Source of the DNA: an uncultured Mycoplasma sp.
GTDB taxonomy: Bacteria > Bacillota_I > Bacilli_A > RF39 > UBA660
Direction of reading: 5' to 3'
Assembly: GCA_946500895.1 (NCBI GenBank)
Contig: CAMMXG010000002.1
Coordinates: 6,574 to 70,573 of the forward strand
DNA length: 64,000 nt
A program made the translations under genes and the position numbers. Numbering within the stretch: the stretch's first letter is position 1; each line of letters starts with the position of its first letter. Below, piece by piece: positions 1-64,000 of the stretch. Under the pieces are notes generated by a model. That model searched no databases. It saw only the letters and a list, made by a program, of their open reading frames with translations, and was not told where the DNA came from.

Positions 1-3000
1 CCGTATTTAGACTTTCATTAAATGTTATTTCTGTTGCTAGTGTTTCATTCATAACATAATCTTTAAACATATCAACAGCCTTTTTAATATCTTCATCACC
101 ATTATAATCAATCGTAATACGATCTGCTACATTATAATCTTCTTGTTTTCTGATATTTTGAATTTTTGATACAAATTCACGAGCAATACCTTCTAAAATT
201 AATTCAGGAGAACGTACTGTATTTAAAATAACAAATAAATTATTTTCCATACCTACATCATAACCCTCTTTGGCAGTAATACGAATATCGGTATAACTAG
301 AATCAATTTCATAATCGGTATCATCAATTGTGATATGAATGCTTTCGCCCTTATTTAGTTTGGTAATTTCTTCGTCGGTTAGGCCTGCTAAAATATCACT
401 AAATACTTTGATATTCGCACCAAAGATTGGCCCTGCTACTTTGAAGTTTGGTTTTACAAAGAAACTCATGTATTTATTTAAATCACTGGTAAATACTACT
501 TTTTTAACATTTAACTCTTCTAAAATTAAATCTTTTAAATCACCAATTAAGTCTTTTAAATCAGCATTTAATAAACATTCAGATAGTGGTTCTCTTACCT
601 TTATTTTTGCTTCTTCACGAACATTTCTACCAATACTAATTAGAGTTCTTACTGTATCCATTTTTTCTTCTAAAGCTTCGTTGATATATTCCGTATTATA
701 TTTAGGGAAATAAGCAATATGAACTGATTCTTCGCCTGTCAAGTTTCGATATAACTCTTCACTTAAATAAGGAATTACAGGAGCTATCATTTTTGATAAG
801 CCAATTAATACTTCATAAGTAGTACTGTATACAGCTTTTTTAGAATTATCAAGAACACTACCCCAGAAACGATTTCTGTTTCTTCTAATATACCAGTTTG
901 ATAAATCTTCTGATACAAAATTGGTAATACTCTTTACTACTTTGTTTAAATCATATTCGTTGTATGATTCGGTTACATATTTTAACAAGTTATGATATTT
1001 AGATAATAACCATTTATCTATTTCTTCTAAATCTTCATATTCTACTTTACATTCATCAATATCAATGTTATCGGTATTGGCATATAAAGCAAAGAAGTTA
1101 TATGTATTTCTTAATGGATTAAAGAATTTAGAATATACTTCTTTTAATCCATCTTCATCAAATTTGATTGGTGTCCATACCGGAGAAGTATATGGAAGAT
1201 ACCAACGAATCGTATCTACACCATAACGTTCCATTAAACTAAATGGTTCAATGGCATTGCCTTTTGATTTATGCATTTTTTTACCATATTTATCTAGTAA
1301 TAATTCATTTACTAAAACATTTTTATATGGACTTACACCTTTAACAAAAGTTGCTATTACAATTAGAGAATAGAACCAACCTCTGGTTTGATCAATTCCT
1401 TCACAAATAAAGTCAGCTGGAAATTGATTTTCAAATAATTCCATATTCTCAAATGGGTAATGATATTGAGCAAATGGCATAGATCCTGAATCAAACCAAC
1501 AATCGATTACTTCTGGAGTACGACTCATTACTTTACCGCATTTTGGACATTTAATATGAACATCATCGACATATGGGCGATGTAAATCAATAGTTTCATC
1601 AATGTCTTCTATTGCTTTTTCCACTAATTCGCTGCGTGAACCAATCATATCCATATGACCACATTCACATCTCCAAAGTGGTAGTGGTGTACCCCAATAA
1701 CGACTTCTCGAAATAGCCCAATCATTTAAGTTTTCTAACCAATTACCAAATCTTTTTTCACCAACATAATCTGGATACCAATTTACCTTTTTATTATTTT
1801 CCACTATTTTGTCTTTAATTTTGGTAATTTCTAAATAATAGCTAGGTTTAGAATAATAAATTAGTGGGGTATTACAACGCCAGCAGTGAGGATAGTTGTG
1901 CTTCATATGAATTTTTTTAAATAGCTTGTTATTTTCTTTTAAATATTTGATTACTTCTTTATCGGCATCAAAGACATTCATGCCCTTCCATAATCCTTCA
2001 GTATAACAGCCATCATCGCCAACTGGATTTAAAATTGGTAAGTTATATCTTTTTCCTACTTCATAGTCATCAGCACCAAAAGCAGGAGCCATATGAACAA
2101 TACCAGTTCCATCTTCCATGGTTACATAAGTATCACATGTTACATAAAAAGCTTTTTTGTTTACTGTTAGGCTTGGTATTAATTGCTCATAGCCAACATT
2201 TTCTAAAGTACTTCCTAAGAAACGATCTAAAACCGTGTATTCATCTCCTAGAATGCTTGAAGCGAGTTTCTCAGCGAGAATAAATTTATATCCTTTTGAT
2301 TCTACTCTTACATAATATTCATCAGGATTAACACATAAAGCAACATTGGAAATCAGTGTCCATGGTGTTGTTGTCCATACTAAGAAATATTCATCCGCAT
2401 CAATTCTTTTGAATGGTACTACTACTGTATCGACATCAATTTCTTTATATCCTTGTTGAACTTCATGAGTGGCTAGTCCAGTTCCACATCTAGGACAATA
2501 AGGAAGAATTTTTAGGCCTTCATAAAACATACCTTCATCAAAGAATTTCTTTAAAATCCACCACTCTGTTTCAATGTAATCATTATCATAAGTGATATAT
2601 GGATGTTCTAAATCAATAAATTGACCCATTTCTTTGGTAAGACGAGAGAATGCATCTTCATTTTCCCAAACTGTTTCCCGACATTTTTGATTAAATTCTT
2701 TAATACCATATTTTTCGATATCGCCTTTCCCACTAAAGCCAAGTTTCTTTTCAACTTGAACTTCTACTGGTAGTCCATGCGTATCCCAACCAATCTTTCT
2801 TAATACTCTTTTTCCTTGCATTGTTTCATATTTGCAAAAAGTATCTTTTAAGAATTTTGCTACCATATGATGTAGTCCTGGCATACCATTTGCAGTTGCG
2901 GGTCCATCATAGAAAACAAAGTTGTTGTTTTTATCTCTTGTTTCAATACTTCTTTTTAAAATATCAATTTTATCCCAGTAATCCCTTATATCCTTTTCTA

Positions 3001-3043
3001 CTAAATTAACATTACGTTTGTCTAAATCTTTAAAATTTTTCAT
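1..3043 (-). CDS. ileS: Isoleucyl-tRNA synthetase (long, type-2-like form); C-terminal end lies beyond the window edge
   Basis: ATG at 3043 with GGAGGA RBS (3048-3053). My translation reads MKNFKDLDKRNVNLVEKDIRDYWDKIDILKRSIETRDKNNNFVFYDGPATANGMPGLHHMVAKF (class I HIGH-type signature). An in-frame KMHKSKG (KMSKS-type) sits near nt 1276. I did not translate the rest of the frame; the gene is missing from the ORF track, presumably because it has no in-window stop. T-box leader directly upstream. Confidence 0.85.
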   Translation of the reverse strand, partial: MKNFKDLDKRNVNLVEKDIRDYWDKIDILKRSIETRDKNNNFVFYDGPATANGMPGLHHMVAKFLKDTFCKYETMQGKRVLRKIGWDTHGLPVEVQVEKKLGFSGKGDIEKYGIKEFNQKCRETVWENEDAFSRLTKEMGQFIDLEHPYITYDNDYIETEWWILKKFFDEGMFYEGLKILPYCPRCGTGLATHEVQQGYKEIDVDTVVVPFKRIDADEYFLVWTTTPWTLISNVALCVNPDEYYVRVESKGYKFILAEKLASSILGDEYTVLDRFLGSTLENVGYEQLIPSLTVNKKAFYVTCDTYVTMEDGTGIVHMAPAFGADDYEVGKRYNLPILNPVGDDGCYTEGLWKGMNVFDADKEVIKYLKENNKLFKKIHMKHNYPHCWRCNTPLIYYSKPSYYLEITKIKDKIVENNKKVNWYPDYVGEKRFGNWLENLNDWAISRSRYWGTPLPLWRCECGHMDMIGSRSELVEKAIEDIDETIDLHRPYVDDVHIKCPKCGKVMSRTPEVIDCWFDSGSMPFAQYHYPFENMELFENQFPADFICEGIDQTRGWFYSLIVIATFVKGVSPYKNVLVNELLLDKYGKKMHKSKGNAIEPFSLMERYGVDTIRWYLPYTSPVWTPIKFDEDGLKEVYSKFFNPLRNTYNFFALYANTDNIDIDECKVEYEDLEEIDKWLLSKYHNLLKYVTESYNEYDLNKVVKSITNFVSEDLSNWYIRRNRNRFWGSVLDNSKKAVYSTTYEVLIGLSKMIAPVIPYLSEELYRNLTGEESVHIAYFPKYNTEYINEALEEKMDTVRTLISIGRNVREEAKIKVREPLSECLLNADLKDLIGDLKDLILEELNVKKVVFTSDLNKYMSFFVKPNFKVAGPIFGANIKVFSDILAGLTDEEITKLNKGESIHITIDDTDYEIDSSYTDIRITAKEGYDVGMENNLFVILNTVRSPELILEGIAREFVSKIQNIRKQEDYNVADRITIDYNGDEDIKKAVDMFKDYVMNETLATEITFNESLNT

Positions 3044-3061
3044 AGTTCCTCCTTCTAAACA

Positions 3062-3236
3062 TAAAAAAGGTAGCACCAAAGGGCGAATATTTATCCGCGG
3101 TACCACCTTTATTTATAACTTATCTTTTTAACGCAAAGCTACGTAATATTCTAATCATTCAAATATTAGACTCCCAAGTGATTTTTTAAAAGACTATTCT
3201 CTAATTTCCACCAACCATTAGCTCTCTATGCAATTC
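3062..3236 (-). promoter_or_regulatory. T-box leader (tRNA-sensing riboswitch) with terminator/antiterminator, upstream of ileS
   Basis: The reverse complement contains AGAGAG, GGTGGAA and the T-box core AAGGTGGTACCGCGG (3095-3109). Its 5' part AAAGGTGGTACC can pair with GGTGCTACCTTT followed by TTTTAT (terminator, about 3062-3111). Specifier codon not resolved by eye. Confidence 0.8.
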
Positions 3237-3241
3237 ATCTT

Positions 3242-3511
3242 TTAAACGTCTTGTTCATCGTCTGTAACGCTATTTAAGTAGTCAAGTGCAAACATTGCAG
3301 ATATTGCTTCTATTATGTTTTCATCTTCTACTTCTTCGGTAAATAAATTACCATTTTCATTAATCTCTTTAAAATATTTATATTCACTTTTAGGCATTTC
3401 TTCTTCATCTATTTCTACACAATATAAATATTTATCATGATTAAACTCAGCTGTATCTAACACCATATACTCTACATTATCTTCTAATGTAATAATATCC
3501 TCTTTATTCAT
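3242..3511 (-). CDS. Small acidic protein, DUF1292-like (tentative)
   Basis: 89-aa ORF, Asp/Glu-rich. The pattern ITLEDN.EY.VLDT..F....YLY....DEEE resembles YrzB/DUF1292-type proteins. Its start shares nt 3511 with the stop of the upstream 1035-aa ORF (coupled). Confidence 0.4.
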   Translation of the reverse strand: MNKEDIITLEDNVEYMVLDTAEFNHDKYLYCVEIDEEEMPKSEYKYFKEINENGNLFTEEVEDENIIEAISAMFALDYLNSVTDDEQDV

Positions 3512-6500
3512 TATCGACTCCTTTTTGTAGTATCAATTTGATTCATGAAGTTTGCTACATCACTTCTGGCTTGAACTAACTCTTCATAATTATTCATATT
3601 ATATTTGCTTAAATCAATACCTGTTTCATCAAATACTAATTTTTGATACTCACTGGCTTTTGTCGTATCATTAGATTTGATTGCATCGATGTAATTATCT
3701 ACATAAGCTAATACTGTGTTTTTGCTTATTTTTGTATCATGATAATTCATATAATTAGCTACATCGCTTCTGGCCTGAACTAGTTCTTTATAATTATTCA
3801 TATCATATTTGCTTAAATCAATATTTGTGTCTTTCAATACTAATTGCTGATATTCACTAGCCTTTTTGGTATCGCCAGATTGCATTGCATCAATGTAATT
3901 ATCAACGCGACCTAATTGCACATCTTTGTCACTGAAAGTAGCATAAATTTCATCATCTGTTGGGATAGTAATTGTTACTGGAGCTGGTTCAGATGCTGGG
4001 CCTTTAATAACCGGTTCATCACTTAAAGCAGTAGGCCTTATATATTCGGCATCTTCGGCATGCTTAATACGATTGAATCTTTCATTAATACGGTCTTCGA
4101 TCATTTGCCTTTTTTCCTCTTCTACTTGATTTTGAACATTTTTTTCTATTTCTTCAAAATTATCATCGAGTGGCTCTACATCTTTTATATCTGGATCAAA
4201 GCCCATTTTAGCGTCCATTACTTCTTTTTCTAATTCCATATTATTTGCATTGGTTGCATAGGCTAGATTTTCAGTAAATTCGCTTGCTTTAGCAGATAAG
4301 GTTTTACCTAATTCTTTTGATTTATCTATTAATTTTTCTCCTAAATCTAATATGCGTCTTGCCACTGTTTTTCGATTTGGATCTGGAAGTCTGTTTTCGT
4401 CTTGCTTTATTAATCCTTTTATTCCTTTTACGGCTCCGACTGTACCTATTCCGATTATTCCTACTTTACCTAAAGCAGTAGCAAGGGCTGCGAAAGCTTG
4501 AGATGCAGCAACATTTAGATTTAACTCGCCAAGAGTTAGTCCTAAGGTATTTATAATTGTACTATTAATTCCCCCAAGTACTCCCGATAAAGCTGGATTT
4601 GCCATAGCTAAGCAACTATTAGCATAAACAATTGTTGGAGCTAAAGTAGATAGAGTATACAAAACGACGAAAGATGATACTCCAATCAATGCAAGCTTTT
4701 TCCAATTTTTCTTCCACCAATTTATAGTTTCAGGTTTACATTTACGAATTGCTTTTACCGCTCTTCTTTTTAGTGGTTCTTTTGGCGATTTTTTCTTATC
4801 TTCTTCAGAAGATTTGCTTTCTTCATTTGATTTTTCTTCCTCTGAAGTTAAAGTTTCAGTAGATGATGATGGAGTATCTTTCTTTTTACTCTCTTCTTCA
4901 GATGATGTCGAAGCAGATGATGATTGTCCGGAAGATGAAGTTCCCTTTTTGATTTTTGCTTCTTCTAATTCTTTTGCCACTTGCTGATATGCTTCAGCTT
5001 GATCACTATTTATTAAAGCACCATTTATTTCTGCTAAATCGCTGTTTGGATTAGCATTTTTTAAGATAGCATATTTTCTACTTAATAAATTATACTCTTC
5101 TAAGTCACTTGCTAGAATTTCTTTTCCTTCGGCTAAAGTGGCATTTGGTGTTGCTTTGGCTTTTTTTATTAAGTCTGTTAATTCTTGTTCTACTTCCTTA
5201 ATTAGTGGACCATTTTGCTCTTCTACTTTTTTTGCCATGAAATTTGGTGTAAAGTATTTCGTATTGTTTAATAATTCTTTATATTTTGGCATATCTTTAG
5301 AAGCTACATTGCCACCTTCACTGATACTAATTAAATTCTCTTTAGAGTTTTGCAAAATATTAATAATAGCTAAAACATTTTCGTATTCTTGTTTATCTTC
5401 GGGAAGAACAACTGCATTTGCTACTTGGGTTAAAGGAATATTGGTTAGACCTTGATAATTTCTAACTTTATCTTCTAAACTTGTTAAATATCCTTTTAGT
5501 TTGCTAATTAATATTTCATTTTCTTTTACTTTTTCTAAATCAGGATTGTATCCTTTAAAGTATTCTGTATTCTTTAATAGGTTTATAAATGGTTCTTTAT
5601 CTATTCCATTTACATAAGCAATATCCCAAACTGGTGTTAAAGCAAATTCAGTATTGTTTGCTCTATTTAATATTTGAAGTATTTTAATTAGATTATCATA
5701 CTCTAACTCATCACTTGGTAAGTTTTCGTTTTTAATTTTTTCTCTTAGTCGTTCTAATTCCTTAGAAATACTTGCAATAATTTTGTCATTTGGATTTTCT
5801 TCTTTTGGTGCTTCTTTGATTTCTTCTTTTTTTACTAAACTTAAAAAGTTTATTTTTGGTAACAATTCTTTTACAGCGTCTACTTGATGAGGATTTACAC
5901 AAAGAGTATTATCAACGCTTATAATTGGATCTTTTTCATTTACATTTTCAATTATTTTTAATAAAATGTATAAATTATCATAATTTTCTTTATCTTTGGC
6001 TAAAATAGAGGCACCATCTAATCCAAAGCCTATGGATGTACCTGCTCTGGTATTTAGATAACTTTCTCTTAAGAATTTCATTTCCTCTTCCACAGCTTTT
6101 TTTATTTCATTATTAACTTTATCTTTTATTTCGGCGATAGCATTTCTAATTATAATTTCGTTTTCTGATAAAGTTTTTAAGGAATTTTGAAGATTGGTAA
6201 TCTCTTCCCAAGTTTTAGGATCAGAAATATTTCTACTGTTTAAATCAGCTAAAGCTTTGCGATATTTTTCACGATCATTTGCATTAATTGCAAGACTTCT
6301 ATTTAAAGCATCTAGGCGATCTAATTCACTTTTATTCATAGAATATAGTTCATAAGCTTTAGATAAAACATGTTCGCCCTCAACTCTAGCTAGTTCATCT
6401 GATAATTCATAATATACTTCTTTAATATAATCGTCATTATTAACAATTACATTGTTTTTTAAACCGTAATAAAATCTAGCATTTGCTTTAAACTCATCTA

Positions 6501-6618
6501 CTCTACCTTTTTTTACATGAATTCTTGTGCCAGGTATCACTTCCAATTCATTTTCTGGTAAATTTTCAGCTTCTTTTATTATTTCTAAAAGCGTTGTTTT
6601 TAACATTTCTTCATTCAT
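3511..6618 (-). CDS. Large repeat-containing membrane protein of unknown function
   Basis: 1035-aa ORF. N-terminal Lys/Glu-rich region with a recurring EY(D/E)N(L/V)..IL.I..N module. Ser/Glu/Lys low-complexity linker. Several hydrophobic segments (LALIGVSSFVVLYTLSTLAPTIVYA, AFAALATALGKVGIIGIGTVGAV). Two C-terminal 55-aa repeats. No family recognised. Confidence 0.6.
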   Translation of the reverse strand: MNEEMLKTTLLEIIKEAENLPENELEVIPGTRIHVKKGRVDEFKANARFYYGLKNNVIVNNDDYIKEVYYELSDELARVEGEHVLSKAYELYSMNKSELDRLDALNRSLAINANDREKYRKALADLNSRNISDPKTWEEITNLQNSLKTLSENEIIIRNAIAEIKDKVNNEIKKAVEEEMKFLRESYLNTRAGTSIGFGLDGASILAKDKENYDNLYILLKIIENVNEKDPIISVDNTLCVNPHQVDAVKELLPKINFLSLVKKEEIKEAPKEENPNDKIIASISKELERLREKIKNENLPSDELEYDNLIKILQILNRANNTEFALTPVWDIAYVNGIDKEPFINLLKNTEYFKGYNPDLEKVKENEILISKLKGYLTSLEDKVRNYQGLTNIPLTQVANAVVLPEDKQEYENVLAIINILQNSKENLISISEGGNVASKDMPKYKELLNNTKYFTPNFMAKKVEEQNGPLIKEVEQELTDLIKKAKATPNATLAEGKEILASDLEEYNLLSRKYAILKNANPNSDLAEINGALINSDQAEAYQQVAKELEEAKIKKGTSSSGQSSSASTSSEEESKKKDTPSSSTETLTSEEEKSNEESKSSEEDKKKSPKEPLKRRAVKAIRKCKPETINWWKKNWKKLALIGVSSFVVLYTLSTLAPTIVYANSCLAMANPALSGVLGGINSTIINTLGLTLGELNLNVAASQAFAALATALGKVGIIGIGTVGAVKGIKGLIKQDENRLPDPNRKTVARRILDLGEKLIDKSKELGKTLSAKASEFTENLAYATNANNMELEKEVMDAKMGFDPDIKDVEPLDDNFEEIEKNVQNQVEEEKRQMIEDRINERFNRIKHAEDAEYIRPTALSDEPVIKGPASEPAPVTITIPTDDEIYATFSDKDVQLGRVDNYIDAMQSGDTKKASEYQQLVLKDTNIDLSKYDMNNYKELVQARSDVANYMNYHDTKISKNTVLAYVDNYIDAIKSNDTTKASEYQKLVFDETGIDLSKYNMNNYEELVQARSDVANFMNQIDTTKRSR
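3538..3906 (-). repeat. Tandem in-frame 55-codon repeat (two copies, 3742-3906 and 3538-3702) inside the 1035-aa ORF
   Basis: Copies VDNYIDAMQSGDTKKASEYQQLVLKDTNIDLSKYDMNNYKELVQARSDVANYMNY and VDNYIDAIKSNDTTKASEYQKLVFDETGIDLSKYNMNNYEELVQARSDVANFMNQ, separated by 13 aa. Confidence 0.85.
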
Positions 6619-6749
6619 ACTAGTTTCCCTACTTTCACACCAAAAAAATATTTATAAATCTATATCATTATAACATAGATAAGAAAGATAAGCAATTGTA
6701 TTTTATTTGTTTTTATGTTATCATATTAAAGAGTAGAAAGAGGTTAAAT

Positions 6750-8105
6750 ATGAATCCAAATATATTTAGAGAGTATGATATTCGTGGGGTTTATCCTACG
6801 GAAATTAATGAAACGGTTGCTTATACCATTGGTAGAAGTTATGGAAGTTATTTAAGGGAAAAATTAAATCAAACAACTTGTATTGTTTCCTATGATAATC
6901 GTGTTAGTTCGCCAGCACTCGCTGCTTATTTAACGAAAGGTATTACGGATAGTGGCCTAAATGTTTATAATTATGGCCTTACTACTACGCCAATGCATTA
7001 TTATGCTCGTTTTATTCATAACATGTTTGGTATTATGATTACAGCAAGTCATAATCCGAAAGATGATAATGGTTTTAAGTTTTCTTTTGATATGCTTGCT
7101 AATGCACGTGGTGAGATGATTGAAGATTTTAAAAATTATACTTTTGCTGGTAAATTTTTAACTGGTAATGGTACTGTTGCTAGTGGTAATATTACCGAAA
7201 AATATATTGAATATTTAAGATATGGTGTAGAATTTGGTAGAAGAAAAAGAAAAGTAATTCTCGATTTAGGAAATGGTACAACCTCTATTATTGCTAGAAA
7301 AATATTTGAAAAAGTTAATGTTGATTTTGAAATTTTATTTGAAGAAAGTGATGGTAATTTCCCTAATCATCATCCTGATCCTAATGTGGAAGCTAATCTT
7401 GAAACACTTAAGAAAACAGTTATCGCTAAAAAAGCTGACGTTGGACTTGCTTTTGATGGGGATGGTGATAGACTAGGTATCGTTAATGAAAAAGGACAAG
7501 TTGTTCCTAGTGATCACTATATGATTTTAATTATTCGCGATATTATTAACAAAGTTAAAAATAAAACTTTCCTCTTTGATGTTAAATGTTCTAAAGCAGT
7601 AGAAGATGAAATTAAAAGACTTGGCGGTACACCTGTATGTTACAGAACTGGAGCTAGTTATACTCAAGCGAAAGTGAAAGAAGATGATATGCCTTTTGGC
7701 GGAGAATATTCTGGACATTTTTACTTTAGAGATAAAATTGCGGATGTTGGAAGTGGTATTTATGCTGGACTTAGACTACTCGAAATTCTTAGCAAAACTA
7801 ATAAGAGTTTAAGTGAGCTTTTATCTGATATTCCTAAATATTACAGTACACCAGAGATTAAATTCCCTAGCCCTGATGATAAAAAGTTTGAAGTTATAAA
7901 AATGATTAAAGATTTCTGTGAAATGCAAAAGTGGTCTTTGAATACTATTGATGGTATTAGAGCAAACTTTAGAACCGGTTGGGCTTTGGTTAGAGCTAGT
8001 AATACAGGGCCTAACATTACAATGAGATGTGAAGCAACCGATGAAGCTGGACTTAAAAATCTACAAACAATATTTACTAATTTGGTAAATACTTATAATA
8101 AATAA
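6750..8105 (+). CDS. Phosphomannomutase/phosphoglucomutase family (alpha-D-phosphohexomutase)
   Basis: Starts MNPNIFREYDIRG (ATG 6750; the ORF-track start 6696 is a TTG further upstream). Active-site TASHNPKDDNGFK and Mg-binding FDGDGDR. Confidence 0.8.
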   Translation: MNPNIFREYDIRGVYPTEINETVAYTIGRSYGSYLREKLNQTTCIVSYDNRVSSPALAAYLTKGITDSGLNVYNYGLTTTPMHYYARFIHNMFGIMITASHNPKDDNGFKFSFDMLANARGEMIEDFKNYTFAGKFLTGNGTVASGNITEKYIEYLRYGVEFGRRKRKVILDLGNGTTSIIARKIFEKVNVDFEILFEESDGNFPNHHPDPNVEANLETLKKTVIAKKADVGLAFDGDGDRLGIVNEKGQVVPSDHYMILIIRDIINKVKNKTFLFDVKCSKAVEDEIKRLGGTPVCYRTGASYTQAKVKEDDMPFGGEYSGHFYFRDKIADVGSGIYAGLRLLEILSKTNKSLSELLSDIPKYYSTPEIKFPSPDDKKFEVIKMIKDFCEMQKWSLNTIDGIRANFRTGWALVRASNTGPNITMRCEATDEAGLKNLQTIFTNLVNTYNK

Positions 8106-8127
8106 GAGGTTTCCCCCTCTTTTTTTG
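8105..8127 (+). terminator. Rho-independent terminator after the phosphohexomutase gene
   Basis: AGAGG-tttccc-CCTCT followed by a T7 run. Confidence 0.55.
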
Positions 8128-8172
8128 TTTAAATTACTTGTATTTGTTCATACTAATATCAGGAGGTATTTT

Positions 8173-8361
8173 ATGACACAAAAAGAATTATTATATGTTG
8201 AAGATGCGATAGGCCATGAACAAAATGTAGGACAAATAGTTTCTGAAACAATAAATATGCTTGAAGATAAAAATTTACAGGCTTTTTTAAAAAGTGAATT
8301 AAAAAAACATCAAGCAATTGAAGAAAAACTCATGAATTTACTGGAGAGTGAAGCTGCATGA
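8173..8361 (+). CDS. Small CotF-associated protein (tentative)
   Basis: AGGAGG RBS then ATG at 8173 (MTQKELLYVEDAIGHEQ...). Overlaps the start of the next ORF by 4 nt. Confidence 0.4.
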   Translation: MTQKELLYVEDAIGHEQNVGQIVSETINMLEDKNLQAFLKSELKKHQAIEEKLMNLLESEAA

Positions 8362-8606
8362 ATGATCAATTATTAATGGAAAATATTTTGCTTCTTCTTA
8401 AAAGTAATATGGAAGTTTATGTTCATGGAACTTTAGAGGCCTCTAATAAGTCTGTTCATGAAATGCTACATTATGGCTTGGAAGAAACACTTAAACTTCA
8501 ACATAATCTTTATCAGAAAATGACGGAATGTGGTTGGTACACCGTAAGCAATGTAAGTACGAAAACAATTCATGATACTTTAAAAAAATTAAAAAAGAAA
8601 AATTAA
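8358..8606 (+). CDS. Spore coat protein F (CotF)-like domain protein
   Basis: 82 aa. LLMENILLLLKSNMEVYVHGTLEASNKSVHEML..L.E.L.LQH.LYQKM...GWY matches the Coat_F pattern from memory. Confidence 0.5.
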   Translation: MNDQLLMENILLLLKSNMEVYVHGTLEASNKSVHEMLHYGLEETLKLQHNLYQKMTECGWYTVSNVSTKTIHDTLKKLKKKN

Positions 8607-8629
8607 AAGACGGCTAAAAATTAGTCGTC

Positions 8630-9937
8630 TTATTCTTTGTTTCCAAGTGATTTAAACATCTTTCTCCATAATTTACTTGAAGAATAATTTAGTATTCCTA
8701 CTTTATATATTCTAAGTCCATATTTATATAAGAAATAAGTTACTATAACAGTTATTAAAGTCGATAAGGCAAATGATAATAAGCTTATTTCTCCTATTAA
8801 ATATAGAGTTGGGGCAATCATTACTGATAATAAAGGAATAAAGCTTAAAATATGAATAAATATTGATCCATCAAACATTACTGCCATTAGGGCTACATAA
8901 TAACCTACAAGCATGATTATCATAAGTGGTGTTTGCAGTTGTTGGAAATCTTCTATGTTGGTGGTCATACTCGCAAGAATTGCTGCCGTAATTGCATAAG
9001 CAATAAAACTCGCAATAAACATGATGATTAAGACTATACTACCTTTAGCAAGTAAACTAAATATGCCAGCATCACTTAACATCGTAATAACCTCACTAAA
9101 CATTCCAGTTCCTGCTGTTGCTGCACTAGTACTTGCAAGTATATTTCTGAGTAACATAGCTATTCCTGAATAAACTAATAATAATATTCCTTGAATTAAA
9201 ACATATGATATGGCTGCAATAACTTTAGAAATAAAATGAGTTTTCGCCGGAACACTTGATATAATAATCTCCATTCCCCTACTTGTTTTTTCATCATTAA
9301 TTTCAGCGCCTAACATTTGAACCATTGTTACAATTAATATAAAGAACGGGATAATTAAAATAGTTGTAACAATTGAACCCACATTTTGCTTAGTTTCATT
9401 ACTTTGTGCTTCTTCATTTAACACAGTTTCTGTTATTTTAACTGGACTTGATAAGGCCGTTATTTCTTCTTCTGTTAGTCCACTTGTACTTAATACTAAT
9501 TCACTTTTTACAGCGTTCACTGCATTTACAATCATTTCATAAGTAGTTCTTGATATAGCATTAAATGATACAATTTCACCACTTAAATATTCAGTATTAG
9601 ATGGGTTTAAGACTACAACCACTTCATCATCAATGGCCTCTTTATCATCTAGAATATTATTGTCTAAAATAATTTCATATTCACCATTGTCCATTTCTGT
9701 TGCTAAAGCATTAAAATATGTAGAAAAAGTATCAAAAGAACCTATATTATCAACTACATAAATACTTTCTTTTTCTTCAAAATCGCCACCAAACAAATTA
9801 ATTAAATAATCCATATTTACTAAAAATACAATTAATACTAGTAATAAAACATTGACTATTTTAAACCATTTTGTATCAATTTTTTTCTTTAAGCTGTACT
9901 TTATCAAATATTTAAATTTATTTTTCATAAGCTTCAC
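8630..9937 (-). CDS. ABC-2 type transporter permease
   Basis: 435 aa with an N-terminal TM, a large extracytoplasmic loop and five or more C-terminal TM segments. Overlaps the upstream ATPase gene by 20 nt. Confidence 0.7.
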   Translation of the reverse strand: MKLMKNKFKYLIKYSLKKKIDTKWFKIVNVLLLVLIVFLVNMDYLINLFGGDFEEKESIYVVDNIGSFDTFSTYFNALATEMDNGEYEIILDNNILDDKEAIDDEVVVVLNPSNTEYLSGEIVSFNAISRTTYEMIVNAVNAVKSELVLSTSGLTEEEITALSSPVKITETVLNEEAQSNETKQNVGSIVTTILIIPFFILIVTMVQMLGAEINDEKTSRGMEIIISSVPAKTHFISKVIAAISYVLIQGILLLVYSGIAMLLRNILASTSAATAGTGMFSEVITMLSDAGIFSLLAKGSIVLIIMFIASFIAYAITAAILASMTTNIEDFQQLQTPLMIIMLVGYYVALMAVMFDGSIFIHILSFIPLLSVMIAPTLYLIGEISLLSFALSTLITVIVTYFLYKYGLRIYKVGILNYSSSKLWRKMFKSLGNKE

Positions 9938-10817
9938 CCACCAAACTTACAAATATTTCATTTAATGATGCATCTTCTACTAAAAATTTAGTTATATTTT
10001 TGCCTTTTTTCACAATTTTAAATACATCATCTATAAACTCATCACTTTCTAGTTTAACAATGATATCTAATGATTCATCATTTACTTCAATGACACCTTT
10101 ACATTTTTTTATTTCTTCTAAATCAACATCGCCATTGATACGAATTACCTTTTTACGATAATTCTTTTTGATATCTTTTAGGGAACCACTTAAAACTGTT
10201 TTCCCTTTTAACAAAATAACTAATTTTTCACAAAATAATTCAACATGTTCCATACGATGAGATGAAAATATAATCATTTTCCCCTTCTCTTTGAATTCTC
10301 TTATTACACTCATGAATAATTCTACATTGATTGGATCGAGTCCAGTAAATGGTTCATCTAAAACTAATAGATCTGGTTCATGAATAATTGCCGTAATAAA
10401 TTGAATTTTTTGCTGATTACCTTTAGATAATTCTTTAATTTTTCGTTCTTTATATTCACTAATACCAAAACGATCTAACCAATAATCTAATTTTTTTAGA
10501 ATATCAGGTTCTTTCATTCCTTTTAATGTGGCATAATAAATTACTTGTTCTTTTACAGTAAGCTTGGTAAGTAAACTACGCTCTTCTGTTAAAAAGCCAA
10601 TCTTCTCACTTACGTCATATCCTACTGGCTTACCATTTAAAGTAATTTTACCATTGGTTGGTTCAAGTAAACTCATAATCATTCGAAATGTCGTTGTCTT
10701 ACCAGCACCATTAACACCTAGCAAGCCAAATATTTCACCATCATTGATAGTAAATGATAAGTCATCGACTGCTAAGACGTCACCATAATATTTTGTTACA
10801 TTTTCTACTTTTAACAT
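9918..10817 (-). CDS. ABC transporter ATP-binding protein
   Basis: Walker A GVNGAGKTT, signature LSKGNQQK, Walker B LLVLDEP. Confidence 0.9.
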   Translation of the reverse strand: MLKVENVTKYYGDVLAVDDLSFTINDGEIFGLLGVNGAGKTTTFRMIMSLLEPTNGKITLNGKPVGYDVSEKIGFLTEERSLLTKLTVKEQVIYYATLKGMKEPDILKKLDYWLDRFGISEYKERKIKELSKGNQQKIQFITAIIHEPDLLVLDEPFTGLDPINVELFMSVIREFKEKGKMIIFSSHRMEHVELFCEKLVILLKGKTVLSGSLKDIKKNYRKKVIRINGDVDLEEIKKCKGVIEVNDESLDIIVKLESDEFIDDVFKIVKKGKNITKFLVEDASLNEIFVSLVGEAYEK

Positions 10818-10866
10818 AAATCCTCCCTCACTATCATTTCTATTTTACTATATTTTTCACTCTACT

Positions 10867-11514
10867 TCATCCTTTTTTACAATATTGTGTAAAGTCGGAA
10901 GGTAGTTTAGCTATAAATTCATGATATTCTCCGTTTACTTTTATTCCTAATTTATAAGCATGAAGTCCTAATCTTTTAATGGGATTTGTCTTACTTCCAT
11001 ATTTTTTATCGCCGATAATAGGATACTTTAGTGAGGCAAAAGCAACGCGTATTTGGTTTTTCTTTCCTGTTTTGATAAATACTCTCACTATCGTATTTTT
11101 GCTTATTCTATTTATTACTTCAAAGTGTGTTTCCGCATACTCTCCTTTTTTGTTTTTGGATACATAAATTTTATGAGTGTGATCTTCTATTAAATAGTTT
11201 TTGATTACACCTTTTTCTTCTTTTAAATTTCCTTCTAATATAGCAATGTATTCTCGATCTGCCAAATCATTCCAATTATTTTGAAGTTCTTTTTTTATTT
11301 CTTCTGTTTTAGCAAATAATACTACTCCTGATGTGTCCTTATCTAACCTGTGAACTATAAATATTTTATTTGATTTATGTTTCTTTTTCACATACTCTCT
11401 TGCCATTTCATATAACGTTGGTGCATTCGTTCCATCACTAATAGTTAGCATTTTACTTGGTTTATTTACAACTAAAATATTTTTATCTTCATATATAATA
11501 TCTAATTTTTTCAT
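10867..11514 (-). CDS. RluA-family pseudouridine synthase
   Basis: HRLDKDTSGVVLFAK catalytic motif. Likely start MKKLDIIYEDKNILVVNKP at 11514 (AGAGG RBS). Confidence 0.85.
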   Translation of the reverse strand: MKKLDIIYEDKNILVVNKPSKMLTISDGTNAPTLYEMAREYVKKKHKSNKIFIVHRLDKDTSGVVLFAKTEEIKKELQNNWNDLADREYIAILEGNLKEEKGVIKNYLIEDHTHKIYVSKNKKGEYAETHFEVINRISKNTIVRVFIKTGKKNQIRVAFASLKYPIIGDKKYGSKTNPIKRLGLHAYKLGIKVNGEYHEFIAKLPSDFTQYCKKG

Positions 11515-11611
11515 ATAAAACCTCTTTGTATTTAACATTATATCATAGCTCTAATACTTTTAAAAAGATTCTTCTATTATCTTTATTTTTTTATTTGGCC
11601 TATTATAATAG

Positions 11612-11929
11612 TTATAGATGAGAACAGTATTTTGCAAGGGCACCTTGCAAAAATTCATTGATATCAAATTCTTTTGCAAATTTCTGCATATATCTTAAAT
11701 TTCTGGCAGGCATTTCCTTTACATTGGGAAACTCTATTTTTAAGTCTTTGGCTAGTGTATCTATAAAAGATGAACCCCATTTATTGTTTTCAAGTAATTT
11801 TAAACCAATATTATAATACATCAAAATTAATTCTTTATTGGCATTTTCTACTGCTTTATTTCTTTTTACTAATAAAGTATTTTTGATATCTTTTAATAAT
11901 TCAAAATATTCTTCTTTATTTTCAACCAT
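11612..11929 (-). pseudogene. N-terminal fragment of a DUF1016/YhcG-type (PDDEXK nuclease family) gene
   Basis: The 105 aa match only the N-terminal domain of the intact 353-aa DUF1016 protein at 43100-44161 (NKELILMYYNIGLKLLEN..WG..FIDTLAKDL..EFP...). The nuclease C-terminal part is absent. Confidence 0.55.
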
Positions 11930-11945
11930 TTTTCCTTCTACATTT

Positions 11946-12890
11946 TCAAGTTAAAAAATTCATAACTAATTGTATTAATATTTCCTTTTCTTTAGGGTTA
12001 GATTCAGCGATTAAAAGAGTTAGACTTGCTAGAGTATTGTTATCAATGACAGGTCTATCACTTACATATAAAATATTATAAAACTGTAAAAAATAAATAA
12101 AAAGAGTTGCGGCAATTCTTTTGTTTCCATCAATAAAAACATGATTTTTAACACATGCATATAAAAAATTAGCAGCTTTTTCTTCTATACTCTCATATAC
12201 ATCTACACCATCAAACGTTTGATAAATATTATTGATAATACTTTCTAATCCCTTATCTCTTTCCAGAGCAAATATATCACTTTTTTCATTAAATTTAAGG
12301 GTTTTAATAATGTCTATGCAATTTTTATAGGTTATTTTTTCATTGCTAATCTTTCCCTTTGGCTTGGTTAGGCTTTTATGGTCATAATCATCTAGTAAAT
12401 CTAATGATTTGGTATAGCTTTGTAATACTTTGATAATGTCGCTAGCACCTACCCTGTCTAATCCTTCTAAATTACGACTAGCTATATCAATTAACTTGAC
12501 TGTTTTTTCTAAATACTCTAATCTTTTTTCATTGATGGCATATCCTTTAATTAGATAATCTTTTAATATTTTATTAGCCCATCTTCTAAAGATTACACCA
12601 TTTTTAGATTTCACACGATAACCAACGCTGATTATCATATCTAGATTGTAATATTCGATATTACGGGTTACTTCACGTTCTCCTTCTTTTCCAACTGTTG
12701 CAAATTTTGCAACAGTTGAATTCATTTCTAATTCTTCTTCTAAGGCATTCTTGATATGTCTAGAAATGACAGATTTATCTCTATCAAATAATTTTGCCAT
12801 TTGTTCTAGAGATAACCATACGGTTTCATCTTTCATGTTTACTTCTAGTTTTACATTTTGATTTTCAAAGATTATTATTTCATTTTTCAA
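11946..12890 (-). CDS. RhuM-like N-terminal domain fused to a Fic/Doc (Fido) domain
   Basis: N-terminal part: EIIIFENQNVKLEV...WLSLEQMAKLFDRDKSVISRHIKN...VGYRV.S..G..FR.WA (RhuM pattern). C-terminal part: HVFIDGNKRIAA (Doc-type Fic motif). Probable TTG start at 12890 after GGAGG. Confidence 0.7.
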   Translation of the reverse strand: MKNEIIIFENQNVKLEVNMKDETVWLSLEQMAKLFDRDKSVISRHIKNALEEELEMNSTVAKFATVGKEGEREVTRNIEYYNLDMIISVGYRVKSKNGVIFRRWANKILKDYLIKGYAINEKRLEYLEKTVKLIDIASRNLEGLDRVGASDIIKVLQSYTKSLDLLDDYDHKSLTKPKGKISNEKITYKNCIDIIKTLKFNEKSDIFALERDKGLESIINNIYQTFDGVDVYESIEEKAANFLYACVKNHVFIDGNKRIAATLFIYFLQFYNILYVSDRPVIDNNTLASLTLLIAESNPKEKEILIQLVMNFLT

Positions 12891-13051
12891 TTTAAAACCT
12901 CCCATTAAATAAAATTATAAAGTTACACTCCTACTATTATTTATTACTAGCACAATTCTTATCTCCTTTTTTATTCACATCATTTTACAATATTTTACAT
13001 ATTTTTAGACAAAGAAAAAATCCACTAGTTTCCTAGTAGAATTTTTATCTA

Positions 13052-13810
13052 TTATACACAAGTATATCCGCCATCAACTGGTAAGATTACGCCTGTTACA
13101 TAGCTTGCTTCAGCGCTTCCTAAGAAAATTGCTGCAGCATTTAACTCGCCTTCATGACCATATCTTCCAAGTGGTACCGTAGATTTCATGTATGCAGTGA
13201 ATGAATCGGTAATTAATGTTTCATGCGTAAGTTCGGTATCAAAATATCCTGGACATATCGCATTACAAGTAATACCATATTTGGCTAGTTCAGCAGCAAC
13301 GGCACGAGTAAAATTAATAACTCCACCTTTACTTGTATGATAAGCAACTGTATCCATAGCCATATTTCCGACCATTCCATACATAGATGCAATGTTTATG
13401 ATACGACCATAATTTTTTTCTTTCATAATATTAGCGAATGCCCTTGTTACATAGAATAAACTTGTCATATCTGTTTTGATTGTGAAATCCCAATCTTCAT
13501 CCGTCATATCTAAGACTCCGGCATTTTTAGCACTGCCAGCACAGTTAACTAAAACATCAACTTTACCATATTTTTCTTTAACTTCTTTAGCAGCAGCATT
13601 TACGCTTTCTACATCCGTTACATCACATTTAATTGGATATGCTTCTGCTCCTAGAGCACGTATTTCATCCGCAACAGCTTCTAGTTTTTCTAGACGTCTT
13701 GCTGTTATTACTACAGATGCCCCTTGACGCGCATAGCCTAGAGCCATCTGGCGTCCTAAACCAGATGATGCCCCAGATACTACAACGATTTTGCCTGTAT
13801 AATCAAACAT
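13052..13810 (-). CDS. Short-chain dehydrogenase/reductase (SDR)
   Basis: VSGASSGLGR cofactor motif and YHTSKGG (YxxxK). Confidence 0.9.
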   Translation of the reverse strand: MFDYTGKIVVVSGASSGLGRQMALGYARQGASVVITARRLEKLEAVADEIRALGAEAYPIKCDVTDVESVNAAAKEVKEKYGKVDVLVNCAGSAKNAGVLDMTDEDWDFTIKTDMTSLFYVTRAFANIMKEKNYGRIINIASMYGMVGNMAMDTVAYHTSKGGVINFTRAVAAELAKYGITCNAICPGYFDTELTHETLITDSFTAYMKSTVPLGRYGHEGELNAAAIFLGSAEASYVTGVILPVDGGYTCV

Positions 13811-13822
13811 TTTATTTCTCCT

Positions 13823-15259
13823 TTACTTGGTAATATTTTTTAAAATAACAGTTTTGGTTCTTGACATTTCTTTTAGTGTAGTCATAATTCCTTCATTACC
13901 AATTCCAGAATATTTCCAACCACCAAATGGTTGTTCAAATGAACGGAAGAATGATGCACCATTAATAACAAAGCCGCCACATTCCATAGCTTCACTAACT
14001 TTAATAGCTTTACTAATATCTTTCGTAATAATTGAACCAGATAAACCATAAATAGATTTATTGGCAATTTCAATTGCTTCATCTAGGTTATCAAAACCAA
14101 TTACAGGAATTACTGGACCAAAGATTTCCATATCTTTTGCTACTTCCATATCTGGAGTAACGTTATCCAAAATAGTTGGTTCATAGAAAGCACCATTACG
14201 TTTGCCACCACAAACTAGAGTTGCACCAGCAGCAATGGTTTCATTAACTTGACGTTCTACTTCAATAGCAGCTTCTTCACTTACTAAGCAACCAATATCG
14301 GTAGACATATCTTGAGGATTGCCTTGTTTTAATGAATTAATTTTATCAGTCATTTTTCTAATAAATTCATCTTTAACAGAATTTTCAACTAAAAATCTTT
14401 TTGATGCACAACATACTTGACCAGTGTTGTAAAGTCTTCCCCAAACAGTTTCTTCAATAGCTAAATCCATATCGCCATCCGCACAAAGAATAAAAGCATC
14501 GTTTCCACCTAGTTCTAGAGAACTATGCGCACAATGTTCAGCACAATTTTTGGCAGCATCAATTCCGGCCGCAGTAGAACCAGTTAAACTTACCATATCA
14601 ACCTTCTTACTACTAGTTAAAGTTTTGCCAACAACACTACCACTTCCATGAACTACACTTATTACACCAGCTGGAACTCCTGCTTCAACAAGTAATTCAA
14701 CATATCTTGTAAGTGTTAATGGGTTTACACTAGCAGGTTTAAGTATTACCGCATTTCCCATTAATAATGCAGGTGGTACTTTATTAATAAATATATCACT
14801 TGGGAAATTGAATGGAATAATTGCTACTACTACTCCTAAAGGTTGTTGAATCGTATATTGAATAGTATTTTCTTGGCCTTTTTCTGTTCCACGATAGACA
14901 ATGTTTCCATATTCATGTTTTACTTTTTCAACATATCCAGGAACACCAATTTGGATATTTGCTATTTCATTATAAGCTTCTTTAATTGGTTTACCTGTTT
15001 CTTTTGATAATAACATTGCTAATTCATCTTTATTTTCTTCTACGAGTTCTGCAAATTTTGATAATACTTCACAACGTTCAATTACACTTTTTGCTTCCCA
15101 ATCTTTCTGATGAGCATCTGCATAGTCAATTGCAGCTTCTACATCTTCTTTTGTCAAACTTGGTACGGTATCAACTAGTTCGCCTGTGGCAGGGTTATAT
15201 ACTTCAATAACCTTGCCATCAGATGAATCGCACCATTTATTTCCGATTAAACTTTTCAT
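13823..15259 (-). CDS. NAD(P)-dependent aldehyde dehydrogenase
   Basis: LELGGND and GQVCCASKR catalytic-Cys motifs; 478 aa. Confidence 0.9.
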   Translation of the reverse strand: MKSLIGNKWCDSSDGKVIEVYNPATGELVDTVPSLTKEDVEAAIDYADAHQKDWEAKSVIERCEVLSKFAELVEENKDELAMLLSKETGKPIKEAYNEIANIQIGVPGYVEKVKHEYGNIVYRGTEKGQENTIQYTIQQPLGVVVAIIPFNFPSDIFINKVPPALLMGNAVILKPASVNPLTLTRYVELLVEAGVPAGVISVVHGSGSVVGKTLTSSKKVDMVSLTGSTAAGIDAAKNCAEHCAHSSLELGGNDAFILCADGDMDLAIEETVWGRLYNTGQVCCASKRFLVENSVKDEFIRKMTDKINSLKQGNPQDMSTDIGCLVSEEAAIEVERQVNETIAAGATLVCGGKRNGAFYEPTILDNVTPDMEVAKDMEIFGPVIPVIGFDNLDEAIEIANKSIYGLSGSIITKDISKAIKVSEAMECGGFVINGASFFRSFEQPFGGWKYSGIGNEGIMTTLKEMSRTKTVILKNITK

Positions 15260-15278
15260 TTATCTTCCTCCTTTATTT

Positions 15279-16451
15279 TTATTCTCCAAATGCTGTATAT
15301 GAAAGTGATAATCCACCAACAGTATTAGATGAATGATCTCCTCTACCATATTCACCAAATGTAAATACCATTAAGAATTCTTTATCTGGAATTGCCTTCT
15401 TTACTTCTGGATAAATTTTATCTTCAATGCTTGCAAGAGCAAGTCCAAGTCTACGTCCACCACAGTGAACTAAGAAATAACTCTCTATCTCGCCTTCCAT
15501 CATATCAGTTACTTTTTCGATTGTTTCTTCGTTGGCTTTTAATATTCCTTCTGGAGTATTAGATAATTGTATTACAGCAGTATTAACAGCTAAGTCAGCA
15601 CCAATATTCATAGAATAATCATCATTACCATTCATTGGGTGACGAACTGCAATTACTTTACCAATAGGATCTTTTACGCCTAAAGGTGCACAAATTGTTT
15701 CGGTAAGTAGATTACCTCCCATTAATGAATCTACATCTTTGCCTGTCCATTCAGCATATTTTTTTAGGGCTGGTTCATGATCGATTTCTACTAAAGTTCT
15801 ACTACCCTCTACTTTGGTAATGATACCAGCATTTTCAGTTTCATGATAAGCGCCTGTATAAAGGTTTTTCATTTCACCATTTGTATAGAAAATGGCAATA
15901 ACACAACCATCAGCAAAAGATTCTCCATCATTTAAGATACTCCATTTACCTTCTACGGTGTTATCAGCAGCAGAACCACCAAACACAGGAATATCACCAA
16001 TAACATCTTGAATTCCTTTCATATATTCTTCTTCATTGGCAGGACTTGCACTCATAAAGAAGAAATCAGGTTCTAGGTCACTACCTTTTACTTTACTTAC
16101 TGCTTCTTCAGCAATTCGTCTACCTATTTCTCTAGGACTTTCATCTGTCTTTTTAGAGCCAGCGGTAACTACTTCAACGTCACCACCAAAAAGCATCATT
16201 CCTGAATATCCTGTTTCCTTATTTAGATATCCATCTTGAGTACATAAGGCTGCTGATGAAGTACATCCAATAATTGGAACGTCACCTAGTACACTTTTTG
16301 CTCCTTCCATAAGTTTTGCTTGATCTTGAACACAACTTGTAAAGAATAATCCAACTTGAGGGTTTTCCATTACGTTTGCCATTTTGGCAGTTTCTACACC
16401 TGATGTGTATGCATCTGCATTTTCACTGTATCCAACTTTTGTTTTTAACAT
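15279..16451 (-). CDS. FIST-domain protein (FIST_N + FIST_C, no output domain)
   Basis: 390 aa. The C-terminal LVHCGGRRLGL...VFTFGEYG resembles the FIST_C pattern. First gene of the three-gene GC-richer cassette. Confidence 0.55.
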   Translation of the reverse strand: MLKTKVGYSENADAYTSGVETAKMANVMENPQVGLFFTSCVQDQAKLMEGAKSVLGDVPIIGCTSSAALCTQDGYLNKETGYSGMMLFGGDVEVVTAGSKKTDESPREIGRRIAEEAVSKVKGSDLEPDFFFMSASPANEEEYMKGIQDVIGDIPVFGGSAADNTVEGKWSILNDGESFADGCVIAIFYTNGEMKNLYTGAYHETENAGIITKVEGSRTLVEIDHEPALKKYAEWTGKDVDSLMGGNLLTETICAPLGVKDPIGKVIAVRHPMNGNDDYSMNIGADLAVNTAVIQLSNTPEGILKANEETIEKVTDMMEGEIESYFLVHCGGRRLGLALASIEDKIYPEVKKAIPDKEFLMVFTFGEYGRGDHSSNTVGGLSLSYTAFGE

Positions 16452-16667
16452 TTTTTCACTCTCCTTTACTTAACTAATGTTTTCTACTAAATTTGGACAT
16501 TAAAATTCATTATTGTTTTATTATCTACTTTTTAGTGCACCATTACCTCCATTCTCTATTATTCATTGTACCACAAATTTCAATTTTATACTTTATTATT
16601 CCAAAAATTTAACAAAAAAGTGTAAACTATTTAGTAATTTCTTTTACTCTGTTTATTAAAGCATTTG

Positions 16668-16976
16668 TTACCAAATCGTTGCAAGCATGGCAACACCTTG
16701 TTCTGTAAATACATACGGATTATATCTTCTACCACCTTTTATGCTTGAGGTTCCAATCTGGAACTTCAAAGTTTGATATTCTGTATTTGTTAATTAAAAC
16801 ATAAATCTTTCTGGAAATCTTTCTAAGTTTCTTTTTACTGCTTTATTTATATCTTTGGTGCCATTTGTACATTTATAAAGCCTTGCCAAATCACTATCTA
16901 ACATTACTTGCTTGCCACGAATTTCATAAATTAAATTTTCAATATTTTCTTCTTTTTTTAACTCTAATTCTTTCAT
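16668..16976 (-). pseudogene. ORF6N-domain (KilA-N-like) gene, frameshifted and truncated
   Basis: The 60-aa ORF (IYEIRGKQVMLDSDLARLYKCTNGTKDINKAVKRNLERFPERFMF) stops. The homologous continuation (QLTNTEYQTLKFQIGTSSIKGGRRYNPYVFTEQGVAMLATIW) is readable in another frame down to a stop at 16668. Confidence 0.6.
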
Positions 16977-17117
16977 TTATTTTTTCCTCCCCTGATTTTT
17001 ATAGCTTAATTATAACAGTCATACATTTGTATGTCAATGCTTATTTTAAATTATAATAAAATTTTCTTGTACTTTTGTATTAATTATGTTATAAGTAATA
17101 AAGAAAGAAGGTTATTT

Positions 17118-17591
17118 ATGTCTTTAGTAAAAGCAAAAGAATATTTAAAAAAATTTGGTTTGGATAAAAATGTTATAGAGTTTAGTGAGAGTACAGCAAC
17201 TGTTAGAGAGGCAGCAGAAGCTTTAAATTGTGAAGATGCCCAAATTGCTAAAACAATGGCTTTTTTAGTGGATGATTCTCCTATTTTAATTATAGCTAGT
17301 GGCGATAAAAAAATTGATAATTCAAAATTTAAACAAATTTTTCATACGAAAGCAAAAATGATTCCATTTGATGAGTTGGAAACACTTATTGGTCATGCTG
17401 CCGGAGGAGTTTGTCCTTTTGGAATTCATGATGGTGTAAAAGTATATTTAGATGTTTCTCTAAAAGAGTTTGATACTGTTTATCCGGCCTGTGGTACTAG
17501 TAATAGTGCTGTTAAATTAACACTAGAAGAACTTGAAAAAGCATCTGATTATTTAGAATATGTGGATGTATGCAAAAAGCCTGAAAATTAA
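17118..17591 (+). CDS. YbaK/EbsC-type aminoacyl-tRNA deacylase domain protein
   Basis: MSLVKAKEYL... from ATG 17118 after GAAGG. HAAGGVCPFG motif. Confidence 0.75.
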   Translation: MSLVKAKEYLKKFGLDKNVIEFSESTATVREAAEALNCEDAQIAKTMAFLVDDSPILIIASGDKKIDNSKFKQIFHTKAKMIPFDELETLIGHAAGGVCPFGIHDGVKVYLDVSLKEFDTVYPACGTSNSAVKLTLEELEKASDYLEYVDVCKKPEN

Positions 17592-17602
17592 TTCAGACTT
17601 TT

Positions 17603-18313
17603 TTACTTTTTAAACTTCAAAATATAATCTTTCATTTCTTTACTTACTCGATAACTATCTCTTATTTTACTAATACTTTTATTGATTGTAAATTTATTTA
17701 ATTTATTGTGTTCTAAGTATTTTAAACCAACACTTTCATATTTTATAAATATTTCACATACAAGCCAAGCTTCACCCATATTAACATAATATTCATCACT
17801 TTTAATATTATCTAAATATTTTAAAATTAAATCTAAATATTCTTCTTCTACATAATAGCATAATAATAAAATAAGTCCTACTCTGATATGATATGTTTGA
17901 TTGCTTTTAACTAATTTATCTATTTTGGTTAGAAAATAATCTTTATTTTTGTCAACTATCTTTAAACTATTACAAAAAGTATCACATAAAGCCCAATTAT
18001 CAATTAAATTAATAGCATCATCAAAGTAAAGCATTAATACATTGATATCTTTGATATTTGCAAACACTAGTAGTTTAATCATGATTTCTTCATAATAAGT
18101 ATTTTTGCTATACTTTAAAAATTCTTGAATATTTCCTTTGGGGATATCTTTGGCTATACTTCTTAATTTAGGAAGTCTTATACCCAACATTTCATATTTA
18201 GTAAAAGTTATTTTTTCGCTAAATTCTTTATACTTTTTTTCACTAATACTTTTTAAATATTCAATAAATTCTTGATAAGAATTATTGTTCCATTCTATAT
18301 TTTTTAAATCCAT
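17603..18313 (-). CDS. DNA alkylation repair (AlkD-like HEAT-repeat) protein
   Basis: YKEFSEKI......MLGIRLPKLRSIAK ... IDNWALCD pattern of the DNA_alkylation family. Likely start MDLKNIEW at 18313. Confidence 0.65.
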   Translation of the reverse strand: MDLKNIEWNNNSYQEFIEYLKSISEKKYKEFSEKITFTKYEMLGIRLPKLRSIAKDIPKGNIQEFLKYSKNTYYEEIMIKLLVFANIKDINVLMLYFDDAINLIDNWALCDTFCNSLKIVDKNKDYFLTKIDKLVKSNQTYHIRVGLILLLCYYVEEEYLDLILKYLDNIKSDEYYVNMGEAWLVCEIFIKYESVGLKYLEHNKLNKFTINKSISKIRDSYRVSKEMKDYILKFKK

Positions 18314-18341
18314 AATACTCACCAATACAATGATATCAATT

Positions 18342-19415
18342 CTAATAATTTCTTTCAATATATTTTGTTATTTTATGATTATTAGAATATTTAAAAGTAA
18401 AGCGATAATTATTAATAGATGAAAAATATTTGGAAAAAGTTATTTGCTTTTTATTATATAAATCATTACTATTTTTTATTCTTTTTTGTACTTTATTCCA
18501 TGTTTCTTTTCTAAGTTTTATTATTGTCTTTTTATTTCTTATTTTAAAATAATAACCTAAAAAGACGAATCCTTCTTTTGTATTAATTATCTTTGTTTTA
18601 TTTTCATTAATATTCAAATGATAAATGTTATTTAATTGATATTTTATTTTAATTAGACATTCTGCCAAATAATATTTGTCATGATGAAATATTAAAAAGT
18701 CATCCATATATCGAACATAATACTTTAAATGTAAATTGTGAATAATATAATGGTCTAATCTATTTAAATAAAAAATGCTTAAAAATTGACTTGTTAAATT
18801 ACCAATAGGAAGGCCTTTACCAAATTCATAATTTGGTAAACTAAAATTTTTTTCTTGATATTTTAAAATCGTACGATATACATAATATTCATTTGTAATA
18901 TCAATAATAGAATTAATTATTTTATATTCTGAAATAGTTAATTCATTTTTAATCATTCTTTTTAATACTTCATGATCAATATGATAAAAATACTTAGAAA
19001 TATCTATTTTTAGTACATATACTTGATCGTATTTTTTAAGTTGTTCTAAATATTTTTTAACCAACTTTATTCCATAATCGCTACCCATATTCTTTCTCGT
19101 AGCAATATTTCTATGGTCTAAATACTTTTCTAATTTTGGTTTTAAAATAAACTCTGTAACGTAATGATTAATGATTTTATCATGTATACTTAGGGACATT
19201 ACAATTCTTTTTTTAGGCTCTCTAATTAAAAAAATATTATAGTGTTCTACCCTATAATTATTATTTTTTAGTTCATAATAAATATTGATTAAATTTTGAA
19301 ATTTATTTCTTTCAAAATTTAATAATTTTTTCTTGTTTTTTACATTTTTACTAATTTGATGCTCATAAATAAATAATAGATCTTTAAACTTTACTTCCAT
19401 TTTTAATCCATCCAT
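18342..19415 (-). CDS. DGR-type reverse transcriptase
   Basis: FLIREPKKRIV, KIDISKYFYHIDH, GLPIGNLTSQFLSIFYLNRLDH (DGR-typical I/LGxxxSQ) and YVRYMDDFLIF (YxDD). An alternative start at 19400 (MEVKF) has the better RBS. Overlaps avd by 17-32 nt. Confidence 0.9.
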   Translation of the reverse strand: MDGLKMEVKFKDLLFIYEHQISKNVKNKKKLLNFERNKFQNLINIYYELKNNNYRVEHYNIFLIREPKKRIVMSLSIHDKIINHYVTEFILKPKLEKYLDHRNIATRKNMGSDYGIKLVKKYLEQLKKYDQVYVLKIDISKYFYHIDHEVLKRMIKNELTISEYKIINSIIDITNEYYVYRTILKYQEKNFSLPNYEFGKGLPIGNLTSQFLSIFYLNRLDHYIIHNLHLKYYVRYMDDFLIFHHDKYYLAECLIKIKYQLNNIYHLNINENKTKIINTKEGFVFLGYYFKIRNKKTIIKLRKETWNKVQKRIKNSNDLYNKKQITFSKYFSSINNYRFTFKYSNNHKITKYIERNY

Positions 19416-19722
19416 AAATCATTTTGGTTATAACAGATAATTCTTGTACTTTATGTATACATGTTTTTTCACTAATATACTTCTTCTTAAACGATTCTTC
19501 AAAATAAAAATCTAACATATTAATTTTAGATATAATTAATTGTTGTTCTTCTAACTTATCTTGTTTTAAATTAGCAAGTAATATTAATTCTAATATTTCA
19601 TAACTTGTACTTTTTATTTTGTCTTTTAGTATTTTTTCACTTTTAGGATAATTAATTAAAAAAGAATCTAGAGATAAAATAAATTGCTTCATATTTTTTA
19701 CAATTCGAAACTCATTATTCAT
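19384..19722 (-). CDS. avd: Avd-like four-helix-bundle accessory protein
   Basis: 112 aa and helical, with the ...INYPKSEK..L...I....YEILELILLAN...... and ...KMIYGWIKN pattern typical of four-helix-bundle/Avd proteins. Lies immediately upstream of, and overlapping, the RT. Confidence 0.7.
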   Translation of the reverse strand: MNNEFRIVKNMKQFILSLDSFLINYPKSEKILKDKIKSTSYEILELILLANLKQDKLEEQQLIISKINMLDFYFEESFKKKYISEKTCIHKVQELSVITKMIYGWIKNGSKV

Positions 19723-20074
19723 TCACCAGTTTTTCAATTCCTTCTAATATTTGAAGCAACTCGCTTTCATCTTTTTCTTCCAATTTTAATTCAATATTAT
19801 GAATTAAATTTTGAACAACTATTTTGTCTTTAGATTTTGCTAAATAAAAAGCATATTTATTTAAATCTTTAAAATCTTTTGTTATATTCTCGCCAATAAT
19901 CTTATAATTAATTTTTTTTGCTTCCAAAATATTTATTACTTTATTAATTGCATTACTTGGAAAGCCTACTTTCCTATCTATTACTTTATAATCTAATAAA
20001 TAATGCAATATGAAAGCATCATCATCAAATACTTGATAAAATAAACCCATTTTTCTAATTGTTACAAATTTCAT
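19715..20074 (-). CDS. MutS-domain-I-like small protein (MSL2), DGR accessory candidate
   Basis: 119 aa. VTIRKMGLFYQVFDDDAFILHYLLDYKV..RKVGFPSNAINKVINILEAKKINYKII resembles the MutS mismatch-binding domain (GDFYE..DA....L......G.P......L...G..V). Overlaps the avd start by 8 nt. Confidence 0.5.
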   Translation of the reverse strand: MKFVTIRKMGLFYQVFDDDAFILHYLLDYKVIDRKVGFPSNAINKVINILEAKKINYKIIGENITKDFKDLNKYAFYLAKSKDKIVVQNLIHNIELKLEEKDESELLQILEGIEKLVNE

Positions 20075-20227
20075 TTTAATTCCTTTCTTAATATATAGTA
20101 CTAGGAAAGTGACGTATCACTTTCCATCTATATATGTTATTCAAGGCTAAGCCTTAGGATAAGTAATGTTTTCTAACATACACAAATTATAGTCTTAACC
20201 ATAAAATCCCGATTATTAGAAAGCTCT
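20075..20227 (-). ncRNA. Candidate DGR RNA spacer (Sp-like) 3' of the TR, with two hairpins
   Basis: Non-coding. GGAAAGTGA-cgta-TCACTTTCC (20104-20125, 9-bp stem) and AAGGC-taa-GCCTT (20143-20155). No U-run follows either hairpin on the minus strand. Confidence 0.4.
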
Positions 20228-20329
20228 AGGACGGACCCCGTTCGAGTTGTTCGCATTGTTGTTGTTGTTCACATAACCAGTATTGTTCACATTGAAGACG
20301 TTGTTCGAATTCGACGAGTTCGGTTTTTT
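20228..20329 (-). repeat. DGR template repeat (TR)
   Basis: Non-coding. The minus strand reads (AAAAAA)CCG AAC TCG TCG AAT TCG AAC AAC GTC TTC AAT GTG AAC AAT ACT GGT TAT GTG AAC AAC AAC AAC AAT GCG AAC AAC TCG AAC GGG GTC CGT CCT, with 15 AAY codons in the VR frame. The 5' limit (20323 versus 20329) is uncertain. Confidence 0.9.
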
Positions 20330-20337
20330 ACTAATAC

Positions 20338-20631
20338 TTACCCTACAATTTTATTTAATATTTTTCTAATTGTTTCTAAATAAAAATATTTATTATACTG
20401 ATTATTTTCATCAGCATATTTACTTATAATATCTAAATTATCTAATATTAGATAATTAATATGTTTTTCTTGTAGTTGATGCTCTATATTCACATTTGTC
20501 TTTAAATGTTTTAGTATGAGAGCATCAATACCATAAGAAACATATTTTCCTTTTCTTATAATTACCACAAGGTATTCTTGATGTTTTTTCTTAGCAATGT
20601 AATATCTATTATATATTCCCACATTTACCAC
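20338..20631 (-). CDS. MutS-domain-I-like small protein (MSL1), paralog of MSL2
   Basis: 97 aa. LVVIIRKGKYVSYGIDALILKHL...EKHINYLIL aligns with VTIRKMGLFYQVFDDDAFILHYL...KKINYKII of MSL2. Stop lies 8 nt before the TR. The start may be GTG at 20622 (better spacing to AGGAAG). Confidence 0.45.
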   Translation of the reverse strand: MVNVGIYNRYYIAKKKHQEYLVVIIRKGKYVSYGIDALILKHLKTNVNIEHQLQEKHINYLILDNLDIISKYADENNQYNKYFYLETIRKILNKIVG

Positions 20632-20656
20632 TTCCTACCTGTGGATAAGTGGCGCC

Positions 20657-20688
20657 GGCTCGGGAAGACTTCCCTCTTCCTGCGAGCC
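20657..20688 (-). other. GC-rich hairpin 4 nt downstream of the DGR target stop codon
   Basis: Plus strand GGCTCG-GGAAG-a-CTTCC-ctcttcctg-CGAGCC, preceded by the palindromic GGCGCC. No U-run on the minus strand, so not an obvious terminator. Striking in AT-rich surroundings. Confidence 0.5.
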
Positions 20689-20691
20689 TTA

Positions 20692-21912
20692 TCACACCTC
20701 CAAAGTGTATGGACTATTACTAGTTCCATCACCTCCTGAGATTTTCACATTCGATGTTAGATATACCGAAGGACGGACCCCGCCCGAGCCGCTCGCACTG
20801 CCGTTGCTGTACACAAAACCAGTAGAGTACACATCGAAGACACTGCTCGAACCCGACGAGCTCGGCGTAAGTGTCCATTGATAAGTACTGCTATCATAGA
20901 GCCAGTCATTGTTCTTGCAATCGCTAAAACTTGATGAATCCCAATCGTACAACTCTTTTGCTAAACATGCATCCCTATTTGTGGTTGAACCACCACTTGT
21001 GGCATATCCATAATCACTTGGATACATTAAAGCTACTTTCCCACTCCATGTTGTTGGTCTTCCACTATATACTGTTGTTCCTCTTTCATATCCATAAAAA
21101 TGACTTGCTAGTCCATTCCTGGAACTTGTATAACTTGCTGTTCCACCAAGTTTCCATGTTACCGTTTCAATCATATTTCTTGCTGTATCACTTTTTATCC
21201 CAGTACTAGCATAGCTTCCACTTCCATTTAAATAATCCCCATTCAATGTTGTTTGTAAACTGGCTGTGTACCAATCATTTACGGTACCACTATCCCAAGC
21301 AATACTACCTAATGATTCGCTTCTTATTATTTTAATTAATTTTTGTCCACTTACACCATGAGTATCTTCACTAAATACACCAATAATTCTCCATAATTCA
21401 TCATTAAACAAAACATAATTGTTTGGATCTGCTCCTATATATCTTAAATTATTTGCTTCATCATATGCTAACATGTTTGGATTAGTGTTATAAGCTTCTT
21501 CTATTACATCTACTGCTGGCGTTCCTTTTGATTCTTCAAAATACAGGGTACATTTAGTGCCCTTGGTTGTATAAGGAGCAATCGTAAATGTTTTGGTATC
21601 ACTATCATAGTTTAATGTTAAATTTTGAATTGTGCTACCATCTTTATAGGTACAGGTACTTTGAGTGGTATCTAGTGTATAGTTTTTAGAACTATCTAAT
21701 TCTTCTGATGCTACTCCATCAATGTATAGTGCTACAATATTTAGATCTGCCAAGCTATAATTGATTGTTCCATTTACTAAAGGTATTGATTGTGTCACTC
21801 GGTATTTTGCTCTGGTAAAATTTAGTACTACGGCACTAATAATTAGTACTGCTACTACTCCTATCATAATATTTCTTTTTAAATGGCTTTGTTTTAAAGT
21901 TTCGAACTCCAT
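20692..21912 (-). CDS. DGR target: membrane-anchored surface protein with C-terminal variable region (paralog family member 1)
   Basis: 406 aa with an N-terminal anchor (IMIGVVAVLIISAVVLNF). The C-terminus ...QWTLTPSSSGSSSVFDVYSTGFVYSNGSASGSGGVRPSVYL... is encoded by the VR. Shares family motifs with the ORFs at 30834, 41300, 55426 and 57156. Confidence 0.85.
   Translation of the reverse strand: MEFETLKQSHLKRNIMIGVVAVLIISAVVLNFTRAKYRVTQSIPLVNGTINYSLADLNIVALYIDGVASEELDSSKNYTLDTTQSTCTYKDGSTIQNLTLNYDSDTKTFTIAPYTTKGTKCTLYFEESKGTPAVDVIEEAYNTNPNMLAYDEANNLRYIGADPNNYVLFNDELWRIIGVFSEDTHGVSGQKLIKIIRSESLGSIAWDSGTVNDWYTASLQTTLNGDYLNGSGSYASTGIKSDTARNMIETVTWKLGGTASYTSSRNGLASHFYGYERGTTVYSGRPTTWSGKVALMYPSDYGYATSGGSTTNRDACLAKELYDWDSSSFSDCKNNDWLYDSSTYQWTLTPSSSGSSSVFDVYSTGFVYSNGSASGSGGVRPSVYLTSNVKISGGDGTSNSPYTLEV
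20770..20871 (-). repeat. DGR variable repeat (VR)
   Basis: Over 20771-20865 versus TR 20229-20323 (95 nt) I count 21 differences. Twenty are at TR adenines of the minus strand (20 of 32 A positions) and one is C->T (TR 20300 / VR 20842). The other 62 non-A positions are identical. Confidence 0.9.
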
Positions 21913-21971
21913 TCTTCTTCTCTTCCTTCCTTTTTGGCATCATATCACATTTTAATAGATAATACATGGTA

Positions 21972-21991
21972 TTCGACAAACGTTGTCAAAA
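21972..21991 (-). promoter_or_regulatory. Conserved TTCGACAAA-N-TTGTCAAAA motif (copy A) upstream of the DGR target gene
   Basis: Plus strand ttcgacaaacgttgtcaaaa. The minus strand reads TTTTGACAACGTTTGTCGAA, that is a TTGACA -35-like hexamer inside an imperfect palindrome, 60-80 nt upstream of the ATG at 21912. Confidence 0.5.
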
Positions 21992-22187
21992 CTTTTCAAT
22001 TTCTTTCTACTATGTTTTTCTATGATATATTTTTACTATACATTATTATTGAGTGATTGTCAATTATTTTGTAATTTTATTTTTATATTTTGTTATATTT
22101 ATTTACTTTTTATTCCTTATCACTATGTGTAGTTCTCTGTTTTAATATTTTGTGTAAAAATGATTACATAAGAAAGAGAGTTTTAAG

Positions 22188-22646
22188 ATGATGAGACTAA
22201 AAAAGGTAAGAATATATGCTGATTTAAAGCAAAGAGAAGTTGCGGAAATTCTAGGAGTATCTAGGAACAGTTATAACATGTGGGAAAGAGAAAATGATTT
22301 AATTCCATTAAGACAATTAGATAAGTTTTGTAATATCTTTCATGTATCACTAGATTATGTTTTAGGCTTCACTGATGTTTGGGAATATGAAAATAGTAAA
22401 AGAATTGATCCTAAATTACTTGCTAAAAGAATTAAAAGAATTAGACGCGAAAATGATTTGACTCAAGATGAGCTTGCTAAAATTCTTAATATTACTCGTT
22501 CTTCTATTAGTAAATATGAAAATGGCATTAATCTTGCTCTTACGAGTTATATTATAGGCTTTTGTAAATATTTTCATGTTTCGGCTGATTTTGTAACTGG
22601 TAAAATTGAAGAAGAAATTAAATTGGAAGTAGGAGTTAAAAATTAG
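22188..22646 (+). CDS. XRE-family regulator with two tandem HTH domains
   Basis: Two Cro/C1-type HTH units (LKQREVAEILGVSRNSYNMWE and LTQDELAKILNITRSSISKYE). Divergent from the DGR target gene. Confidence 0.8.
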   Translation: MMRLKKVRIYADLKQREVAEILGVSRNSYNMWERENDLIPLRQLDKFCNIFHVSLDYVLGFTDVWEYENSKRIDPKLLAKRIKRIRRENDLTQDELAKILNITRSSISKYENGINLALTSYIIGFCKYFHVSADFVTGKIEEEIKLEVGVKN

Positions 22647-22683
22647 AATTTGTTCTAATTTTTTTGTGCCATATTTTACCACT

Positions 22684-22712
22684 TGTTTTTGTACTATTGT
22701 TCGTTTATAATT
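22684..22712 (+). promoter_or_regulatory. Candidate promoter (TTGTTT-N17-TATAAT) with a LexA/Cheo-box-like GTAC-N4-GTTC in the spacer
   Basis: ttgttt (22684-22689), gtactattgttc (22692-22703) and tataat (22707-22712). One mismatch to GAAC-N4-GTTC. Confidence 0.35.
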
Positions 22713-22717
22713 AAATT

Positions 22718-23989
22718 ATGGTGATGCATATGGATACGGTTTATTTACACAGACATTTTTTGTGTATTGATTTAAAAAGTTTTTTTGCTAGTTGTGAATG
22801 TATTGAAAGAGGACTCAATCCTTTTACTTATCCTTTAGTGGTTGCGAATCCTACTCAAGGTAATGGTGCCATTACTCTAGCTGTTAGTCCTTATCTAAAA
22901 ACGAAAGGTGTTCCCTCTCGAGGACGACTTTATCAAATACCAAAACACATTCAATATACCATTGCTAAACCAAGAATGAATCTTTATTTAGCTAAATCCA
23001 AAGAAGTTGTTTCCATATATTTAAAATATGTTTCCAAAGATGATTTACATATTTATTCGATTGATGAATGTTTCTTAGATGTTACGGATTATTTAAAAAT
23101 GTATGGAAAAACAGATTATGAACTAGCTTTAGATATTTTAGAAGATGTTAAAGCATCTACTGGGTTATGTGCTACTTGTGGGATTGGGCCTAACATGTTA
23201 CTTGCCAAAATTAGTATGGATATTGAAGCAAAACATAATGATGATTTTATTGCTAAATGGGATTATGATGATATTCCAACTAAATTATGGAGTATTGCTC
23301 CCCTATCCAAAGTTTGGGGAATTGGTCCTAGGATGGAAGCTAATTTAAACAAAATGGGTATTTACTCTATGTACGATTTAGCTCACTATGACCGCCATAA
23401 ATTAAAACAAAGATTTGGCGTAATTGGTTTAGAATTATGGAACCATGCAAATGGCATTGATTTAAGTCGAATTGGCGATATGGGAAAGATAGAAGATAAA
23501 TCTTATTCTCATAGTCAAGTATTATTTAAAGATTATAATGGGAACAATATTAAAATTATTATTCGGGAGATGGTGGAAGTAATAGCTATTCGCCTTCATA
23601 AAAATCATAAAACAACTTCTATTATTGGTCTTGGAATTGGATATTCTAAAAGTGTGGGTGGTGGATTTTTTCATCAAATCAAACTGAATAATCCAACTGA
23701 TGTAGAACAAGCTATTTTAGCCAATTGTCTTATGATTTTTGATAAGTTTTATGAGGGACTACCCATTCGTAAAGTTACTATCTCTTGTGGCGAGCTAAAA
23801 GATAAAACAGGAGTACAATTAAATATCTTTGATGAAGTAGAAAAAATAAAAGAGCAAGAACAAATAAATCAAGCTATTTTAGATATTAAAGATAAATATG
23901 GAAAGAATGCCCTTTTAAAAGCTTCAAGTTTACTTAACGATTCTACTATCCATGAGAGAAACAAAAAGATTGGAGGTCATAACGCATGA
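22718..23989 (+). CDS. Y-family (translesion) DNA polymerase, UvrX/YqjW/UmuC-like
   Basis: FLCIDLKSFFASCE and SIDECFLDV catalytic motifs; 423 aa. Followed by a YolD-like gene, as in the Bacillus uvrX-yolD and yqjW-yqjX pairs. Confidence 0.9.
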   Translation: MVMHMDTVYLHRHFLCIDLKSFFASCECIERGLNPFTYPLVVANPTQGNGAITLAVSPYLKTKGVPSRGRLYQIPKHIQYTIAKPRMNLYLAKSKEVVSIYLKYVSKDDLHIYSIDECFLDVTDYLKMYGKTDYELALDILEDVKASTGLCATCGIGPNMLLAKISMDIEAKHNDDFIAKWDYDDIPTKLWSIAPLSKVWGIGPRMEANLNKMGIYSMYDLAHYDRHKLKQRFGVIGLELWNHANGIDLSRIGDMGKIEDKSYSHSQVLFKDYNGNNIKIIIREMVEVIAIRLHKNHKTTSIIGLGIGYSKSVGGGFFHQIKLNNPTDVEQAILANCLMIFDKFYEGLPIRKVTISCGELKDKTGVQLNIFDEVEKIKEQEQINQAILDIKDKYGKNALLKASSLLNDSTIHERNKKIGGHNA

Positions 23990-24294
23990 TTGACCGTGGT
24001 TTTGTAAAATGGCAACCTTTTAATAGTATTACACCCCTTAAAGATACGATTGCTGACATTGAAAATAAAGAAAAAGATACCAGACCAATTTTATTTCCCG
24101 AAGAAGCAAATGCAATTAGTGAAGCTTTAATTGATGCTTATTATAGTAAAGAAGTTATTTCTATTACTTATTATGAAGCTGGAAAGATAAATACAATTAC
24201 AACTACTGTAAAAAAAATAAATCCAAACTCAAAAACGATTGAGCTTGGATCTAGTAAAATTATTTCTTTTAAGCAAATTGTACATATTTCTTAA
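23986..24294 (+). CDS. YolD-like protein
   Basis: 102 aa, MIDRGFVKWQPFNSI... 4-nt overlap with the polymerase gene. Confidence 0.65.
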   Translation: MIDRGFVKWQPFNSITPLKDTIADIENKEKDTRPILFPEEANAISEALIDAYYSKEVISITYYEAGKINTITTTVKKINPNSKTIELGSSKIISFKQIVHIS

Positions 24295-25166
24295 TCCCTA
24301 TAAACATAATAATATAACCAGTTATGATATAAAAGAGTAGCAGTTGCATGCCATGAATAAATTGGTTCTTTATCTGGATCATTATCTTTATAGTAATTAC
24401 AAGGAGGATCTATTTTTAATCCCTTATTAATATCTCTTCGATATTCTTTATCAAGAGTATATAAATCATATTCCGCATGTCCTGTTAAAAACACTCTTTT
24501 TTTATCTTTTGACTCCACAATATATACACCTGATTCGTTTGATTTACTAGTTAAAATTAAATCTTTTCTAGCAGACACTTCCCCTTCTATAATGCTACAA
24601 TATCTGGATTGAGGAATTAAAAAATAGTCATTGAATCCTTTCGTTAAGTCAGTTTCTTTTACAATGTAATGTTCATATAATCCCGATAATTTTTCAGGTA
24701 AATTATAACGATTAATACCATAAAAATATTGAAGACCAAATTGAGATGCCCAACATAAGAAGCATGTTGATCTAACATGACTCTTGGTATACTTGAAAAA
24801 CTCTTTTAATTCTTCAATATAATCAATATCATGATAATTGATATGCTCTAAAGGCGCCCCTGTTACAATCATACCATCATAATCATCACTTTTGATTTCA
24901 CTAAATGATTTATAATATTTTTCGTAATATTCTTTTTTATCATCATCTACTTTTTTCGTATCTAAATAAATAAAATCTAATTCTACTTGAAGCAGTTTGG
25001 TGTCTAAGGCTTCAATTAGTTGCCTTTCTGTGTCTTCTAGCGTTGGCATTAAATTTAGAATTCCTACTTTTACGTAGGGTTTTTCTTTATTTATCTTAGA
25101 AATAAAAGTCACTTTATTTTTTATTTTAGAAGCTATTTCTAATTTTTTCTTTAAATATATAGCCAT
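24291..25166 (-). CDS. metA: Homoserine O-acyltransferase (MetA family)
   Basis: VGILNLMPTLEDTERQLI and the downstream MetA-like layout; 291 aa. Confidence 0.8.
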   Translation of the reverse strand: MAIYLKKKLEIASKIKNKVTFISKINKEKPYVKVGILNLMPTLEDTERQLIEALDTKLLQVELDFIYLDTKKVDDDKKEYYEKYYKSFSEIKSDDYDGMIVTGAPLEHINYHDIDYIEELKEFFKYTKSHVRSTCFLCWASQFGLQYFYGINRYNLPEKLSGLYEHYIVKETDLTKGFNDYFLIPQSRYCSIIEGEVSARKDLILTSKSNESGVYIVESKDKKRVFLTGHAEYDLYTLDKEYRRDINKGLKIDPPCNYYKDNDPDKEPIYSWHATATLLYHNWLYYYVYRD

Positions 25167-25239
25167 TTTTACACCTCTTTCATAGGTAAATTCTATTATA
25201 TCAAAAAGATTACTTGTTCTCTTAATTTTATGTTCAACT

Positions 25240-25554
25240 TTACATTTTATTGCTCATCACTTGTAAAATTAAATCATAATTGTCATCATTAGCCATTTTA
25301 TTTTTCTTTATCATTCCACATTTATCACAACGATAAATAATTTTCATCGTATCTTTTTTTCCTTTTTCTACGCCAATTGGCTTTAATATACCAAGACATT
25401 TGCATAATCTATCGCCAGGATAGTCATCAATGTGGATGCTACATAAACAATTTGGACAGTGATCACGTGCTGTGTAAGATAATGGATTTACGTGAGTTCC
25501 ACAAACAACACAATCAAATTCTTCATCGATCATTTTAAATTTTTTGGTATCCAT
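25240..25554 (-). CDS. RNHCP-domain zinc-ribbon protein
   Basis: CVVCG...ARDHCPNCLCSIHIDD...YRCDKCG. Confidence 0.6.
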   Translation of the reverse strand: MDTKKFKMIDEEFDCVVCGTHVNPLSYTARDHCPNCLCSIHIDDYPGDRLCKCLGILKPIGVEKGKKDTMKIIYRCDKCGMIKKNKMANDDNYDLILQVMSNKM

Positions 25555-25562
25555 AAAAGCCT

Positions 25563-26537
25563 CTAATTAAACTTAAATATTTTCCGAGCTAGACGGTATC
25601 CAGGAATAGATATGAAACGTGGTAATTTGGTAAGTTTAGCTATCTTTATTTTCTTTAATACTCTTTTATTTTTAGTTTCTAAATAGTTCCATAAATCTTT
25701 TATTTTTTCATCTGCTTCTTTGGTTTTGGCAAGCTTACATAAAATGGTTGAAACCGTCATCATAATATCTAAATAATGAATTAAATATTCTTGCAAATTT
25801 TTAGGTTCTATTTCAAGGGGATCAAAAAAATCAATCATCAACTTCGTAACTTTTATTTGTTGATCTAAGCGACTTACCATCACACTTTCATTGACAGATT
25901 GATCACTTCTGCCAATAAAATAACGATAGAATGGAACATTTAAGTAATACATTTTCTTAATATGAGGTAGAGGATAATAAACAAAAATATTATCAACATA
26001 GAAAGTATGCTCTGGTAATTTTAAGTTTATTTCTTTTAAAATGCTTGTTTTATAAATTACCGAATGCATTAATAAATACTGGCTCACTTTAAATCTTTTT
26101 ACTTCATCCCAACTAAATATTTTATTTTCAGGTATGATATTACCATATCCCATTTCTTTTGGATTGTCCTCTTTTTCATAAACATAATTTACAACTAACA
26201 TGTCTACATCTATCTTTTTTAGAGTTTTAATTACTTTTTTTAAAGATTTCTCATCTACCCAATCATCACTATCTACTACTTTGAAATATTTACCGGTTGC
26301 AGAAGCAAGTCCGGCATTAACCCCACTTCCATGTCCACCGTTTTCTTTATCAATCACTTTTACTACTTTAGGATATTTCTTTTCGTATTCTCTCGCAATC
26401 TTTAAAGTTTTATCTTTAGATCCATCATTGACAATAATTAATTCAATGTCTTCTTTGGCAACTAAAATGGAATTAATCGCATGTTCCATATAGCTTTCCG
26501 AATTATAGCATGGAATAACAAAGGAAATTAATTTCAT
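25563..26537 (-). CDS. Family 2 glycosyltransferase
   Basis: VIPCYNSESYMEHAINSIL, NDGSKD and DSDD motifs. Confidence 0.85.
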   Translation of the reverse strand: MKLISFVIPCYNSESYMEHAINSILVAKEDIELIIVNDGSKDKTLKIAREYEKKYPKVVKVIDKENGGHGSGVNAGLASATGKYFKVVDSDDWVDEKSLKKVIKTLKKIDVDMLVVNYVYEKEDNPKEMGYGNIIPENKIFSWDEVKRFKVSQYLLMHSVIYKTSILKEINLKLPEHTFYVDNIFVYYPLPHIKKMYYLNVPFYRYFIGRSDQSVNESVMVSRLDQQIKVTKLMIDFFDPLEIEPKNLQEYLIHYLDIMMTVSTILCKLAKTKEADEKIKDLWNYLETKNKRVLKKIKIAKLTKLPRFISIPGYRLARKIFKFN

Positions 26538-27052
26538 AACTTTACACCACTTTTCTTTAAATATTTTACGGCTTGTAGCATCTCACCTGTTACAATTTTA
26601 TTTATTTCTAAATTACCTGGATTATGCTTTAAATATTTTTTTAAATCTTTTACTTTAATATAATTTAAAGTAAAATCCCCATCTCGTTCTTGATCATCAA
26701 GACGAACGTTTTCTAAATTATATACTTCATCTGTCAAAATATAATAATAATATATTTCAATACTACGATTGTTCCCTTTTACGGGATAATCTTTTAAAAA
26801 GTATTTTAGACAAAAGAAAGGTGTGTATTCGCCATTTAAGACAATTCCTGTTTCTTCTAACACTTCCCTTTTTAAACCATCATTTAAACTTTCGCCTGCT
26901 TCTAAATGTCCGCCTGGAAATTGAATTGTGGTATAAGCACTAGCAAGCAATATTTCTTTTTTACTATTAATTAGAAGTGCTTTTACCCGAATTACTTTAT
27001 CATTAATATCTTCTTCTTTTATATGATCATAATTAATTATTTTTGTTTTCAT
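26534..27052 (-). CDS. NUDIX hydrolase
   Basis: Nudix box GGHLEAGESLNDGLKREVLEETGI. Start is ATG 27052 (MKTKIINYD) or GTG 27061. Confidence 0.8.
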   Translation of the reverse strand: MKTKIINYDHIKEEDINDKVIRVKALLINSKKEILLASAYTTIQFPGGHLEAGESLNDGLKREVLEETGIVLNGEYTPFFCLKYFLKDYPVKGNNRSIEIYYYYILTDEVYNLENVRLDDQERDGDFTLNYIKVKDLKKYLKHNPGNLEINKIVTGEMLQAVKYLKKSGVKL

Positions 27053-27207
27053 ACTTATCACTCTATTATTATTTTAAACGAAAAAAGAAGATAAGACCAG
27101 CTTATCTTCGAAAACTTTACATTATTTTATAAAACTAAATACCTAATAAGTAGCTATTTTGGTGGATCCGTTTAGAAATTAACTAATAGTAAAAAGTGTG
27201 TTTAGAA

Positions 27208-27232
27208 AATATAAAACCCCGTATTTACGGGG
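27208..27232 (-). terminator. Rho-independent terminator downstream of the tRNA
   Basis: CCCCGTA-aat-TACGGGG followed by TTTTATATTTT on the minus strand. Confidence 0.7.
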
Positions 27233-27245
27233 ATAAATAACAAAA

Positions 27246-27321
27246 TGGTGATCTGTATGGGATTTGAACCCATGAATGTTGCCTTGAGAGGGCAATGTGT
27301 TAACCGCTTCACCAACAGACC
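27246..27321 (-). tRNA. tRNA-Glu, anticodon CUC
   Basis: 76 nt, GGTCTGTTGGTGAAGCGGTTAACACATTGCCCTCTCAAGGCAACATTCATGGGTTCAAATCCCATACAGATCACCA. Cloverleaf folds by hand: acceptor 7 bp, anticodon stem TTGCC/GGCAA, U33-CUC-A37, T-loop TTCAAAT, encoded CCA. The D-arm resembles bacterial tRNA-Glu. Confidence 0.85.
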
Positions 27322-27369
27322 AAATATTAATGCCTTTTAAAGACATTAATATATTATCATAATTCCGTT

Positions 27370-28275
27370 TCAATTACAAGGTCTTCTTAATACTAATATG
27401 GCGTTCTGATCATGGCCTCGATAATTTGGTATTAGTTTGATTTCTTCTTTTAATAGTTCTCTTCCAGTAATGTTAAGTCCACCAATAGGAAAAGTTCTTA
27501 ATTCATTATCTTGATATAACCCATAAATGTAATCTGCATAAATTATCCCTTTTTCATTAAGCATTTTTAGTAAAGGTTGGTATAATTCATGCAGTTTTTT
27601 TATGTCTAAATTGGGATGGTAAAAATATTCGAGAATATTAGAACATAAAATTAAATCATATTTCTTTTTACTTTCATAATTTAGGATATTACCTAAAATA
27701 AATTTACTATTTACTTTTATTAGATTATTTCTTACTTTTTCATAACTTTCTTCCCGCTCTAAATAACTATTAAAGAAGGTAATTTCATCTAAATCAAAAT
27801 AATAGTCTTGTGTTAAGATTTGAAGTAGTGATATTTCTCTTTGATATTTTTCTTGTAGTTTAAAATAATATGTAAATACTTCGTGCCAAAACGTTTGATA
27901 TTTAGGTAACATCCAATTTAATAAATATTCTAATATTTCTTTTTCTATCTCTTTCTCCTGCTTTTTATATAAAAGTGTAATTACTTTTAAATATTCTTCG
28001 TAGGAAAATCCTAAAATTAAAGCTTGCTTTATTCCTAGTGTATAATATTCGGTTAGAGGATTCATATCAATTAAATCTATATCTTCAAAATTATTTCCAA
28101 TTAAATTTAAATATTGATCTCCACTACTACAAATACTTAGGACAATTTTACCATTTATCCCTTCTAAATAAGCTTTGATATTTTCATTGGTAAAAGCATA
28201 TACTGCTAAATCATTTCTACTTCTATCATTTGTTTGTAAAGCGTTTAAAATAATTAATTTTATTTCTTCTAACAT
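27370..28275 (-). CDS. DUF3419/BtaA-like SAM-dependent transferase-like protein (tentative)
   Basis: VLSICSSGDQYLNLIGNNFEDIDLIDMNP...LGIK and DLILCSNILEY resemble class I methyltransferase/DUF3419 patterns. Confidence 0.35.
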   Translation of the reverse strand: MLEEIKLIILNALQTNDRSRNDLAVYAFTNENIKAYLEGINGKIVLSICSSGDQYLNLIGNNFEDIDLIDMNPLTEYYTLGIKQALILGFSYEEYLKVITLLYKKQEKEIEKEILEYLLNWMLPKYQTFWHEVFTYYFKLQEKYQREISLLQILTQDYYFDLDEITFFNSYLEREESYEKVRNNLIKVNSKFILGNILNYESKKKYDLILCSNILEYFYHPNLDIKKLHELYQPLLKMLNEKGIIYADYIYGLYQDNELRTFPIGGLNITGRELLKEEIKLIPNYRGHDQNAILVLRRPCN

Positions 28276-28301
28276 GAGAAAAAAGTGCTTTAAAACACTT
28301 T

Positions 28302-29960
28302 TTAATATTTTTCTATAAAGATATTTAAACGCTTTAACATTCTTGTTTTTCCAAGTAACTTCATAATATCATAAAGATTTGGTGTCATACTAGAAGTAGT
28401 TAAGACAACACGCATAGCAGTTGTAAAATCAGCAACATTTCCTTTGAAATTATCAGGATTTTCTTTGTATTCTTTCATATTAGATACATATCCCATTTTA
28501 TTGCATAATTCTTTAATTTTATTAAACCAAACTTCCTCTGTATCTTCTTCTTTATAATAATTATTTAAGTAAGTATCCATAATCGATTTAATTTCTTCTT
28601 TATCCGTAATTTTTGCAAAATCATATGTTAATTCCTTGTTCCATTCCTCATCATAAATATACCATGTTTTTGGGAAGATACTAATGTAATTTTCATAATC
28701 TTTTCTCGGTTTTTTTGTCTCTCTTTCAATATTCAAGAAAGTAATAGTATCCTCTTTGTATCTGCTTATCAATTCATATACATGTTCATCATATTTTTTA
28801 GCCCAAGCTAAGTATTCTTCGTAAAGTTCACTTGCACTCATCTTTGAAATATAATTTTTAGAAATATTATCTAGTTTATCTAAGTCAAATAATGCTCCAC
28901 TTGAACTCATTTTCTTTGGGCTAAATGGGAATTCATAGAATGGTTTATCTGGATTATTGGTCCTCCATTCTTCAAAATTGGAATTAGCAATCGTAAGTAC
29001 CGCATCAATGACTGCTAAAGTAGGATAACCTTTTTCCTCATAATAAAACATTAAAGCTTCCGGATCTTTTCTTTTCGAAATCTTTCTAATTGTATCTCCA
29101 TCTTTTTTGAGAATTAAAGAAGTATGAATGTATTTTGGCATTTTATAGCCAAACGCTTTAAATAAATCATAATGAAGAGGAACACTACTCATCCATTCTT
29201 CACCACGAACTACATGAGTAGTACGCATTAAATGATCATCTACTACATGAGCAAAATGATAAGTTGGAAGTAAGTTCTCACTTTTCATAATTGGTACATC
29301 AATGTCATTTTCAGGCATTTCAATTTTACCTTTGGTTAAATCTTCAAAAATAAACTTCTTGTTAAAATCTCCTTCGGAACGAAAACGAATCGTAAATTTT
29401 TCGCCATTTTTAATTCTTTCGGCCTTTTCATCATTCGAAATATCTCTAAATTTCGCATATCTTCCATAAATACCAATTCTCTTCTTTGATTTAGATTGAT
29501 ATTCTCTAATTTCATTTAATTCATCACTTGTTAAAAAACATGGGTAAGCTCTACCAATGCTAATTAAATATTTGATAAAAGCATGATATATTTCCATTCT
29601 TTCACTTTGAATATATGGCCCATAATTTCCAACTGTTTTTCCTTCAAACTCATATTCATCTGGATAAATACCATAATGACTTAAAACATGATGAATAAAT
29701 TCAACAGCCCCTTCAACACTTCTTGCTTGGTCAGTATCCTCATTTCTTAAATAAAATACTCCTCCACTTGATTTAGCAAGTACATAATTAATCGTAGCAC
29801 TCATCATATTACCAATGTGCATAAATCCCGTTGGAGATGGGGCAAAACGAACTACCTTAGCCCCTTCACCTAAATTTCTTTCTGGATACATTTTTTCATA
29901 ATCTTCAGGAGTTTTTGTAATATTTGGAAATATTAAATCTGCTAACTCTTTATTTGTCAT
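28302..29960 (-). CDS. gltX: Glutamate--tRNA ligase (long form)
   Basis: RFAPSPTGFMHIGN (HIGH), LRNEDTDQAR and KISKRK (KMSKS-type); 552 aa. Confidence 0.8.
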   Translation of the reverse strand: MTNKELADLIFPNITKTPEDYEKMYPERNLGEGAKVVRFAPSPTGFMHIGNMMSATINYVLAKSSGGVFYLRNEDTDQARSVEGAVEFIHHVLSHYGIYPDEYEFEGKTVGNYGPYIQSERMEIYHAFIKYLISIGRAYPCFLTSDELNEIREYQSKSKKRIGIYGRYAKFRDISNDEKAERIKNGEKFTIRFRSEGDFNKKFIFEDLTKGKIEMPENDIDVPIMKSENLLPTYHFAHVVDDHLMRTTHVVRGEEWMSSVPLHYDLFKAFGYKMPKYIHTSLILKKDGDTIRKISKRKDPEALMFYYEEKGYPTLAVIDAVLTIANSNFEEWRTNNPDKPFYEFPFSPKKMSSSGALFDLDKLDNISKNYISKMSASELYEEYLAWAKKYDEHVYELISRYKEDTITFLNIERETKKPRKDYENYISIFPKTWYIYDEEWNKELTYDFAKITDKEEIKSIMDTYLNNYYKEEDTEEVWFNKIKELCNKMGYVSNMKEYKENPDNFKGNVADFTTAMRVVLTTSSMTPNLYDIMKLLGKTRMLKRLNIFIEKY

Positions 29961-30003
29961 TATTAAACCTCTTTCCTAATAATACTATTTTACTTGAAAC
30001 AAT

Positions 30004-30026
30004 AGAAAAAAGCAAGATGCTTGCTT
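30004..30026 (-). terminator. Terminator overlapping the sigK stop codon
   Basis: AAGCAAG-cat-CTTGCTT followed by TTTTTT on the minus strand. Confidence 0.5.
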
Positions 30027-30720
30027 ATAAATCTTGACTTGCTTTCATAAATTCTTTTAATACTTTTGATAAGGCACGTTTTTCTATTCGCGATACATAG
30101 CTTCTAGATATTTTTAAAGTTTTAGCTATTTCTTTTTGAGTATGTTCTTCTTCATTTAATAAGCCATATCTTTTTACTAGTATTTCTTGTTCTCTTGGTG
30201 TTAAAACATGAAAGTATTTTTTTAATAAATGAATATTATCTTTTAAATGTAAGGAATCAGCGATATCAACGGAATCATCCTTAATAATTTCAATTAGACT
30301 AACCTCTCCACCATCTTTATCATATCCAATAAAATCATTTAAACTTACGGTATTAGCTAACTTTTTATTACTTCTAAAATGCATTAAAATTTCGTTTTCT
30401 ATGCATCTTGCCGCATAAGTAGTAATTTTAGTGGCTTTACTTCTTTGATAAGAATCAATACCTTTAATTAAGCCAATCGTACCAATACTAATTAAATCAT
30501 CAGTATCATAAGAAGCATTATCAAATTTTTTTACAATATGCGCTACTAATCTTAAATTATGTTCAATTAAAATATTTCGAGCTTCTTTATCCCCGTTTAA
30601 CATTCTCGTAATCATTTCATCTTCCTCTTCCGGTTTTAAGGGTTCGGGAAACACTCCATTTGAATAACTTCCAGTAAACATAAGCATATCTCTTACCATA
30701 CTAAGTAAACTTAAAAACAT
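30025..30720 (-). CDS. sigK: Sporulation sigma factor SigK-like, with pro-sequence, uninterrupted
   Basis: GVFPEPLKPEEE, LIEHNLRLVAHIVKKF and TTYAARCIENEILMHFR closely follow the B. subtilis SigK pattern. Likely start MFLSLLSMV at 30720. Confidence 0.75.
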   Translation of the reverse strand: MFLSLLSMVRDMLMFTGSYSNGVFPEPLKPEEEDEMITRMLNGDKEARNILIEHNLRLVAHIVKKFDNASYDTDDLISIGTIGLIKGIDSYQRSKATKITTYAARCIENEILMHFRSNKKLANTVSLNDFIGYDKDGGEVSLIEIIKDDSVDIADSLHLKDNIHLLKKYFHVLTPREQEILVKRYGLLNEEEHTQKEIAKTLKISRSYVSRIEKRALSKVLKEFMKASQDL

Positions 30721-30833
30721 TTTTTCACTTCCTAGTAAAAGTATATTTAAAAACAATAAAAAAAGAAGAGAAAATACTCTCTTCCAATATTATTTGCCTA
30801 TGGGGTAAAGGAAAAAAGAGCCATAGGCAAATA

Positions 30834-32573
30834 TTAAGTTTCTACTACATATGGATTTAAAGATGTGCCATTACCCGAAGAAAATGTAGTACTAGCCTTC
30901 AAATTTACTACTGGACGCACACCAATCTGGCTAAACACGTTCGGATAGAGAAGGCCATTTGAATACACATGAAATACCCAAGCACTGCCACTAGATCCGC
31001 TAAAATTAGACGGAGACATGGTCCAATAGTTTTGTCCTGTATATAGGTAATAACTTTGGTTGTTTGCTCCATATACTCCTCCGGCATAGGCTACCTCATC
31101 GGCACTGATTAACCCAATTGGATATTGTAATGCTTTATTTCCATTACTACTTCCAGAAACTGTATATAAATCGCTATCATTTGCACATTCAAATGTTGGT
31201 TGTCTATTTGTTACTAATCTGATATATCCTCCATAGTATGTTGTGGTGGTCCCTGTGCCTCCTTGCCCATTACTAACAGATTCATTTGTACTTGGCGTTC
31301 TATCTCCACAGAAGCCAGCATTTCCATCTAAATCGTCGGCATAACTTGCTAGATTATTTGTGTACCATGTGTTTAATGCTGTTAGGATTGTACTATTTGT
31401 TCCAGTTCCATGGACATTGTTTGTTGTGTATTTTAATCCTACATAGGCATTATTATTAGATGAACTATTGAATGCACTTATATTTGCTAACTGTGTTCCA
31501 CTTCCAGTTGCAGTATTACTTGTACCTTGATAAATTAATCTTAAACTTCCATCTTCATTAATCCTTATGATGCGCCAATAGAAGCCTGCAAATTGTACCC
31601 AGTTATCACTTGGATTTCCTGCAAAATAGTAGGTTCTTCCTTTACTTGTATCTTCATAATAGATTGTTCCTGTTGTATCTTCTGTTACTGTTACGCTAAA
31701 GTCGTTTCTGGTCGCTAGGTTTTTACTTGCGATTATTTCTTCAATTGTTATTAGTTGTTTAGCTATTAATGGTTCACTACATATTATTTTGCTTGTTCCA
31801 TTTAATCTTGTACATACTACTTGTTCTTCTTCACTTTCTTCTAATTCTATTGTGTAACTATTATTTTGGATTGTTGCATTTGTATTTGGTGTACATATAT
31901 TATCTGCTGTTACACAATATGTTGCACTTGTTACATTATTTGTTAATGTGGAAGTGACTGTTGTATTATCAACACCAAATTTTGCTTCTAATGTGTCTAC
32001 TACTTGTGTTTCTGGGTTTGCTACAACATTTATCTTTGATGAATATACTTTATTTGCAGCTTGTTCTACTGTTGCATCATAGTCTAACCATAATCTTAAA
32101 TGATATGTCTTTGTTTCATCGGCATTTAGTGTTCCAGTGTAAAGATTATATGCTTCATAAGCTCCTTCTACTTCTGGTGTTACACTTGTATTATCACTTA
32201 ATATAGATATTACATTATCATTGGTATCACTTGATAATGCTACTTTGATATAATTAGCACTAAGTGAGTTCGCTTGTTCATTTAAACTTTCTAAATTAAC
32301 TTGATAATTTGTCGCTGTATTACATGTATTTTCAATCGTAAAATCATAACTCGTTCCTGATAGTCCTTCTACATCAGTGATTGGTAATATATTATTTAAA
32401 CTGATAGAACTAGAATTACTTGTTAAACTGATATTTAAACAACCACTTTGAAAAGTATTCGCTGTATCTTGAATACCACCTGTACTAAAGAAGGCAAATG
32501 TAATTCCTATTACTCCTATTAAAATAACTACAATTCCCCCAACTAATAATGATATTTTAGTACCTTTATTCAT
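30834..32573 (-). CDS. Surface-protein paralog 2 (same family as the DGR target), not templated by the TR
   Basis: 579 aa with an N-terminal signal/anchor (ISLLVGGIVVILIGVIGITFAFFS). Core TGTIYYEDTSKGRTYYFAGNPSDNWVQFAGFYWRIIRINEDGSLRLIYQG, NAGFCGDR, LQYPIGLISADEVAYAGG and YWTMSP...GVRPVVNL. Confidence 0.8.
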   Translation of the reverse strand: MNKGTKISLLVGGIVVILIGVIGITFAFFSTGGIQDTANTFQSGCLNISLTSNSSSISLNNILPITDVEGLSGTSYDFTIENTCNTATNYQVNLESLNEQANSLSANYIKVALSSDTNDNVISILSDNTSVTPEVEGAYEAYNLYTGTLNADETKTYHLRLWLDYDATVEQAANKVYSSKINVVANPETQVVDTLEAKFGVDNTTVTSTLTNNVTSATYCVTADNICTPNTNATIQNNSYTIELEESEEEQVVCTRLNGTSKIICSEPLIAKQLITIEEIIASKNLATRNDFSVTVTEDTTGTIYYEDTSKGRTYYFAGNPSDNWVQFAGFYWRIIRINEDGSLRLIYQGTSNTATGSGTQLANISAFNSSSNNNAYVGLKYTTNNVHGTGTNSTILTALNTWYTNNLASYADDLDGNAGFCGDRTPSTNESVSNGQGGTGTTTTYYGGYIRLVTNRQPTFECANDSDLYTVSGSSNGNKALQYPIGLISADEVAYAGGVYGANNQSYYLYTGQNYWTMSPSNFSGSSGSAWVFHVYSNGLLYPNVFSQIGVRPVVNLKASTTFSSGNGTSLNPYVVET

Positions 32574-32629
32574 AACAATCTTCCTTTACTCCAACCATTT
32601 TACAACAATTAATATAGCATTTCATCAAG

Positions 32630-32649
32630 TTCGACAAAACTTGTCAAAA
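32630..32649 (-). promoter_or_regulatory. Conserved motif copy B upstream of paralog 2
   Basis: Plus strand ttcgacaaaacttgtcaaaa; minus strand TTTTGACAAGTTTTGTCGAA. Confidence 0.5.
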
Positions 32650-32797
32650 CTTCTTAATACATAAATAGGCTCCTATTGTTATAAAAAATATCATAGTTAA
32701 ATTTTAACTATTCTATCTACTATTAATATACCTTATTATGAAGAAAAAATCAATCTTTTTGTTATTATTTATTTATCATTTTAACAAAAAACCAATT

Positions 32798-33475
32798 TTA
32801 CACAATTGGTTTCTTTTCATTGTCAAACTCTTTCTCTATTAAGAATTCATGAATAATTTCTTCTTCACTCTCGACACTTATTTCTTCAATTCTATCTACT
32901 CGACATTTTTCACTAATTAGTATTGCTTCAATCTTTTTGACTGCTTCATCAACATAATCATTTATAACAACATAATTATATTTGTTTACTTCATTGATTT
33001 CGTTATAAGCTTTTTTAAATCTTTTAATAATTTGTTCAGCATTTTCTGTATTACGCATTTTAATTCTTCTTTTTACTTCTTCCATAGATGGTGCCATAAT
33101 AAAAATTAAAATTGTTTCTGGAAAAAGCGTTTTTACTTGTTTGGCTCCTTCTACATCAATTTCTAGGATAACATCTATTCCCTTTTCTAACTTTTCTTCT
33201 ATCTCTTTTTTAGGAGTACCATAATAGCAGCCATATTGAACTTGAGCATATTCTAAAAAATCACCATGATCAATTTTTCTTTGAAATTCTTCTGGCGTTA
33301 CAAAATAATAATCAATTCCATCCGTTTCATTATTTCTCTTTGGTCTTGATGTGTAAGAGATAGATAAATATAAATTTTTATTGCGCTCTAATAAATGTTT
33401 AATAACCGTTCCCTTTCCAGCACAAGTAGTCCCAGAAATAATAATTAAACTTCCTCTTTCTTTTCTTTTAATCAA
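32798..33475 (-). CDS. gmk: Guanylate kinase
   Basis: P-loop GTTCAGKGT, SYTSRPKR and YYG. Probable TTG start at 33475 after AAGGGGA. Confidence 0.85.
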   Translation of the reverse strand: MIKRKERGSLIIISGTTCAGKGTVIKHLLERNKNLYLSISYTSRPKRNNETDGIDYYFVTPEEFQRKIDHGDFLEYAQVQYGCYYGTPKKEIEEKLEKGIDVILEIDVEGAKQVKTLFPETILIFIMAPSMEEVKRRIKMRNTENAEQIIKRFKKAYNEINEVNKYNYVVINDYVDEAVKKIEAILISEKCRVDRIEEISVESEEEIIHEFLIEKEFDNEKKPIV

Positions 33476-33536
33476 AGTATCATCCCCTTTTGTTTGTAAT
33501 AATTTAGCACAATAAGAAAAAAATAGCAAGTTTTTG

Positions 33537-33773
33537 CTACTCTATGAAAAATTTATCTATACTTGTTTCTAGGATTACACTTATTTTGTATAAATCATAA
33601 ATGGAAATAGCCATATTTTCTTCTGAATATTCAAACTCTTGCAAAAATTCTTTTTTAATCTCGGCGTATTTACTTAGTTCATCAATCGATAAACCTTTCT
33701 TTTTGCGATAATATCTAACATTTTTTGCTACAGTTTTATACATTTCGGGATTAAATTCATAATTTTTACTCAT
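33537..33773 (-). CDS. Small XRE-type HTH protein
   Basis: 78 aa, VAKNVRYYRKKKGLSIDELSKYAEI...; ends DKFFIE like its neighbour. Confidence 0.6.
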   Translation of the reverse strand: MSKNYEFNPEMYKTVAKNVRYYRKKKGLSIDELSKYAEIKKEFLQEFEYSEENMAISIYDLYKISVILETSIDKFFIE

Positions 33774-33822
33774 AAGTTCACCTCATATTTATTGTACACT
33801 TATTTTCTTATTTTATAAAGGG

Positions 33823-34068
33823 TTATTCGATAAAAAATTTATCCATTGATACATTTAAGACAATTGATATTTTATAAAGAGTATTTAAACTCATTCCCTC
33901 TTTGCCAAAAGTTGTTTCAAATCTTCTTAAAAAATCATTGGATACTCCAATATCGGTCGCCAATTGTTCTTGGGTTATTCCAGCCAGCTTTCGATATTTT
34001 CTTACATTCCTCGCTACTACTTCAATAATATTATCTTTAAAGGTAAAATCTCTTTTAAACGTCGTCAT
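33823..34068 (-). CDS. Small XRE-type HTH protein (tandem paralog)
   Basis: 81 aa, VARNVRKYRKLAGITQEQLATDIGVS...; ends DKFFIE. Confidence 0.6.
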   Translation of the reverse strand: MTTFKRDFTFKDNIIEVVARNVRKYRKLAGITQEQLATDIGVSNDFLRRFETTFGKEGMSLNTLYKISIVLNVSMDKFFIE

Positions 34069-34217
34069 TTATTCTTCACTCTCCACTATTATTGTACTAG
34101 GTTGTGAGATTTTTTACTATGAAGTAATACTTCCTTTTTATGTTTATCTACTATATAATTATATGATATTTTTAACACATAAACAAGAAAAAACATTTAC
34201 TTTAAGTAAAGTAAATG

Positions 34218-34430
34218 TTATCTTCTTAATGTAGATTTTGGTTCATCATTTAGGAAATTTCTATTGGCAATTAATAAATCTTTTTCGTCTAAATAAATCT
34301 GTCCATCCATACCATAAAAAGGATGCTTTCCACTTTTTTGTAAGTTTGCAATATATTTTAAATCAGCTTTTATTTTTTCTTTTTCAGATTTGTATGGTAG
34401 GCCATCATAACCAATCCATGTTTCTTTCAT
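34218..34430 (-). CDS. Hypothetical 70-aa protein
   Basis: ORF with a GGGAGGG RBS. An 11-12-bp hairpin terminator (34192-34219) follows. No family recognised. Confidence 0.4.
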   Translation of the reverse strand: MKETWIGYDGLPYKSEKEKIKADLKYIANLQKSGKHPFYGMDGQIYLDEKDLLIANRNFLNDEPKSTLRR

Positions 34431-34476
34431 TTTAACCCTCCCATAAAGCTTAGTTTAGCATAAACCTAATTTGTTG

Positions 34477-36237
34477 TCAATTCATGACTCTTTTAAACAT
34501 GCGTTCTAAATCATAAATACTAAACTTAATAATGGTTGGTCTGCCATGAGGGCAATTATAAGGATTATCACACATCACCAGTTCATTTAAAAGTTCTTGT
34601 TGGGCTTCATGAGAAATTCTCATATTAGCTTTAATACTCATCTTACAAGCTAGGGTTGCTGCTAGATGATCATTAAATTTAATAGGATCAAACTTGTCTT
34701 TGATATCGATTACTAAATCAATAATCTTTCTAATACTTTCTTCTTCATAGTCTTGTAATATCCATGTTGGATGAGCCTTGACAACATAAGTATTTACGCC
34801 AAATTCTTCTAAAATGAAACCCATATCAGTTAGAATATGTAAGTTTTCTTTTAAAGTTAAAAAGTCAGATGCAGAAAGTTCAATTGTGATAGGAATTAAA
34901 AGGTATGTAGTTGTTACTTCTTTCTTCCTTAAAGCGTTTAAATAACGTTCATAATTTACTCTTTCTTGAGCAGCATGTTGGTCTATTAAATAAATTCCCT
35001 CTTCATTTTGAGCAATAATATAAGTTCCTAGGGCTAGGCCTACGGGATACAATACCAAACTTTTCATTTCCTTATTTACTATTAATTCATCACTTGTTTT
35101 TAACTCAGGAGTATTTTCTTCTATACTCACTTGAAAGTTTAATTCAGTTTGATGTGGTTCCGCTTCTTTTTTAGCCATAGATGTTACAATATCAGCGATT
35201 ACACTATCTTTAATGATATTAACACTTTCTTCTTTTAGGGCATTTGGTATTAGCAAATTATTATATAAAGTATCTTTAATTGTTGTGTAGATTAAATCAT
35301 ATAATTCCGGCATTTTACTTATTTTGACATCCTGCTTGGTAGGATGAATATTTACATCGACTAAAGTCGGATCTGTGTTTATTTTTAAGACGACAACCGG
35401 ATACTTTCCATCTGGTTTATAGGTATGATAAGCATCATTTATCGCTTTATTAATTTCACTATTTCTAATGACACGATCATTTACAAATGTATTTAAATCA
35501 TTGCGATTCGAACGAAGTATTTCTGGTTTGCAAATATATCCATATATATCAAAGTCATTGTTGCTAGATGAAAATTCTAACATTTTATTTGAAACATTTA
35601 AACCATAGATTTCATGAATTGTTTTAAGCAAGTTATCGGAACCACTTGTTTTAACTATTATGCGACCATTGTTTGATAAACTAAATTTTATTCCTGGATG
35701 AGCCAAAGCTAATTTTTCGATTAAACTCACAGAATTATAAGTTTCGGTATTTTCCGCTTTTAAATATTTGAGTCTTGCTGGAGTATTATAAAACAGATTT
35801 GTTACTGTAATGCTTGTCCCTACTCGCAAATCTCCACTTGTATTTTCAAGTACTTCGCCACCTTTTATGTGAATGTAGGTCGAATCAATGCCATCACTTG
35901 TTTTTAATTCTACTTCTGATACACTAGCAATTGATGGTAGAGCTTCACCTCGAAAGCCCATCGTATCTATAAAAAATAAATCATCATCTCGTAAGATTTT
36001 ACTGGTAGCGTGTCTGCCAAAGGCAAGAAGAGCATCTTCTTTGTCCATACCAATTCCATTATCTGTTACTTTAATGCTTTCTAATCCACCTTTGATTAAT
36101 TCTACTTTTATTTCGGTAGATGCTGCGTCAATGCTGTTTTCAACTAGTTCTTTTACGATGCTTGAACTTCTTTCAACTACTTCACCAGCCGATATTTTAT
36201 TTGCTAAAGCTTCACTCATTACATGAATTTTACTCAT
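34477..36237 (-). CDS. mutL: DNA mismatch repair protein MutL
   Basis: NKISAGEVVERSSSIVKELVENSIDA and GFRGEAL. Start MSKIHVMSE at 36237. Confidence 0.9.
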   Translation of the reverse strand: MSKIHVMSEALANKISAGEVVERSSSIVKELVENSIDAASTEIKVELIKGGLESIKVTDNGIGMDKEDALLAFGRHATSKILRDDDLFFIDTMGFRGEALPSIASVSEVELKTSDGIDSTYIHIKGGEVLENTSGDLRVGTSITVTNLFYNTPARLKYLKAENTETYNSVSLIEKLALAHPGIKFSLSNNGRIIVKTSGSDNLLKTIHEIYGLNVSNKMLEFSSSNNDFDIYGYICKPEILRSNRNDLNTFVNDRVIRNSEINKAINDAYHTYKPDGKYPVVVLKINTDPTLVDVNIHPTKQDVKISKMPELYDLIYTTIKDTLYNNLLIPNALKEESVNIIKDSVIADIVTSMAKKEAEPHQTELNFQVSIEENTPELKTSDELIVNKEMKSLVLYPVGLALGTYIIAQNEEGIYLIDQHAAQERVNYERYLNALRKKEVTTTYLLIPITIELSASDFLTLKENLHILTDMGFILEEFGVNTYVVKAHPTWILQDYEEESIRKIIDLVIDIKDKFDPIKFNDHLAATLACKMSIKANMRISHEAQQELLNELVMCDNPYNCPHGRPTIIKFSIYDLERMFKRVMN

Positions 36238-37159
36238 AATTATCCTCACTACTATCTAGACGTATTTCTAAATCACTTTGGTTTGTTAAAATTTGGCAAG
36301 CTTCTTTTATGTTTAAAAAGCCTATTCCCGGAATTACAATATCGTTATTTTGAGGAATGTTTAAAGTGTATTTTTCTTTTTCCTGATTATATTTTCTTAT
36401 AATAGTTGTGTTACCATAGAAAATCACTTTATTGTCATTTTCAAAATAAAAATGATAATTTTCATTTATAATTAGAGTAGTACCCTTTTTTATTAAATAA
36501 GAAATTGGTTTAATTTCTTTTTGGGTTAAATACTCATCATTTTCATAGGTAAAACCTGGGGTATCAGTAATCGTAAAATCGCCTATTTTTATTTTAATAA
36601 AATCAAGGGTTGTATTTGGTTTACTTGATGTTAAGATTTCTTTTTTAAGTCCATGTTCTTTTAATAGCTTATTTATAAACGTACTTTTTCCAGCATTGGT
36701 AATCCCCATAATAAAGGAGTCTTTAAAGCCTAATTCTTCCATGATTTTTAAAATATTATTTGATTTAAAATTAGGTTTATTACTTATAAAAAGAATTTTA
36801 TCTTTAATTTTATAAACTTTCTCTAACCACAATTTTATTTTTTCCGGTTTCATATCACGTCTTAATGTATCGCTTTTACTTATTATTAGAACTTTAGGAA
36901 TTTGTACTTTATTAAATAAAGATACTGTTTTTTGATTGATATTTAGAAAGTCAATTAAAAAGAATGCTATTCCTTTACTTTTATTTACTTTGTTTAATAT
37001 TTCTTCTTCATCAATCTCTTCTTTATTTTTTCGTTCTCCATAATTTTTAAGCCTAAAGCAACGACGACAATAAACACTCTTTAAATCTGGTGTAAATCCT
37101 GGTTTATCTTCATCAAGATTTTGCATTACTTTGCCACAACCAATACAGATTTTACTCAT
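36230..37159 (-). CDS. yqeH: Ribosome biogenesis GTPase YqeH
   Basis: N-terminal zinc ribbon CIGCG...CRRCFRLKNYG and G1 motif GITNAGKST. Confidence 0.8.
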   Translation of the reverse strand: MSKICIGCGKVMQNLDEDKPGFTPDLKSVYCRRCFRLKNYGERKNKEEIDEEEILNKVNKSKGIAFFLIDFLNINQKTVSLFNKVQIPKVLIISKSDTLRRDMKPEKIKLWLEKVYKIKDKILFISNKPNFKSNNILKIMEELGFKDSFIMGITNAGKSTFINKLLKEHGLKKEILTSSKPNTTLDFIKIKIGDFTITDTPGFTYENDEYLTQKEIKPISYLIKKGTTLIINENYHFYFENDNKVIFYGNTTIIRKYNQEKEKYTLNIPQNNDIVIPGIGFLNIKEACQILTNQSDLEIRLDSSEDNYE

Positions 37160-37670
37160 AATATTCTCCTTTTTCTAATAACCCCTTTTTTCTTAATTTA
37201 CGATAAATAAAGCTTTCAAAAAAGCGATTGATTTTTGTACACCATTTTTCATAATCACCAATTGGATTAATTAAAATTGATGTTATCCCTACCCTATTGG
37301 CACCACAAATATCGGTTAAAAGTTGGTCCCCTATGGCAGCAATCTCATGGTATTTAAACTTGTAAATATCCATGATTTTTAAATATTTCTTTTTAAATGG
37401 TTTGTGACTGGATGAGGCAACATCTACATTTAATCCTTCTTTAAATGGTGTTAATCTTTTTTTGCCACTGTTCGACAAAATAATAATTTTAAAATCACGC
37501 TCTAACATAACAAATAATTCTTTTACCTTTTTGGTTGGAACATCTACATTTACAGGGATTAATGTATTATCTAAATCAAATAATAAACATTTAATACCTT
37601 TTTGTTTTAATTTATTATAATTAATATCATATATACTTTTTTGATAAATATCGGGAATAAAATTTTGCAT
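37152..37670 (-). CDS. yqeG: YqeG-family HAD phosphatase
   Basis: LLFDLDNTL and IGDQLLTD HAD motifs; 172 aa. Confidence 0.8.
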   Translation of the reverse strand: MQNFIPDIYQKSIYDINYNKLKQKGIKCLLFDLDNTLIPVNVDVPTKKVKELFVMLERDFKIIILSNSGKKRLTPFKEGLNVDVASSSHKPFKKKYLKIMDIYKFKYHEIAAIGDQLLTDICGANRVGITSILINPIGDYEKWCTKINRFFESFIYRKLRKKGLLEKGEYYE

Positions 37671-37725
37671 AATACCACCTAGTTCATTATATCAAAAAAA
37701 AGAGGAAGTATCTATCCTCAATTTA

Positions 37726-38067
37726 TTATTTTTGTCTATACGATTCTGCTTCTACTTGTAATTTATAACATTGATATAAAGAATCTGCTAAAGAAATTGC
37801 ATTTACATCATTATTAATTAAAGCATAATAATAAATATATATTAAAGCTTCATTATTATTTTTCCAATAAGCAATAATATCATCAAATTCCCTTGATGTT
37901 AAATTCATTTTAACTATAAGCGAACTAAGATTCTCAAAGCTTCCTTCTTTTATTCTTTTTAATAATTCATTTCTTAATTCTTGTTTTTTTGCTGCTAAAA
38001 ATATAGGATTTTCAAATTTTGGATAATAAGATACCTTCCCATTATTTACAACAACTTGTTCTTTCAT
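37726..38067 (-). CDS. Hypothetical 113-aa protein
   Basis: ORF with a GGAGG RBS; no family recognised. Confidence 0.4.
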   Translation of the reverse strand: MKEQVVVNNGKVSYYPKFENPIFLAAKKQELRNELLKRIKEGSFENLSSLIVKMNLTSREFDDIIAYWKNNNEALIYIYYYALINNDVNAISLADSLYQCYKLQVEAESYRQK

Positions 38068-38114
38068 TTTCTACCTCCTGGCTTTAGTATATCAAATAAG
38101 ATGTAGATAATCAA

Positions 38115-38336
38115 TCATTTTAGAGCACTTAAAACATTACTTATGATATCAATGTTATCAATTGCATCACTTATTTTATCTGTTGTTCTTAAACGATATT
38201 TTATTTTCATATTCTCTTTGTATCTTTTAAAACTTGATGGGTCTCTGTTTAAATCTTTTAACCAATAAGAATTATATTTTAATAGTTCTAACATTTTTGG
38301 CTCTTTTTTCAATTCCATTAACACATTTACCTGCAT
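38115..38336 (-). CDS. YlbE-like small protein (tentative)
   Basis: LELLKYNSYWLKDLNRDPSSFKRYKENMKIKYRLRTTDKI resembles the YlbE pattern from memory. Confidence 0.35.
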   Translation of the reverse strand: MQVNVLMELKKEPKMLELLKYNSYWLKDLNRDPSSFKRYKENMKIKYRLRTTDKISDAIDNIDIISNVLSALK

Positions 38337-38339
38337 TTT

Positions 38340-38687
38340 TTAATCCTCAAAAAACTTATTGATTGGCCTTGGTGTTACCGGGCCTTTGCTTGCAACAGAC
38401 GGAGTGCTTTTTCCAGTTAACTCTTGCATTAAACCTAATGCCTTTTGCGCAGTATTAATGTGTTTTTGCACAGAGTCCATATCTATTTTTTTTACAATAT
38501 CACTGAAATTATTAATGGAACTGGTGGGATTATCTTTTTTTAAATAATTTTTCCAAGCTCTATCATCATCGCCATAAATGTCATATATTTCATATAATTC
38601 TTGCCATGAGGAATCTTTGGAGTGAACACTTCTGATTAATTCTGGATGAGATTTAGCAAAAGCTTTAAATTCTTCTTTTTTAGACAT
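38340..38687 (-). CDS. YlbD-like putative coat protein (tentative)
   Basis: FKAFAKSHPELIRSVHSKDSSWQELYEIYDIYGDDDRAWKNY resembles the YlbD pattern. Confidence 0.35.
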   Translation of the reverse strand: MSKKEEFKAFAKSHPELIRSVHSKDSSWQELYEIYDIYGDDDRAWKNYLKKDNPTSSINNFSDIVKKIDMDSVQKHINTAQKALGLMQELTGKSTPSVASKGPVTPRPINKFFED

Positions 38688-38743
38688 ATCAATCACCATT
38701 AAAATTATATGTAAATTGCAAATAAAAAGAAGAAAAAACTCTT

Positions 38744-41236
38744 CTATAGTTTGAAATCATCTAGAAAATCTTCCATTGATAATTTCTTTGGTTCTTTCTT
38801 CTCTTCCTTTTTGGACTCTTCCTTTTTTTCTTCACTTGGTGTTTCTATTTTTTCTTTTATTGCCACTACACTTGCTTGGTCTAATTTATATTTACTGATA
38901 TTTGAACCAGTGCTTGTTAAATCCATAATAGCAATATCACTATTTTTGAAGATATTAATATCACTATCTGCTTTAGTTAAAATTAAATCTCTAGAATTCG
39001 TAACTAAGGCATTTAATATTTTGTAAGTTACTGTTTTTGTTTTTTTCATAATTAAACTGCCACGTTTCGCTCTATTATGAGTTTCTAAATCACTTAGTTT
39101 TACTCTTTTAGCAGTTTTACTATCGGTAAATATTGTTAAATATTCATCTGAGGCATTAAAGCTAACCATATTTTTCACATTATCATCTTTTAAGTTAATG
39201 CCTTTTACACCAGATGCTTTGGCACCGACAATTGGTACTTCTTCACTCTTAAAGTTTAGATAATAACCATTTTCTGTTACAAGAATAATATTTCCTAAAT
39301 CTTTTTTAACATCAATTAATTTATCATCTTCTTTTAGTTTCATCGCTAGTATTGGTTTTGAACATCTAGCTACTTCGAAATCAGTAGATGCAGTTCTTTT
39401 TATCATACCATTTTTAGAAGCTAAAACATAGGTATCTTCTTTATTGTAAATGAATGAGGCAATTACTTCTTCGCCAGCAGTCATCATTATAATATTACTT
39501 ACATGCTTTCCTAGTTCTTTCCATTTTATTTCTGGAATTTTATAAACCGGTATGTATAAATAGTTTCCAAGATTTGTGAATACTACTAATGTATCTAGTG
39601 TTGTACATTCATATAATCCAGTAATAAAATCTCCAGGTTTTAGAGTTGTATCTTCAGTTGATGCTGCATAGCTTTTAGAACTTACCCTTTTTACATAACC
39701 TTCGTTTGTTACCACAATGACAACATTTTCTTTAGGAATCATTTCTCTTGCATCAATTTTAATTTCAGCAATTTCCTCTTCAATCTTTGTTTTTCTTGGC
39801 GTTTCATATTCTTTCTTAATTAATTTTAATTCTTTTTTCATCACATATTTTAATACTTCTTCATCATTTAAGATTGCTTTTAAGCCTTCAATTAATTTAG
39901 AAAGTTTTTGCATTTCTTCTTGGAGTTCTAATACGTCAGTGTTTGTTAGTTTGTATAATTGTAAAGTAACAATTGCTTCTGCTTGTTCCATGGTAAAGCC
40001 GAATTCTGCAACTAAATTGTTTTTTGCATCTGCTTTATTTTTACTTGCCCGGATTACTTTAATTACTTCATCTAATATTGATAAACACTTTATTAAGCCT
40101 TCAACGATATGCATTCTTTTTTCATAGGTTGCTAAATCAAATTCACTTCTTTTTAATATTACTTCCCGTTGGTGAGCAATGTAAGCATCAAGTATTTCTA
40201 ATATTCCTAACGTTTTAGGAACACGATTTACAATTGTAACCATATTGTAATTATAAGATATTTGTAAATCTGTATTTTTAAATAAATAGCTTAATATTAA
40301 ATCGGGATTAGCACCAGCTTTTAAATCAATTACAATACGAAGTCCTTCTCTATCTGACTCATCGCGAACTTCAGCCATGCCATCAATTTTTTTATCGATT
40401 CTAATGCCATCAATTTTATTTACAAGCATTGCTTTATTTACATCATAAGGAATTTCGGTAATAACAATTTTGATTTTACCTTTTTCACGCACAATATCAT
40501 ATTTACATCTAACTACAACTCTTCCTTTACCAGTTTTAAAGGCTTCTCTTATTCCATCTATACCACATGCTATACCACCAGTTGGAAAATCTGGGCCTTT
40601 TACGATATCTAGGATTGTATCTAAATAACAATTGGGACTATCAATTCTCTTGATTGTCGCATCAATTATCTCACCAAGATTATGTGGAGGGATATTCGTT
40701 GCATAACCAGCACTAATTCCCATTGCCCCATTTACAAGTAGGTTTGGAAATTTAGCAGGTAAAACGGTTGGTTCTAATAATCTATCATCAAAGTTAGGCG
40801 CAAATTTAACAGTGTTTTTATCTAAATCACCTAATAATTCATTGCTAATTTTGGCAAGCCTTGCTTCTGTATAACGATAGGCTGCAGCTGGATCGCCATC
40901 CATCGAACCATTATTTCCTTTCATATCTATTAATGGCGTATTTTGTTTCCACCACTGACTCATTCTTACCATGGCATCATATACACTAGAATCTCCATGA
41001 GGATGGTACTTACCTAATACGTCACCAACGGTTGCCGCACTTTTGATATATTTTTTATCATAAGTGTTTCCAGCTTTATACATTGCAAATAAAATTCTTC
41101 TTTGAACTGGTTTTAATCCATCACGTACATCAGGGATTGCTCTATCTTGAATAATTTCTTTAGCATAAGATGCAAAGCGTTCTCCCATAATTTCTTCTAA
41201 GGCATAATCTTCTATTCTTTTTAGGACGTTATCCAT
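38744..41236 (-). CDS. parC: DNA topoisomerase IV subunit A (GyrA/ParC family)
   Basis: [37 protein letters not shown] and [11 protein letters not shown] (catalytic Tyr). Start [11 protein letters not shown] at 41236 after AAGGTGG. Confidence 0.85.
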
Positions 41237-41299
41237 TTTTACCACCTTAATATATAATAACATAAAAAAGTGGGTAAATAAACCCACTTTACAAATGAT

Positions 41300-42667
41300 T
41301 TACGTTGCTATGACATAAGGGTCTTGAATATCGCCTGTTCCATTTAAAACAATATCAGCACGTAAATTAATAACAGGACGAACATGATAACGACTCGAAG
41401 ATGTCATACCCCAGCCTGGACCAGTTTTATTTACATAAAAAACTTGAGCATATATTCCTTCCTCTTCTCGATAAATAATGCCAACCGGTGTCATGGTCCA
41501 ATAAACATGACCCATTGATAAATAATGCCCTCGATTATTTATGTTCTCAGTTGCTCGCCAAGCAAAACCTGAAAAAATTACTTCATCTAAAGTTATTAGA
41601 CCAATTGGATAAGTTAGAGCTTTATTGCCTTTACTAGAAGATTTAACTGTATATAAATCTTGCTCATTAACACATTTTAAACTTGGTTTTGCTTCTCTAT
41701 AATATGCACCTAACCTAAATCCATTATAATATGTTTCATCTTGCTTAATTCCTGTTCCGCTGCTTATACTTCGGTCTCCACAAAATCCGGCATTTTTGTC
41801 TATATATTGTTCATACTCTGTTCCATATATATTATCTTTATACCAATCATCTACATAATCCTTAATAATACTATCATTAATATTCGCATGTGTTTCTTCA
41901 TAAGTGTTGCTTCCTGTATTACCATACATATATCCTACATATGCATTATCACTATCGTTATTAAAAGAACTAATCCCAATACCAGCTCCATATCCTATTT
42001 GGGTTGGGCCAGTTGTGCTATTTCCGCTATATATTAATCTTAAACTTCCATCTCCATTAATACGAATGATTCGCCAATAAAAATCTGCAAATCGAATCCA
42101 ATTATTAGTTGGTGAACCAACATAATAGTAACTTAAACCATCATCATCTTCTTCGGCATAAATCATATCACTATTTTCTATAGAAATACTTTTTGTAAAA
42201 TTATTTCTTTTACCTATTATTTTAACATTCTTTAATAAAGTTTGACACGCTAAATCTTCATCAGAACATTCCTTTACTATGTTTTTATTAAAATATAAAT
42301 AACATTTTGTTCCTTTTTGGGATAGATTTGATATGTCTATCTTTTGATTTCCATACTGAATGTTAATATCGTTATTTTTTACCCCATTAATTTCACAATA
42401 GCTTTCTTGATCATTAAGATAATAACCACTACTGGGTACTACGTCAATACTTTCATATTCACCACTATCATTTTCTTGATACATGGCTATCATTTTAAAA
42501 TCATATGGTTTGTAGTTAATAGTACCATTTACTAAAGGAATGCTCTGTGTTACTCGGTACTTTGCTCTAGTAAAATTTAAAACAACTGCACTTATGATTA
42601 CTACTACCAATACTCCTGTCATAATATTTCTTTTTAAATGACTTCTTTTTAATACTTTAAAATTCAT
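41300..42667 (-). CDS. Surface-protein paralog 3
   Basis: 455 aa. Residues 9-52 are nearly identical to the DGR target N-terminus (SHLKRNIM...IISAVVLNFTRAKYRVTQSIPLVNGTINY). Core YYYVGSPTNNWIRFADFYWRIIRINGDGSLRLIYSG, NAGFCGDR, LTYPIGLITLDEV and YWTMTP...VRPVINL. Confidence 0.8.
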   Translation of the reverse strand: MNFKVLKRSHLKRNIMTGVLVVVIISAVVLNFTRAKYRVTQSIPLVNGTINYKPYDFKMIAMYQENDSGEYESIDVVPSSGYYLNDQESYCEINGVKNNDINIQYGNQKIDISNLSQKGTKCYLYFNKNIVKECSDEDLACQTLLKNVKIIGKRNNFTKSISIENSDMIYAEEDDDGLSYYYVGSPTNNWIRFADFYWRIIRINGDGSLRLIYSGNSTTGPTQIGYGAGIGISSFNNDSDNAYVGYMYGNTGSNTYEETHANINDSIIKDYVDDWYKDNIYGTEYEQYIDKNAGFCGDRSISSGTGIKQDETYYNGFRLGAYYREAKPSLKCVNEQDLYTVKSSSKGNKALTYPIGLITLDEVIFSGFAWRATENINNRGHYLSMGHVYWTMTPVGIIYREEEGIYAQVFYVNKTGPGWGMTSSSRYHVRPVINLRADIVLNGTGDIQDPYVIAT

Positions 42668-42835
42668 AATATTCTTCCTTTCGTGAAGTATGACTTCATT
42701 TTATTTTATTAATAATAAAGCTATAATTTTTGTAACCTATTTTAGCTTATATTAATAATTTAACCCATTTTAGACTAAAAGTCAATACTCTAAATTAGAT
42801 TATGATAAAGTTTATTTTATAAGGAATGATTGATT

Positions 42836-43069
42836 ATGAATAGATTAAGAGATTTAAGAGAAGATAGAGATTTACTTCAAAAAGATATTGCAAAGATTTT
42901 AAATATGTCCCAAACCGGATATTCTAAATACGAAGTTGAAACTAATGATATTCCTACCGAAATATTAAAAAAACTTGCATCTTATTATGATACAAGTATT
43001 GATTATTTGCTTTGTTTGACAGATGAGAGAAAACCTTATCCTAAAAGCATTTTAAATGATAAGAAATAA
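42836..43069 (+). CDS. XRE-family HTH regulator
   Basis: MNRLRDLREDRDLLQKDIAKILNMSQTGYSKYE. Divergent from paralog 3. The ORF-track start 42830 is a TTG. Confidence 0.8.
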   Translation: MNRLRDLREDRDLLQKDIAKILNMSQTGYSKYEVETNDIPTEILKKLASYYDTSIDYLLCLTDERKPYPKSILNDKK

Positions 43070-43099
43070 TTTTAGACTTTCTACAACGTAGGAATTTTT

Positions 43100-44161
43100 T
43101 TATATTTTTTTATTCTCTATTTCTAATATTGTTTTTTGATGATTAATTTCTGCTTTCAGTTCTTCTTCAGTTGGAAGATATATTTTATATTTTGTAGCAA
43201 ATAACTGTTCATTTCCTTTTAAGACTGAGAATCTTGCTATGTCTTCATCTGTTTCACTACATAAAAGAATGCCAATAGTTGGATTATCATCACTCCTTTT
43301 CTTGAACTCATCATACATTCTTACATACATATCCATTTGTCCTACATCTTGATGAGTTATTTTTTTCGTTTTTAAATCAATTAAAATGAAACATTTTAAG
43401 ATATAATTATAGAATACTAAATCAATATAGTAATCTTCTTTTGCTGTTCTAATTAAAACTTGTCTTCCCACAAAAGCATAACCCTTACCAAGTTCAATCA
43501 TAAATTTTTGTAAGTTATCAATAATTCTTGTTTCTAATTCCGTTTCAGTATAAGAGCTGTCTAAAGTATAACCTAAGAATTCAGCGATAACTGGATTTTT
43601 AACAAATTCTAATTTATCTAGTTTTTGATTATCTTTATTATTTTCTAGCATTTCCTTTATAACTGGCTCTTTCTTTTGTGATTTTAATAGGCGATAATAA
43701 TACTGTGTATCTATATTTCGTTGTAATGTTCTTACACTCCAAGTTTGTTCTAGTGCTTCTTTTTCGTACCAATCTCTTGCAGTTTGATCTTGCACTTGCA
43801 GTAAAATACGATAATGACTCCAAGAAAGAAGCATTTGAGATTGTCCACACGCTGTGTGGACAATTTGGGGAAACGAATAATAAAAATTTAAAAAATAATA
43901 TAAATTAGTTCTAGTATATCCCTTTCCATAAATCTTAGTTAAATCTTTTGCTAATCCTCTTATGATTTCATCTCCATAGTCTGCCCTAACTTTCCCCTTT
44001 AATTCTTCTTCGGCTATTCTTTTGCCAATAAGCCAATTTCTTTTTACAAGTGCAACATTTACTGCTGTATATGCATATCCTCTTGCTTCATCAATAATTG
44101 TACAAACATCTTCTAAAATGTTTTCGGTTGTTTTTAATTTTTCTTTTAATTCTGTTTCCAT
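43100..44161 (-). CDS. DUF1016/YhcG-type PDDEXK nuclease-family protein (intact)
   Basis: 353 aa with a DUF1016 N-terminal domain and IDLVFYN...ILIDLK (PD-(D/E)xK-like). Confidence 0.7.
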   Translation of the reverse strand: METELKEKLKTTENILEDVCTIIDEARGYAYTAVNVALVKRNWLIGKRIAEEELKGKVRADYGDEIIRGLAKDLTKIYGKGYTRTNLYYFLNFYYSFPQIVHTACGQSQMLLSWSHYRILLQVQDQTARDWYEKEALEQTWSVRTLQRNIDTQYYYRLLKSQKKEPVIKEMLENNKDNQKLDKLEFVKNPVIAEFLGYTLDSSYTETELETRIIDNLQKFMIELGKGYAFVGRQVLIRTAKEDYYIDLVFYNYILKCFILIDLKTKKITHQDVGQMDMYVRMYDEFKKRSDDNPTIGILLCSETDEDIARFSVLKGNEQLFATKYKIYLPTEEELKAEINHQKTILEIENKKI

Positions 44162-44363
44162 TTTTCCTCCCCTGATTTTTTATTCCTCACTCCTACATAT
44201 ATTATCTCATAATATATATAAATTATCAAGAACAAAAGTTCGACGAATTTTGACAAAATTAAATATTATAATTTCCCTACTATGTAGGTGTTTTGTCTCT
44301 CTATTATTGGTTTTTAGGTGTTTTGAGATTTTCCACGCAGTGCGCGAAAAATTCAAGAGTAAT

Positions 44364-44387
44364 AAAAAATAGTGGCTATTTGCCACT
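44364..44387 (-). terminator. Terminator at the end of the 61-aa ORF
   Basis: AGTGGC-aaata-GCCACT followed by ATTTTTTATT on the minus strand. Confidence 0.5.
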
Positions 44388-44561
44388 ACTCTTTTTGATA
44401 TTACATTTCTTTTTAATAATATCCTCTTCTTTATAACATTTATGACATCTATCTAAGTTTAGACCATATTCATTCAATAAGCCATATTTTAGATAATCTA
44501 GAGTTTCTCCAGTTTCTGTATATCCTTTATAATAACCATTTTCTTCTTGCATATGTATCAC
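44376..44561 (-). CDS. Hypothetical 61-aa protein
   Basis: ORF only; no family recognised. Confidence 0.3.
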   Translation of the reverse strand: MIHMQEENGYYKGYTETGETLDYLKYGLLNEYGLNLDRCHKCYKEEDIIKKKCNIKKSSGK

Positions 44562-44591
44562 CCATTTTTATTATGGGTTAATTTGTTTTAA

Positions 44592-46703
44592 TTATGCAGT
44601 GCTTAAAGTTATTTCCAAAGTTTTAGATAAATCAATAATTTCTCCTATCGGTAAATTAAAACTACTTACGACACCATAGCCACTAAAGGTATATTTTAAA
44701 CCAATTAAATTACAGAAATTCATTACTTCACTACTGCTCCATCCAGTAATATCTGGCATCGTAAATTCAGTGCCATTTGTTAGAAGAAAAATTCTGCTTC
44801 CTGCTAAAACTTTGGTTCCTTTTAAAGGATATTGATTAATGATTGTATTTCCATTTCCTAAAGTAATTACTTTTAAGTTTAATTTTTCAAGTTCACTTAC
44901 GGTTGTTTCAACATTACTACTCATGTAATTACTTAATTCTATTATTTTCGATAAATCAACATCTGATTCTGTATTGGTTATATTAGCATAATTGGCAATA
45001 CTTTCTACCGCATCCGTTACAACACTAGCAACTGCAGATGCTCCTCCATCAATTTGTTTTACAGATACATAAATAATATATTCAGGATCTTCATAAGGGA
45101 AAATTCCGGCAAAAGAACGAATATAGTTGGTTGTTCCGGTTAAGTATCCACCTGATGCACTAGCAATTTGGGCTGTACCAGTTTTACCAGCTAAAGTTAC
45201 ATTATTTGGTTGCCAAACAGTCGACAAACCATTATATACTACGTCATACATCAAGCTATAAACTTTTTTAACTGAATCGCTAGATACTTTTCTTCCTAGT
45301 TCTGTTCTTCCCCCTTCATAAGTTACGTTGCCATTTTCATCCACTATTTTATCAACAATATATGGTTTTAGCATGATACCATCATTAGTTAAAATGCTTA
45401 AGGCTTGAAGCGTTTGAATTGGTGTGGTTGTAATACCTTGACCAAAAGATGCTGTTGCTATTTCAGATTCATAAGTTAGTCTTAAAACACCACTTTCTTC
45501 ACCAGGAAGTTCAATTCCAGTTTTCGAACCAAAACCTAGAGATTCATAAAATTCTTTTAAAGTTCCTTTTTGTTTTTCTTCTAGTTTTAAAGCAAGATTG
45601 GTTGCTCCAACATTGGATGAATAAGCAAAACCAGTATCATAATTAATCATGCCCCATCCAGCATTATTAAAGTCATAGATGGTTGCTCCTGCTACTTCAA
45701 TCGAACCAGACATAAATTCTTCTTCACCATCATAAACACCATTTTCCATAGCTGCTAACCATGAGAAAATTTTCATTGTTGAACCGGGTTCGTAAGTATA
45801 TCCTACTAAGGGATTGACATAGTTCGTTAATCCTTCTAAAGTATTTGGATTAAAATCTGGGCTAGAGGCACTTCCCACGATTGCTCCCGTATTTGCATCC
45901 ATTACAGTAAATGTTGCCCATGTAAATTCGTTGTTTTCTTCTAGTTTTGTCATGGCATCTTCAAGGATTAATTGAATTTGCGAATCTAAGGTTAAATAAA
46001 TATCACTTCCACTTACAGGATCAATCGTGTAATAAGCATCACCCATTTGGTAGCCATAAGCATCTTTTTGGTACATCGTTTCGCCATCGGTACCTTTTAA
46101 TTCTTCATTGTAATAAGATTCAATGCCCATTTCCCCAACAATTTCACCAATTTCATTTGTTCTGGCATATCCAATAATATAAGAGGCTGCTGAACCTTGT
46201 TTATAATATCTTTTACTGCCACTGATAAAACCAATTCCATCTAAATCTAAAGCTTCTATTTCCGCCTTTTTATTTTCACTTAAATCTCTTCCTGCCGTAC
46301 CAAATTCTACTTGATAAGCCCCTTCGACATTTAATCTTGATAAAGCATACTCATAGCTCATATCTAGTACTTCTGATAATGCTTTCGCAGTTGCTTCTTT
46401 GTCTACAACATGCTGTGGATTATCAGGATCGGTTGTTCTTGATTCGCTAAGGTAAGCAATTAAGGTATAAGAATTAACATTTTTAGCTAGAATTTCGCCA
46501 TTAATATCATAAATATCGCCTCGAGAAGCATATAGCGTTTCGGTTGTTGTATTTCTTCCTTCAACAAATTCTGCTAAGTTTGTTCCATCTACGACGGGAC
46601 TTAGGGCAACATATGATAATTTTATAATGGCACAAAAAAACGCGAAAAAAAAGAGCACGATAAAAATCTTGTTTACTTTTACTCGCGATCTCTTTTTTTT
46701 CAT
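44592..46703 (-). CDS. Class B penicillin-binding protein (PBP2B/FtsI-like) with C-terminal PASTA domains
   Basis: SxxK (GSTMK), SSN and KTGT motifs, N-terminal TM and two PASTA-like C-terminal units. Located in the dcw cluster. Confidence 0.85.
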   Translation of the reverse strand: MKKKRSRVKVNKIFIVLFFFAFFCAIIKLSYVALSPVVDGTNLAEFVEGRNTTTETLYASRGDIYDINGEILAKNVNSYTLIAYLSESRTTDPDNPQHVVDKEATAKALSEVLDMSYEYALSRLNVEGAYQVEFGTAGRDLSENKKAEIEALDLDGIGFISGSKRYYKQGSAASYIIGYARTNEIGEIVGEMGIESYYNEELKGTDGETMYQKDAYGYQMGDAYYTIDPVSGSDIYLTLDSQIQLILEDAMTKLEENNEFTWATFTVMDANTGAIVGSASSPDFNPNTLEGLTNYVNPLVGYTYEPGSTMKIFSWLAAMENGVYDGEEEFMSGSIEVAGATIYDFNNAGWGMINYDTGFAYSSNVGATNLALKLEEKQKGTLKEFYESLGFGSKTGIELPGEESGVLRLTYESEIATASFGQGITTTPIQTLQALSILTNDGIMLKPYIVDKIVDENGNVTYEGGRTELGRKVSSDSVKKVYSLMYDVVYNGLSTVWQPNNVTLAGKTGTAQIASASGGYLTGTTNYIRSFAGIFPYEDPEYIIYVSVKQIDGGASAVASVVTDAVESIANYANITNTESDVDLSKIIELSNYMSSNVETTVSELEKLNLKVITLGNGNTIINQYPLKGTKVLAGSRIFLLTNGTEFTMPDITGWSSSEVMNFCNLIGLKYTFSGYGVVSSFNLPIGEIIDLSKTLEITLSTA

Positions 46704-46713
46704 GTTTCACTTC

Positions 46714-47013
46714 CTATTCATTTATATTCTTGATATTACTGTTATTATACGATAGTCCACTTTCATTTGCAATACTTTGAATATTTTCGATAGATGCTAA
46801 TTCATCAATTTGCATACTTAATGCTTCATTGGTATTATTTTGAGAACTGATTTTACTTTCGATTTTTTCTAATTCAATATTTGTTTCAGATAAAAGAGCT
46901 TTGGTATAAACCCAAGATGTAGGCATAACAATAAATCCGAAAAAGACAACTAAAAAAGCCATCATTTTTTCTCCTTTTAATAGTTTAATCCTTTTTACTC
47001 TTTTTGTTCTCAT
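46714..47013 (-). CDS. ftsL: Cell division protein FtsL
   Basis: 99 aa with a basic N-terminus, a single TM and a coiled region. Position is between rsmH and the PBP gene. Confidence 0.65.
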   Translation of the reverse strand: MRTKRVKRIKLLKGEKMMAFLVVFFGFIVMPTSWVYTKALLSETNIELEKIESKISSQNNTNEALSMQIDELASIENIQSIANESGLSYNNSNIKNINE

Positions 47014-47016
47014 ATT

Positions 47017-47940
47017 TTAGATCCTTTCTACAATTCGCAGTTTTGCACTTTTACTTCGAGAATTTTCACTTAATTCTTCTTCGCTTGGAGTTATCGGTTT
47101 TTTATTTATCAATTTAATTAAAGGTCTGTATTTCTCAGGGATATCAGGCATTCCTTTAAATATTTCATCCACTTCACTATATTTTTTAAATATTTTCTTT
47201 ACAATTCTATCTTCTAGAGAATGAAATGTAATAACACATATTCTTCCACCTTTATTTAATCTTTTGATAGCATCTGGTAAAGCTTTTTCAATCGCTTTTA
47301 ATTCCCCATTTACTTCAATTCGCAAGGCTTGGAAGATAACACGTTCAGGGTGGTGCTTGTAAAAATAATTTGCGCCAACACCACGTTTAATAATTTCAAC
47401 TAATTCTAAGGTGTGAGTGATTTCTTTATTTTTTCGGTATGAGATGATTTCTTTAACAATATCTTTACTTCTTGGTTCTTCGGCATATTCGTAAAATAAT
47501 TTAAGCAAGTCTTCTTCTTTGTAATTATTTACGATGGTAGTAGCTGTAAAAGAACCAGCTCTATCCATCCGCATATCAAGAGGTGCATCTTTCATAAAGC
47601 TAAATCCTCGATCTGCATCATCAATCTCGGGACTAGACAGGCCTAAATCAAACAAGAATCCATCTACTAATCCAACACTCTCTTCATCTAATTTTTCACT
47701 TAAATACATGAAATTAGAATGAATAATTTTAAAATTAGAAGAAATACTCTTAAGTAATTGATGCGAATAGTTTATCGCTTCACTATCCGCATCAAAGGCG
47801 AAAAGTTTACCCTTTTTTATTCTTTTTAAAATTTCTTTACTATGACCAGCATATCCTAGTGTGGCATCTACATACACGCCGTCATCTTTGATATTTAATC
47901 CATTAATCGCCTCATCAAGCATAACACTGTAATGTTTCAT
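47017..47940 (-). CDS. rsmH: 16S rRNA (cytosine1402-N4)-methyltransferase
   Basis: MKHYSVMLDEAINGL..GVYVDATLGYAGHS, FDLGLSS. Confidence 0.9.
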   Translation of the reverse strand: MKHYSVMLDEAINGLNIKDDGVYVDATLGYAGHSKEILKRIKKGKLFAFDADSEAINYSHQLLKSISSNFKIIHSNFMYLSEKLDEESVGLVDGFLFDLGLSSPEIDDADRGFSFMKDAPLDMRMDRAGSFTATTIVNNYKEEDLLKLFYEYAEEPRSKDIVKEIISYRKNKEITHTLELVEIIKRGVGANYFYKHHPERVIFQALRIEVNGELKAIEKALPDAIKRLNKGGRICVITFHSLEDRIVKKIFKKYSEVDEIFKGMPDIPEKYRPLIKLINKKPITPSEEELSENSRSKSAKLRIVERI

Positions 47941-47941
47941 T

Positions 47942-48370
47942 TTACTCACCATTGAATAGATTTTCAGCAACACTTTCTAGAGCGTCTTCATATTCTTCAT
48001 TGAATTTATCCCAATTTTCTTTAGACCAAATTTCAATGCGGTCATTTGCGCCGATTATGACACACTCTTTTTCTAAACCGGCGTAAATGGCCTGTTGGGA
48101 AGTAATATTTATGCGACCTTGGCGATCAAGATTGCAACTAGCAGCGGCAGAAAAGAAAGATCTCACAAATACACGGGCGTCTTTTTTGGTAAATGGTAAA
48201 TTTGCTAATTTGTCAACGATTTTTTGCCATTCTGTCGTTGTGTAGATGTATAAGCATTTTTCTAAACCACGTGTAACTATAAAACTTTCCCCTAAACTAC
48301 TACGATAATTTGAGGGAATCACAAGTCTATTTTTATCATCAATATTATGACGATATTCGCCCATGAACAT
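47942..48370 (-). CDS. mraZ: Transcriptional regulator MraZ
   Basis: MFMGEYRHNIDDKNRLVIP and a second DRQGRINI repeat. Start at 48370 after GGGGG. Confidence 0.9.
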   Translation of the reverse strand: MFMGEYRHNIDDKNRLVIPSNYRSSLGESFIVTRGLEKCLYIYTTTEWQKIVDKLANLPFTKKDARVFVRSFFSAAASCNLDRQGRINITSQQAIYAGLEKECVIIGANDRIEIWSKENWDKFNEEYEDALESVAENLFNGE

Positions 48371-48516
48371 TTTAGGTCCCCCACTTTCTACCACAATGTA
48401 CCACTGCTTACCATAATATTACCAAAACTAAGCCTTTTTGTAAAGATGAAACTGTTCGCTTGTTTTTATTTTTTTGATGGTTTACGTAAATTTTACGAAA
48501 TTAAAAAAGGAGGTTT

Positions 48517-48936
48517 TTAAGCTCCTCGTTTTACTTCTTCTATTTCTTTTTGATGTAATTCTTTAATTTTTTCTTCTCTTTCTTTATTTATACGACGATT
48601 TTCTAAAGCTTTCTCAGGGTTGTTCTTTAAAAAATCTTCCATTTCCTTAAATGCTTCCATTATTTCTTCAGGTGAAACTTTAGCAAAATAATCAAAGGCA
48701 TTATCCACTGGTTCTAAAAATTCACCTAGTTCCTCTTCTTTTAGTTTACTTAGGCTTAAAAATTCATCCATGGTAATCCGTCCTCTTTTTATTAAAAGAG
48801 CAGCGCTGGTAAAATAATTTTTATTTTGGAATAAAGCTGATGATGATAATCTATTCATCTCTTCTTTGGTTAATTTTCTTTTGCTAAACTTTAGAATATC
48901 TTTTAAAATCATTAGTTTATATTTCTCTTCGTTCAT
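48517..48936 (-). CDS. Hypothetical 139-aa protein
   Basis: ORF, Lys/Glu-rich; overlaps the upstream ORF by 20 nt. Confidence 0.4.
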   Translation of the reverse strand: MNEEKYKLMILKDILKFSKRKLTKEEMNRLSSSALFQNKNYFTSAALLIKRGRITMDEFLSLSKLKEEELGEFLEPVDNAFDYFAKVSPEEIMEAFKEMEDFLKNNPEKALENRRINKEREEKIKELHQKEIEEVKRGA

Positions 48937-50275
48937 TTCTTTTTCCCCTTATTCTAACTATATTGAATTCTAACTCTTGGGCTTTTTCTAGACTTTCTTC
49001 TAATTTTTCTAAACCAATTTTCTTATTAAAAAAGTCTTTATATGCTTTTAGTAAAGCAACCTCTTTTTCTTTTCTTTCTCTTTCTTCGTTTATTTTCATT
49101 TCTATATCATCTTGATATTTATTTTCTAAGAAACTTAAAAATTCTATTTTTTCTTCACTTGTTTTTAAATCACATAAAATGCACAAATTTTCCGTATCTT
49201 TCCGTACTCGATTATTTCTAAATACTTTTCTTGCTAGTTTTACTACCTTTAAATCTGTTTCATTTAACAAAAATTGTTTACATAATATATTTGTTCTTAT
49301 TCCATTGTTTAAAAAAGCAAATTTTAATTCAATTAGAACTTCTTTTCCTCTTTTTTCATAAATTTTCCATAATTCTTTTACTAATTCATCTTTTAAAACT
49401 AAATTTTTGCTACATATGATCGTGATAAATTCTAAACGTTTTTCTGGTGTAATTCCTTTATCCGTTGCAAGTTTATAATAATAAGAATTTAGAAAATTTT
49501 TCTCTAAGTTATCATTTGTACAAACATAACACATTCTCATATATAAGCTCTTATAAATATCCATCTCTAAATCATTTTCAATTAAAGGAATATCCATGTC
49601 AATAGTGCAAGTAATAATTGTAGCATATAAACTTGTTAAGCCATGCCCGTATAACTCAAAACACTTGATTATTTTTTTAGATTTTGCTTCAATATTTTTG
49701 ATTTCTACATTTTCTTTTAACATGTTTATTATATTTTGCTTTAATAAGTTTAAAATATTGTTGCGACTCTTTAAAGGCATATTTCGGTCTAATAAATACT
49801 TAAAATACCAATTGTAGTGAATTAAAGGCGTATTTATACTCTCCCAAAATACTTTATGAAAAAATTGTAATTCCTCTAATTTGGGATACTCTTGCTCATA
49901 AATAAATCTTAACCATTTTATATATAAACTATCTATTACAATATTTTCTGGTAATTTACTTACAAACTCTAAAATCATTTTCCATTCTTCTTTATTAAAA
50001 TTCATTTTATTTAAATAGCTTTTTATTAAGGGATGATTATTTAAACATAAGAAAAAATTCCAAGAAATTCTTTTTTGGTAAGCTTTTTCTAAAATATTTA
50101 ATAATTCATCATCATTTATATTTCCTTTTTGAAATAAAGTTTTTATTTGAATTACCCTTTTAGTATTTATCTCACCATCTTGTTCTACTATTTTTAAAAC
50201 TCTTCTTAAGGTATCAACATTTACTGAAGTTTCTCTTGCTGTTTTAATGATTTCTAATAGTTCTTTATTTGTCAT
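48917..50275 (-). CDS. Hypothetical 452-aa protein
   Basis: Long ORF, helical and repeat-like by eye; no family recognised. Confidence 0.5.
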   Translation of the reverse strand: MTNKELLEIIKTARETSVNVDTLRRVLKIVEQDGEINTKRVIQIKTLFQKGNINDDELLNILEKAYQKRISWNFFLCLNNHPLIKSYLNKMNFNKEEWKMILEFVSKLPENIVIDSLYIKWLRFIYEQEYPKLEELQFFHKVFWESINTPLIHYNWYFKYLLDRNMPLKSRNNILNLLKQNIINMLKENVEIKNIEAKSKKIIKCFELYGHGLTSLYATIITCTIDMDIPLIENDLEMDIYKSLYMRMCYVCTNDNLEKNFLNSYYYKLATDKGITPEKRLEFITIICSKNLVLKDELVKELWKIYEKRGKEVLIELKFAFLNNGIRTNILCKQFLLNETDLKVVKLARKVFRNNRVRKDTENLCILCDLKTSEEKIEFLSFLENKYQDDIEMKINEERERKEKEVALLKAYKDFFNKKIGLEKLEESLEKAQELEFNIVRIRGKRNERREI

Positions 50276-50347
50276 AAACCATCACCCTTAAAAATATATT
50301 ACTATAAAGGAATTTCTTTGTCAAAAGAAAAAAGAGGTGAAGCCTCT

Positions 50348-50473
50348 TTAATAATATAAAAATCCGCCAAAGATAATTGCTAAAAGAATAAATAAAACAA
50401 TTATTAAGAATGCGCTACTTTGAAGTCCGCATCCCCCATTATTAGAAGGACACTTATCTTTACAACATCCCAT
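50348..50473 (-). CDS. YjcZ-like tiny membrane (sporulation-associated) peptide, 41 aa
   Basis: GGAGG RBS, then MGCCKDKCPSNNGGCGLQSSAFLIIVLFILLAIIFGGFLYY. Below the ORF-track length cut-off. Confidence 0.55.
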   Translation of the reverse strand: MGCCKDKCPSNNGGCGLQSSAFLIIVLFILLAIIFGGFLYY

Positions 50474-50500
50474 GGGACACCTCCTTAAGTTTACAAAAGA

Positions 50501-50593
50501 CTAAATGAATGCTCCTACTATGATGACTAATAGGATAAATAATACTAAGATCATAGCAGCACTTAAGCCAGCACCGCATCCGCAGTTATTCAT
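50501..50593 (-). CDS. YjcZ-like tiny membrane peptide, 30 aa
   Basis: GGAGGAA RBS, then MNNCGCGAGLSAAMILVLFILLVIIVGAFI. Confidence 0.55.
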   Translation of the reverse strand: MNNCGCGAGLSAAMILVLFILLVIIVGAFI

Positions 50594-50781
50594 AAATCAT
50601 TCCTCCTTTATTTGTCTTTTCACTTATATATTATGGTTAAGACTCAAATTGGTGCGGGATAAAAACCCAATTATAATTTACTTTTCTTATTCTATTTTTT
50701 AGGAAAATGCTGATTTATCTTTGCTTTTTTCTTGTAATTTTCATATTTAGTTGCTATAATTCTTATTAGGAGGAAATATTA

Positions 50782-51807
50782 ATGAAGAAAAAAGTATTGA
50801 TTTTAGGAGTATGCAGTCTACTTCTATGTGGTTGTGGTAAAATACCGACATTATCTAACGGAGATGAGGCTGTTGTAACATTTAAAGATGGTGAAATGAT
50901 TAGTGCTAATGAGTTTTATGAGGAAATTAAAAATAGCTTTGGTCTAGATACTTTATTAAATATGATTGATAAATATATCTTTGAAGCAGAATTTCCTGAT
51001 GAAATAGAAAATGGAGAAGCTTATGCAGAAGCTGCAATTGATCAGCTTAGAACTAGTTATGGCTCAGATGAAGAACTATTAAGCGCTCTTCAATATTATG
51101 GCTATCAAACTGTTGAAGCTTATCAAAATTTTGTCTATATTAGTTATATGCAAAATGTAGCAATTGAAGATTATGTTCGTAATAATATCACTGATGAAGA
51201 GTTACAGGATTATTACGATAATGATGTTTTTCCTGATATGACTATTTCCCATATATTAATCACACCTGATGTTACTGATGATATGAGCGATGAAGAACAA
51301 GAAGAAGCTGAAACAGCAGCTCAAGATACTGTAGAAAGTATTATTGACCAGTTAAATGAAGCAAAGGATAATGGTGAGGATATCGAAAGTGTATTTGCTA
51401 GTTTAGCAGAAGAATATTCAGAAGATGATGATACCAAAGATGATGGTGGTAATCTTGGAGAAATTAACATTGGCGACTTAGATAGTAATTATGATGAGCT
51501 TATTAGAGCTGCTAGTGAACTTGAAGATGGAGAATATTCAACTGAAGTTATTACTACTGAACTTGGATATCATGTTATTTTAAAAAAGGCTACTGGTGAG
51601 AAAGCAAGTTATGATGATTCTTTAGAAGATATGAAGGATGCTATTACTCAAGATAAATTAAGTGAAGATCAATCATTAATGGTAGATGCTATTCGTTATT
51701 ATCGTGATTTATATGAACTTGATATCGTTGATAGTGAAATGGATAGTCAATATAGTATTTATATGAATAATTTAATTAATACTTATTCTAGTAGTACAAC
51801 AGAATAA
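50782..51807 (+). CDS. prsA: PrsA-like foldase lipoprotein (parvulin PPIase)
   Basis: Lipobox LLLCGC, ISHILI...GGNLG parvulin-type segment and an acidic linker. Confidence 0.7.
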   Translation: MKKKVLILGVCSLLLCGCGKIPTLSNGDEAVVTFKDGEMISANEFYEEIKNSFGLDTLLNMIDKYIFEAEFPDEIENGEAYAEAAIDQLRTSYGSDEELLSALQYYGYQTVEAYQNFVYISYMQNVAIEDYVRNNITDEELQDYYDNDVFPDMTISHILITPDVTDDMSDEEQEEAETAAQDTVESIIDQLNEAKDNGEDIESVFASLAEEYSEDDDTKDDGGNLGEINIGDLDSNYDELIRAASELEDGEYSTEVITTELGYHVILKKATGEKASYDDSLEDMKDAITQDKLSEDQSLMVDAIRYYRDLYELDIVDSEMDSQYSIYMNNLINTYSSSTTE

Positions 51808-51868
51808 AAATTAGTTCTAGAATATAGCAAGGAGCAAAATAGTTTTTGCCCCTTTTTATTTGTTCTAA

Positions 51869-52831
51869 TTATTTTTTCATTACTATTTTTATAGTTATAG
51901 CACCCCTTTTTATATCTAAATTACAATATGCACCGATTGGAATTGTAAACATAGGATTGGTGTGTCCAAAATCAGCTCCATATACAATTGGAATATTTTT
52001 TAATTTTTTCTTATTTGCAATTATTGCTTTTAACTTATCAATATTCATATTGCTACATAGCTGGAATCTACCAAAAACAATTCCCTTTATTTTACAATTA
52101 GGTAGTTGTAATAGTGATTCTAAGTTTCTATCAAATTCTAATAAAAATACATCATTTTCTAAATCATCAGCATCATCTTCTAAAAACAATATACTATTAT
52201 TTAAATCAGGCATATACTCTGTACCTTGTAATAAATTCATAGTACATAAATTTCCACCAATAATTTTGCCAAAAGATTTTCCATTTTGAATTGGTATCAT
52301 ACCATCGTTTTTTATGGTAATTTCTTTTATTTTACCATTTATTTTTTTATAATCGTATATTTTTGGGGATGAATTAATTGTAAAATCTTTATCTTTTAAT
52401 ATTTTTTCAAAATACTTTAGAGTATATTCATTATCAGAGCTAAAGCCATCTAACATTGGACCATAATATGTAGTTAGATTGGCTTTTTTCATGATTGCAA
52501 TTAATAAAGCGGTAATATCTGAATAACCAATTAATATTTTGGGATTTTGTTTAATCTTTTTATAATCAATATATGGAAGAATTTGATTTACATTATACCC
52601 TCCATTGGCACACAAAATTATTTCAACATTTTTATCTAAAAAAGCATCCATTAAATCTGCAACTCTATTTTCTATACTAGAACAACCAAGATAAGGATCT
52701 TTATCAAACACAAATTTTCCTATTGTTAAAGTATATCCTAAGCTTTTAAAATATTTCCCGGCTTTTATTATTTTCGCTTTATCTTTTTCAGATAAACTCA
52801 TTGATGGCGCTATTAATCTAACTTCTTTCAT
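51869..52831 (-). CDS. S66-family LD-carboxypeptidase (LdcA/MccF-like)
   Basis: ILCANGGYN and IGYSDITAL; C-terminal GADFGH. Confidence 0.75.
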   Translation of the reverse strand: MKEVRLIAPSMSLSEKDKAKIIKAGKYFKSLGYTLTIGKFVFDKDPYLGCSSIENRVADLMDAFLDKNVEIILCANGGYNVNQILPYIDYKKIKQNPKILIGYSDITALLIAIMKKANLTTYYGPMLDGFSSDNEYTLKYFEKILKDKDFTINSSPKIYDYKKINGKIKEITIKNDGMIPIQNGKSFGKIIGGNLCTMNLLQGTEYMPDLNNSILFLEDDADDLENDVFLLEFDRNLESLLQLPNCKIKGIVFGRFQLCSNMNIDKLKAIIANKKKLKNIPIVYGADFGHTNPMFTIPIGAYCNLDIKRGAITIKIVMKK

Positions 52832-54293
52832 ATTTCATCTCTTTTCTAAATAGTTTTAATTGCCTTTCAGTGGAATTTATTATTTGTTGAGCTCTTCTCA
52901 TATTACTCATCTTTATATCATTTAATATTTGTTTTATATTTCGATTAGAAAGCAAACATCCACATGTGTCTAACGTATAATAAATAAGTCTGTCATTTAA
53001 TGATATATATTCACAAAGTAAGTTAAATAAGTCATTTTTAAAATCAGAAAAATAACCTTCATACTTAAGATAAGATTCTTTAATTAAGCTAATGATATTT
53101 ATTTTCAAATATAATTCTTCTAAATAATCTTTCGAACTATCAACATTATAGCTATCTACTATACTCTTATCTAATTTTCTGTATCTTTCTTGAAATTCTA
53201 AATTTGTTGCAAATTTTTCTAGATTTTCATCACTAAAAAGATAATCTAATCTTGCTTTTAAGGCTTTCTTCCACTTATCTACTTGTATTTTATTTTTTTC
53301 ATCTTTCATTACTTCTTTTTTGGTAAAATTATTAATGGTATTTTCTTCTTCAGGTTTTAATTCAGGTGTGATTTCTCTCTTCGTTAAGGATTGAATCGTA
53401 CTTTTAATGTTTGCTAGAAGCATATCATTTGTGATAGTATTGTTATTTTTGACTTTATTATATTCATTGACTAATGACACTAATTTGGTGACATCAGCTT
53501 TTTCAGATTCTTTCGTTATTTGTAAACATAATTCATCAATAAATAAATATGTTTCTCCAAATACATCAATTCTATCTTCATCTATTAAAAATAAACTATT
53601 CGGTTTACAAGCAAAAAAAACACATTTCTTACTATCTGGCTTCAAGTTATTTTCAATAAATTCTCTGTTTTTTTGTAGGGTTGCATCATTCGGGCAAAAA
53701 TCTGTTTCCATCGTAATAGGATTTAAACCTAAGGACTGAATATTTAAAGGATATATATAAGGATCTTTTCCGTAATAATAACTATCATATGTGCCACCAT
53801 ATATTCTTTCTGCAGACATTACACTTCCTGAACAAATCGAAGAAACTAATATATTTTTATTGCTGATTAGTTCATTTAGTTTCATCCCTTGTTCTTCTAA
53901 AGCATAAATAATACTGGCAAATATACTATCAGCACCAATTCCTAAAAATAATAAATCACATTGTTCTAAGTGTGGTAATCCCTCATTTATATTGTCAATA
54001 TCTATTACTGTTAAGTTGCTTTTATTTAATGATTCATATCCTAAGTTATTTAGATAATAGTTATATGCACTTATATATAGCTTTGCTCTACTTATATTTT
54101 CCTCTTTAGAATATCCACCAATATATACTATTTTTATGTCACTTAAATTGCCTTTTATTTTTAATAATTCTCCAAATAAAGATACATATTTTCTTAAAAA
54201 TATATTATTAATTAAATCTTTGTTTACTCTTGGATTTCCTCCACTAGTGATAATGGTTGGATAGCTTGCAGCTATCATAATATTTCTTTTCAT
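52818..54293 (-). CDS. Hypothetical protein; N-terminal part weakly S51/class-I-glutamine-amidotransferase-like
   Basis: LLFLGIGADSIF..II.ALEEQG....L......LVSSICSGSVM faintly resembles the peptidase S51 layout. C-terminal 200 aa unknown. Likely start MKRNIMI at 54293. Confidence 0.3.
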   Translation of the reverse strand: MKRNIMIAASYPTIITSGGNPRVNKDLINNIFLRKYVSLFGELLKIKGNLSDIKIVYIGGYSKEENISRAKLYISAYNYYLNNLGYESLNKSNLTVIDIDNINEGLPHLEQCDLLFLGIGADSIFASIIYALEEQGMKLNELISNKNILVSSICSGSVMSAERIYGGTYDSYYYGKDPYIYPLNIQSLGLNPITMETDFCPNDATLQKNREFIENNLKPDSKKCVFFACKPNSLFLIDEDRIDVFGETYLFIDELCLQITKESEKADVTKLVSLVNEYNKVKNNNTITNDMLLANIKSTIQSLTKREITPELKPEEENTINNFTKKEVMKDEKNKIQVDKWKKALKARLDYLFSDENLEKFATNLEFQERYRKLDKSIVDSYNVDSSKDYLEELYLKINIISLIKESYLKYEGYFSDFKNDLFNLLCEYISLNDRLIYYTLDTCGCLLSNRNIKQILNDIKMSNMRRAQQIINSTERQLKLFRKEMKYERS

Positions 54294-54350
54294 AATTAAC
54301 ATCTCTCTTTCATATTATATTTTTTAGTGATGCTAATTACCTAAAACAAA

Positions 54351-54378
54351 AAACTATACAGTTTTACCTGTATAGTTT
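54351..54378 (-). terminator. Rho-independent terminator, part of the candidate attenuator
   Basis: AAACTATACAG-gtaaaa-CTGTATAGTTT followed by TTTGTTTT on the minus strand. Confidence 0.75.
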
Positions 54379-54437
54379 TATTCTATTATCATACAGGCAA
54401 CAAGCACCACAAATAGCACTTGTGCCTACGATCAATT

Positions 54438-54506
54438 TTAATGTCGTATTAACAAGTGCAGACTATTATGATGATGTTGTCTAACTATATTATTTTTTAT
54501 TAACAT
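54438..54506 (-). CDS. Candidate 22-aa His-rich leader peptide
   Basis: AAGGGAAGGGA RBS, then MLIKNNIVRQHHHNSLHLLIRH. Three consecutive CAT codons at 54476-54468. The ORF overlaps attenuator segment 1. Confidence 0.35.
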   Translation of the reverse strand: MLIKNNIVRQHHHNSLHLLIRH

Positions 54507-54537
54507 AATAATCCCTTCCCTTTTAAAAATTACCTAG

Positions 54538-54566
54538 ATTTTATCATACTAACTTTAGCTTGTCAA
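54538..54566 (-). promoter_or_regulatory. Consensus-like sigma-A promoter (TTGACA-N17-TAAAAT)
   Basis: On the minus strand TTGACA is at 54566-54561 and TAAAAT at 54543-54538, with an exact 17-nt spacer, just after the recX stop. Confidence 0.6.
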
Positions 54567-54587
54567 ATTAAAATATATTATTTAACT

Positions 54588-55346
54588 CTATTTTATATAT
54601 TCATCAATATTAATATTAATATATCCTTTCGAATATAAATAAGCTTTTATCTTCATTTTTGTTGTATATAAATCATATTTGTTTATGTATTTATTATATA
54701 ATTTATTGATTATTTTAGCTATTTCTTCTTCATTATCTTCTATTTCTAAAGTATTTAAATATCTAGTAATATCTTCTTTATTAAATCCTTTATTTATTAA
54801 ATCAAGGGTTATTTTTTTTATGAATTCATTCGCACTTTTCTTATTTGCCTTTAACTTCTTGTCAATGTATTTCTTTATCTTTTCATTATAAATACTTTTA
54901 TCTATTTTATCTAGTTCTTCTTTTATCTCTTTATTATGAAAACCAAGATTTTCTAAATCTTTTAATATTTTATTTTCGCCAACTATATTTAAAGTTAAGG
55001 CATCATGAATATAAGCTTCTATATACACTTTATGATTTAAATAGCCTTCTTCATTTAATCTTTTTAAAGCATAATCTATTTCACTTGATTGATACCCTTT
55101 CTTTTTTAGAATATCTCTTAACTCTTTTTCACTTCTTAATTTGGTATTAATCGCTTTTAATCCTTCATAATAAGATTTAAGAGTATTATTTTCTTTTAGA
55201 ATTGTATCCCATTCTTTTTTAGATATTTCTTTTTTTAATAATAATTCATATTTAATAATGATATCATCATATAAAATATATTCTTTTTCATCTGTTAAAA
55301 TTTTGTATTCGTTTCTTTTTCCTTTTTTGTATTTTAATATCTTCAT
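54588..55346 (-). CDS. recX: Recombination regulator RecX
   Basis: Three-repeat helical layout, KGYQSSEIDYALKRLNEEGYLNHKVYIEAYI. Confidence 0.65.
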   Translation of the reverse strand: MKILKYKKGKRNEYKILTDEKEYILYDDIIIKYELLLKKEISKKEWDTILKENNTLKSYYEGLKAINTKLRSEKELRDILKKKGYQSSEIDYALKRLNEEGYLNHKVYIEAYIHDALTLNIVGENKILKDLENLGFHNKEIKEELDKIDKSIYNEKIKKYIDKKLKANKKSANEFIKKITLDLINKGFNKEDITRYLNTLEIEDNEEEIAKIINKLYNKYINKYDLYTTKMKIKAYLYSKGYININIDEYIK

Positions 55347-55425
55347 ATGTTCTCCTTTACTAAACTAAGTATAGCACAAAAACATATGTTTGTTCAAGAA
55401 AAAAAGAGATTAAATATCTCTTTGA

Positions 55426-57156
55426 TTAAGCAATACGATATGGATCTGTACTTGTTCCTGAACCTGATAAGTTGAGGTCAGCACGTAGGTTGATGACAGG
55501 GCGTATATCTAAAGTATCTCGCATGTCTCCAAAATCAAAATTTCCAATATAATTCATAGTAAAGCCAGTGGCTGTAGGATACGAGTAAGGGGTTATTGTC
55601 CAATAATCTGTTTCCGTATATAAATAGAATTGATTATTAATAGTATTTTGCACTCCTCCGGCATATGCTATTTCATCTGCAGTAATTAATCCGATTGGAT
55701 ATTGTAATGATTTATTTCCGTTTGCACTTCCGGTTGTTGTGAACAAATCACTACTATTACTACATTCAAAACTTGGTTGTTTATTATTTACTAATCGATT
55801 ATATGCTGCATAATATGTTGTACTTGTTCCTATTCCACTTCCACTGTATAGTGTTCTATCATTACAAAATCCTGCATTTCCATCTATTTTGTTTGCCTCA
55901 TTCATCAAATTATTTTGAAACCATGTATCCAACACTCCTTTGATGGTACTATTACTAGTTAAACCATGTACTTGCTCATTTTGATACATGTATCCTACAT
56001 ACATATTATTATTATTTGCAGAGTTAAATGAGCTTGTTCCAATTGATGCGTTTGAAGCATTTGTATTTGTGCTTGTTCCTTGGTATATCATTCTGATTGT
56101 TCCATCTTCATTGATGCGTATTATCCGCCAATAGAATCCTCCAAATTGTACCCAGTTATCGGTTGGATTTCCTGCAAAATAGTAGGTTCTTCCTTTTGAT
56201 GTATCTTCATAGTAAATGGTTCCTGTTGTAGTATTTGTTAAGGTTGTACTAAAGTCGTCTCTTGTGAGTTTCGTTGGGTAATTTACTAATATGGTTTCTC
56301 CTGCTGTTGGTACATGTTCATCAAAATACAATGTACATTCTGTATTAGTTGTGTTTAAGTTTGATACATATATTTGTTCTTCTTCACTATCCCATCCGAT
56401 ACTGGCATTATTATTACATGTACTCTCTTCTGTATTTAATGTATATCCCTCTTCTGGGATATTTGTAGCTTTTTGATATTCACCATTATTTTCAATGTAA
56501 ATTCCTGCTATAGTTAAATCACTTGTAACTTCATTTTCTTCGATTGTGATTTCACCACTAAATGTGCCTCCTATATCTATATTTTGACTTTCATCTAAAT
56601 TTGGATATTCTAATATGACATAATAATATACTACTTCTCCATCTAAACTTGATGTTATAAATTCATCTGGTATTAATGTTACTTTTGTGTTTCCATTTTC
56701 TATTGTTCCTGTTGATATAATACTTCCTAAAGCATCTATATTACTTATACTACATTCTTCATAATAGATTTTACTCGCTCCCATATTTCCTATTACTTTA
56801 TTACAACTGGCACTTACATCCATTTCACTTGTTGTTTTATATACGGTATAATTAATAGGAGTATTTAAAGTATTGGTTCCTTCCCATATGACATTATAGG
56901 GAATTAAAACGTTATCTCCTGTTGCTGTTAATTTAATACTTGATACATTTTGGTGTCCTGGATAAACATCTAAATCATTAAATGATAAAGAGCCTTCTAC
57001 TATTAATTCTGAACCCTTTATAGTAGCAGTAGAAGCTTCTATTTCTGTTCCACTTCCACCTACAAAACTAGAAGCAGCAAAATATGCTAGAGATACTCCT
57101 ATTACTACTAATAAACAACTTACTATGATTATTAATTTTTTATTCTTCTCTTTCAT
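55426..57156 (-). CDS. Surface-protein paralog 5
   Basis: 576 aa. Core TGTIYYEDTSKGRTYYFAGNPTDNWVQFGGFYWRIIRINEDGTIRMIYQG, NAGFCNDR, LQYPIGLITADEIAYAGG and YWTITP...IRPVINL. Its start overlaps the stop of paralog 4 (TAATG). Confidence 0.8.
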   Translation of the reverse strand: MKEKNKKLIIIVSCLLVVIGVSLAYFAASSFVGGSGTEIEASTATIKGSELIVEGSLSFNDLDVYPGHQNVSSIKLTATGDNVLIPYNVIWEGTNTLNTPINYTVYKTTSEMDVSASCNKVIGNMGASKIYYEECSISNIDALGSIISTGTIENGNTKVTLIPDEFITSSLDGEVVYYYVILEYPNLDESQNIDIGGTFSGEITIEENEVTSDLTIAGIYIENNGEYQKATNIPEEGYTLNTEESTCNNNASIGWDSEEEQIYVSNLNTTNTECTLYFDEHVPTAGETILVNYPTKLTRDDFSTTLTNTTTGTIYYEDTSKGRTYYFAGNPTDNWVQFGGFYWRIIRINEDGTIRMIYQGTSTNTNASNASIGTSSFNSANNNNMYVGYMYQNEQVHGLTSNSTIKGVLDTWFQNNLMNEANKIDGNAGFCNDRTLYSGSGIGTSTTYYAAYNRLVNNKQPSFECSNSSDLFTTTGSANGNKSLQYPIGLITADEIAYAGGVQNTINNQFYLYTETDYWTITPYSYPTATGFTMNYIGNFDFGDMRDTLDIRPVINLRADLNLSGSGTSTDPYRIA

Positions 57157-58382
57157 TATGCTGCTCCTTCTACTGTATATGGATCACTACTTGTTCCTGA
57201 ACCTGTTAATGTTACATTTGCTTTTAGATTGATTACTGGTCGGATATCATGTGTATTATCCACACCGTTGCCAATAATAAAACCGTCCGAAGCCACACGT
57301 AACACGTAAGCATAACCACCGTCGGTATAAAACGGTGACATAGTCCAATAGTTTTGACCTGTATATAAATAATAACTACTATTACTTGATAGGTATCCTC
57401 CTGCGTACCATGCTTCATCCATACTAATTAGTCCGATTGGATATTGCAATACTTTATTTCCATTTGTGCTTTTATTTGTTGTATATAAATCACTACTATT
57501 ACTACATTCAAATGTTGGCTGTTTATTATTTACTAATCTATTATACGCTCCATAATAAGTTTCTGCTGTTCCGGTTCCTCCTGAACCATTACTACTTGAT
57601 GAACTCGTACTGGGTGTTCTATCTCCGCAGAATCCTGTATTTCCATCTAAATCATCGGCATAACTTGCTAGATTATTTTGATACCATGTATCTAATACTC
57701 CTTTGATGGTACTATCACTCGTTAATCCATGCACTTGATTACTTTCATACATATATCCTACATACATATTATCAAGATAAGATGAATTGAATGCACTTGT
57801 TCCTATTTGTGTTCCTTCTCCTGTTGCGTTGGTATTTGTTCCTTGATAAATTAATCTCAATGTTCCATCTTCGTTAATTCGGATGATTCGCCAGTAAAAT
57901 CCACCAAATCGTACCCAGTTATCACTTGGGTTTCCTGCAAAGTAATATGTTCTTCCGTTAGACGTATCTGCATAATAGATTGTTCCTGTTGTTGTTTCTG
58001 TTACAGTAACACTAAAATCATCTCTTGTTAGTTGTGTTGAATAATTTGCTAAAATTGTATCTTTTACAGTTAATATATTAAAATATAAATAACAACTTGT
58101 TCCATCCGTTTCAAGATTATTTAAATATAATTTATTATCTTTCCATACTGGTGTTGTGTTATTTGTACATATACTTCTTTCAGTATTTAGAGTATATCCC
58201 GTTTGAGGCAAGCTTGATGATTCTTCATATCCTCCCTCTTCTTTTTCTATATAAAATGCTAATGAAGTATTTGTTGTATCTTCTTTTTCTTCTATTAGTA
58301 CTTGTTTTTCTTCTTTTGGTATGCTTAATATTCCTATCGTTAATACTACTATTCCTACTAAAACTAATCCTACTTTTTTCAT
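57156..58382 (-). CDS. Surface-protein paralog 4
   Basis: About 408 aa from MKKVGLVLVGIVVL (ATG 58382, GGAAG RBS). Core TGTIYYADTSNGRTYYFAGNPSDNWVRFGGFYWRIIRINEDGTLRLIYQG, NTGFCGDR and YWTMSP...IRPVINL. Confidence 0.8.
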   Translation of the reverse strand: MKKVGLVLVGIVVLTIGILSIPKEEKQVLIEEKEDTTNTSLAFYIEKEEGGYEESSSLPQTGYTLNTERSICTNNTTPVWKDNKLYLNNLETDGTSCYLYFNILTVKDTILANYSTQLTRDDFSVTVTETTTGTIYYADTSNGRTYYFAGNPSDNWVRFGGFYWRIIRINEDGTLRLIYQGTNTNATGEGTQIGTSAFNSSYLDNMYVGYMYESNQVHGLTSDSTIKGVLDTWYQNNLASYADDLDGNTGFCGDRTPSTSSSSSNGSGGTGTAETYYGAYNRLVNNKQPTFECSNSSDLYTTNKSTNGNKVLQYPIGLISMDEAWYAGGYLSSNSSYYLYTGQNYWTMSPFYTDGGYAYVLRVASDGFIIGNGVDNTHDIRPVINLKANVTLTGSGTSSDPYTVEGAA

Positions 58383-58437
58383 ATAATCTTCCTTTACTCC
58401 ATTCATTTTATATCAGATAAATACTTTATCCAAGCGA

Positions 58438-58457
58438 TTCGACAAAACTTGTCAAAG
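58438..58457 (-). promoter_or_regulatory. Conserved motif copy C upstream of the paralog 4-5 pair
   Basis: Plus strand ttcgacaaaacttgtcaaag; minus strand CTTTGACAAGTTTTGTCGAA. Confidence 0.5.
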
Positions 58458-58590
58458 TTTCTTTTTTTATAGTTATATTATGCCTATCATAATATATTTC
58501 TAATATACAATAATAGCGAGAATTAGTCAATACAATTTTCAATATTTCAGTCATTATTTTTTGGGATTTAGTCATAAAAAAATCCTATTT

Positions 58591-59715
58591 CTAGGATTTC
58601 CTATTTATTCTTTCATATTCTCTTAAAAAATAATCATCTGTCATTCCTGCTATGTAATCAATTACAATTCTTTCCTTTGTATTATTATTTCGGTATTCAG
58701 GGATCATATTTTTTAAGTAAGAATTTATGATTGGTGATGATGAATTATTTGCTTTTAAATCATCTAAATAGGTTTCAAATAAAACTTCAAATTTTTGAGT
58801 TAATTCATTTTTTTCTTCATTAGTCATTGCTTTGTAATAAATATGTTCGTAATTAAATTTTTTTAATTCAACAATAGCTGCAAATACATCATCACTTAAT
58901 TTAATGTAATTTTTATTAATACTATTTTTGATAATATCCATAATACAAGTATTTACAATATCTTTAGTTGTACTTCCAAGTATTTTCGTAATACTCTCAG
59001 GTATTTCTTCTCTATCTAAAACTTTTAATCTTACAGCATCATCGATATCTCTTCCAAGATAAGCAATTAAATCACTTACTCTTACTACACAACCTTCTAG
59101 TGTCATAGGTCGCATTTTAGCTAAAACATTTTTATCTTGATAACTACTTTTGTATTCTTCTAAAAATTCTTTGACTGTTTTTTTTCTAGGTTTATATTCA
59201 CCTAAAGCAAATTCACCATTGTGACACATAATCGCATCTAAAACTTGAACTGTTATATTTAATCCTTTTCCATAATTTTCTATATACATTAAATTTCTAA
59301 CACTTTCAATATTATGATTAAAATATCCTTCTCCATGTTTCAAGCTTAAATCATTTAAGATATATTCTCCTTGATGCCCGAAGGGAACATGGCCTAAATC
59401 ATGACCTAAGGCAGACGCTTCTATTAAATCTTCATTTAAACCTAAAGCTCTACCTATTGTTCTTGCTATTTTACTTACAAACTGGACATGAATCATTCTT
59501 CTTGCTACATGATCATGACTTGTATTTGAAAATACTTGAGTTTTATCTTGATATCTTATGAATGCTAAAGAATAAATAATGCGATCTATATCTCTAAAAT
59601 AAGGTGTTCTAATATCATTTTTATTTGGTTTTAAATAAATTGCTTCTTCATCTCTACAAGCATACTCGCTTAAATATTCATTATGATTCATTTTTAAATA
59701 TATTTCTTCTTTCAT
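58591..59715 (-). CDS. HD-domain dNTP triphosphohydrolase-like protein
   Basis: HDLGHVPFGH and the dGTPase-like layout. Start MKEEIYLK at 59715 after GGAGGG. Confidence 0.8.
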   Translation of the reverse strand: MKEEIYLKMNHNEYLSEYACRDEEAIYLKPNKNDIRTPYFRDIDRIIYSLAFIRYQDKTQVFSNTSHDHVARRMIHVQFVSKIARTIGRALGLNEDLIEASALGHDLGHVPFGHQGEYILNDLSLKHGEGYFNHNIESVRNLMYIENYGKGLNITVQVLDAIMCHNGEFALGEYKPRKKTVKEFLEEYKSSYQDKNVLAKMRPMTLEGCVVRVSDLIAYLGRDIDDAVRLKVLDREEIPESITKILGSTTKDIVNTCIMDIIKNSINKNYIKLSDDVFAAIVELKKFNYEHIYYKAMTNEEKNELTQKFEVLFETYLDDLKANNSSSPIINSYLKNMIPEYRNNNTKERIVIDYIAGMTDDYFLREYERINRKS

Positions 59716-59774
59716 TATACCCTCCTTTTTCACTATATCAAAAATTAAAGAAAAAATAAATCCTAAAATAGGAT

Positions 59775-61166
59775 TTATATTTCAAAATAAGTAGATAAAT
59801 TTAATTTATCTAAAACATTCATGAAATTTTCGTAGAAAACTAATGCTTCTTCTTCACTTAAAGTATTTACATCAACACTATTTTCTATATCGATATTTTC
59901 TAATTCTTCTTTTGTTATTTCCATATTTCCAGTTAATTCAAAATTTATTTCTTCGCCATAACTATTCATATTATATTTTAAAACAATATCTTCTGATATA
60001 GAATTTTTGCTATATTTCATATTACTTATTTCTATTATCATATTTAATTCATCACCATAATCACTCATGGTTAATTCTATTTTTCGAGTATTTTCTTCCC
60101 AAGTGATGGTAAGAGCAAAAATTTCTTCATCATATTCATTGTAAGCTATATAGGTGATATTATTTTCATTTTTAATGGTAAAATTAGTATATTCATCACC
60201 AATAAACATATTAAAGATATCATCTTGATTAGTAAAACGAATTACTGCTTCTTCTTTGGTACCAATATTTCCAGCGATTACTTTCATACCACCATTCGTA
60301 TATAAATTAATATAGATATCTTCATAATTACTATAATCAATATCTTCTTTTAAAGCATTTTCTAAATCAGAGGTAGAAATACCAATAATATGCGATAATG
60401 CATTCATTAATTCTTCATCTTTTATCATTTCTTCTCTAATATAATTTAGAGTTCTTTCCATATTAGCTTGATCTAAAAGATAAGTAAATTTTTTAGCTTT
60501 TATTTCTTTACCATTTACACTAATTGTTTCTTCTGATGTAGAAAATTTACTACTATCTAAAGAATTAATTATAATTGGTTTCATTTTACTTAAAGTAATA
60601 TCTAAATCTTCATAAGTATAAAAGCCTTCTTCTATTTGTAGTTCACTAAAATCAAATTCGGATACACCTAAATCTAAAACTTTACTATATAACTCATCAC
60701 TTTTCATGTAAGCTCTATCATTCATAAAAGCTAAAAGTAAACTCAAAATATTTTCATTATCATCACTTAGTCCTAAAGATAAATTCATTTGTTCTTTAGA
60801 AGGATTTACTCCTATAGATAATTGATATTCATAATTTTTTAAAGCCTTTAATTCTTCCATGTTAGTATCTAAAGTAAATGATGTATTGATTGTTAATGGC
60901 TCTTCTTTTAAATTGATGCTCATCGTGTTTTTAACATTTTCTTCAAAAAAATTATTTGCTAAATCATATGTTTCATTAATTACTTTTTTATAAATACTTA
61001 AAGGATTAGATGTTAACCTCTGATAGCCAAAAAATAAACCTATAGCAGCAGCAATAATTAATAAGATTAATATTATTAAAAATTTTTTCCTTTTCCTCTT
61101 TTTTGGTTTCTCTGAGGCATTCACACTTTCTTCCACTACTTCTTCGTTTTTGATTTCTTCATTCAT
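59775..61166 (-). CDS. Membrane-anchored protein of unknown function
   Basis: Basic stretch KKRKRKK, then the TM FLIILILLIIAAAIGLFF, then a roughly 400-aa extracytoplasmic domain. No family recognised. Confidence 0.5.
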   Translation of the reverse strand: MNEEIKNEEVVEESVNASEKPKKRKRKKFLIILILLIIAAAIGLFFGYQRLTSNPLSIYKKVINETYDLANNFFEENVKNTMSINLKEEPLTINTSFTLDTNMEELKALKNYEYQLSIGVNPSKEQMNLSLGLSDDNENILSLLLAFMNDRAYMKSDELYSKVLDLGVSEFDFSELQIEEGFYTYEDLDITLSKMKPIIINSLDSSKFSTSEETISVNGKEIKAKKFTYLLDQANMERTLNYIREEMIKDEELMNALSHIIGISTSDLENALKEDIDYSNYEDIYINLYTNGGMKVIAGNIGTKEEAVIRFTNQDDIFNMFIGDEYTNFTIKNENNITYIAYNEYDEEIFALTITWEENTRKIELTMSDYGDELNMIIEISNMKYSKNSISEDIVLKYNMNSYGEEINFELTGNMEITKEELENIDIENSVDVNTLSEEEALVFYENFMNVLDKLNLSTYFEI

Positions 61167-61197
61167 AAACATACACCTCTTCTAATTTATTCTATTC

Positions 61198-63036
61198 TTA
61201 TTGTAACAAAGATTTTTTATTTTGCCTATCCTGTTTTCTGATTTTTCTGTAAACACTGTTTATTTTTTTCATAAGCATTCGATAGATAATAATGAATAAT
61301 ATTGTACTTAAAGTAATTAAGATAAATAATATGCTAATAAATATATTTAAAGCTTGCTTTTGTTCTTCTAATTCTTGTTTTTGTTCCTCTAACTTTTGAT
61401 ATTCTTGAATTAAAAGTCTTGCTTCAATTTCATTTTCTTCATCCGTTTTACTACTGTAATTCAAAAAATATTCTTTTACTTTTGTAGTTAATTCATTTTC
61501 TTCTCTTTCATAGTAAGTCATTAATGTTTCTATATATTTTGGAATTTCATATAATGAAGGAGCAAGTGGACTATTTGTTAGACCTAAATTATTTAAATCT
61601 TCAAATATACCCGCAACAGAATATAATAGATTTTCTTCTCCTTTTAAACTAAAGAATTCTAAACCATACGGAAATTCATTGATATATCCCATTGGAACAG
61701 TAATAGATGGATAACCGATGACACTTCCTAAAAAGCTACCAGGAGCAGAAGCACTACTGCCACTACTTAAGGTAAATACTTTATTTTTGGTTGTGGGATA
61801 AACTATTAAATCTAAATCATAACTTTTAAATACTTCTAAAATATGATTTTCAAATACCTCTTTTTCTTCTAAAATATCTTCTAAATCATATGTCCAAGCA
61901 CCATTGCAGCCTGATAAATAGCCATTCAAATTATAGATTTTTCCACTTGATAAAGCTAACTCTCGAAAACTCCTAATTGTACCGATTGTTCCTGTAATAT
62001 ATTCATTAAAACCATCACAAAATGAATCTCCACTCATCGTACCTGTTGCTATATTATAATAATATCTGTCTATTAATTCATCGATATAAATAATCTCTGC
62101 TCCAGCATTTTCTAATAATTCTATTTTAGCATTTGCTAAATTATAAATATCCTCATCCGTTTCACTATTTACTCGAATACTAGTAGAACTTCCCTTTAAA
62201 TAGCTATTTATTACACCAATTTTAATGCCTTCTAAACTTTCCAAATTAGGTTCATAAGTTTTTTCTTCTTCATTTATAATACTTAATATAAGGGCATTAT
62301 CTTCTACGGTTTTGGATAAAACTCCTACTGTATCTCTAAGAGTATCATATGGGATTACCCCATCGGTGCTAATTAGGTTTAGGCTTGGACGTAAACCAAC
62401 TAAACCTGCCGCAGCAGCTGGAAGTCTTACTGATGAATTCGTATCGGTTCCAAGAGATGCAGAGGCAAAAGATAGAGCAACAGCAACTGCGCTACCACCA
62501 CTAGAACCATAAGGAGTATAACGCGTATTAAAAGTATTTCTCACATTGCCATAACTACTATTCGAATTACTAGCAGCAAAAGCAAATTCACTCATATTCG
62601 TACTAGCTAAAATTATCGCACCAGCATCCTTTAGCTTTTTAATTACTTCAGCATCTTCTAAAGGATAATTATCACTTAGAGCTGTCGCACCAGCGGTCGT
62701 TGCAAGTCCTGTGGCGTCTATGTTTGTTTTAACAACAATAGGAATACCATGTAAAATACTTCTGATGTGTCCCTCTTCTCTTTCCTCGTCTAAAGATGCA
62801 GCTTCCTCTAAAGCATTTTCATTAATTTCTCTTATCGCATTAAATTCATCATCATATGCTTCAATACGTTCTAAATATAGAGTTACTAATAATTCACTCG
62901 TTAAATATCCCTTATCTAGGGCATCTGCTATATCAGTGATGCTCATATTTGTAATATCGACAACCGCTGCAGTACTAGCAAAAACAGTTATAGGATATAT
63001 TAAAATTAAAATAAATATTGTTTCAATCCACTTCAT
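61198..63036 (-). CDS. Amidase-signature family protein with signal peptide and C-terminal TM anchor
   Basis: GSSGGSAVAVA...GTDTNSSVRLPAA amidase signature, N-terminal signal-like segment, C-terminal ILFILITLSTILFIIIY. Confidence 0.8.
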   Translation of the reverse strand: MKWIETIFILILIYPITVFASTAAVVDITNMSITDIADALDKGYLTSELLVTLYLERIEAYDDEFNAIREINENALEEAASLDEEREEGHIRSILHGIPIVVKTNIDATGLATTAGATALSDNYPLEDAEVIKKLKDAGAIILASTNMSEFAFAASNSNSSYGNVRNTFNTRYTPYGSSGGSAVAVALSFASASLGTDTNSSVRLPAAAAGLVGLRPSLNLISTDGVIPYDTLRDTVGVLSKTVEDNALILSIINEEEKTYEPNLESLEGIKIGVINSYLKGSSTSIRVNSETDEDIYNLANAKIELLENAGAEIIYIDELIDRYYYNIATGTMSGDSFCDGFNEYITGTIGTIRSFRELALSSGKIYNLNGYLSGCNGAWTYDLEDILEEKEVFENHILEVFKSYDLDLIVYPTTKNKVFTLSSGSSASAPGSFLGSVIGYPSITVPMGYINEFPYGLEFFSLKGEENLLYSVAGIFEDLNNLGLTNSPLAPSLYEIPKYIETLMTYYEREENELTTKVKEYFLNYSSKTDEENEIEARLLIQEYQKLEEQKQELEEQKQALNIFISILFILITLSTILFIIIYRMLMKKINSVYRKIRKQDRQNKKSLLQ

Positions 63037-63255
63037 AATAAACCTCATCTATATTATATATGATAATCAAAATAAAAGAAAATAAAAAAGCAAGTATTAG
63101 TGTCGAATTTTGTCGAACTCTTTTTCTTGCTTTTTTAATTAACTTCATTCATAATAAATAATCGTTATTTACTGGTGGTAGCGCCTGCTTCATTTGATGA
63201 GTAGTTTAAACTGCTTGAGTATTCAGGGGTTTTTTATGAAAGACAGGTGATGTAA

Positions 63256-63327
63256 ATGGACGAGGAAAAAAAGTACTTATTCATTATAATAATTCTACTT
63301 GTTTTAGTTCTACTAAAAGCAATGTAG
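63256..63327 (+). CDS. Candidate 23-aa hydrophobic peptide (type I toxin-like)
   Basis: AGGTGA RBS 5 nt before the ATG; MDEEKKYLFIIIILLVLVLLKAM. Enclosed by an imperfect inverted repeat, 63174-63188 / 63368-63383. Confidence 0.3.
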   Translation: MDEEKKYLFIIIILLVLVLLKAM

Positions 63328-63462
63328 AAGAAAAGACGCTAACGAAAGTATAGCGTCTGCCCAAAATGCAGGCGTTATCCACCAAGTGAATAACACTTAC
63401 ATATTTATTTTACGTTATTTTTTAATTAATTACAATTTACATTTCATTTACAATATAAATGC

Positions 63463-64000
63463 TTAAAGTAATTTCTTTAAAAAATCTTTACTTTTTAAAT
63501 ATAAACCTGTATATCTATCATAATATGTGTTCAAAAAATGGTTAATTTCATTTTTTACTTTATCACTTATTTTTAATTTACTTATACTTTTGATATCAAC
63601 ATAATAATACATACGCAATAACTCAATGGATTTTTTATCAACTATTATTTCCTGCTGATAACATTTATTACAAATGTACCCTCCTCTGTCACCATCAATA
63701 GTAATAATTCCTACTTTAGCACCACATGATACACATGAATCTAAATTAAGTCCTACTCCTAAATAATCTAAATATTTTATTTCAAGAATATTAGCAATTA
63801 TTAATGGATCTAATCCTGATTCGATTTTTAAAATAGCATTTATATAATCTTCATATATATTATCTGTTGTTTGTTTTAATACTTGAGTTGTAAGTTCAGT
63901 TATATAGTTGACATAGCTAAGTAATGTTATGTCATTTTTTATTTTACTTAAAGGATTTATCACATCTACACTACTTAAAGTAGATAATTTATTTTCTTTG
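63463..64000 (-). CDS. recO: DNA repair protein RecO, N-terminal part beyond the window edge
   Basis: CVSCGAK...GGYICNKC zinc motif. The reading frame stays open upstream of the listed GVG start to nt 64000 (KENKLSTLSSVD...). Confidence 0.7.
   Translation of the reverse strand, partial: KENKLSTLSSVDVINPLSKIKNDITLLSYVNYITELTTQVLKQTTDNIYEDYINAILKIESGLDPLIIANILEIKYLDYLGVGLNLDSCVSCGAKVGIITIDGDRGGYICNKCYQQEIIVDKKSIELLRMYYYVDIKSISKLKISDKVKNEINHFLNTYYDRYTGLYLKSKDFLKKLL

Follow-up and report, generated by a model that had tools for sequence, protein, structure and literature searches.

The locus and its reverse transcriptase

The window, by which we mean the whole 64,000-nucleotide stretch of DNA that was analysed, comes from an uncultured Mycoplasma sp. 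and contains a cassette with the parts of a diversity-generating retroelement (DGR). The cassette lies on the minus strand in the order target, small MSL-like ORF, template repeat (TR), structured spacer, MSL (MutS-like) gene, avd and reverse transcriptase (RT) gene. The features, numbered by their positions in the window, are as follows.

22035..22063, minus strand: promoter-like site TTGACA-17 nt-TATAGT, located some 120 nt before the start codon of the target
20692..21912, minus strand: target (variable protein) gene, 406 aa; identified by homologues, structure model and Foldseek
20770-20865, minus strand: variable repeat (VR), codons 350-381 of the 406-aa target; placed by ungapped alignment with the TR
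20657..20688, minus strand: GC-rich stem-loop, beginning directly 3' of the target stop codon
20338..20631, minus strand: small ORF of 97 aa with a GTG start (94 aa in other gene calls); shortened MSL paralogue
20228-20323, minus strand: TR, non-coding, starting 14 nt past the small-ORF stop codon
20075..20227, minus strand: TR-MSL spacer, with motifs kept in relatives that have 40-56% RT identity
20104..20125, minus strand: UACG-tetraloop hairpin of 9 bp (GGAAAGUGA-UACG-UCACUUUCC), near the spacer 3' end
19715..20074, minus strand: MSL (MutS domain I) accessory gene, 119 aa; Pfam MutS_I match
19384..19722, minus strand: Avd accessory gene, 112 aa; NCBIfam, Pfam and PHROG matches
18342..19415, minus strand: predicted DGR reverse transcriptase, 357 aa, with IGNLTSQ and YMDD; PDB and PHROG matches

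All five ORFs of the cassette are intact and their starts are compact and overlapping; the Avd gene overlaps that of MSL by 8 nt and that of the RT by 32 nt. The promoter-like site is the best consensus match of the region (11/12). It is a consensus match only, and the number of such sites overall equals the shuffle expectation.

The 357-aa RT was found where an earlier, sequence-only reading of this DNA had placed it, with both of its motifs. IGNLTSQ fits the (I/L/V)GxxxSQ of the DGR clade and not the QGxxxSP of group II enzymes, and the catalytic YxDD is YMDD. The closest solved structure is 8ub7_A (E 1.5e-20), deposited as 'Reverse transcriptase' (328 aa), which we take to be the RT of the Bordetella phage BPP-1 DGR (bRT). 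A group II maturase follows at E 2.3e-7, 13 orders of magnitude behind. The RT also matches phrog_1423 (E 1e-70), and its identity to phage DGR RTs is at most 35%.

We considered whether the RT could belong to a group II intron, a retron or a defence system, with the repeat being an ordinary partial gene duplication. The top named match in NCBIfam is indeed the group II RT/maturase, but its 91.6 bits are far under the cut-off of 300, as are the scores for Drt3a (54.7, cut-off 200) and Drt2 (38.7, cut-off 390). Furthermore, Rfam scans of the cassette and its surroundings gave no match at all, to a group II intron, a retron RNA or any other family, either at the gathering threshold or at E<=1, an Avd gene lies immediately upstream of the RT, and ordinary duplication does not make adenine-specific mismatches such as those described below (p 2e-11). 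This alternative was rejected and its probability is negligible; judged from sequence, the enzyme appears to be of the DGR type, and a group II, retron or defence RT is effectively refuted.

The template and variable repeats

On re-alignment, the TR and VR match without gaps over 96 nt of the minus strand at an offset of 542, with 21 mismatches. When these are tabulated by TR base, 20 fall at adenines and the remaining one is a C>T change. Thus 20 of the 32 TR adenines are altered (15 A>G, 4 A>T and 1 A>C), and 63 of the 64 non-A positions are unchanged. The offset, the tally of differences and the 20 of 32 adenines agree with the sequence-only reading, whereas its length of 95 nt and its 62 of 63 non-A positions were off by one. 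The repeat edges it gave, 20329 and 20871, had to be moved: bases 20324-20329 (AAAAAA in the TR, CTTACG in the VR) lie outside the homology, and the VR codons opposite this AAAAAA, L348 and T349, are almost invariant in relatives. The earlier translations of both repeats are an exact match. There are 15 AAY codons, and every TR adenine occupies codon position 1 or 2. The adenine bias of the mismatches is highly significant (hypergeometric p = 1.9e-11), and the chance of a repeat of such quality anywhere in the window is about 1e-12. At their 3' end the TR and VR share the GC-rich 13-mer CGGGGTCCGTCCT. The TR occupies a 263-nt gap between the small ORF and the MSL gene, near the RT. No ORF of 50 aa or more spans it on the same strand, in line with the earlier reading, in which the TR is non-coding and the VR forms the 3' end of the 406-aa ORF.

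The same chromosomal locus was compared in five strains, with one VR sequence per assembly underlying all strain comparisons. The pooled VR/TR mismatches comprise 93 A sites and 9 non-A sites. The TR is identical in the window (which is L001) and three other strains (L002-L004, L005/L010 and L006); the L007 TR differs by a C/T polymorphism, and that of L015 by a different single substitution, at the 5' edge. The single C>T mismatch of the window falls at this polymorphic TR position, where the L007 TR has T. The VRs differ between the strains while the TR stays almost invariant. The A-site-restricted polymorphism that the sequence-only reading had proposed as a check is present in relatives. 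Among 30 close target homologues (88-94% identity) the A-templated codons have an entropy of 2.62 bits, compared with 0.20 for the remaining VR codons and 0.147 outside the VR. Variability in this set is restricted to A-containing TR codons with the exception of codon 344, which is hypervariable and has no template in the present TR. Partial conversion is also seen: the VRs P0006, P0014, P0015, P0016 and P0029 share their 5' part and differ in their 3' part, as expected from 3'-anchored conversion. In more distant relatives (40-56% RT identity) separate TR/VR pairs with an A bias are found, and the gene set is for the most part unchanged. The RT lineage has at least 343 metagenomic relatives and is common in gut metagenomes.

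The VR differences could also be the product of past retrohoming, inherited and shuffled by recombination, in a DGR that was recently silenced or is very rarely active here. The C>T mismatch means that at least the 5' quarter of the VR disagrees with the current TR allele, identical VRs occur in separate assemblies (P0001 on 3 contigs, P0015 on 3 contigs), and the sister strains L005, L006, L010 and L015 carry decayed copies. However, the five ORFs of the window with their compact overlapping starts, the YMDD catalytic motif and the TR are all intact, non-A differences amount to 1 in 64, and strains that are near-identical elsewhere carry many differing A sites. In L005 and L010, where avd and the RT gene were destroyed by an IS605 TnpB, the VR has lost 3 nt and its GC-rich anchor carries a non-A change. 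The VR seems to decay once the DGR machinery is lost, which we count in favour of the cassette being a DGR. Silencing is in our judgement improbable, and the element may well be active in this strain.

The target protein and its genomic setting

The target has more than 7900 homologues. Residues 15-33 form a signal-anchor helix, which is followed by a beta-sandwich (~57-127) and then by a DUF6273 C-type-lectin-like ectodomain (~130-406); 25 codons of the gene lie beyond the VR. The N-terminal hydrophobic helix is an uncleaved membrane anchor. The Pfam match to DUF6273 is weak and spans the VR region, and PF19789 is found in several homologues. Structure models are of moderate quality (pLDDT 71.5 and 67.7) and poor within the VR. 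In Foldseek the ectodomain model matches the Thomasclavelia ramosa IgA peptidase (IgAse), which has an N-terminal DUF6273 domain (9qa6, E 7e-7 and 2.3e-4; PMC12402451, PMC12237041), and many phage DUF6273 proteins, a group that includes the gut-phage DGR targets known as tentaclins and their relatives (PMC10743442). At the fold level the ectodomain models as DUF6273 C-type-lectin-like, a DGR scaffold that is already established (the fold is described in PMC12402451, PMC12237041 and PMC10743442). Unlike in the phage targets and the IgAse, the domain is here C-terminal in a membrane-anchored bacterial protein and is preceded by a beta-sandwich. Sequence identity to them is below 20%, and the IgAse, in contrast to the present target, is not known to be diversified. 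With the N-terminal anchor and the ectodomain fold, the earlier view that the target is a ligand-binding protein of the cell surface is a reasonable one.

We also considered whether the cassette is part of a cryptic prophage or another mobile element, with the target as a phage receptor-binding protein and not a bacterial surface protein. Compared with a viral library, the target has DUF6273, receptor-binding and tail-fibre proteins as its structural neighbours, and the RT and accessory genes have a GC content of 19-20% versus 29% for the window. An ORF6N gene, a Fic/RhuM gene and a Y-family polymerase/YolD module also occur close to the cassette. However, the 10 kb on each side contain no gene for a capsid, terminase, portal, tail or integrase, and the cassette has no DNA in common with any phage record. 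The flanking genes have housekeeping functions and are syntenic in several MAG strains that have the cassette at the same site. The target has a membrane anchor at its N-terminus, and four non-diversified paralogues of it are dispersed among core genes such as gyrA. The earlier statement that there is no phage context therefore stands, and a prophage origin is very unlikely; we regard the target as a bacterial surface protein.

Chromosomal DGRs that diversify bacterial surface proteins include those of Legionella LdtA and Treponema TvpA. The present element resembles them as a cellular DGR with a surface-displayed C-type-lectin-fold target. It differs in that an uncleaved N-terminal hydrophobic helix and not a lipoprotein signal anchors the target, in its host, an uncultured low-GC gut member of the Bacilli, and in that we found no sign that the window holds more than one target with a VR. 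Chromosomal DGRs with surface-protein targets are mentioned in the introduction of PMC5758913, and that paper states that the Legionella DGR also has an MSL gene.

Accessory genes, RNA structures and the proposed mechanism

An Avd-like ORF downstream of the target on the same strand, which had been proposed from the sequence, was found at that place. It matches NCBIfam DivGenRetAVD (NF033474) over its full length (E 7.6e-14; 51.9 bits, curated cut-off 80), Pfam bAvd (E 3e-8) and the PHROG 'Avd protein of DGR' (E 1e-12), with scores under the curated cut-offs. The MSL protein matches Pfam MutS_I at E 2e-3 (18.7 bits, under the cut-off of 20.6). All nine of its close homologues match the same family (best E 4.6e-6), and a PDB profile search gave only weak matches, to MSH6 domain I (E 0.1). 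Its relatives form 803 cluster representatives and, among the matches listed, are mostly about 120 aa long. The small ORF aligns with the MSL profile (hhalign probability 87%, E 3.9e-6). Its gene is conserved across the lineage and occurs at other positions in related DGR cassettes. This shortened paralogue occurs in 22 of the 39 cassettes with good coverage. It travels either with the TR or together with a second target gene. No HRDC domain was matched among the cassette ORFs.

By analogy with the BPP-1 spacer, we presume that the spacer is the section of the DGR RNA to which RT and Avd bind and where priming takes place. Its UACG hairpin shows compensatory changes at 9 of 9 pairs among 18 distinct cassettes; 88.9% of its cells are paired, versus 61% in shuffles and 34-53% when the partners are slid. 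The stem-loop after the target stop codon has two 6-bp stem segments with a 2-nt bulge between them and a 6-nt loop, GGGAAG (dG -27.1 kcal/mol, z -2.7). Close strains carry it unchanged, while distant relatives have other stem-loops there. It is the only GC-rich hairpin downstream and lies 82 nt from the end of the TR/VR identity, which is outside the 4-34 bp distance of characterised phage DGR hairpins, and it is without their 4-nt GRNA loop (PMC3240598). It may be the equivalent of the DGR target hairpin/cruciform, or else a structure at the end of the transcript.

Judged by its gene content, the cassette matches 'Architecture D' of Wu et al. 2018 (PMC5758913), which also defines the MSL class of DGR accessory genes. 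The two have in common a stand-alone MutS-domain-I protein (119 aa here, 112-283 aa reported), the presence of MSL together with avd and without an HRDC gene, and the location of all genes on one strand. That survey counts only 16 MSL-plus-Avd DGRs of this kind, a number already exceeded by the metagenomic relatives of this single RT lineage. The second, shortened MSL paralogue is a further difference, unless it is among the 'PAG' candidates of PMC5758913. The element very probably is an intact chromosomal DGR of the MSL-plus-Avd type. It is a well-preserved further example of a known DGR architecture with an already known mechanism, as the sequence-only reading had said of the element class.

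The BPP-1 DGR (mtd VR, avd, TR, spacer, brt) shares many properties with the present one. Both have adenine-specific TR to VR differences, an AAY-rich TR, a VR at the 3' end of a C-type-lectin-fold protein, Avd together with an RT carrying IGxxxSQ and YMDD, a GC-rich common TR/VR 3' end and a structured spacer after the TR; presumably it is also the BPP-1 enzyme that provides the nearest solved structure. However, BPP-1 is phage-borne and this DGR is chromosomal, with a small MSL-like ORF before the TR and the order spacer, MSL, avd, RT after it, instead of avd, TR, spacer, brt. Two MutS-domain-I-like accessory genes, the 25 codons past the VR, and the distance and 6-nt loop of the sole GC-rich hairpin also set it apart.

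The DGR-type RT, Avd, the adenine-specific TR/VR pair and a nearly invariant TR beside a hypervariable VR all support the earlier reading as a DGR. Mutagenic retrohoming would most likely proceed as follows. The minus-strand cassette would be transcribed, and the TR plus the structured spacer would form the DGR RNA. An RT-Avd complex would bind the spacer and copy the TR into cDNA with misincorporation opposite template adenines. The cDNA would then replace the VR at the 3' end of the target gene, anchored at the shared 13-mer and resolved by homology at a variable point further 5'. The randomised codons (15 AAY, one ACT and one TAT) could encode about 7e18 peptides. The affected residues are predicted to lie on the surface of the membrane-anchored ectodomain, so that the ligand specificity of the surface protein would change. 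The mismatched cDNA:VR heteroduplex is the probable substrate of the two MutS-domain-I-like proteins, which would either act on it or keep mismatch repair away from it.

A more tentative and rather doubtful idea is that this lineage (gut Bacilli/Mycoplasmatota) uses an undescribed accessory set of MSL, its shortened paralogue and the UACG spacer hairpin, in which the pair would handle the adenine-mutagenised cDNA:VR heteroduplex by recognition or by protection from mismatch repair. If true, the retrohoming step would be mechanistically unlike the BPP-1 paradigm, in which retrohoming is reportedly independent of MutS. The additions to the known architecture are modest, namely the lineage-conserved second MSL paralogue, the covarying UACG spacer hairpin and codon 344.

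Repeats and layout of the cassette

Judged by its sequence, the cassette is an intact chromosomal diversity-generating retroelement (DGR) with natural adenine-restricted hypervariation, and it displayed the DGR features tested in its sequence, with a post-stop hairpin that departs from the phage pattern. Its parts all lie on the minus strand. They include the target gene, a variable repeat (VR), a template repeat (TR), and genes for a MutS-like accessory protein (MSL), the accessory protein Avd and the reverse transcriptase (RT). The last three genes overlap by 8 nt and 32 nt. The GC content of the RT and accessory region is 19-20%, compared with 29% across the window.

Parts of the cassette
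22063-22035 (-): promoter-like site
21912-20692 (-): target ORF, 406 aa, with VR as codons 350-381
20688-20657 (-): core of a GC-rich post-stop stem-loop directly after the target stop codon (dG -27 kcal/mol, z -2.7)
20631-20338 (-): small ORF, 97 aa, between VR and TR
20323-20228 (-): TR
between TR and the 119-aa ORF (-): spacer, 153 nt
20125-20104 (-): 9-bp hairpin with a UACG cap, the clearest spacer motif
20074-19715 (-): MSL, 119-aa ORF
19722-19384 (-): Avd, 112 aa
19415-18342 (-): RT

On the minus strand, TR (20228-20323) and VR (20770-20865), offset by 542 nt, form an ungapped alignment of 96 nt with 21 mismatches. The sequence-only reading had proposed a tally of these mismatches by TR base; 20 of the 21 fall on TR adenines, so that 20 of the 32 adenines are changed (15 A>G, 4 A>T, 1 A>C). 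The remaining mismatch is a C>T, and 63 of the 64 non-A positions are identical. The adenine bias has a hypergeometric p of 1.9e-11, and an equally good 96-nt repeat would arise somewhere in the window with a probability of about 1e-12. Read in the VR frame, TR has its adenines at codon positions 1 or 2 exclusively. The TR translates in this frame as PNSSNSNNVFNVNNTGYVNNNNNANNSNGVRP, with 15 AAY codons, and the VR as PSSSGSSSVFDVYSTGFVYSNGSASGSGGVRP; both strings agree exactly with those of the earlier reading. The GC content is 46% in TR and 61% in VR.

The repeat described in that reading was recovered, with a 5' end that had been placed six bases too far out. The excess bases are AAAAAA in TR and CTTACG in VR, where they encode L348 and T349; the former is invariant and the latter nearly invariant among relatives. 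The TR of the sister strain L007 (L numbers denote related DGR loci from other assemblies, the window being L001) has AAT where the TR of the window has AAC, which is the site of the C>T mismatch. Since this TR position is itself polymorphic, drift of the TR or recombination is a better explanation than RT error for the only non-A mismatch in the window.

Variability among related loci

The window and three other strains (L002-L004, L005/L010 and L006) have the same TR sequence, while their VRs differ. Pooled over five strains, the VR mismatches number 93 at TR adenines and 9 elsewhere. The 30 closest homologues of the target (88-94% identity) were aligned, and column entropies were averaged for each class of position.

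Mean column entropy in the target alignment
VR codons with A in the TR codon: 17 columns, 2.62 bits
Other VR codons: 15 columns, 0.20 bits
Rest of the target protein: 364 columns, 0.147 bits

Codons with a single template adenine vary as expected: the ACT codon (T364) is replaced by A, S and P among the homologues and the TAT codon (Y366) by F, C and S. Several VRs have a common 5' part (RSSSSYYVF...) and a different 3' part, a pattern that fits conversion tracts anchored at the 3' end.

Codon 344 (20881-20883), six codons upstream of VR, is hypervariable as well (Y/A/T/I/H, 1.82 bits), and its changes are of the type expected from an AAT template. Codons 342-344 read GGC AAT AAT in L006, and L015 has a 6-nt deletion there. 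Templating by a TR that extends 5' of CCG, either ungapped or with a 9-nt gap, was rejected because the TR flank gives no match; this flank is conserved in relatives, even in L079. Codon 344 could be the relic of an older, longer TR. Its variability could equally be due to selection on a residue packing against the VR surface, or to exchange among paralogues.

RTs with 99-100% identity come from metagenome-assembled genomes (MAGs) of 'uncultured Bacilli bacterium', and those with 41-52% identity from MAGs of Erysipelotrichaceae, CAG:451, Tenericutes, Acholeplasmataceae and Mycoplasmatota. An RT profile run against metagenomes found at least 343 relatives, mostly in gut samples, of which the best 80 were kept. 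Of the 56 loci with enough flank, 55 have Avd and 49 have MSL. The cassette is a well-resolved representative of a lineage, abundant in gut metagenomes, with the MSL-plus-Avd accessory set. It adds a clean, intact chromosomal DGR, with population data, from an uncultured low-GC gut bacterium.

Some sister strains carry damaged copies. In L005 and L010 an IS605-family TnpB (L005 8345-9487) stands where most of avd and, from the 5' end, two-thirds of the RT gene would be; the same short Avd remnant occurs in L015, where the RT fragment is displaced. The VR of L005/L010 has lost 3 nt in frame and carries a G>A substitution in its GC-rich anchor, the 13-mer that ends both repeats, as expected for a dead DGR. 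An apparent frameshift in L006 divides MSL between two overlapping frames (1027-1424); this strain has an RT 100% identical to that of the window and a VR with a 3-nt deletion and four non-A changes. A different arrangement was seen in two Mycoplasmatota/Acholeplasmataceae relatives (L014 258-965 and L012 178-437). Here two identical TRs stand in tandem; between them and VR there is an additional VR-like copy, heavily diverged and not part of any long ORF.

RT, accessory proteins and spacer

The RT matched Pfam RVT_1 (E 4e-20) and phrog_1423 (E 1e-70). The closest solved structure was 8ub7_A (E 1.5e-20), followed by a group II maturase (E 2.3e-7) and Cas6-RT-Cas1 (E 1.8e-6). The title of entry 8ub7_A reads 'Reverse transcriptase' only; from the length of the chain (328 aa) and its motifs we take it to be bRT, the RT of the Bordetella phage DGR. 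The alignment pairs GLPIGNLTSQ with GIPIGSLTSQ and has RYMDD in common. Scores against the NCBIfam models for group II RT, Drt3a and Drt2 were far below the cut-offs. In its likely mode of working, judged from these sequences, the cassette resembles the DGR of Bordetella phage BPP-1. Phage records contain 104 matches to the RT with identities of at most 35%, including Faecalibacterium phage Lagaffe, Bordetella phages and phage nd12. A phage origin of the cassette was considered and rejected, as no DNA match was found among 50,697 phage records.

The Avd ORF matched the NCBIfam model 'diversity-generating retroelement protein Avd' end to end (E 7.6e-14), as well as Pfam bAvd and the PHROG Avd family, with scores below the curated cut-offs. 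The match of the MSL ORF to Pfam MutS_I was weak (E 2e-3), and nine of nine close homologues matched the same family (best E 4.6e-6). An exhaustive profile search for MSL gave 803 cluster representatives; stand-alone proteins of about 120 aa predominate among those listed. Against the PDB, the best match of the MSL profile was only domain I of MSH6 (E ~0.1). Wu et al. 2018 defined the MSL class as proteins of 112-283 aa that always occur with avd and never with HRDC ('Architecture D'; PMC5758913). By these sequence features the 119-aa ORF belongs to the MSL class, and the cassette falls within an architecture already described.

The small ORF between VR and TR on its own had no match in the family libraries searched (Pfam, NCBIfam, PHROG). 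It is kept in close strains, and homologues with 36-38% identity lie directly 3' of the RT in L008 (an Erysipelotrichaceae MAG; 3430-3711) and L009 (Clostridium sp. CAG:451; 6082-6387). Similarity to MSL was only weak when the two ORFs were compared by BLASTP and in two initial profile comparisons (E 0.057 and 0.0011). The relation became convincing when the homologues from L008 and L009 were added to the profile (probability 87%, E 3.9e-6). In the alignment the small ORF lacks a segment of about 14 residues around the conserved GFP motif of MSL, and we read it, from this comparison, as a shortened MSL paralogue. A small MSL-like ORF was found in 22 of the 39 cassettes of this RT lineage with adequate coverage; some, including the window, have it between target and MSL, and the others have it just 3' of the RT, immediately preceding a second target gene.

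The spacer motifs recur in cassettes with 40-56% RT identity. The UACG hairpin shows compensatory changes at 9 of 9 pairs in 18 distinct cassettes (named are the window, L008, L009, L019-L025, L028, L032, L043, L048, L051, L052, L074, L079 and L094). Pairing occurs in 88.9% of the cells, vs 61% after shuffling and 34-53% with the partners slid, in a set in which 10 of the 18 sequences were retrieved by a filter demanding pairing. The hairpin stays beside TR regardless of the next gene, even in a separate convergent TR-spacer transcript (L009, L030). The spacer of BPP-1 supplies the priming site and the binding site for RT-Avd; by analogy, the UACG hairpin is taken to be part of the functional DGR RNA. 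Rfam gave no family over the spacer, the UACG hairpin or the post-stop hairpin. In L009 the spacer segment with the UACG hairpin is duplicated (2510-2575 and 6422-6487, ~80% identical), the second copy lying 4 kb from the DGR.

The post-stop hairpin may be the counterpart of the hairpin/cruciform in phage DGR targets. It differs from the latter in its distance of 82 nt and its 6-nt loop; the phage structures lie at 4-34 bp and have a GRNA tetraloop (PMC3240598).

Two features of the cassette most deserve attention: the shortened paralogue of MSL and the covarying hairpin in the spacer. We found no mention of either in the literature consulted; for the small ORF, this comparison leaves the 'PAG' candidates of Wu et al. 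2018 aside. The integration of cDNA into the target is, to our knowledge, a step not yet understood in any DGR. The two MutS-domain-I-like genes and the hairpin offer handles on the roles of mismatch recognition and RNA structure.

Target protein and surroundings

The target has more than 7900 homologues, almost all metagenomic; a few have 'Candidatus Caccenecus avistercoris' (Bacilli incertae sedis) as their annotated source. Residues 15-33 (IMIGVVAVLIISAVVLNFT) are its only strongly hydrophobic segment; they are preceded by Lys and Arg residues, and the N-terminus has no lipobox cysteine. Together these features indicate a signal anchor, with the remainder of the protein predicted to be outside the cell.

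Searched by sequence against solved structures, with profiles of 30 close and 59 diverse homologues, the target gave nothing significant; only fold comparison succeeded. The AlphaFold model of the full-length protein (pLDDT 71.5, pTM 0.67) comprises a helix, a beta-sandwich and a large alpha/beta domain. Its only significant match in the PDB was 9qa6, the IgA peptidase of Thomasclavelia ramosa (E 7e-7, 314 columns), and a model of residues 128-406 gave the same single match (E 2.3e-4, TMq 0.47). Re-prediction of the ectodomain alone did not improve the confidence for VR, and the matches to the Lcl and CD23 lectins were still non-significant. [quoted passage not shown] Because of the length of the match and the absence of an HExxH motif from the target, we infer that the match falls on this domain. 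Residues 333-385 of the target also gave a sub-threshold match to Pfam DUF6273, and some homologues carry PF19789. In a viral structure library, the model matched DUF6273, 'receptor binding protein' and tail-fibre proteins of gut phages. DUF6273 is a known scaffold of DGR targets in phages (PMC10743442). The target scaffold, like the architecture, is already known for DGRs; the cassette is not a new kind of element.

Four target paralogues are encoded in the window. Each of them combines an anchor at the N-terminus with a ...YWT(M/I)(S/T)P...(V/I)RPV(I/V)NL... domain at the C-terminus.

Target paralogues
30834-32573 (-)
41300-42667 (-)
55426-57156 (-)
57156-58406 (-)

In a search for a second VR in the window, these genes showed no DNA similarity to TR; hence only one DGR target is evident there. 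From the number of homologues and the four paralogues, lectin-like surface proteins with a membrane anchor appear to be a large family in these organisms. In the 455-aa paralogue, the first ~50 residues are almost identical to those of the DGR target.

Directly upstream of the target, on the opposite strand, 22188-24294 (+) encodes a tandem-HTH XRE regulator, a Y-family (ImpB/UmuC-type) polymerase and YolD; a DNA-alkylation repair gene lies directly downstream of the RT. The locus of sister strains has, on one side, homoserine O-succinyltransferase, YolD, the Y-family polymerase and the XRE regulator, then the DGR, and beyond it a DNA-alkylation repair protein, a tRNA-editing protein, ORF6N and FIST. 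This repair/regulator neighbourhood is probably coincidental, since sister strains keep it and more distant DGR relatives do not. Elsewhere in the window, a T-box leader at 3076-3267 (-; 105.9 bits) and a tRNA gene at 27249-27321 (-) were the only Rfam matches at the gathering threshold.

Follow-up and report, generated by a model that had tools for sequence, protein, structure and literature searches.

The minus strand of the window (the whole 64-kb stretch of DNA that was analysed) carries a complete, chromosomal and active-looking DGR of an uncultured member of the gut Bacilli. The cassette runs from the target gene with its VR through ORF97, the TR, ORF119 and avd to the reverse transcriptase (RT), and it has both a DGR-type RT and a TR/VR pair that differs at TR adenines. 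The features of the locus are:

18342..19415, minus strand: DGR reverse transcriptase (Pfam RVT_1, E 4e-20)
19384..19722, minus strand: avd, accessory variability determinant (Pfam bAvd, E 3e-8)
19715..20074, minus strand: ORF119, short-form MSL (MutS-like protein), 119 aa from an ATG, with an AAAGGA-type ribosome-binding site upstream
20075..20227, minus strand: non-coding spacer between TR and ORF119, 153 nt
20228..20329, minus strand: TR, with a 96-nt core (20228-20323) and a possible A6 extension to 20329
20338..20631, minus strand: ORF97, here called MSL2, 97 aa from the first GTG
20657..20688, minus strand: GC-rich stem-loop directly past the target stop codon, lacking a T-run
20692..21912, minus strand: DGR target gene, 406 aa, with an N-terminal hydrophobic anchor and a VR-encoded C-terminal region
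20770..20865, minus strand: VR, 96 nt, at the 3' end of the target gene
22035..22063, minus strand: TTGACA-17-TATAGT upstream of the target, the best sigma-70-like match, by promoter consensus only

The coordinates of the two small ORFs and the 8-nt overlap between ORF119 and avd agree with an earlier, sequence-only reading of this DNA; avd also overlaps RT by 32 nt. That reading placed the end of ORF97 8 nt before the TR, which is correct if the A6 run is counted as TR and becomes 14 nt otherwise, and it described a 150-nt spacer between TR and ORF119, which is present and measures 153 nt. The spacer contains no ORF, has a counterpart of comparable length in a related cassette (L003) and presumably forms the 3' portion of the DGR RNA. 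An Rfam search of positions 17500-22500 matched no family. The only Pfam match of the target gene is a weak one to DUF6273, and homologous targets lie upstream of every related cassette. The match at 22035..22063 is a possible promoter for the entire cassette, and no terminator-like site was found on the minus strand within it. The stem-loop past the target gene folds as DNA at -10.4 kcal/mol (z -2.8), and the equivalent hairpin in L003 differs by compensatory inner-stem changes (GGAAG/CTTCC vs GGAGG/CCTCC). A host mutL gene had been pointed out elsewhere in the window and is indeed there (34477-36249); host MutS was also sought in the 64 kb, where only MutL was found.

Over 96 nt, the TR and VR differ at 21 positions, 20 of them TR adenines, and the mismatches within the A6 run 5' of the repeat also all fall at A. 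A search across the window for further VRs returned none. In a near-identical strain (L006), the TR is 1 nt apart from the one described here and the MSL genes are identical, while the two VRs show 21 differences, all at TR-A positions. Because the VRs of near-identical strains differ solely at these positions, recent retrohoming is indicated, and the comparison indicates ongoing diversification by this DGR. Among relatives, the TR is almost invariant.

The MSLs were named as a MutS-like accessory class by Wu et al. (2017; PMC5758913) and are one of the four recognised classes of DGR accessory; the sequence-only reading had correctly described them as listed and uncharacterised. ORF119 falls in the 112-283 aa range of the class, accompanies an avd gene and is homologous to MutS, and no protein of the cassette matches HRDC. 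Its AF2 model (pLDDT 93.8) has a MutS domain I core (residues ~1-66) followed by a C-terminal helical hairpin (74-99 and 103-118), and the best 50 PDB matches found with Foldseek are all domain I of MutS/MSH proteins (E 1.6e-4, ~62 aa, rmsd 1.5-2 A). ORF119 itself matches Pfam MutS_I (PF01624) with E 0.0021 at 18.7 bits, under the gathering threshold of 20.6 bits, and 85 of 126 members of its family, which comprises 803 representative clusters, match the same model, many of them above that threshold (best E 2.3e-11). The fold and these family matches bear out the domain I likeness proposed earlier. Sequence searches of the PDB with shallow and deep profiles gave nothing significant; the best match of the deep MSL profile was MSH6 (E 0.09), whose GKFYELY aligns with the MSL-family consensus GkFyevy. 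The top BFVD matches are stand-alone phage mini-proteins annotated 'MutS domain I', including A0A8S5PL02 (74 aa) and A0A8S5L9N2 (84 aa), which superpose on ORF119 with an rmsd of 1.1-1.6 A over 58 residues.

In the alignment to E. coli MutS, F12 of ORF119 corresponds to F36 and Q14 to E38. The mismatch-wedge Phe is present in 123/123 family members and the Glu position is variable, and in ORF119 the motif (F12-Y-Q14) is incomplete, with Gln in place of Glu; the earlier claim that Phe-x-Glu is altered thus holds for the Glu and not for the Phe. Domain I is the only MutS domain matched, the connector, lever, clamp and ATPase domains (II-V) being absent. Without connector, clamp and ATPase domains, ORF119 cannot signal to MutL. 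Judged by its modelled fold and family matches, it belongs among the ordinary short-form MSLs, a class already known.

ORF97 represents a second family of 264 proteins (E<=0.1) that has no Pfam model and is apparently undescribed in the text-searchable literature. Its homologues begin at a position equivalent to the second GTG (20622; MGIYNRY..., 94 aa), which sits 8 nt past an AGGAAG, so the true start is probably 20622. The protein is basic (pI 9.4). It aligns in register with EcMutS 13-44 and retains the MutS N-terminal helix, which ORF119 lacks. The beta-hairpin, 'DA' helix, INY strand and a single C-terminal helix are also kept, and it is missing the 'GFP' strand segment and the second C-terminal helix, both of which are present in ORF119. 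Both the Phe and the Glu of Phe-x-Glu are gone (K29-Y-V31), and Lys/Arg replaces the wedge Phe in 88 of 94 family members. The sequence-only reading was right that the motif is altered in ORF97, but its pairing of GKYVS with GLFYQ fails, since the Phe position is Lys29 and not the implied Tyr. Direct matches to MutS are weak: 13.4 bits and E 0.095 against Pfam MutS_I (threshold 20.6 bits), and E 0.004-0.04 against EcMutS. MutS_I is likewise matched weakly by 8 of 94 family members, and is still the most frequent Pfam match of that family. Domains II-V are not matched in this 97-aa protein, for which domain I is the only match. A sequence search of the PDB with ORF97 gave no MutS match, its AF2 model from a 14-sequence alignment is poor (pLDDT 57) and Foldseek with that model returned noise only. 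The structural similarity to MutS domain I expected of both proteins is seen for ORF119, and the fold of ORF97 is known solely through sequence profiles.

The direct alignment of ORF97 with ORF119 on which the earlier claim of paralogy was based is not significant by pairwise BLASTP (E 0.16-1.4) or by hhalign with shallow profiles (E 0.049). With deep family profiles, hhalign recovers the proposed register with a probability of 95.2% and E 2.5e-8 over 66 columns, and control profiles of preserved composition (reversed, and 20 column-shuffled) score 8-16 vs 46.5. Positions 1-87 of the ORF97 HMM, nearly its whole length, align to long-form MSLs, N-terminal helix motif included, with the motifs RY..K..YP.Y, DA, INY and N.Y in common. 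Among 1255 equally AT-rich ORFs, the ORF97 and MSL HMMs match each other's families reciprocally and match nothing else. Both families are full-length in homologues down to about 34-45% identity (range 34-60%), and pairwise dN/dS values of 0.1-0.6 in both point to purifying selection. These profile comparisons support the paralogy, albeit diverged: ORF119, and probably ORF97 too, goes back to domain I of MutS, the part that recognises mismatches, and ORF97 is a diverged MSL paralogue that would have arisen by duplication of a long-form MSL. The two are not the equal duplicate copies first envisaged, because each has kept and lost different structural elements, and the losses are complementary, with ORF119 keeping the wedge Phe and ORF97 keeping the N-terminal helix and turning basic.

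Related cassettes were surveyed at 24 genome loci and about 12 others, a sample biased toward relatives of ORF119. About 30 DGR cassettes of gut Bacilli carry an ORF97/ORF119-type pair, and an ORF97-type gene (o97) is present in all complete short-form-MSL cassettes surveyed. The genes are arranged in at least four orders: tgt-o97-TR-msl-avd-rt, tgt-TR-msl-avd-rt-o97, tgt-msl-avd-rt-TR-o97 and tgt-TR-o97-msl-avd-rt. Since the same pair is found in all of them, the bracketing of the TR, which had been highlighted earlier as an unfamiliar arrangement, is incidental and was rejected as a conserved feature; co-occurrence is conserved, position is not. The o97 reading frame frequently overlaps msl or rt, for instance by 4 nt between rt and o97 in L003 and between o97 and msl in L031. 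Among homologous, active-looking DGRs, the ORF97 partner is absent from four Clostridia cassettes (L025-L028), which instead have a single long-form MSL bearing both the ORF97-type and the ORF119-type features. For ORF97, this is an absence of the kind that the earlier reading had named as evidence against its proposal.

ORF119 is like the MSLs already described (Wu et al., 2017; the Bacteroides Bfr/Bth/Bun Msl of the Macadangdang et al., 2024 preprint; the Legionella DGR) in being a small, avd-adjacent homologue of MutS domain I. A second, diverged MSL-derived gene per cassette is not mentioned in the main text of the MSL papers (Wu et al., 2017; Macadangdang et al., 2024). The MSL type was already known, and the conserved ORF97 partner family is apparently new. 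ORF97 differs from described MSLs in having no MutS_I Pfam assignment, in lacking the Phe and the GFP segment and in being basic rather than near-neutral (reported pI 7.2 +/- 1.7; Wu et al., 2017). In its small size, basic character and place in the same operon, it recalls Avd, which is required together with RT and has a similar pI, although Avd has a four-helix bundle fold and is encoded here by its own gene (19384-19722).

With domain I of MutS, MSH6 and MSH3 (PF01624), ORF119 shares the fold, the motifs G-x-F-Y, DA and G-[FI]-P and the invariant F36-equivalent Phe, and ORF97 shares the motif of the N-terminal helix (EcMutS 13-27). Unlike MutS, both proteins lack the ATP-driven clamp and MutL recruitment, do not conserve the Glu of Phe-x-Glu and carry an MSL-specific C-terminal helical extension. 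By analogy, the pair may resemble MSH2-MSH6 (MutS-alpha), in which one paralogue keeps the mismatch-inserting Phe (MSH6; ORF119 here) and the other has lost it (MSH2; ORF97 here). However, MSH proteins dimerise through their ATPase domains, which ORF97 and ORF119 do not have. Domain I does not mediate dimerisation in MutS, and tight mismatch binding is not known for an isolated domain I.

The best explanation of the locus, to which we assign a probability of roughly 0.55, is a DGR with two MutS-domain-I-derived accessories that, we infer, act as a pair on the mismatch-rich cDNA:VR heteroduplex. ORF97 and ORF119 would work together as one unit. An asymmetric heterodimer is plausible, with Phe insertion by ORF119 alone, as by MSH6 in its complex with MSH2. 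The ligand of the pair would be the heteroduplex, dense in mismatches, that arises on pairing of adenine-mutagenised cDNA with the VR. Once bound, the pair could both stabilise this duplex and conceal it from host MutS-MutL, which would otherwise erase the events. In its strongest form, which we consider rather unlikely, the pair would be an obligate asymmetric 'mini-MutS' heterodimer that caps clustered mismatches without licensing repair, a DGR-encoded anti-mismatch-repair device derived by duplication and complementary degeneration of one long-form MSL.

Knockout of mutS in Bacteroides raises VR mutagenesis 5-10-fold (bioRxiv 10.1101/2024.11.15.621889), and a DGR installed in E. coli is boosted with dominant-negative MutL (bioRxiv 10.64898/2026.07.21.739853). 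Because such recent work shows most DGR events to be erased by mismatch repair of the host, a retroelement-encoded MutS fragment is an obvious candidate counter-measure. Protection from mismatch repair is not universally limiting, as the DGR of the Bordetella phage has no MSL gene and does not depend on MutS (Wu et al., 2017), and deletion of mutS was without effect in a reconstituted E. coli system with one insertion-type reporter (PMC12875486). A whole lineage of gut Bacilli DGRs carries two co-inherited proteins of probable MutS-domain-I descent, the second belonging to an accessory family with hundreds of members to annotate. Cassettes with a short MSL and its partner can be set against those with only a long MSL, a natural split/unsplit comparison for dissecting function, and the genes offer constructs for better engineered DGR mutagenesis in mismatch-repair-proficient hosts.

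A doubtful but serious alternative is that the pair acts at reverse transcription, joining the RT-Avd-TR RNA complex and binding either the primer terminus or the RNA:cDNA hybrid where it is mispaired at template adenines; it might in this way hold the cDNA or help synthesis to continue beyond misincorporations. The translational coupling of msl to avd and rt through the 8-nt and 32-nt overlaps, the frequency with which the ORF97-type gene overlaps rt or adjoins the TR, and the strongly basic character that ORF97 has in common with Avd (pI 9.5; Wu et al., 2017) are consistent with such a role. So is retention of the wedge Phe with loss of the Glu, which leaves room for a substrate other than a classical DNA mismatch. 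Adenine mutagenesis in most DGRs nevertheless needs RT and Avd alone, 74% of DGRs having avd and only 16/372 an MSL (Wu et al., 2017), and domain I of MutS is a module for binding duplex DNA. We consider it unlikely that the pair instead recognises a structure in the target DNA, such as a stem-loop or cruciform downstream of VR, a D-loop or a kinked junction, and thereby directs cDNA integration. MutS proteins do bind junctions and kinked DNA, the conserved GC-rich hairpin with its compensatory changes lies between the target gene and ORF97, immediately upstream of the latter, and in the order tgt-o97-TR-msl-avd-rt ORF97 is the gene nearest the target. Its position relative to the hairpin is not conserved, however, and hairpin-dependent DGRs such as that of BPP-1 require no MSL.

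A further alternative makes ORF97 not MutS-derived but an unrelated small basic protein, e.g. an RNA chaperone of the TR transcript, with its MSL likeness stemming from AT-rich composition. The non-significant BLASTP result, the shallow hhalign E of 0.049, the poor AF2 model that makes its fold search meaningless and the lack of a PDB sequence match to MutS all speak for this. Against it stand the deep-profile E of 2.5e-8, with controls at 16 or below vs 46.5, the exclusive mutual HMM matches, the near full-length alignment to long-form MSLs with shared motifs and the prominence of MutS_I among Pfam matches, and we regard it as very improbable. The shuffled and reversed controls and the exclusive matches likewise led to the rejection of ORF97 as a compositional artefact or as a chance ORF. 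Least probable of all, and barely credible, is a reading of either ORF, or of both, as a non-functional remnant or as a chance frame in AT-rich sequence. Some cassettes have decayed, with ORF97 truncated and TR-msl-avd-rt deleted in L004/L005, avd-rt replaced in L008/L030 and msl truncated in L009, but conservation at full length at 34-60% identity, the varied gene orders, dN/dS below 1 and coupling through overlapping frames argue otherwise. Beyond the surveyed loci, a pattern search of IMG/VR contigs found no relatives of ORF119 or ORF97, and the sole return of a metagenome scan (alignment A3) was one near-identical locus.

A complete diversity-generating retroelement (DGR) spans positions 18342-21912 on the minus strand of the window. 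Re-reading confirmed the coordinates and overlaps that a sequence-only reading had given for its two small ORFs, ORF97 (o97) and ORF119 (msl, encoding a MutS-like or MSL protein), except for the start of ORF97: homologues begin at the second GTG (20622), which yields 94 aa.

Features of the DGR cassette
22063-22035, minus strand: best promoter-like site, upstream of the target gene
20692-21912, minus strand: DGR target gene, 406 aa
20770-20865, minus strand: variable repeat (VR), 96 nt
20657-20688, minus strand: GC-rich stem-loop directly 3' of the target stop codon, no T-run
20338-20631, minus strand: ORF97
20228-20323 (possibly extending to 20329), minus strand: template repeat (TR), 96 nt, separated from ORF119 by a 153-nt spacer
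19715-20074, minus strand: ORF119
19384-19722, minus strand: accessory variability determinant, avd (Pfam bAvd 3e-8)
18342-19415, minus strand: reverse transcriptase, rt (Pfam RVT_1 4e-20)

No terminator-like site was found to interrupt the minus strand of the cassette, so a single operon is plausible. TR and VR (96 nt each) differ at 21 positions, 20 of which are TR adenines. The exception, TR position 24 (about 20300), is C in the TR and T in the VR (about 20842); it is T in the TR of L006, one of the related DGR loci from other genomes (L001-L036), and in the VRs of both the window and L006, and the window TR seems to have acquired a T to C mutation later than the last VR rewriting. Close relatives have TRs that match exactly or are one base apart, and VRs that differ extensively. 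Between the window and L006, the VRs show 21 differences, all at TR-A positions, and the MSL genes are nucleotide-identical, which together point to recent retrohoming in cassettes bearing both genes. Comparison with relatives gives dN/dS values, from small counts, of 0.19-0.44 (msl) and 0.10-0.59 (o97).

ORF119 is a short-form MSL, without the MutS N-terminal helix. It belongs to the class named by Wu et al. (2017), who reported MSL in 16 of 372 DGRs, each time accompanied by avd and not once by HRDC, and gave its function as unknown (PMC5758913); the class is also the Msl of Bacteroides DGRs (bioRxiv 10.1101/2024.11.15.621889). Alone, ORF119 falls just under the Pfam MutS_I threshold (18.7 bits against 20.6, E 0.0021). 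Its proposed likeness to MutS domain I is borne out by fold and family. The AF2 model (ten homologues in the alignment) is confident (pLDDT 93.8), with a beta-beta-alpha-beta-alpha-beta topology followed by two long helices, and its top 50 Foldseek matches in the PDB are exclusively MutS/MSH chains (best E 1.6e-4, ~62 residues, rmsd 1.5-2 A, 25% identity); among viral models, the best matches are free-standing 'MutS domain I' mini-proteins of phages. Exhaustive HMMER searching (E<=1e-3) places 803 representative clusters in the family, mainly of 110-150 aa, and 85 of 126 family proteins match PF01624 (E<=0.01; best 2.3e-11). The family consensus, GkFyevy..DA, can be aligned to the motif GKFYELY..DA of MSH6, and the family profile equates ORF119 residues 3-57 with E. 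coli MutS 27-90, F12 with F36 and Q14 with E38. The Phe-x-Glu motif, read earlier as altered in both proteins, is incomplete in ORF119: the wedge Phe is kept, as in 123/123 family members, and only the Glu is replaced, at a position occupied by N, E, Q, Y, S or H. In ORF97 the motif is absent, and Lys or Arg takes the Phe position in 88 of 94 family members.

ORF97 is probably a diverged MSL paralogue founding a second family. Its close homologues occur in syntenic MAGs only; a search profile that took in a 34%-identical homologue from L003 retrieved 264 proteins of 85-105 aa at E<=0.1, and Pfam annotation is absent in 119 of the 120 members listed (the exception, P0236, has HTH domains). The alignment of ORF97 with ORF119 proposed from sequence is not significant by pairwise BLASTP or by hhalign with shallow profiles, but hhalign with deep alignments (126 MSL and 94 ORF97-type sequences) supports it over 66 columns (probability 95.2%, E 2.5e-8). 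When either alignment was reversed or the ORF97 columns were shuffled 20 times, scores fell to 8-16 from 46.5; since these controls retain composition, the match is not caused by AT-rich composition. Searched against 1255 ORFs from all loci compared, the ORF97 HMM matches ORF97-type (29) and MSL (7) proteins only, and the MSL HMM matches MSL (33) and ORF97-type (19) proteins only. Neither ORF97 nor ORF119 is a member of MutS proper or singly passes the Pfam MutS_I threshold; MutS_I is the commonest, weak Pfam match in the ORF97 family (8/94 members, best 5e-4). Positions 1-87 of 97 in the ORF97 HMM align to long-form MSLs, which have the MutS N-terminal helix, and this alignment includes the N-terminal motif RY..K..YP.YL, equivalent to E. 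coli MutS 13-27 (MMQQYLRLKAQHPEIL). Relative to MSL, ORF97 is missing ~14 residues, including the conserved Y-K...G-F-P strand, and has one C-terminal helix instead of two. The pI is 9.4 for ORF97 (family median 9.4) and 6.8 for ORF119 (family median 8.5). The AF2 model of ORF97 is poor (pLDDT 57), and a Foldseek search with it was uninformative; even so, its predicted secondary-structure order matches that of ORF119 minus one strand.

Among 36 related loci annotated with family HMMs and a TR/VR detector, an ORF97-type gene is present in all complete short-form-MSL cassettes.

Gene orders in cassettes with both genes
Order a: target/VR-o97-TR-msl-avd-rt (window, L001, L002, L006-L009, L030, L017)
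Order b: target/VR-TR-msl-avd-rt-o97 (L003, L010-L015)
Order c: target/VR-msl-avd-rt-TR-o97, at times with a second target (L018-L020, L024, L033-L036, probably L023)
Order e: target/VR-TR-o97-msl-avd-rt (L031, L032)

A 4-nt overlap of this gene with an adjacent one is frequent (rt/o97 in L003, o97/msl in L031), implying translational coupling inside the DGR operon, and further family members whose context was checked all lie within DGR cassettes. Presence of both ORFs in homologous, active-looking DGRs, on which the sequence-only reading had staked its proposal, thus holds for short-MSL cassettes but not for four Clostridia cassettes (L025-L028), which have clean A-specific TR/VR pairs and no ORF97-type gene. 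The MSLs of these four (142-165 aa) carry the N-terminal helix motif that is kept by ORF97 and missing from short MSLs. In the simplest history, a long-form MSL would have been duplicated and the copies would then have lost complementary parts, producing the short MSL and the ORF97-type protein. Since the gene order varies, the bracketing of the TR noted in the sequence-only reading is incidental.

In several order c cassettes, a second target-like gene immediately follows the ORF97-type gene or lies a few kb from it (L018:10374-11987; L023:9896-10933; L033:8260-9378; L035:8272-9684), and that of L018 has its own VR, matching the one TR. The MSL homologues at L035:6040-6369 and L036:170-499 have only 109 aa, with the called start past the Phe-bearing beta-hairpin; they are truncated, mis-called at the start or frameshifted.

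Cassettes also decay. At the syntenic locus in L004:5931-6330 and L005 (Candidatus Caccenecus avistercoris), a clean deletion from the 3' end of ORF97 through the RT has removed TR, msl, avd and rt, cut the ORF97 homologue to 75 aa and left the target gene beside a DNA_alkylation gene; this locus is a dead DGR remnant. In L007, L008 (10419-11781) and L030, 94-95% identical relatives, ~886 nt have been swapped for ~1.36 kb of unrelated sequence; the lost stretch covers the greater part of avd and the RT's N-terminal two thirds, and ORF97 and msl are intact. Separately, avd is nucleotide-identical between the window (19384-19722) and L001 (6898-7236), whereas the adjacent msl differs at 30/357 nt and ORF97 at 19/282 nt, which suggests mosaicism or recombination inside the cassette.

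The results above show ancestry, fold (for ORF119 only), conserved residues, co-inheritance with the DGR and signs of activity. In the preferred model, ORF97 and ORF119 would act jointly on the heteroduplex of cDNA and VR, which is dense in mismatches: ORF119 would contribute its invariant Phe as the inserted wedge and the basic ORF97 would grip the backbone, by analogy to MSH6/MSH2, with ORF119 likened to MSH6 and ORF97 to MSH2. The pair could hide the heteroduplex from host repair because both proteins lack every MutS domain needed for MutL recruitment. The model is proposed because mutS deletion raises VR mutagenesis 5-10-fold, in an all-or-nothing manner, in a Bacteroides DGR (Bov, which is outside the set listed as Msl-encoding; bioRxiv 10.1101/2024.11.15.621889), because engineered DGRs are boosted by mismatch-repair suppression (bioRxiv 10.64898/2026.07.21.739853), and because the host encodes MutL (34477-36249, minus strand). 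Upstream of mutL lies a GTPase gene (MMR_HSR1/RsgA; 36230-37159, minus strand), not mutS, and no MutS domain I is detectable in the 64-kb window besides the two DGR ORFs. Two results weigh against the model holding in general: the Bordetella phage DGR is independent of MutS (PMC5758913), and one E. coli reporter showed no mutS effect (PMC12875486).

Action of the pair at the reverse transcription step, on mispaired RNA:cDNA hybrids, is an unlikely alternative to masking of the heteroduplex. Less probable still is recognition of the conserved VR-proximal hairpin by the pair, in favour of which the stem-loop at 20657-20688 is kept in the distant relative L003 (L003:70-101) with compensatory inner-stem changes (GGAAG/CTTCC in the window, GGAGG/CCTCC in L003); the structure is possibly a DGR target-recognition hairpin and not a terminator.

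ORF119 is a further member of the already known MSL class, and no main text in the literature searched mentions ORF97-type proteins; what is new here is therefore DGR cassettes in which two MutS-domain-I derivatives, complementary to each other, are inherited together. Through this pair, the way in which DGRs deal with mismatch repair could be approached directly.

Elsewhere in the window, a 579-aa protein without Pfam match (30834-32573, minus strand) shares 45% identity, over its C-terminal 73 residues, with the VR-encoded C-terminus of the DGR target (E 3e-11). Since its gene lacks any VR that matches the TR, the protein is a non-diversified paralogue ~10 kb away. Directly upstream of the target, a divergent module (22188-24294, plus strand) encodes an HTH regulator, a Y-family polymerase (IMS/UmuC-like, 423 aa) and a YolD-like protein, with Pfam labels taken from the L001 annotation, and the synteny of this error-prone polymerase module with the DGR is kept in L001 and L004.
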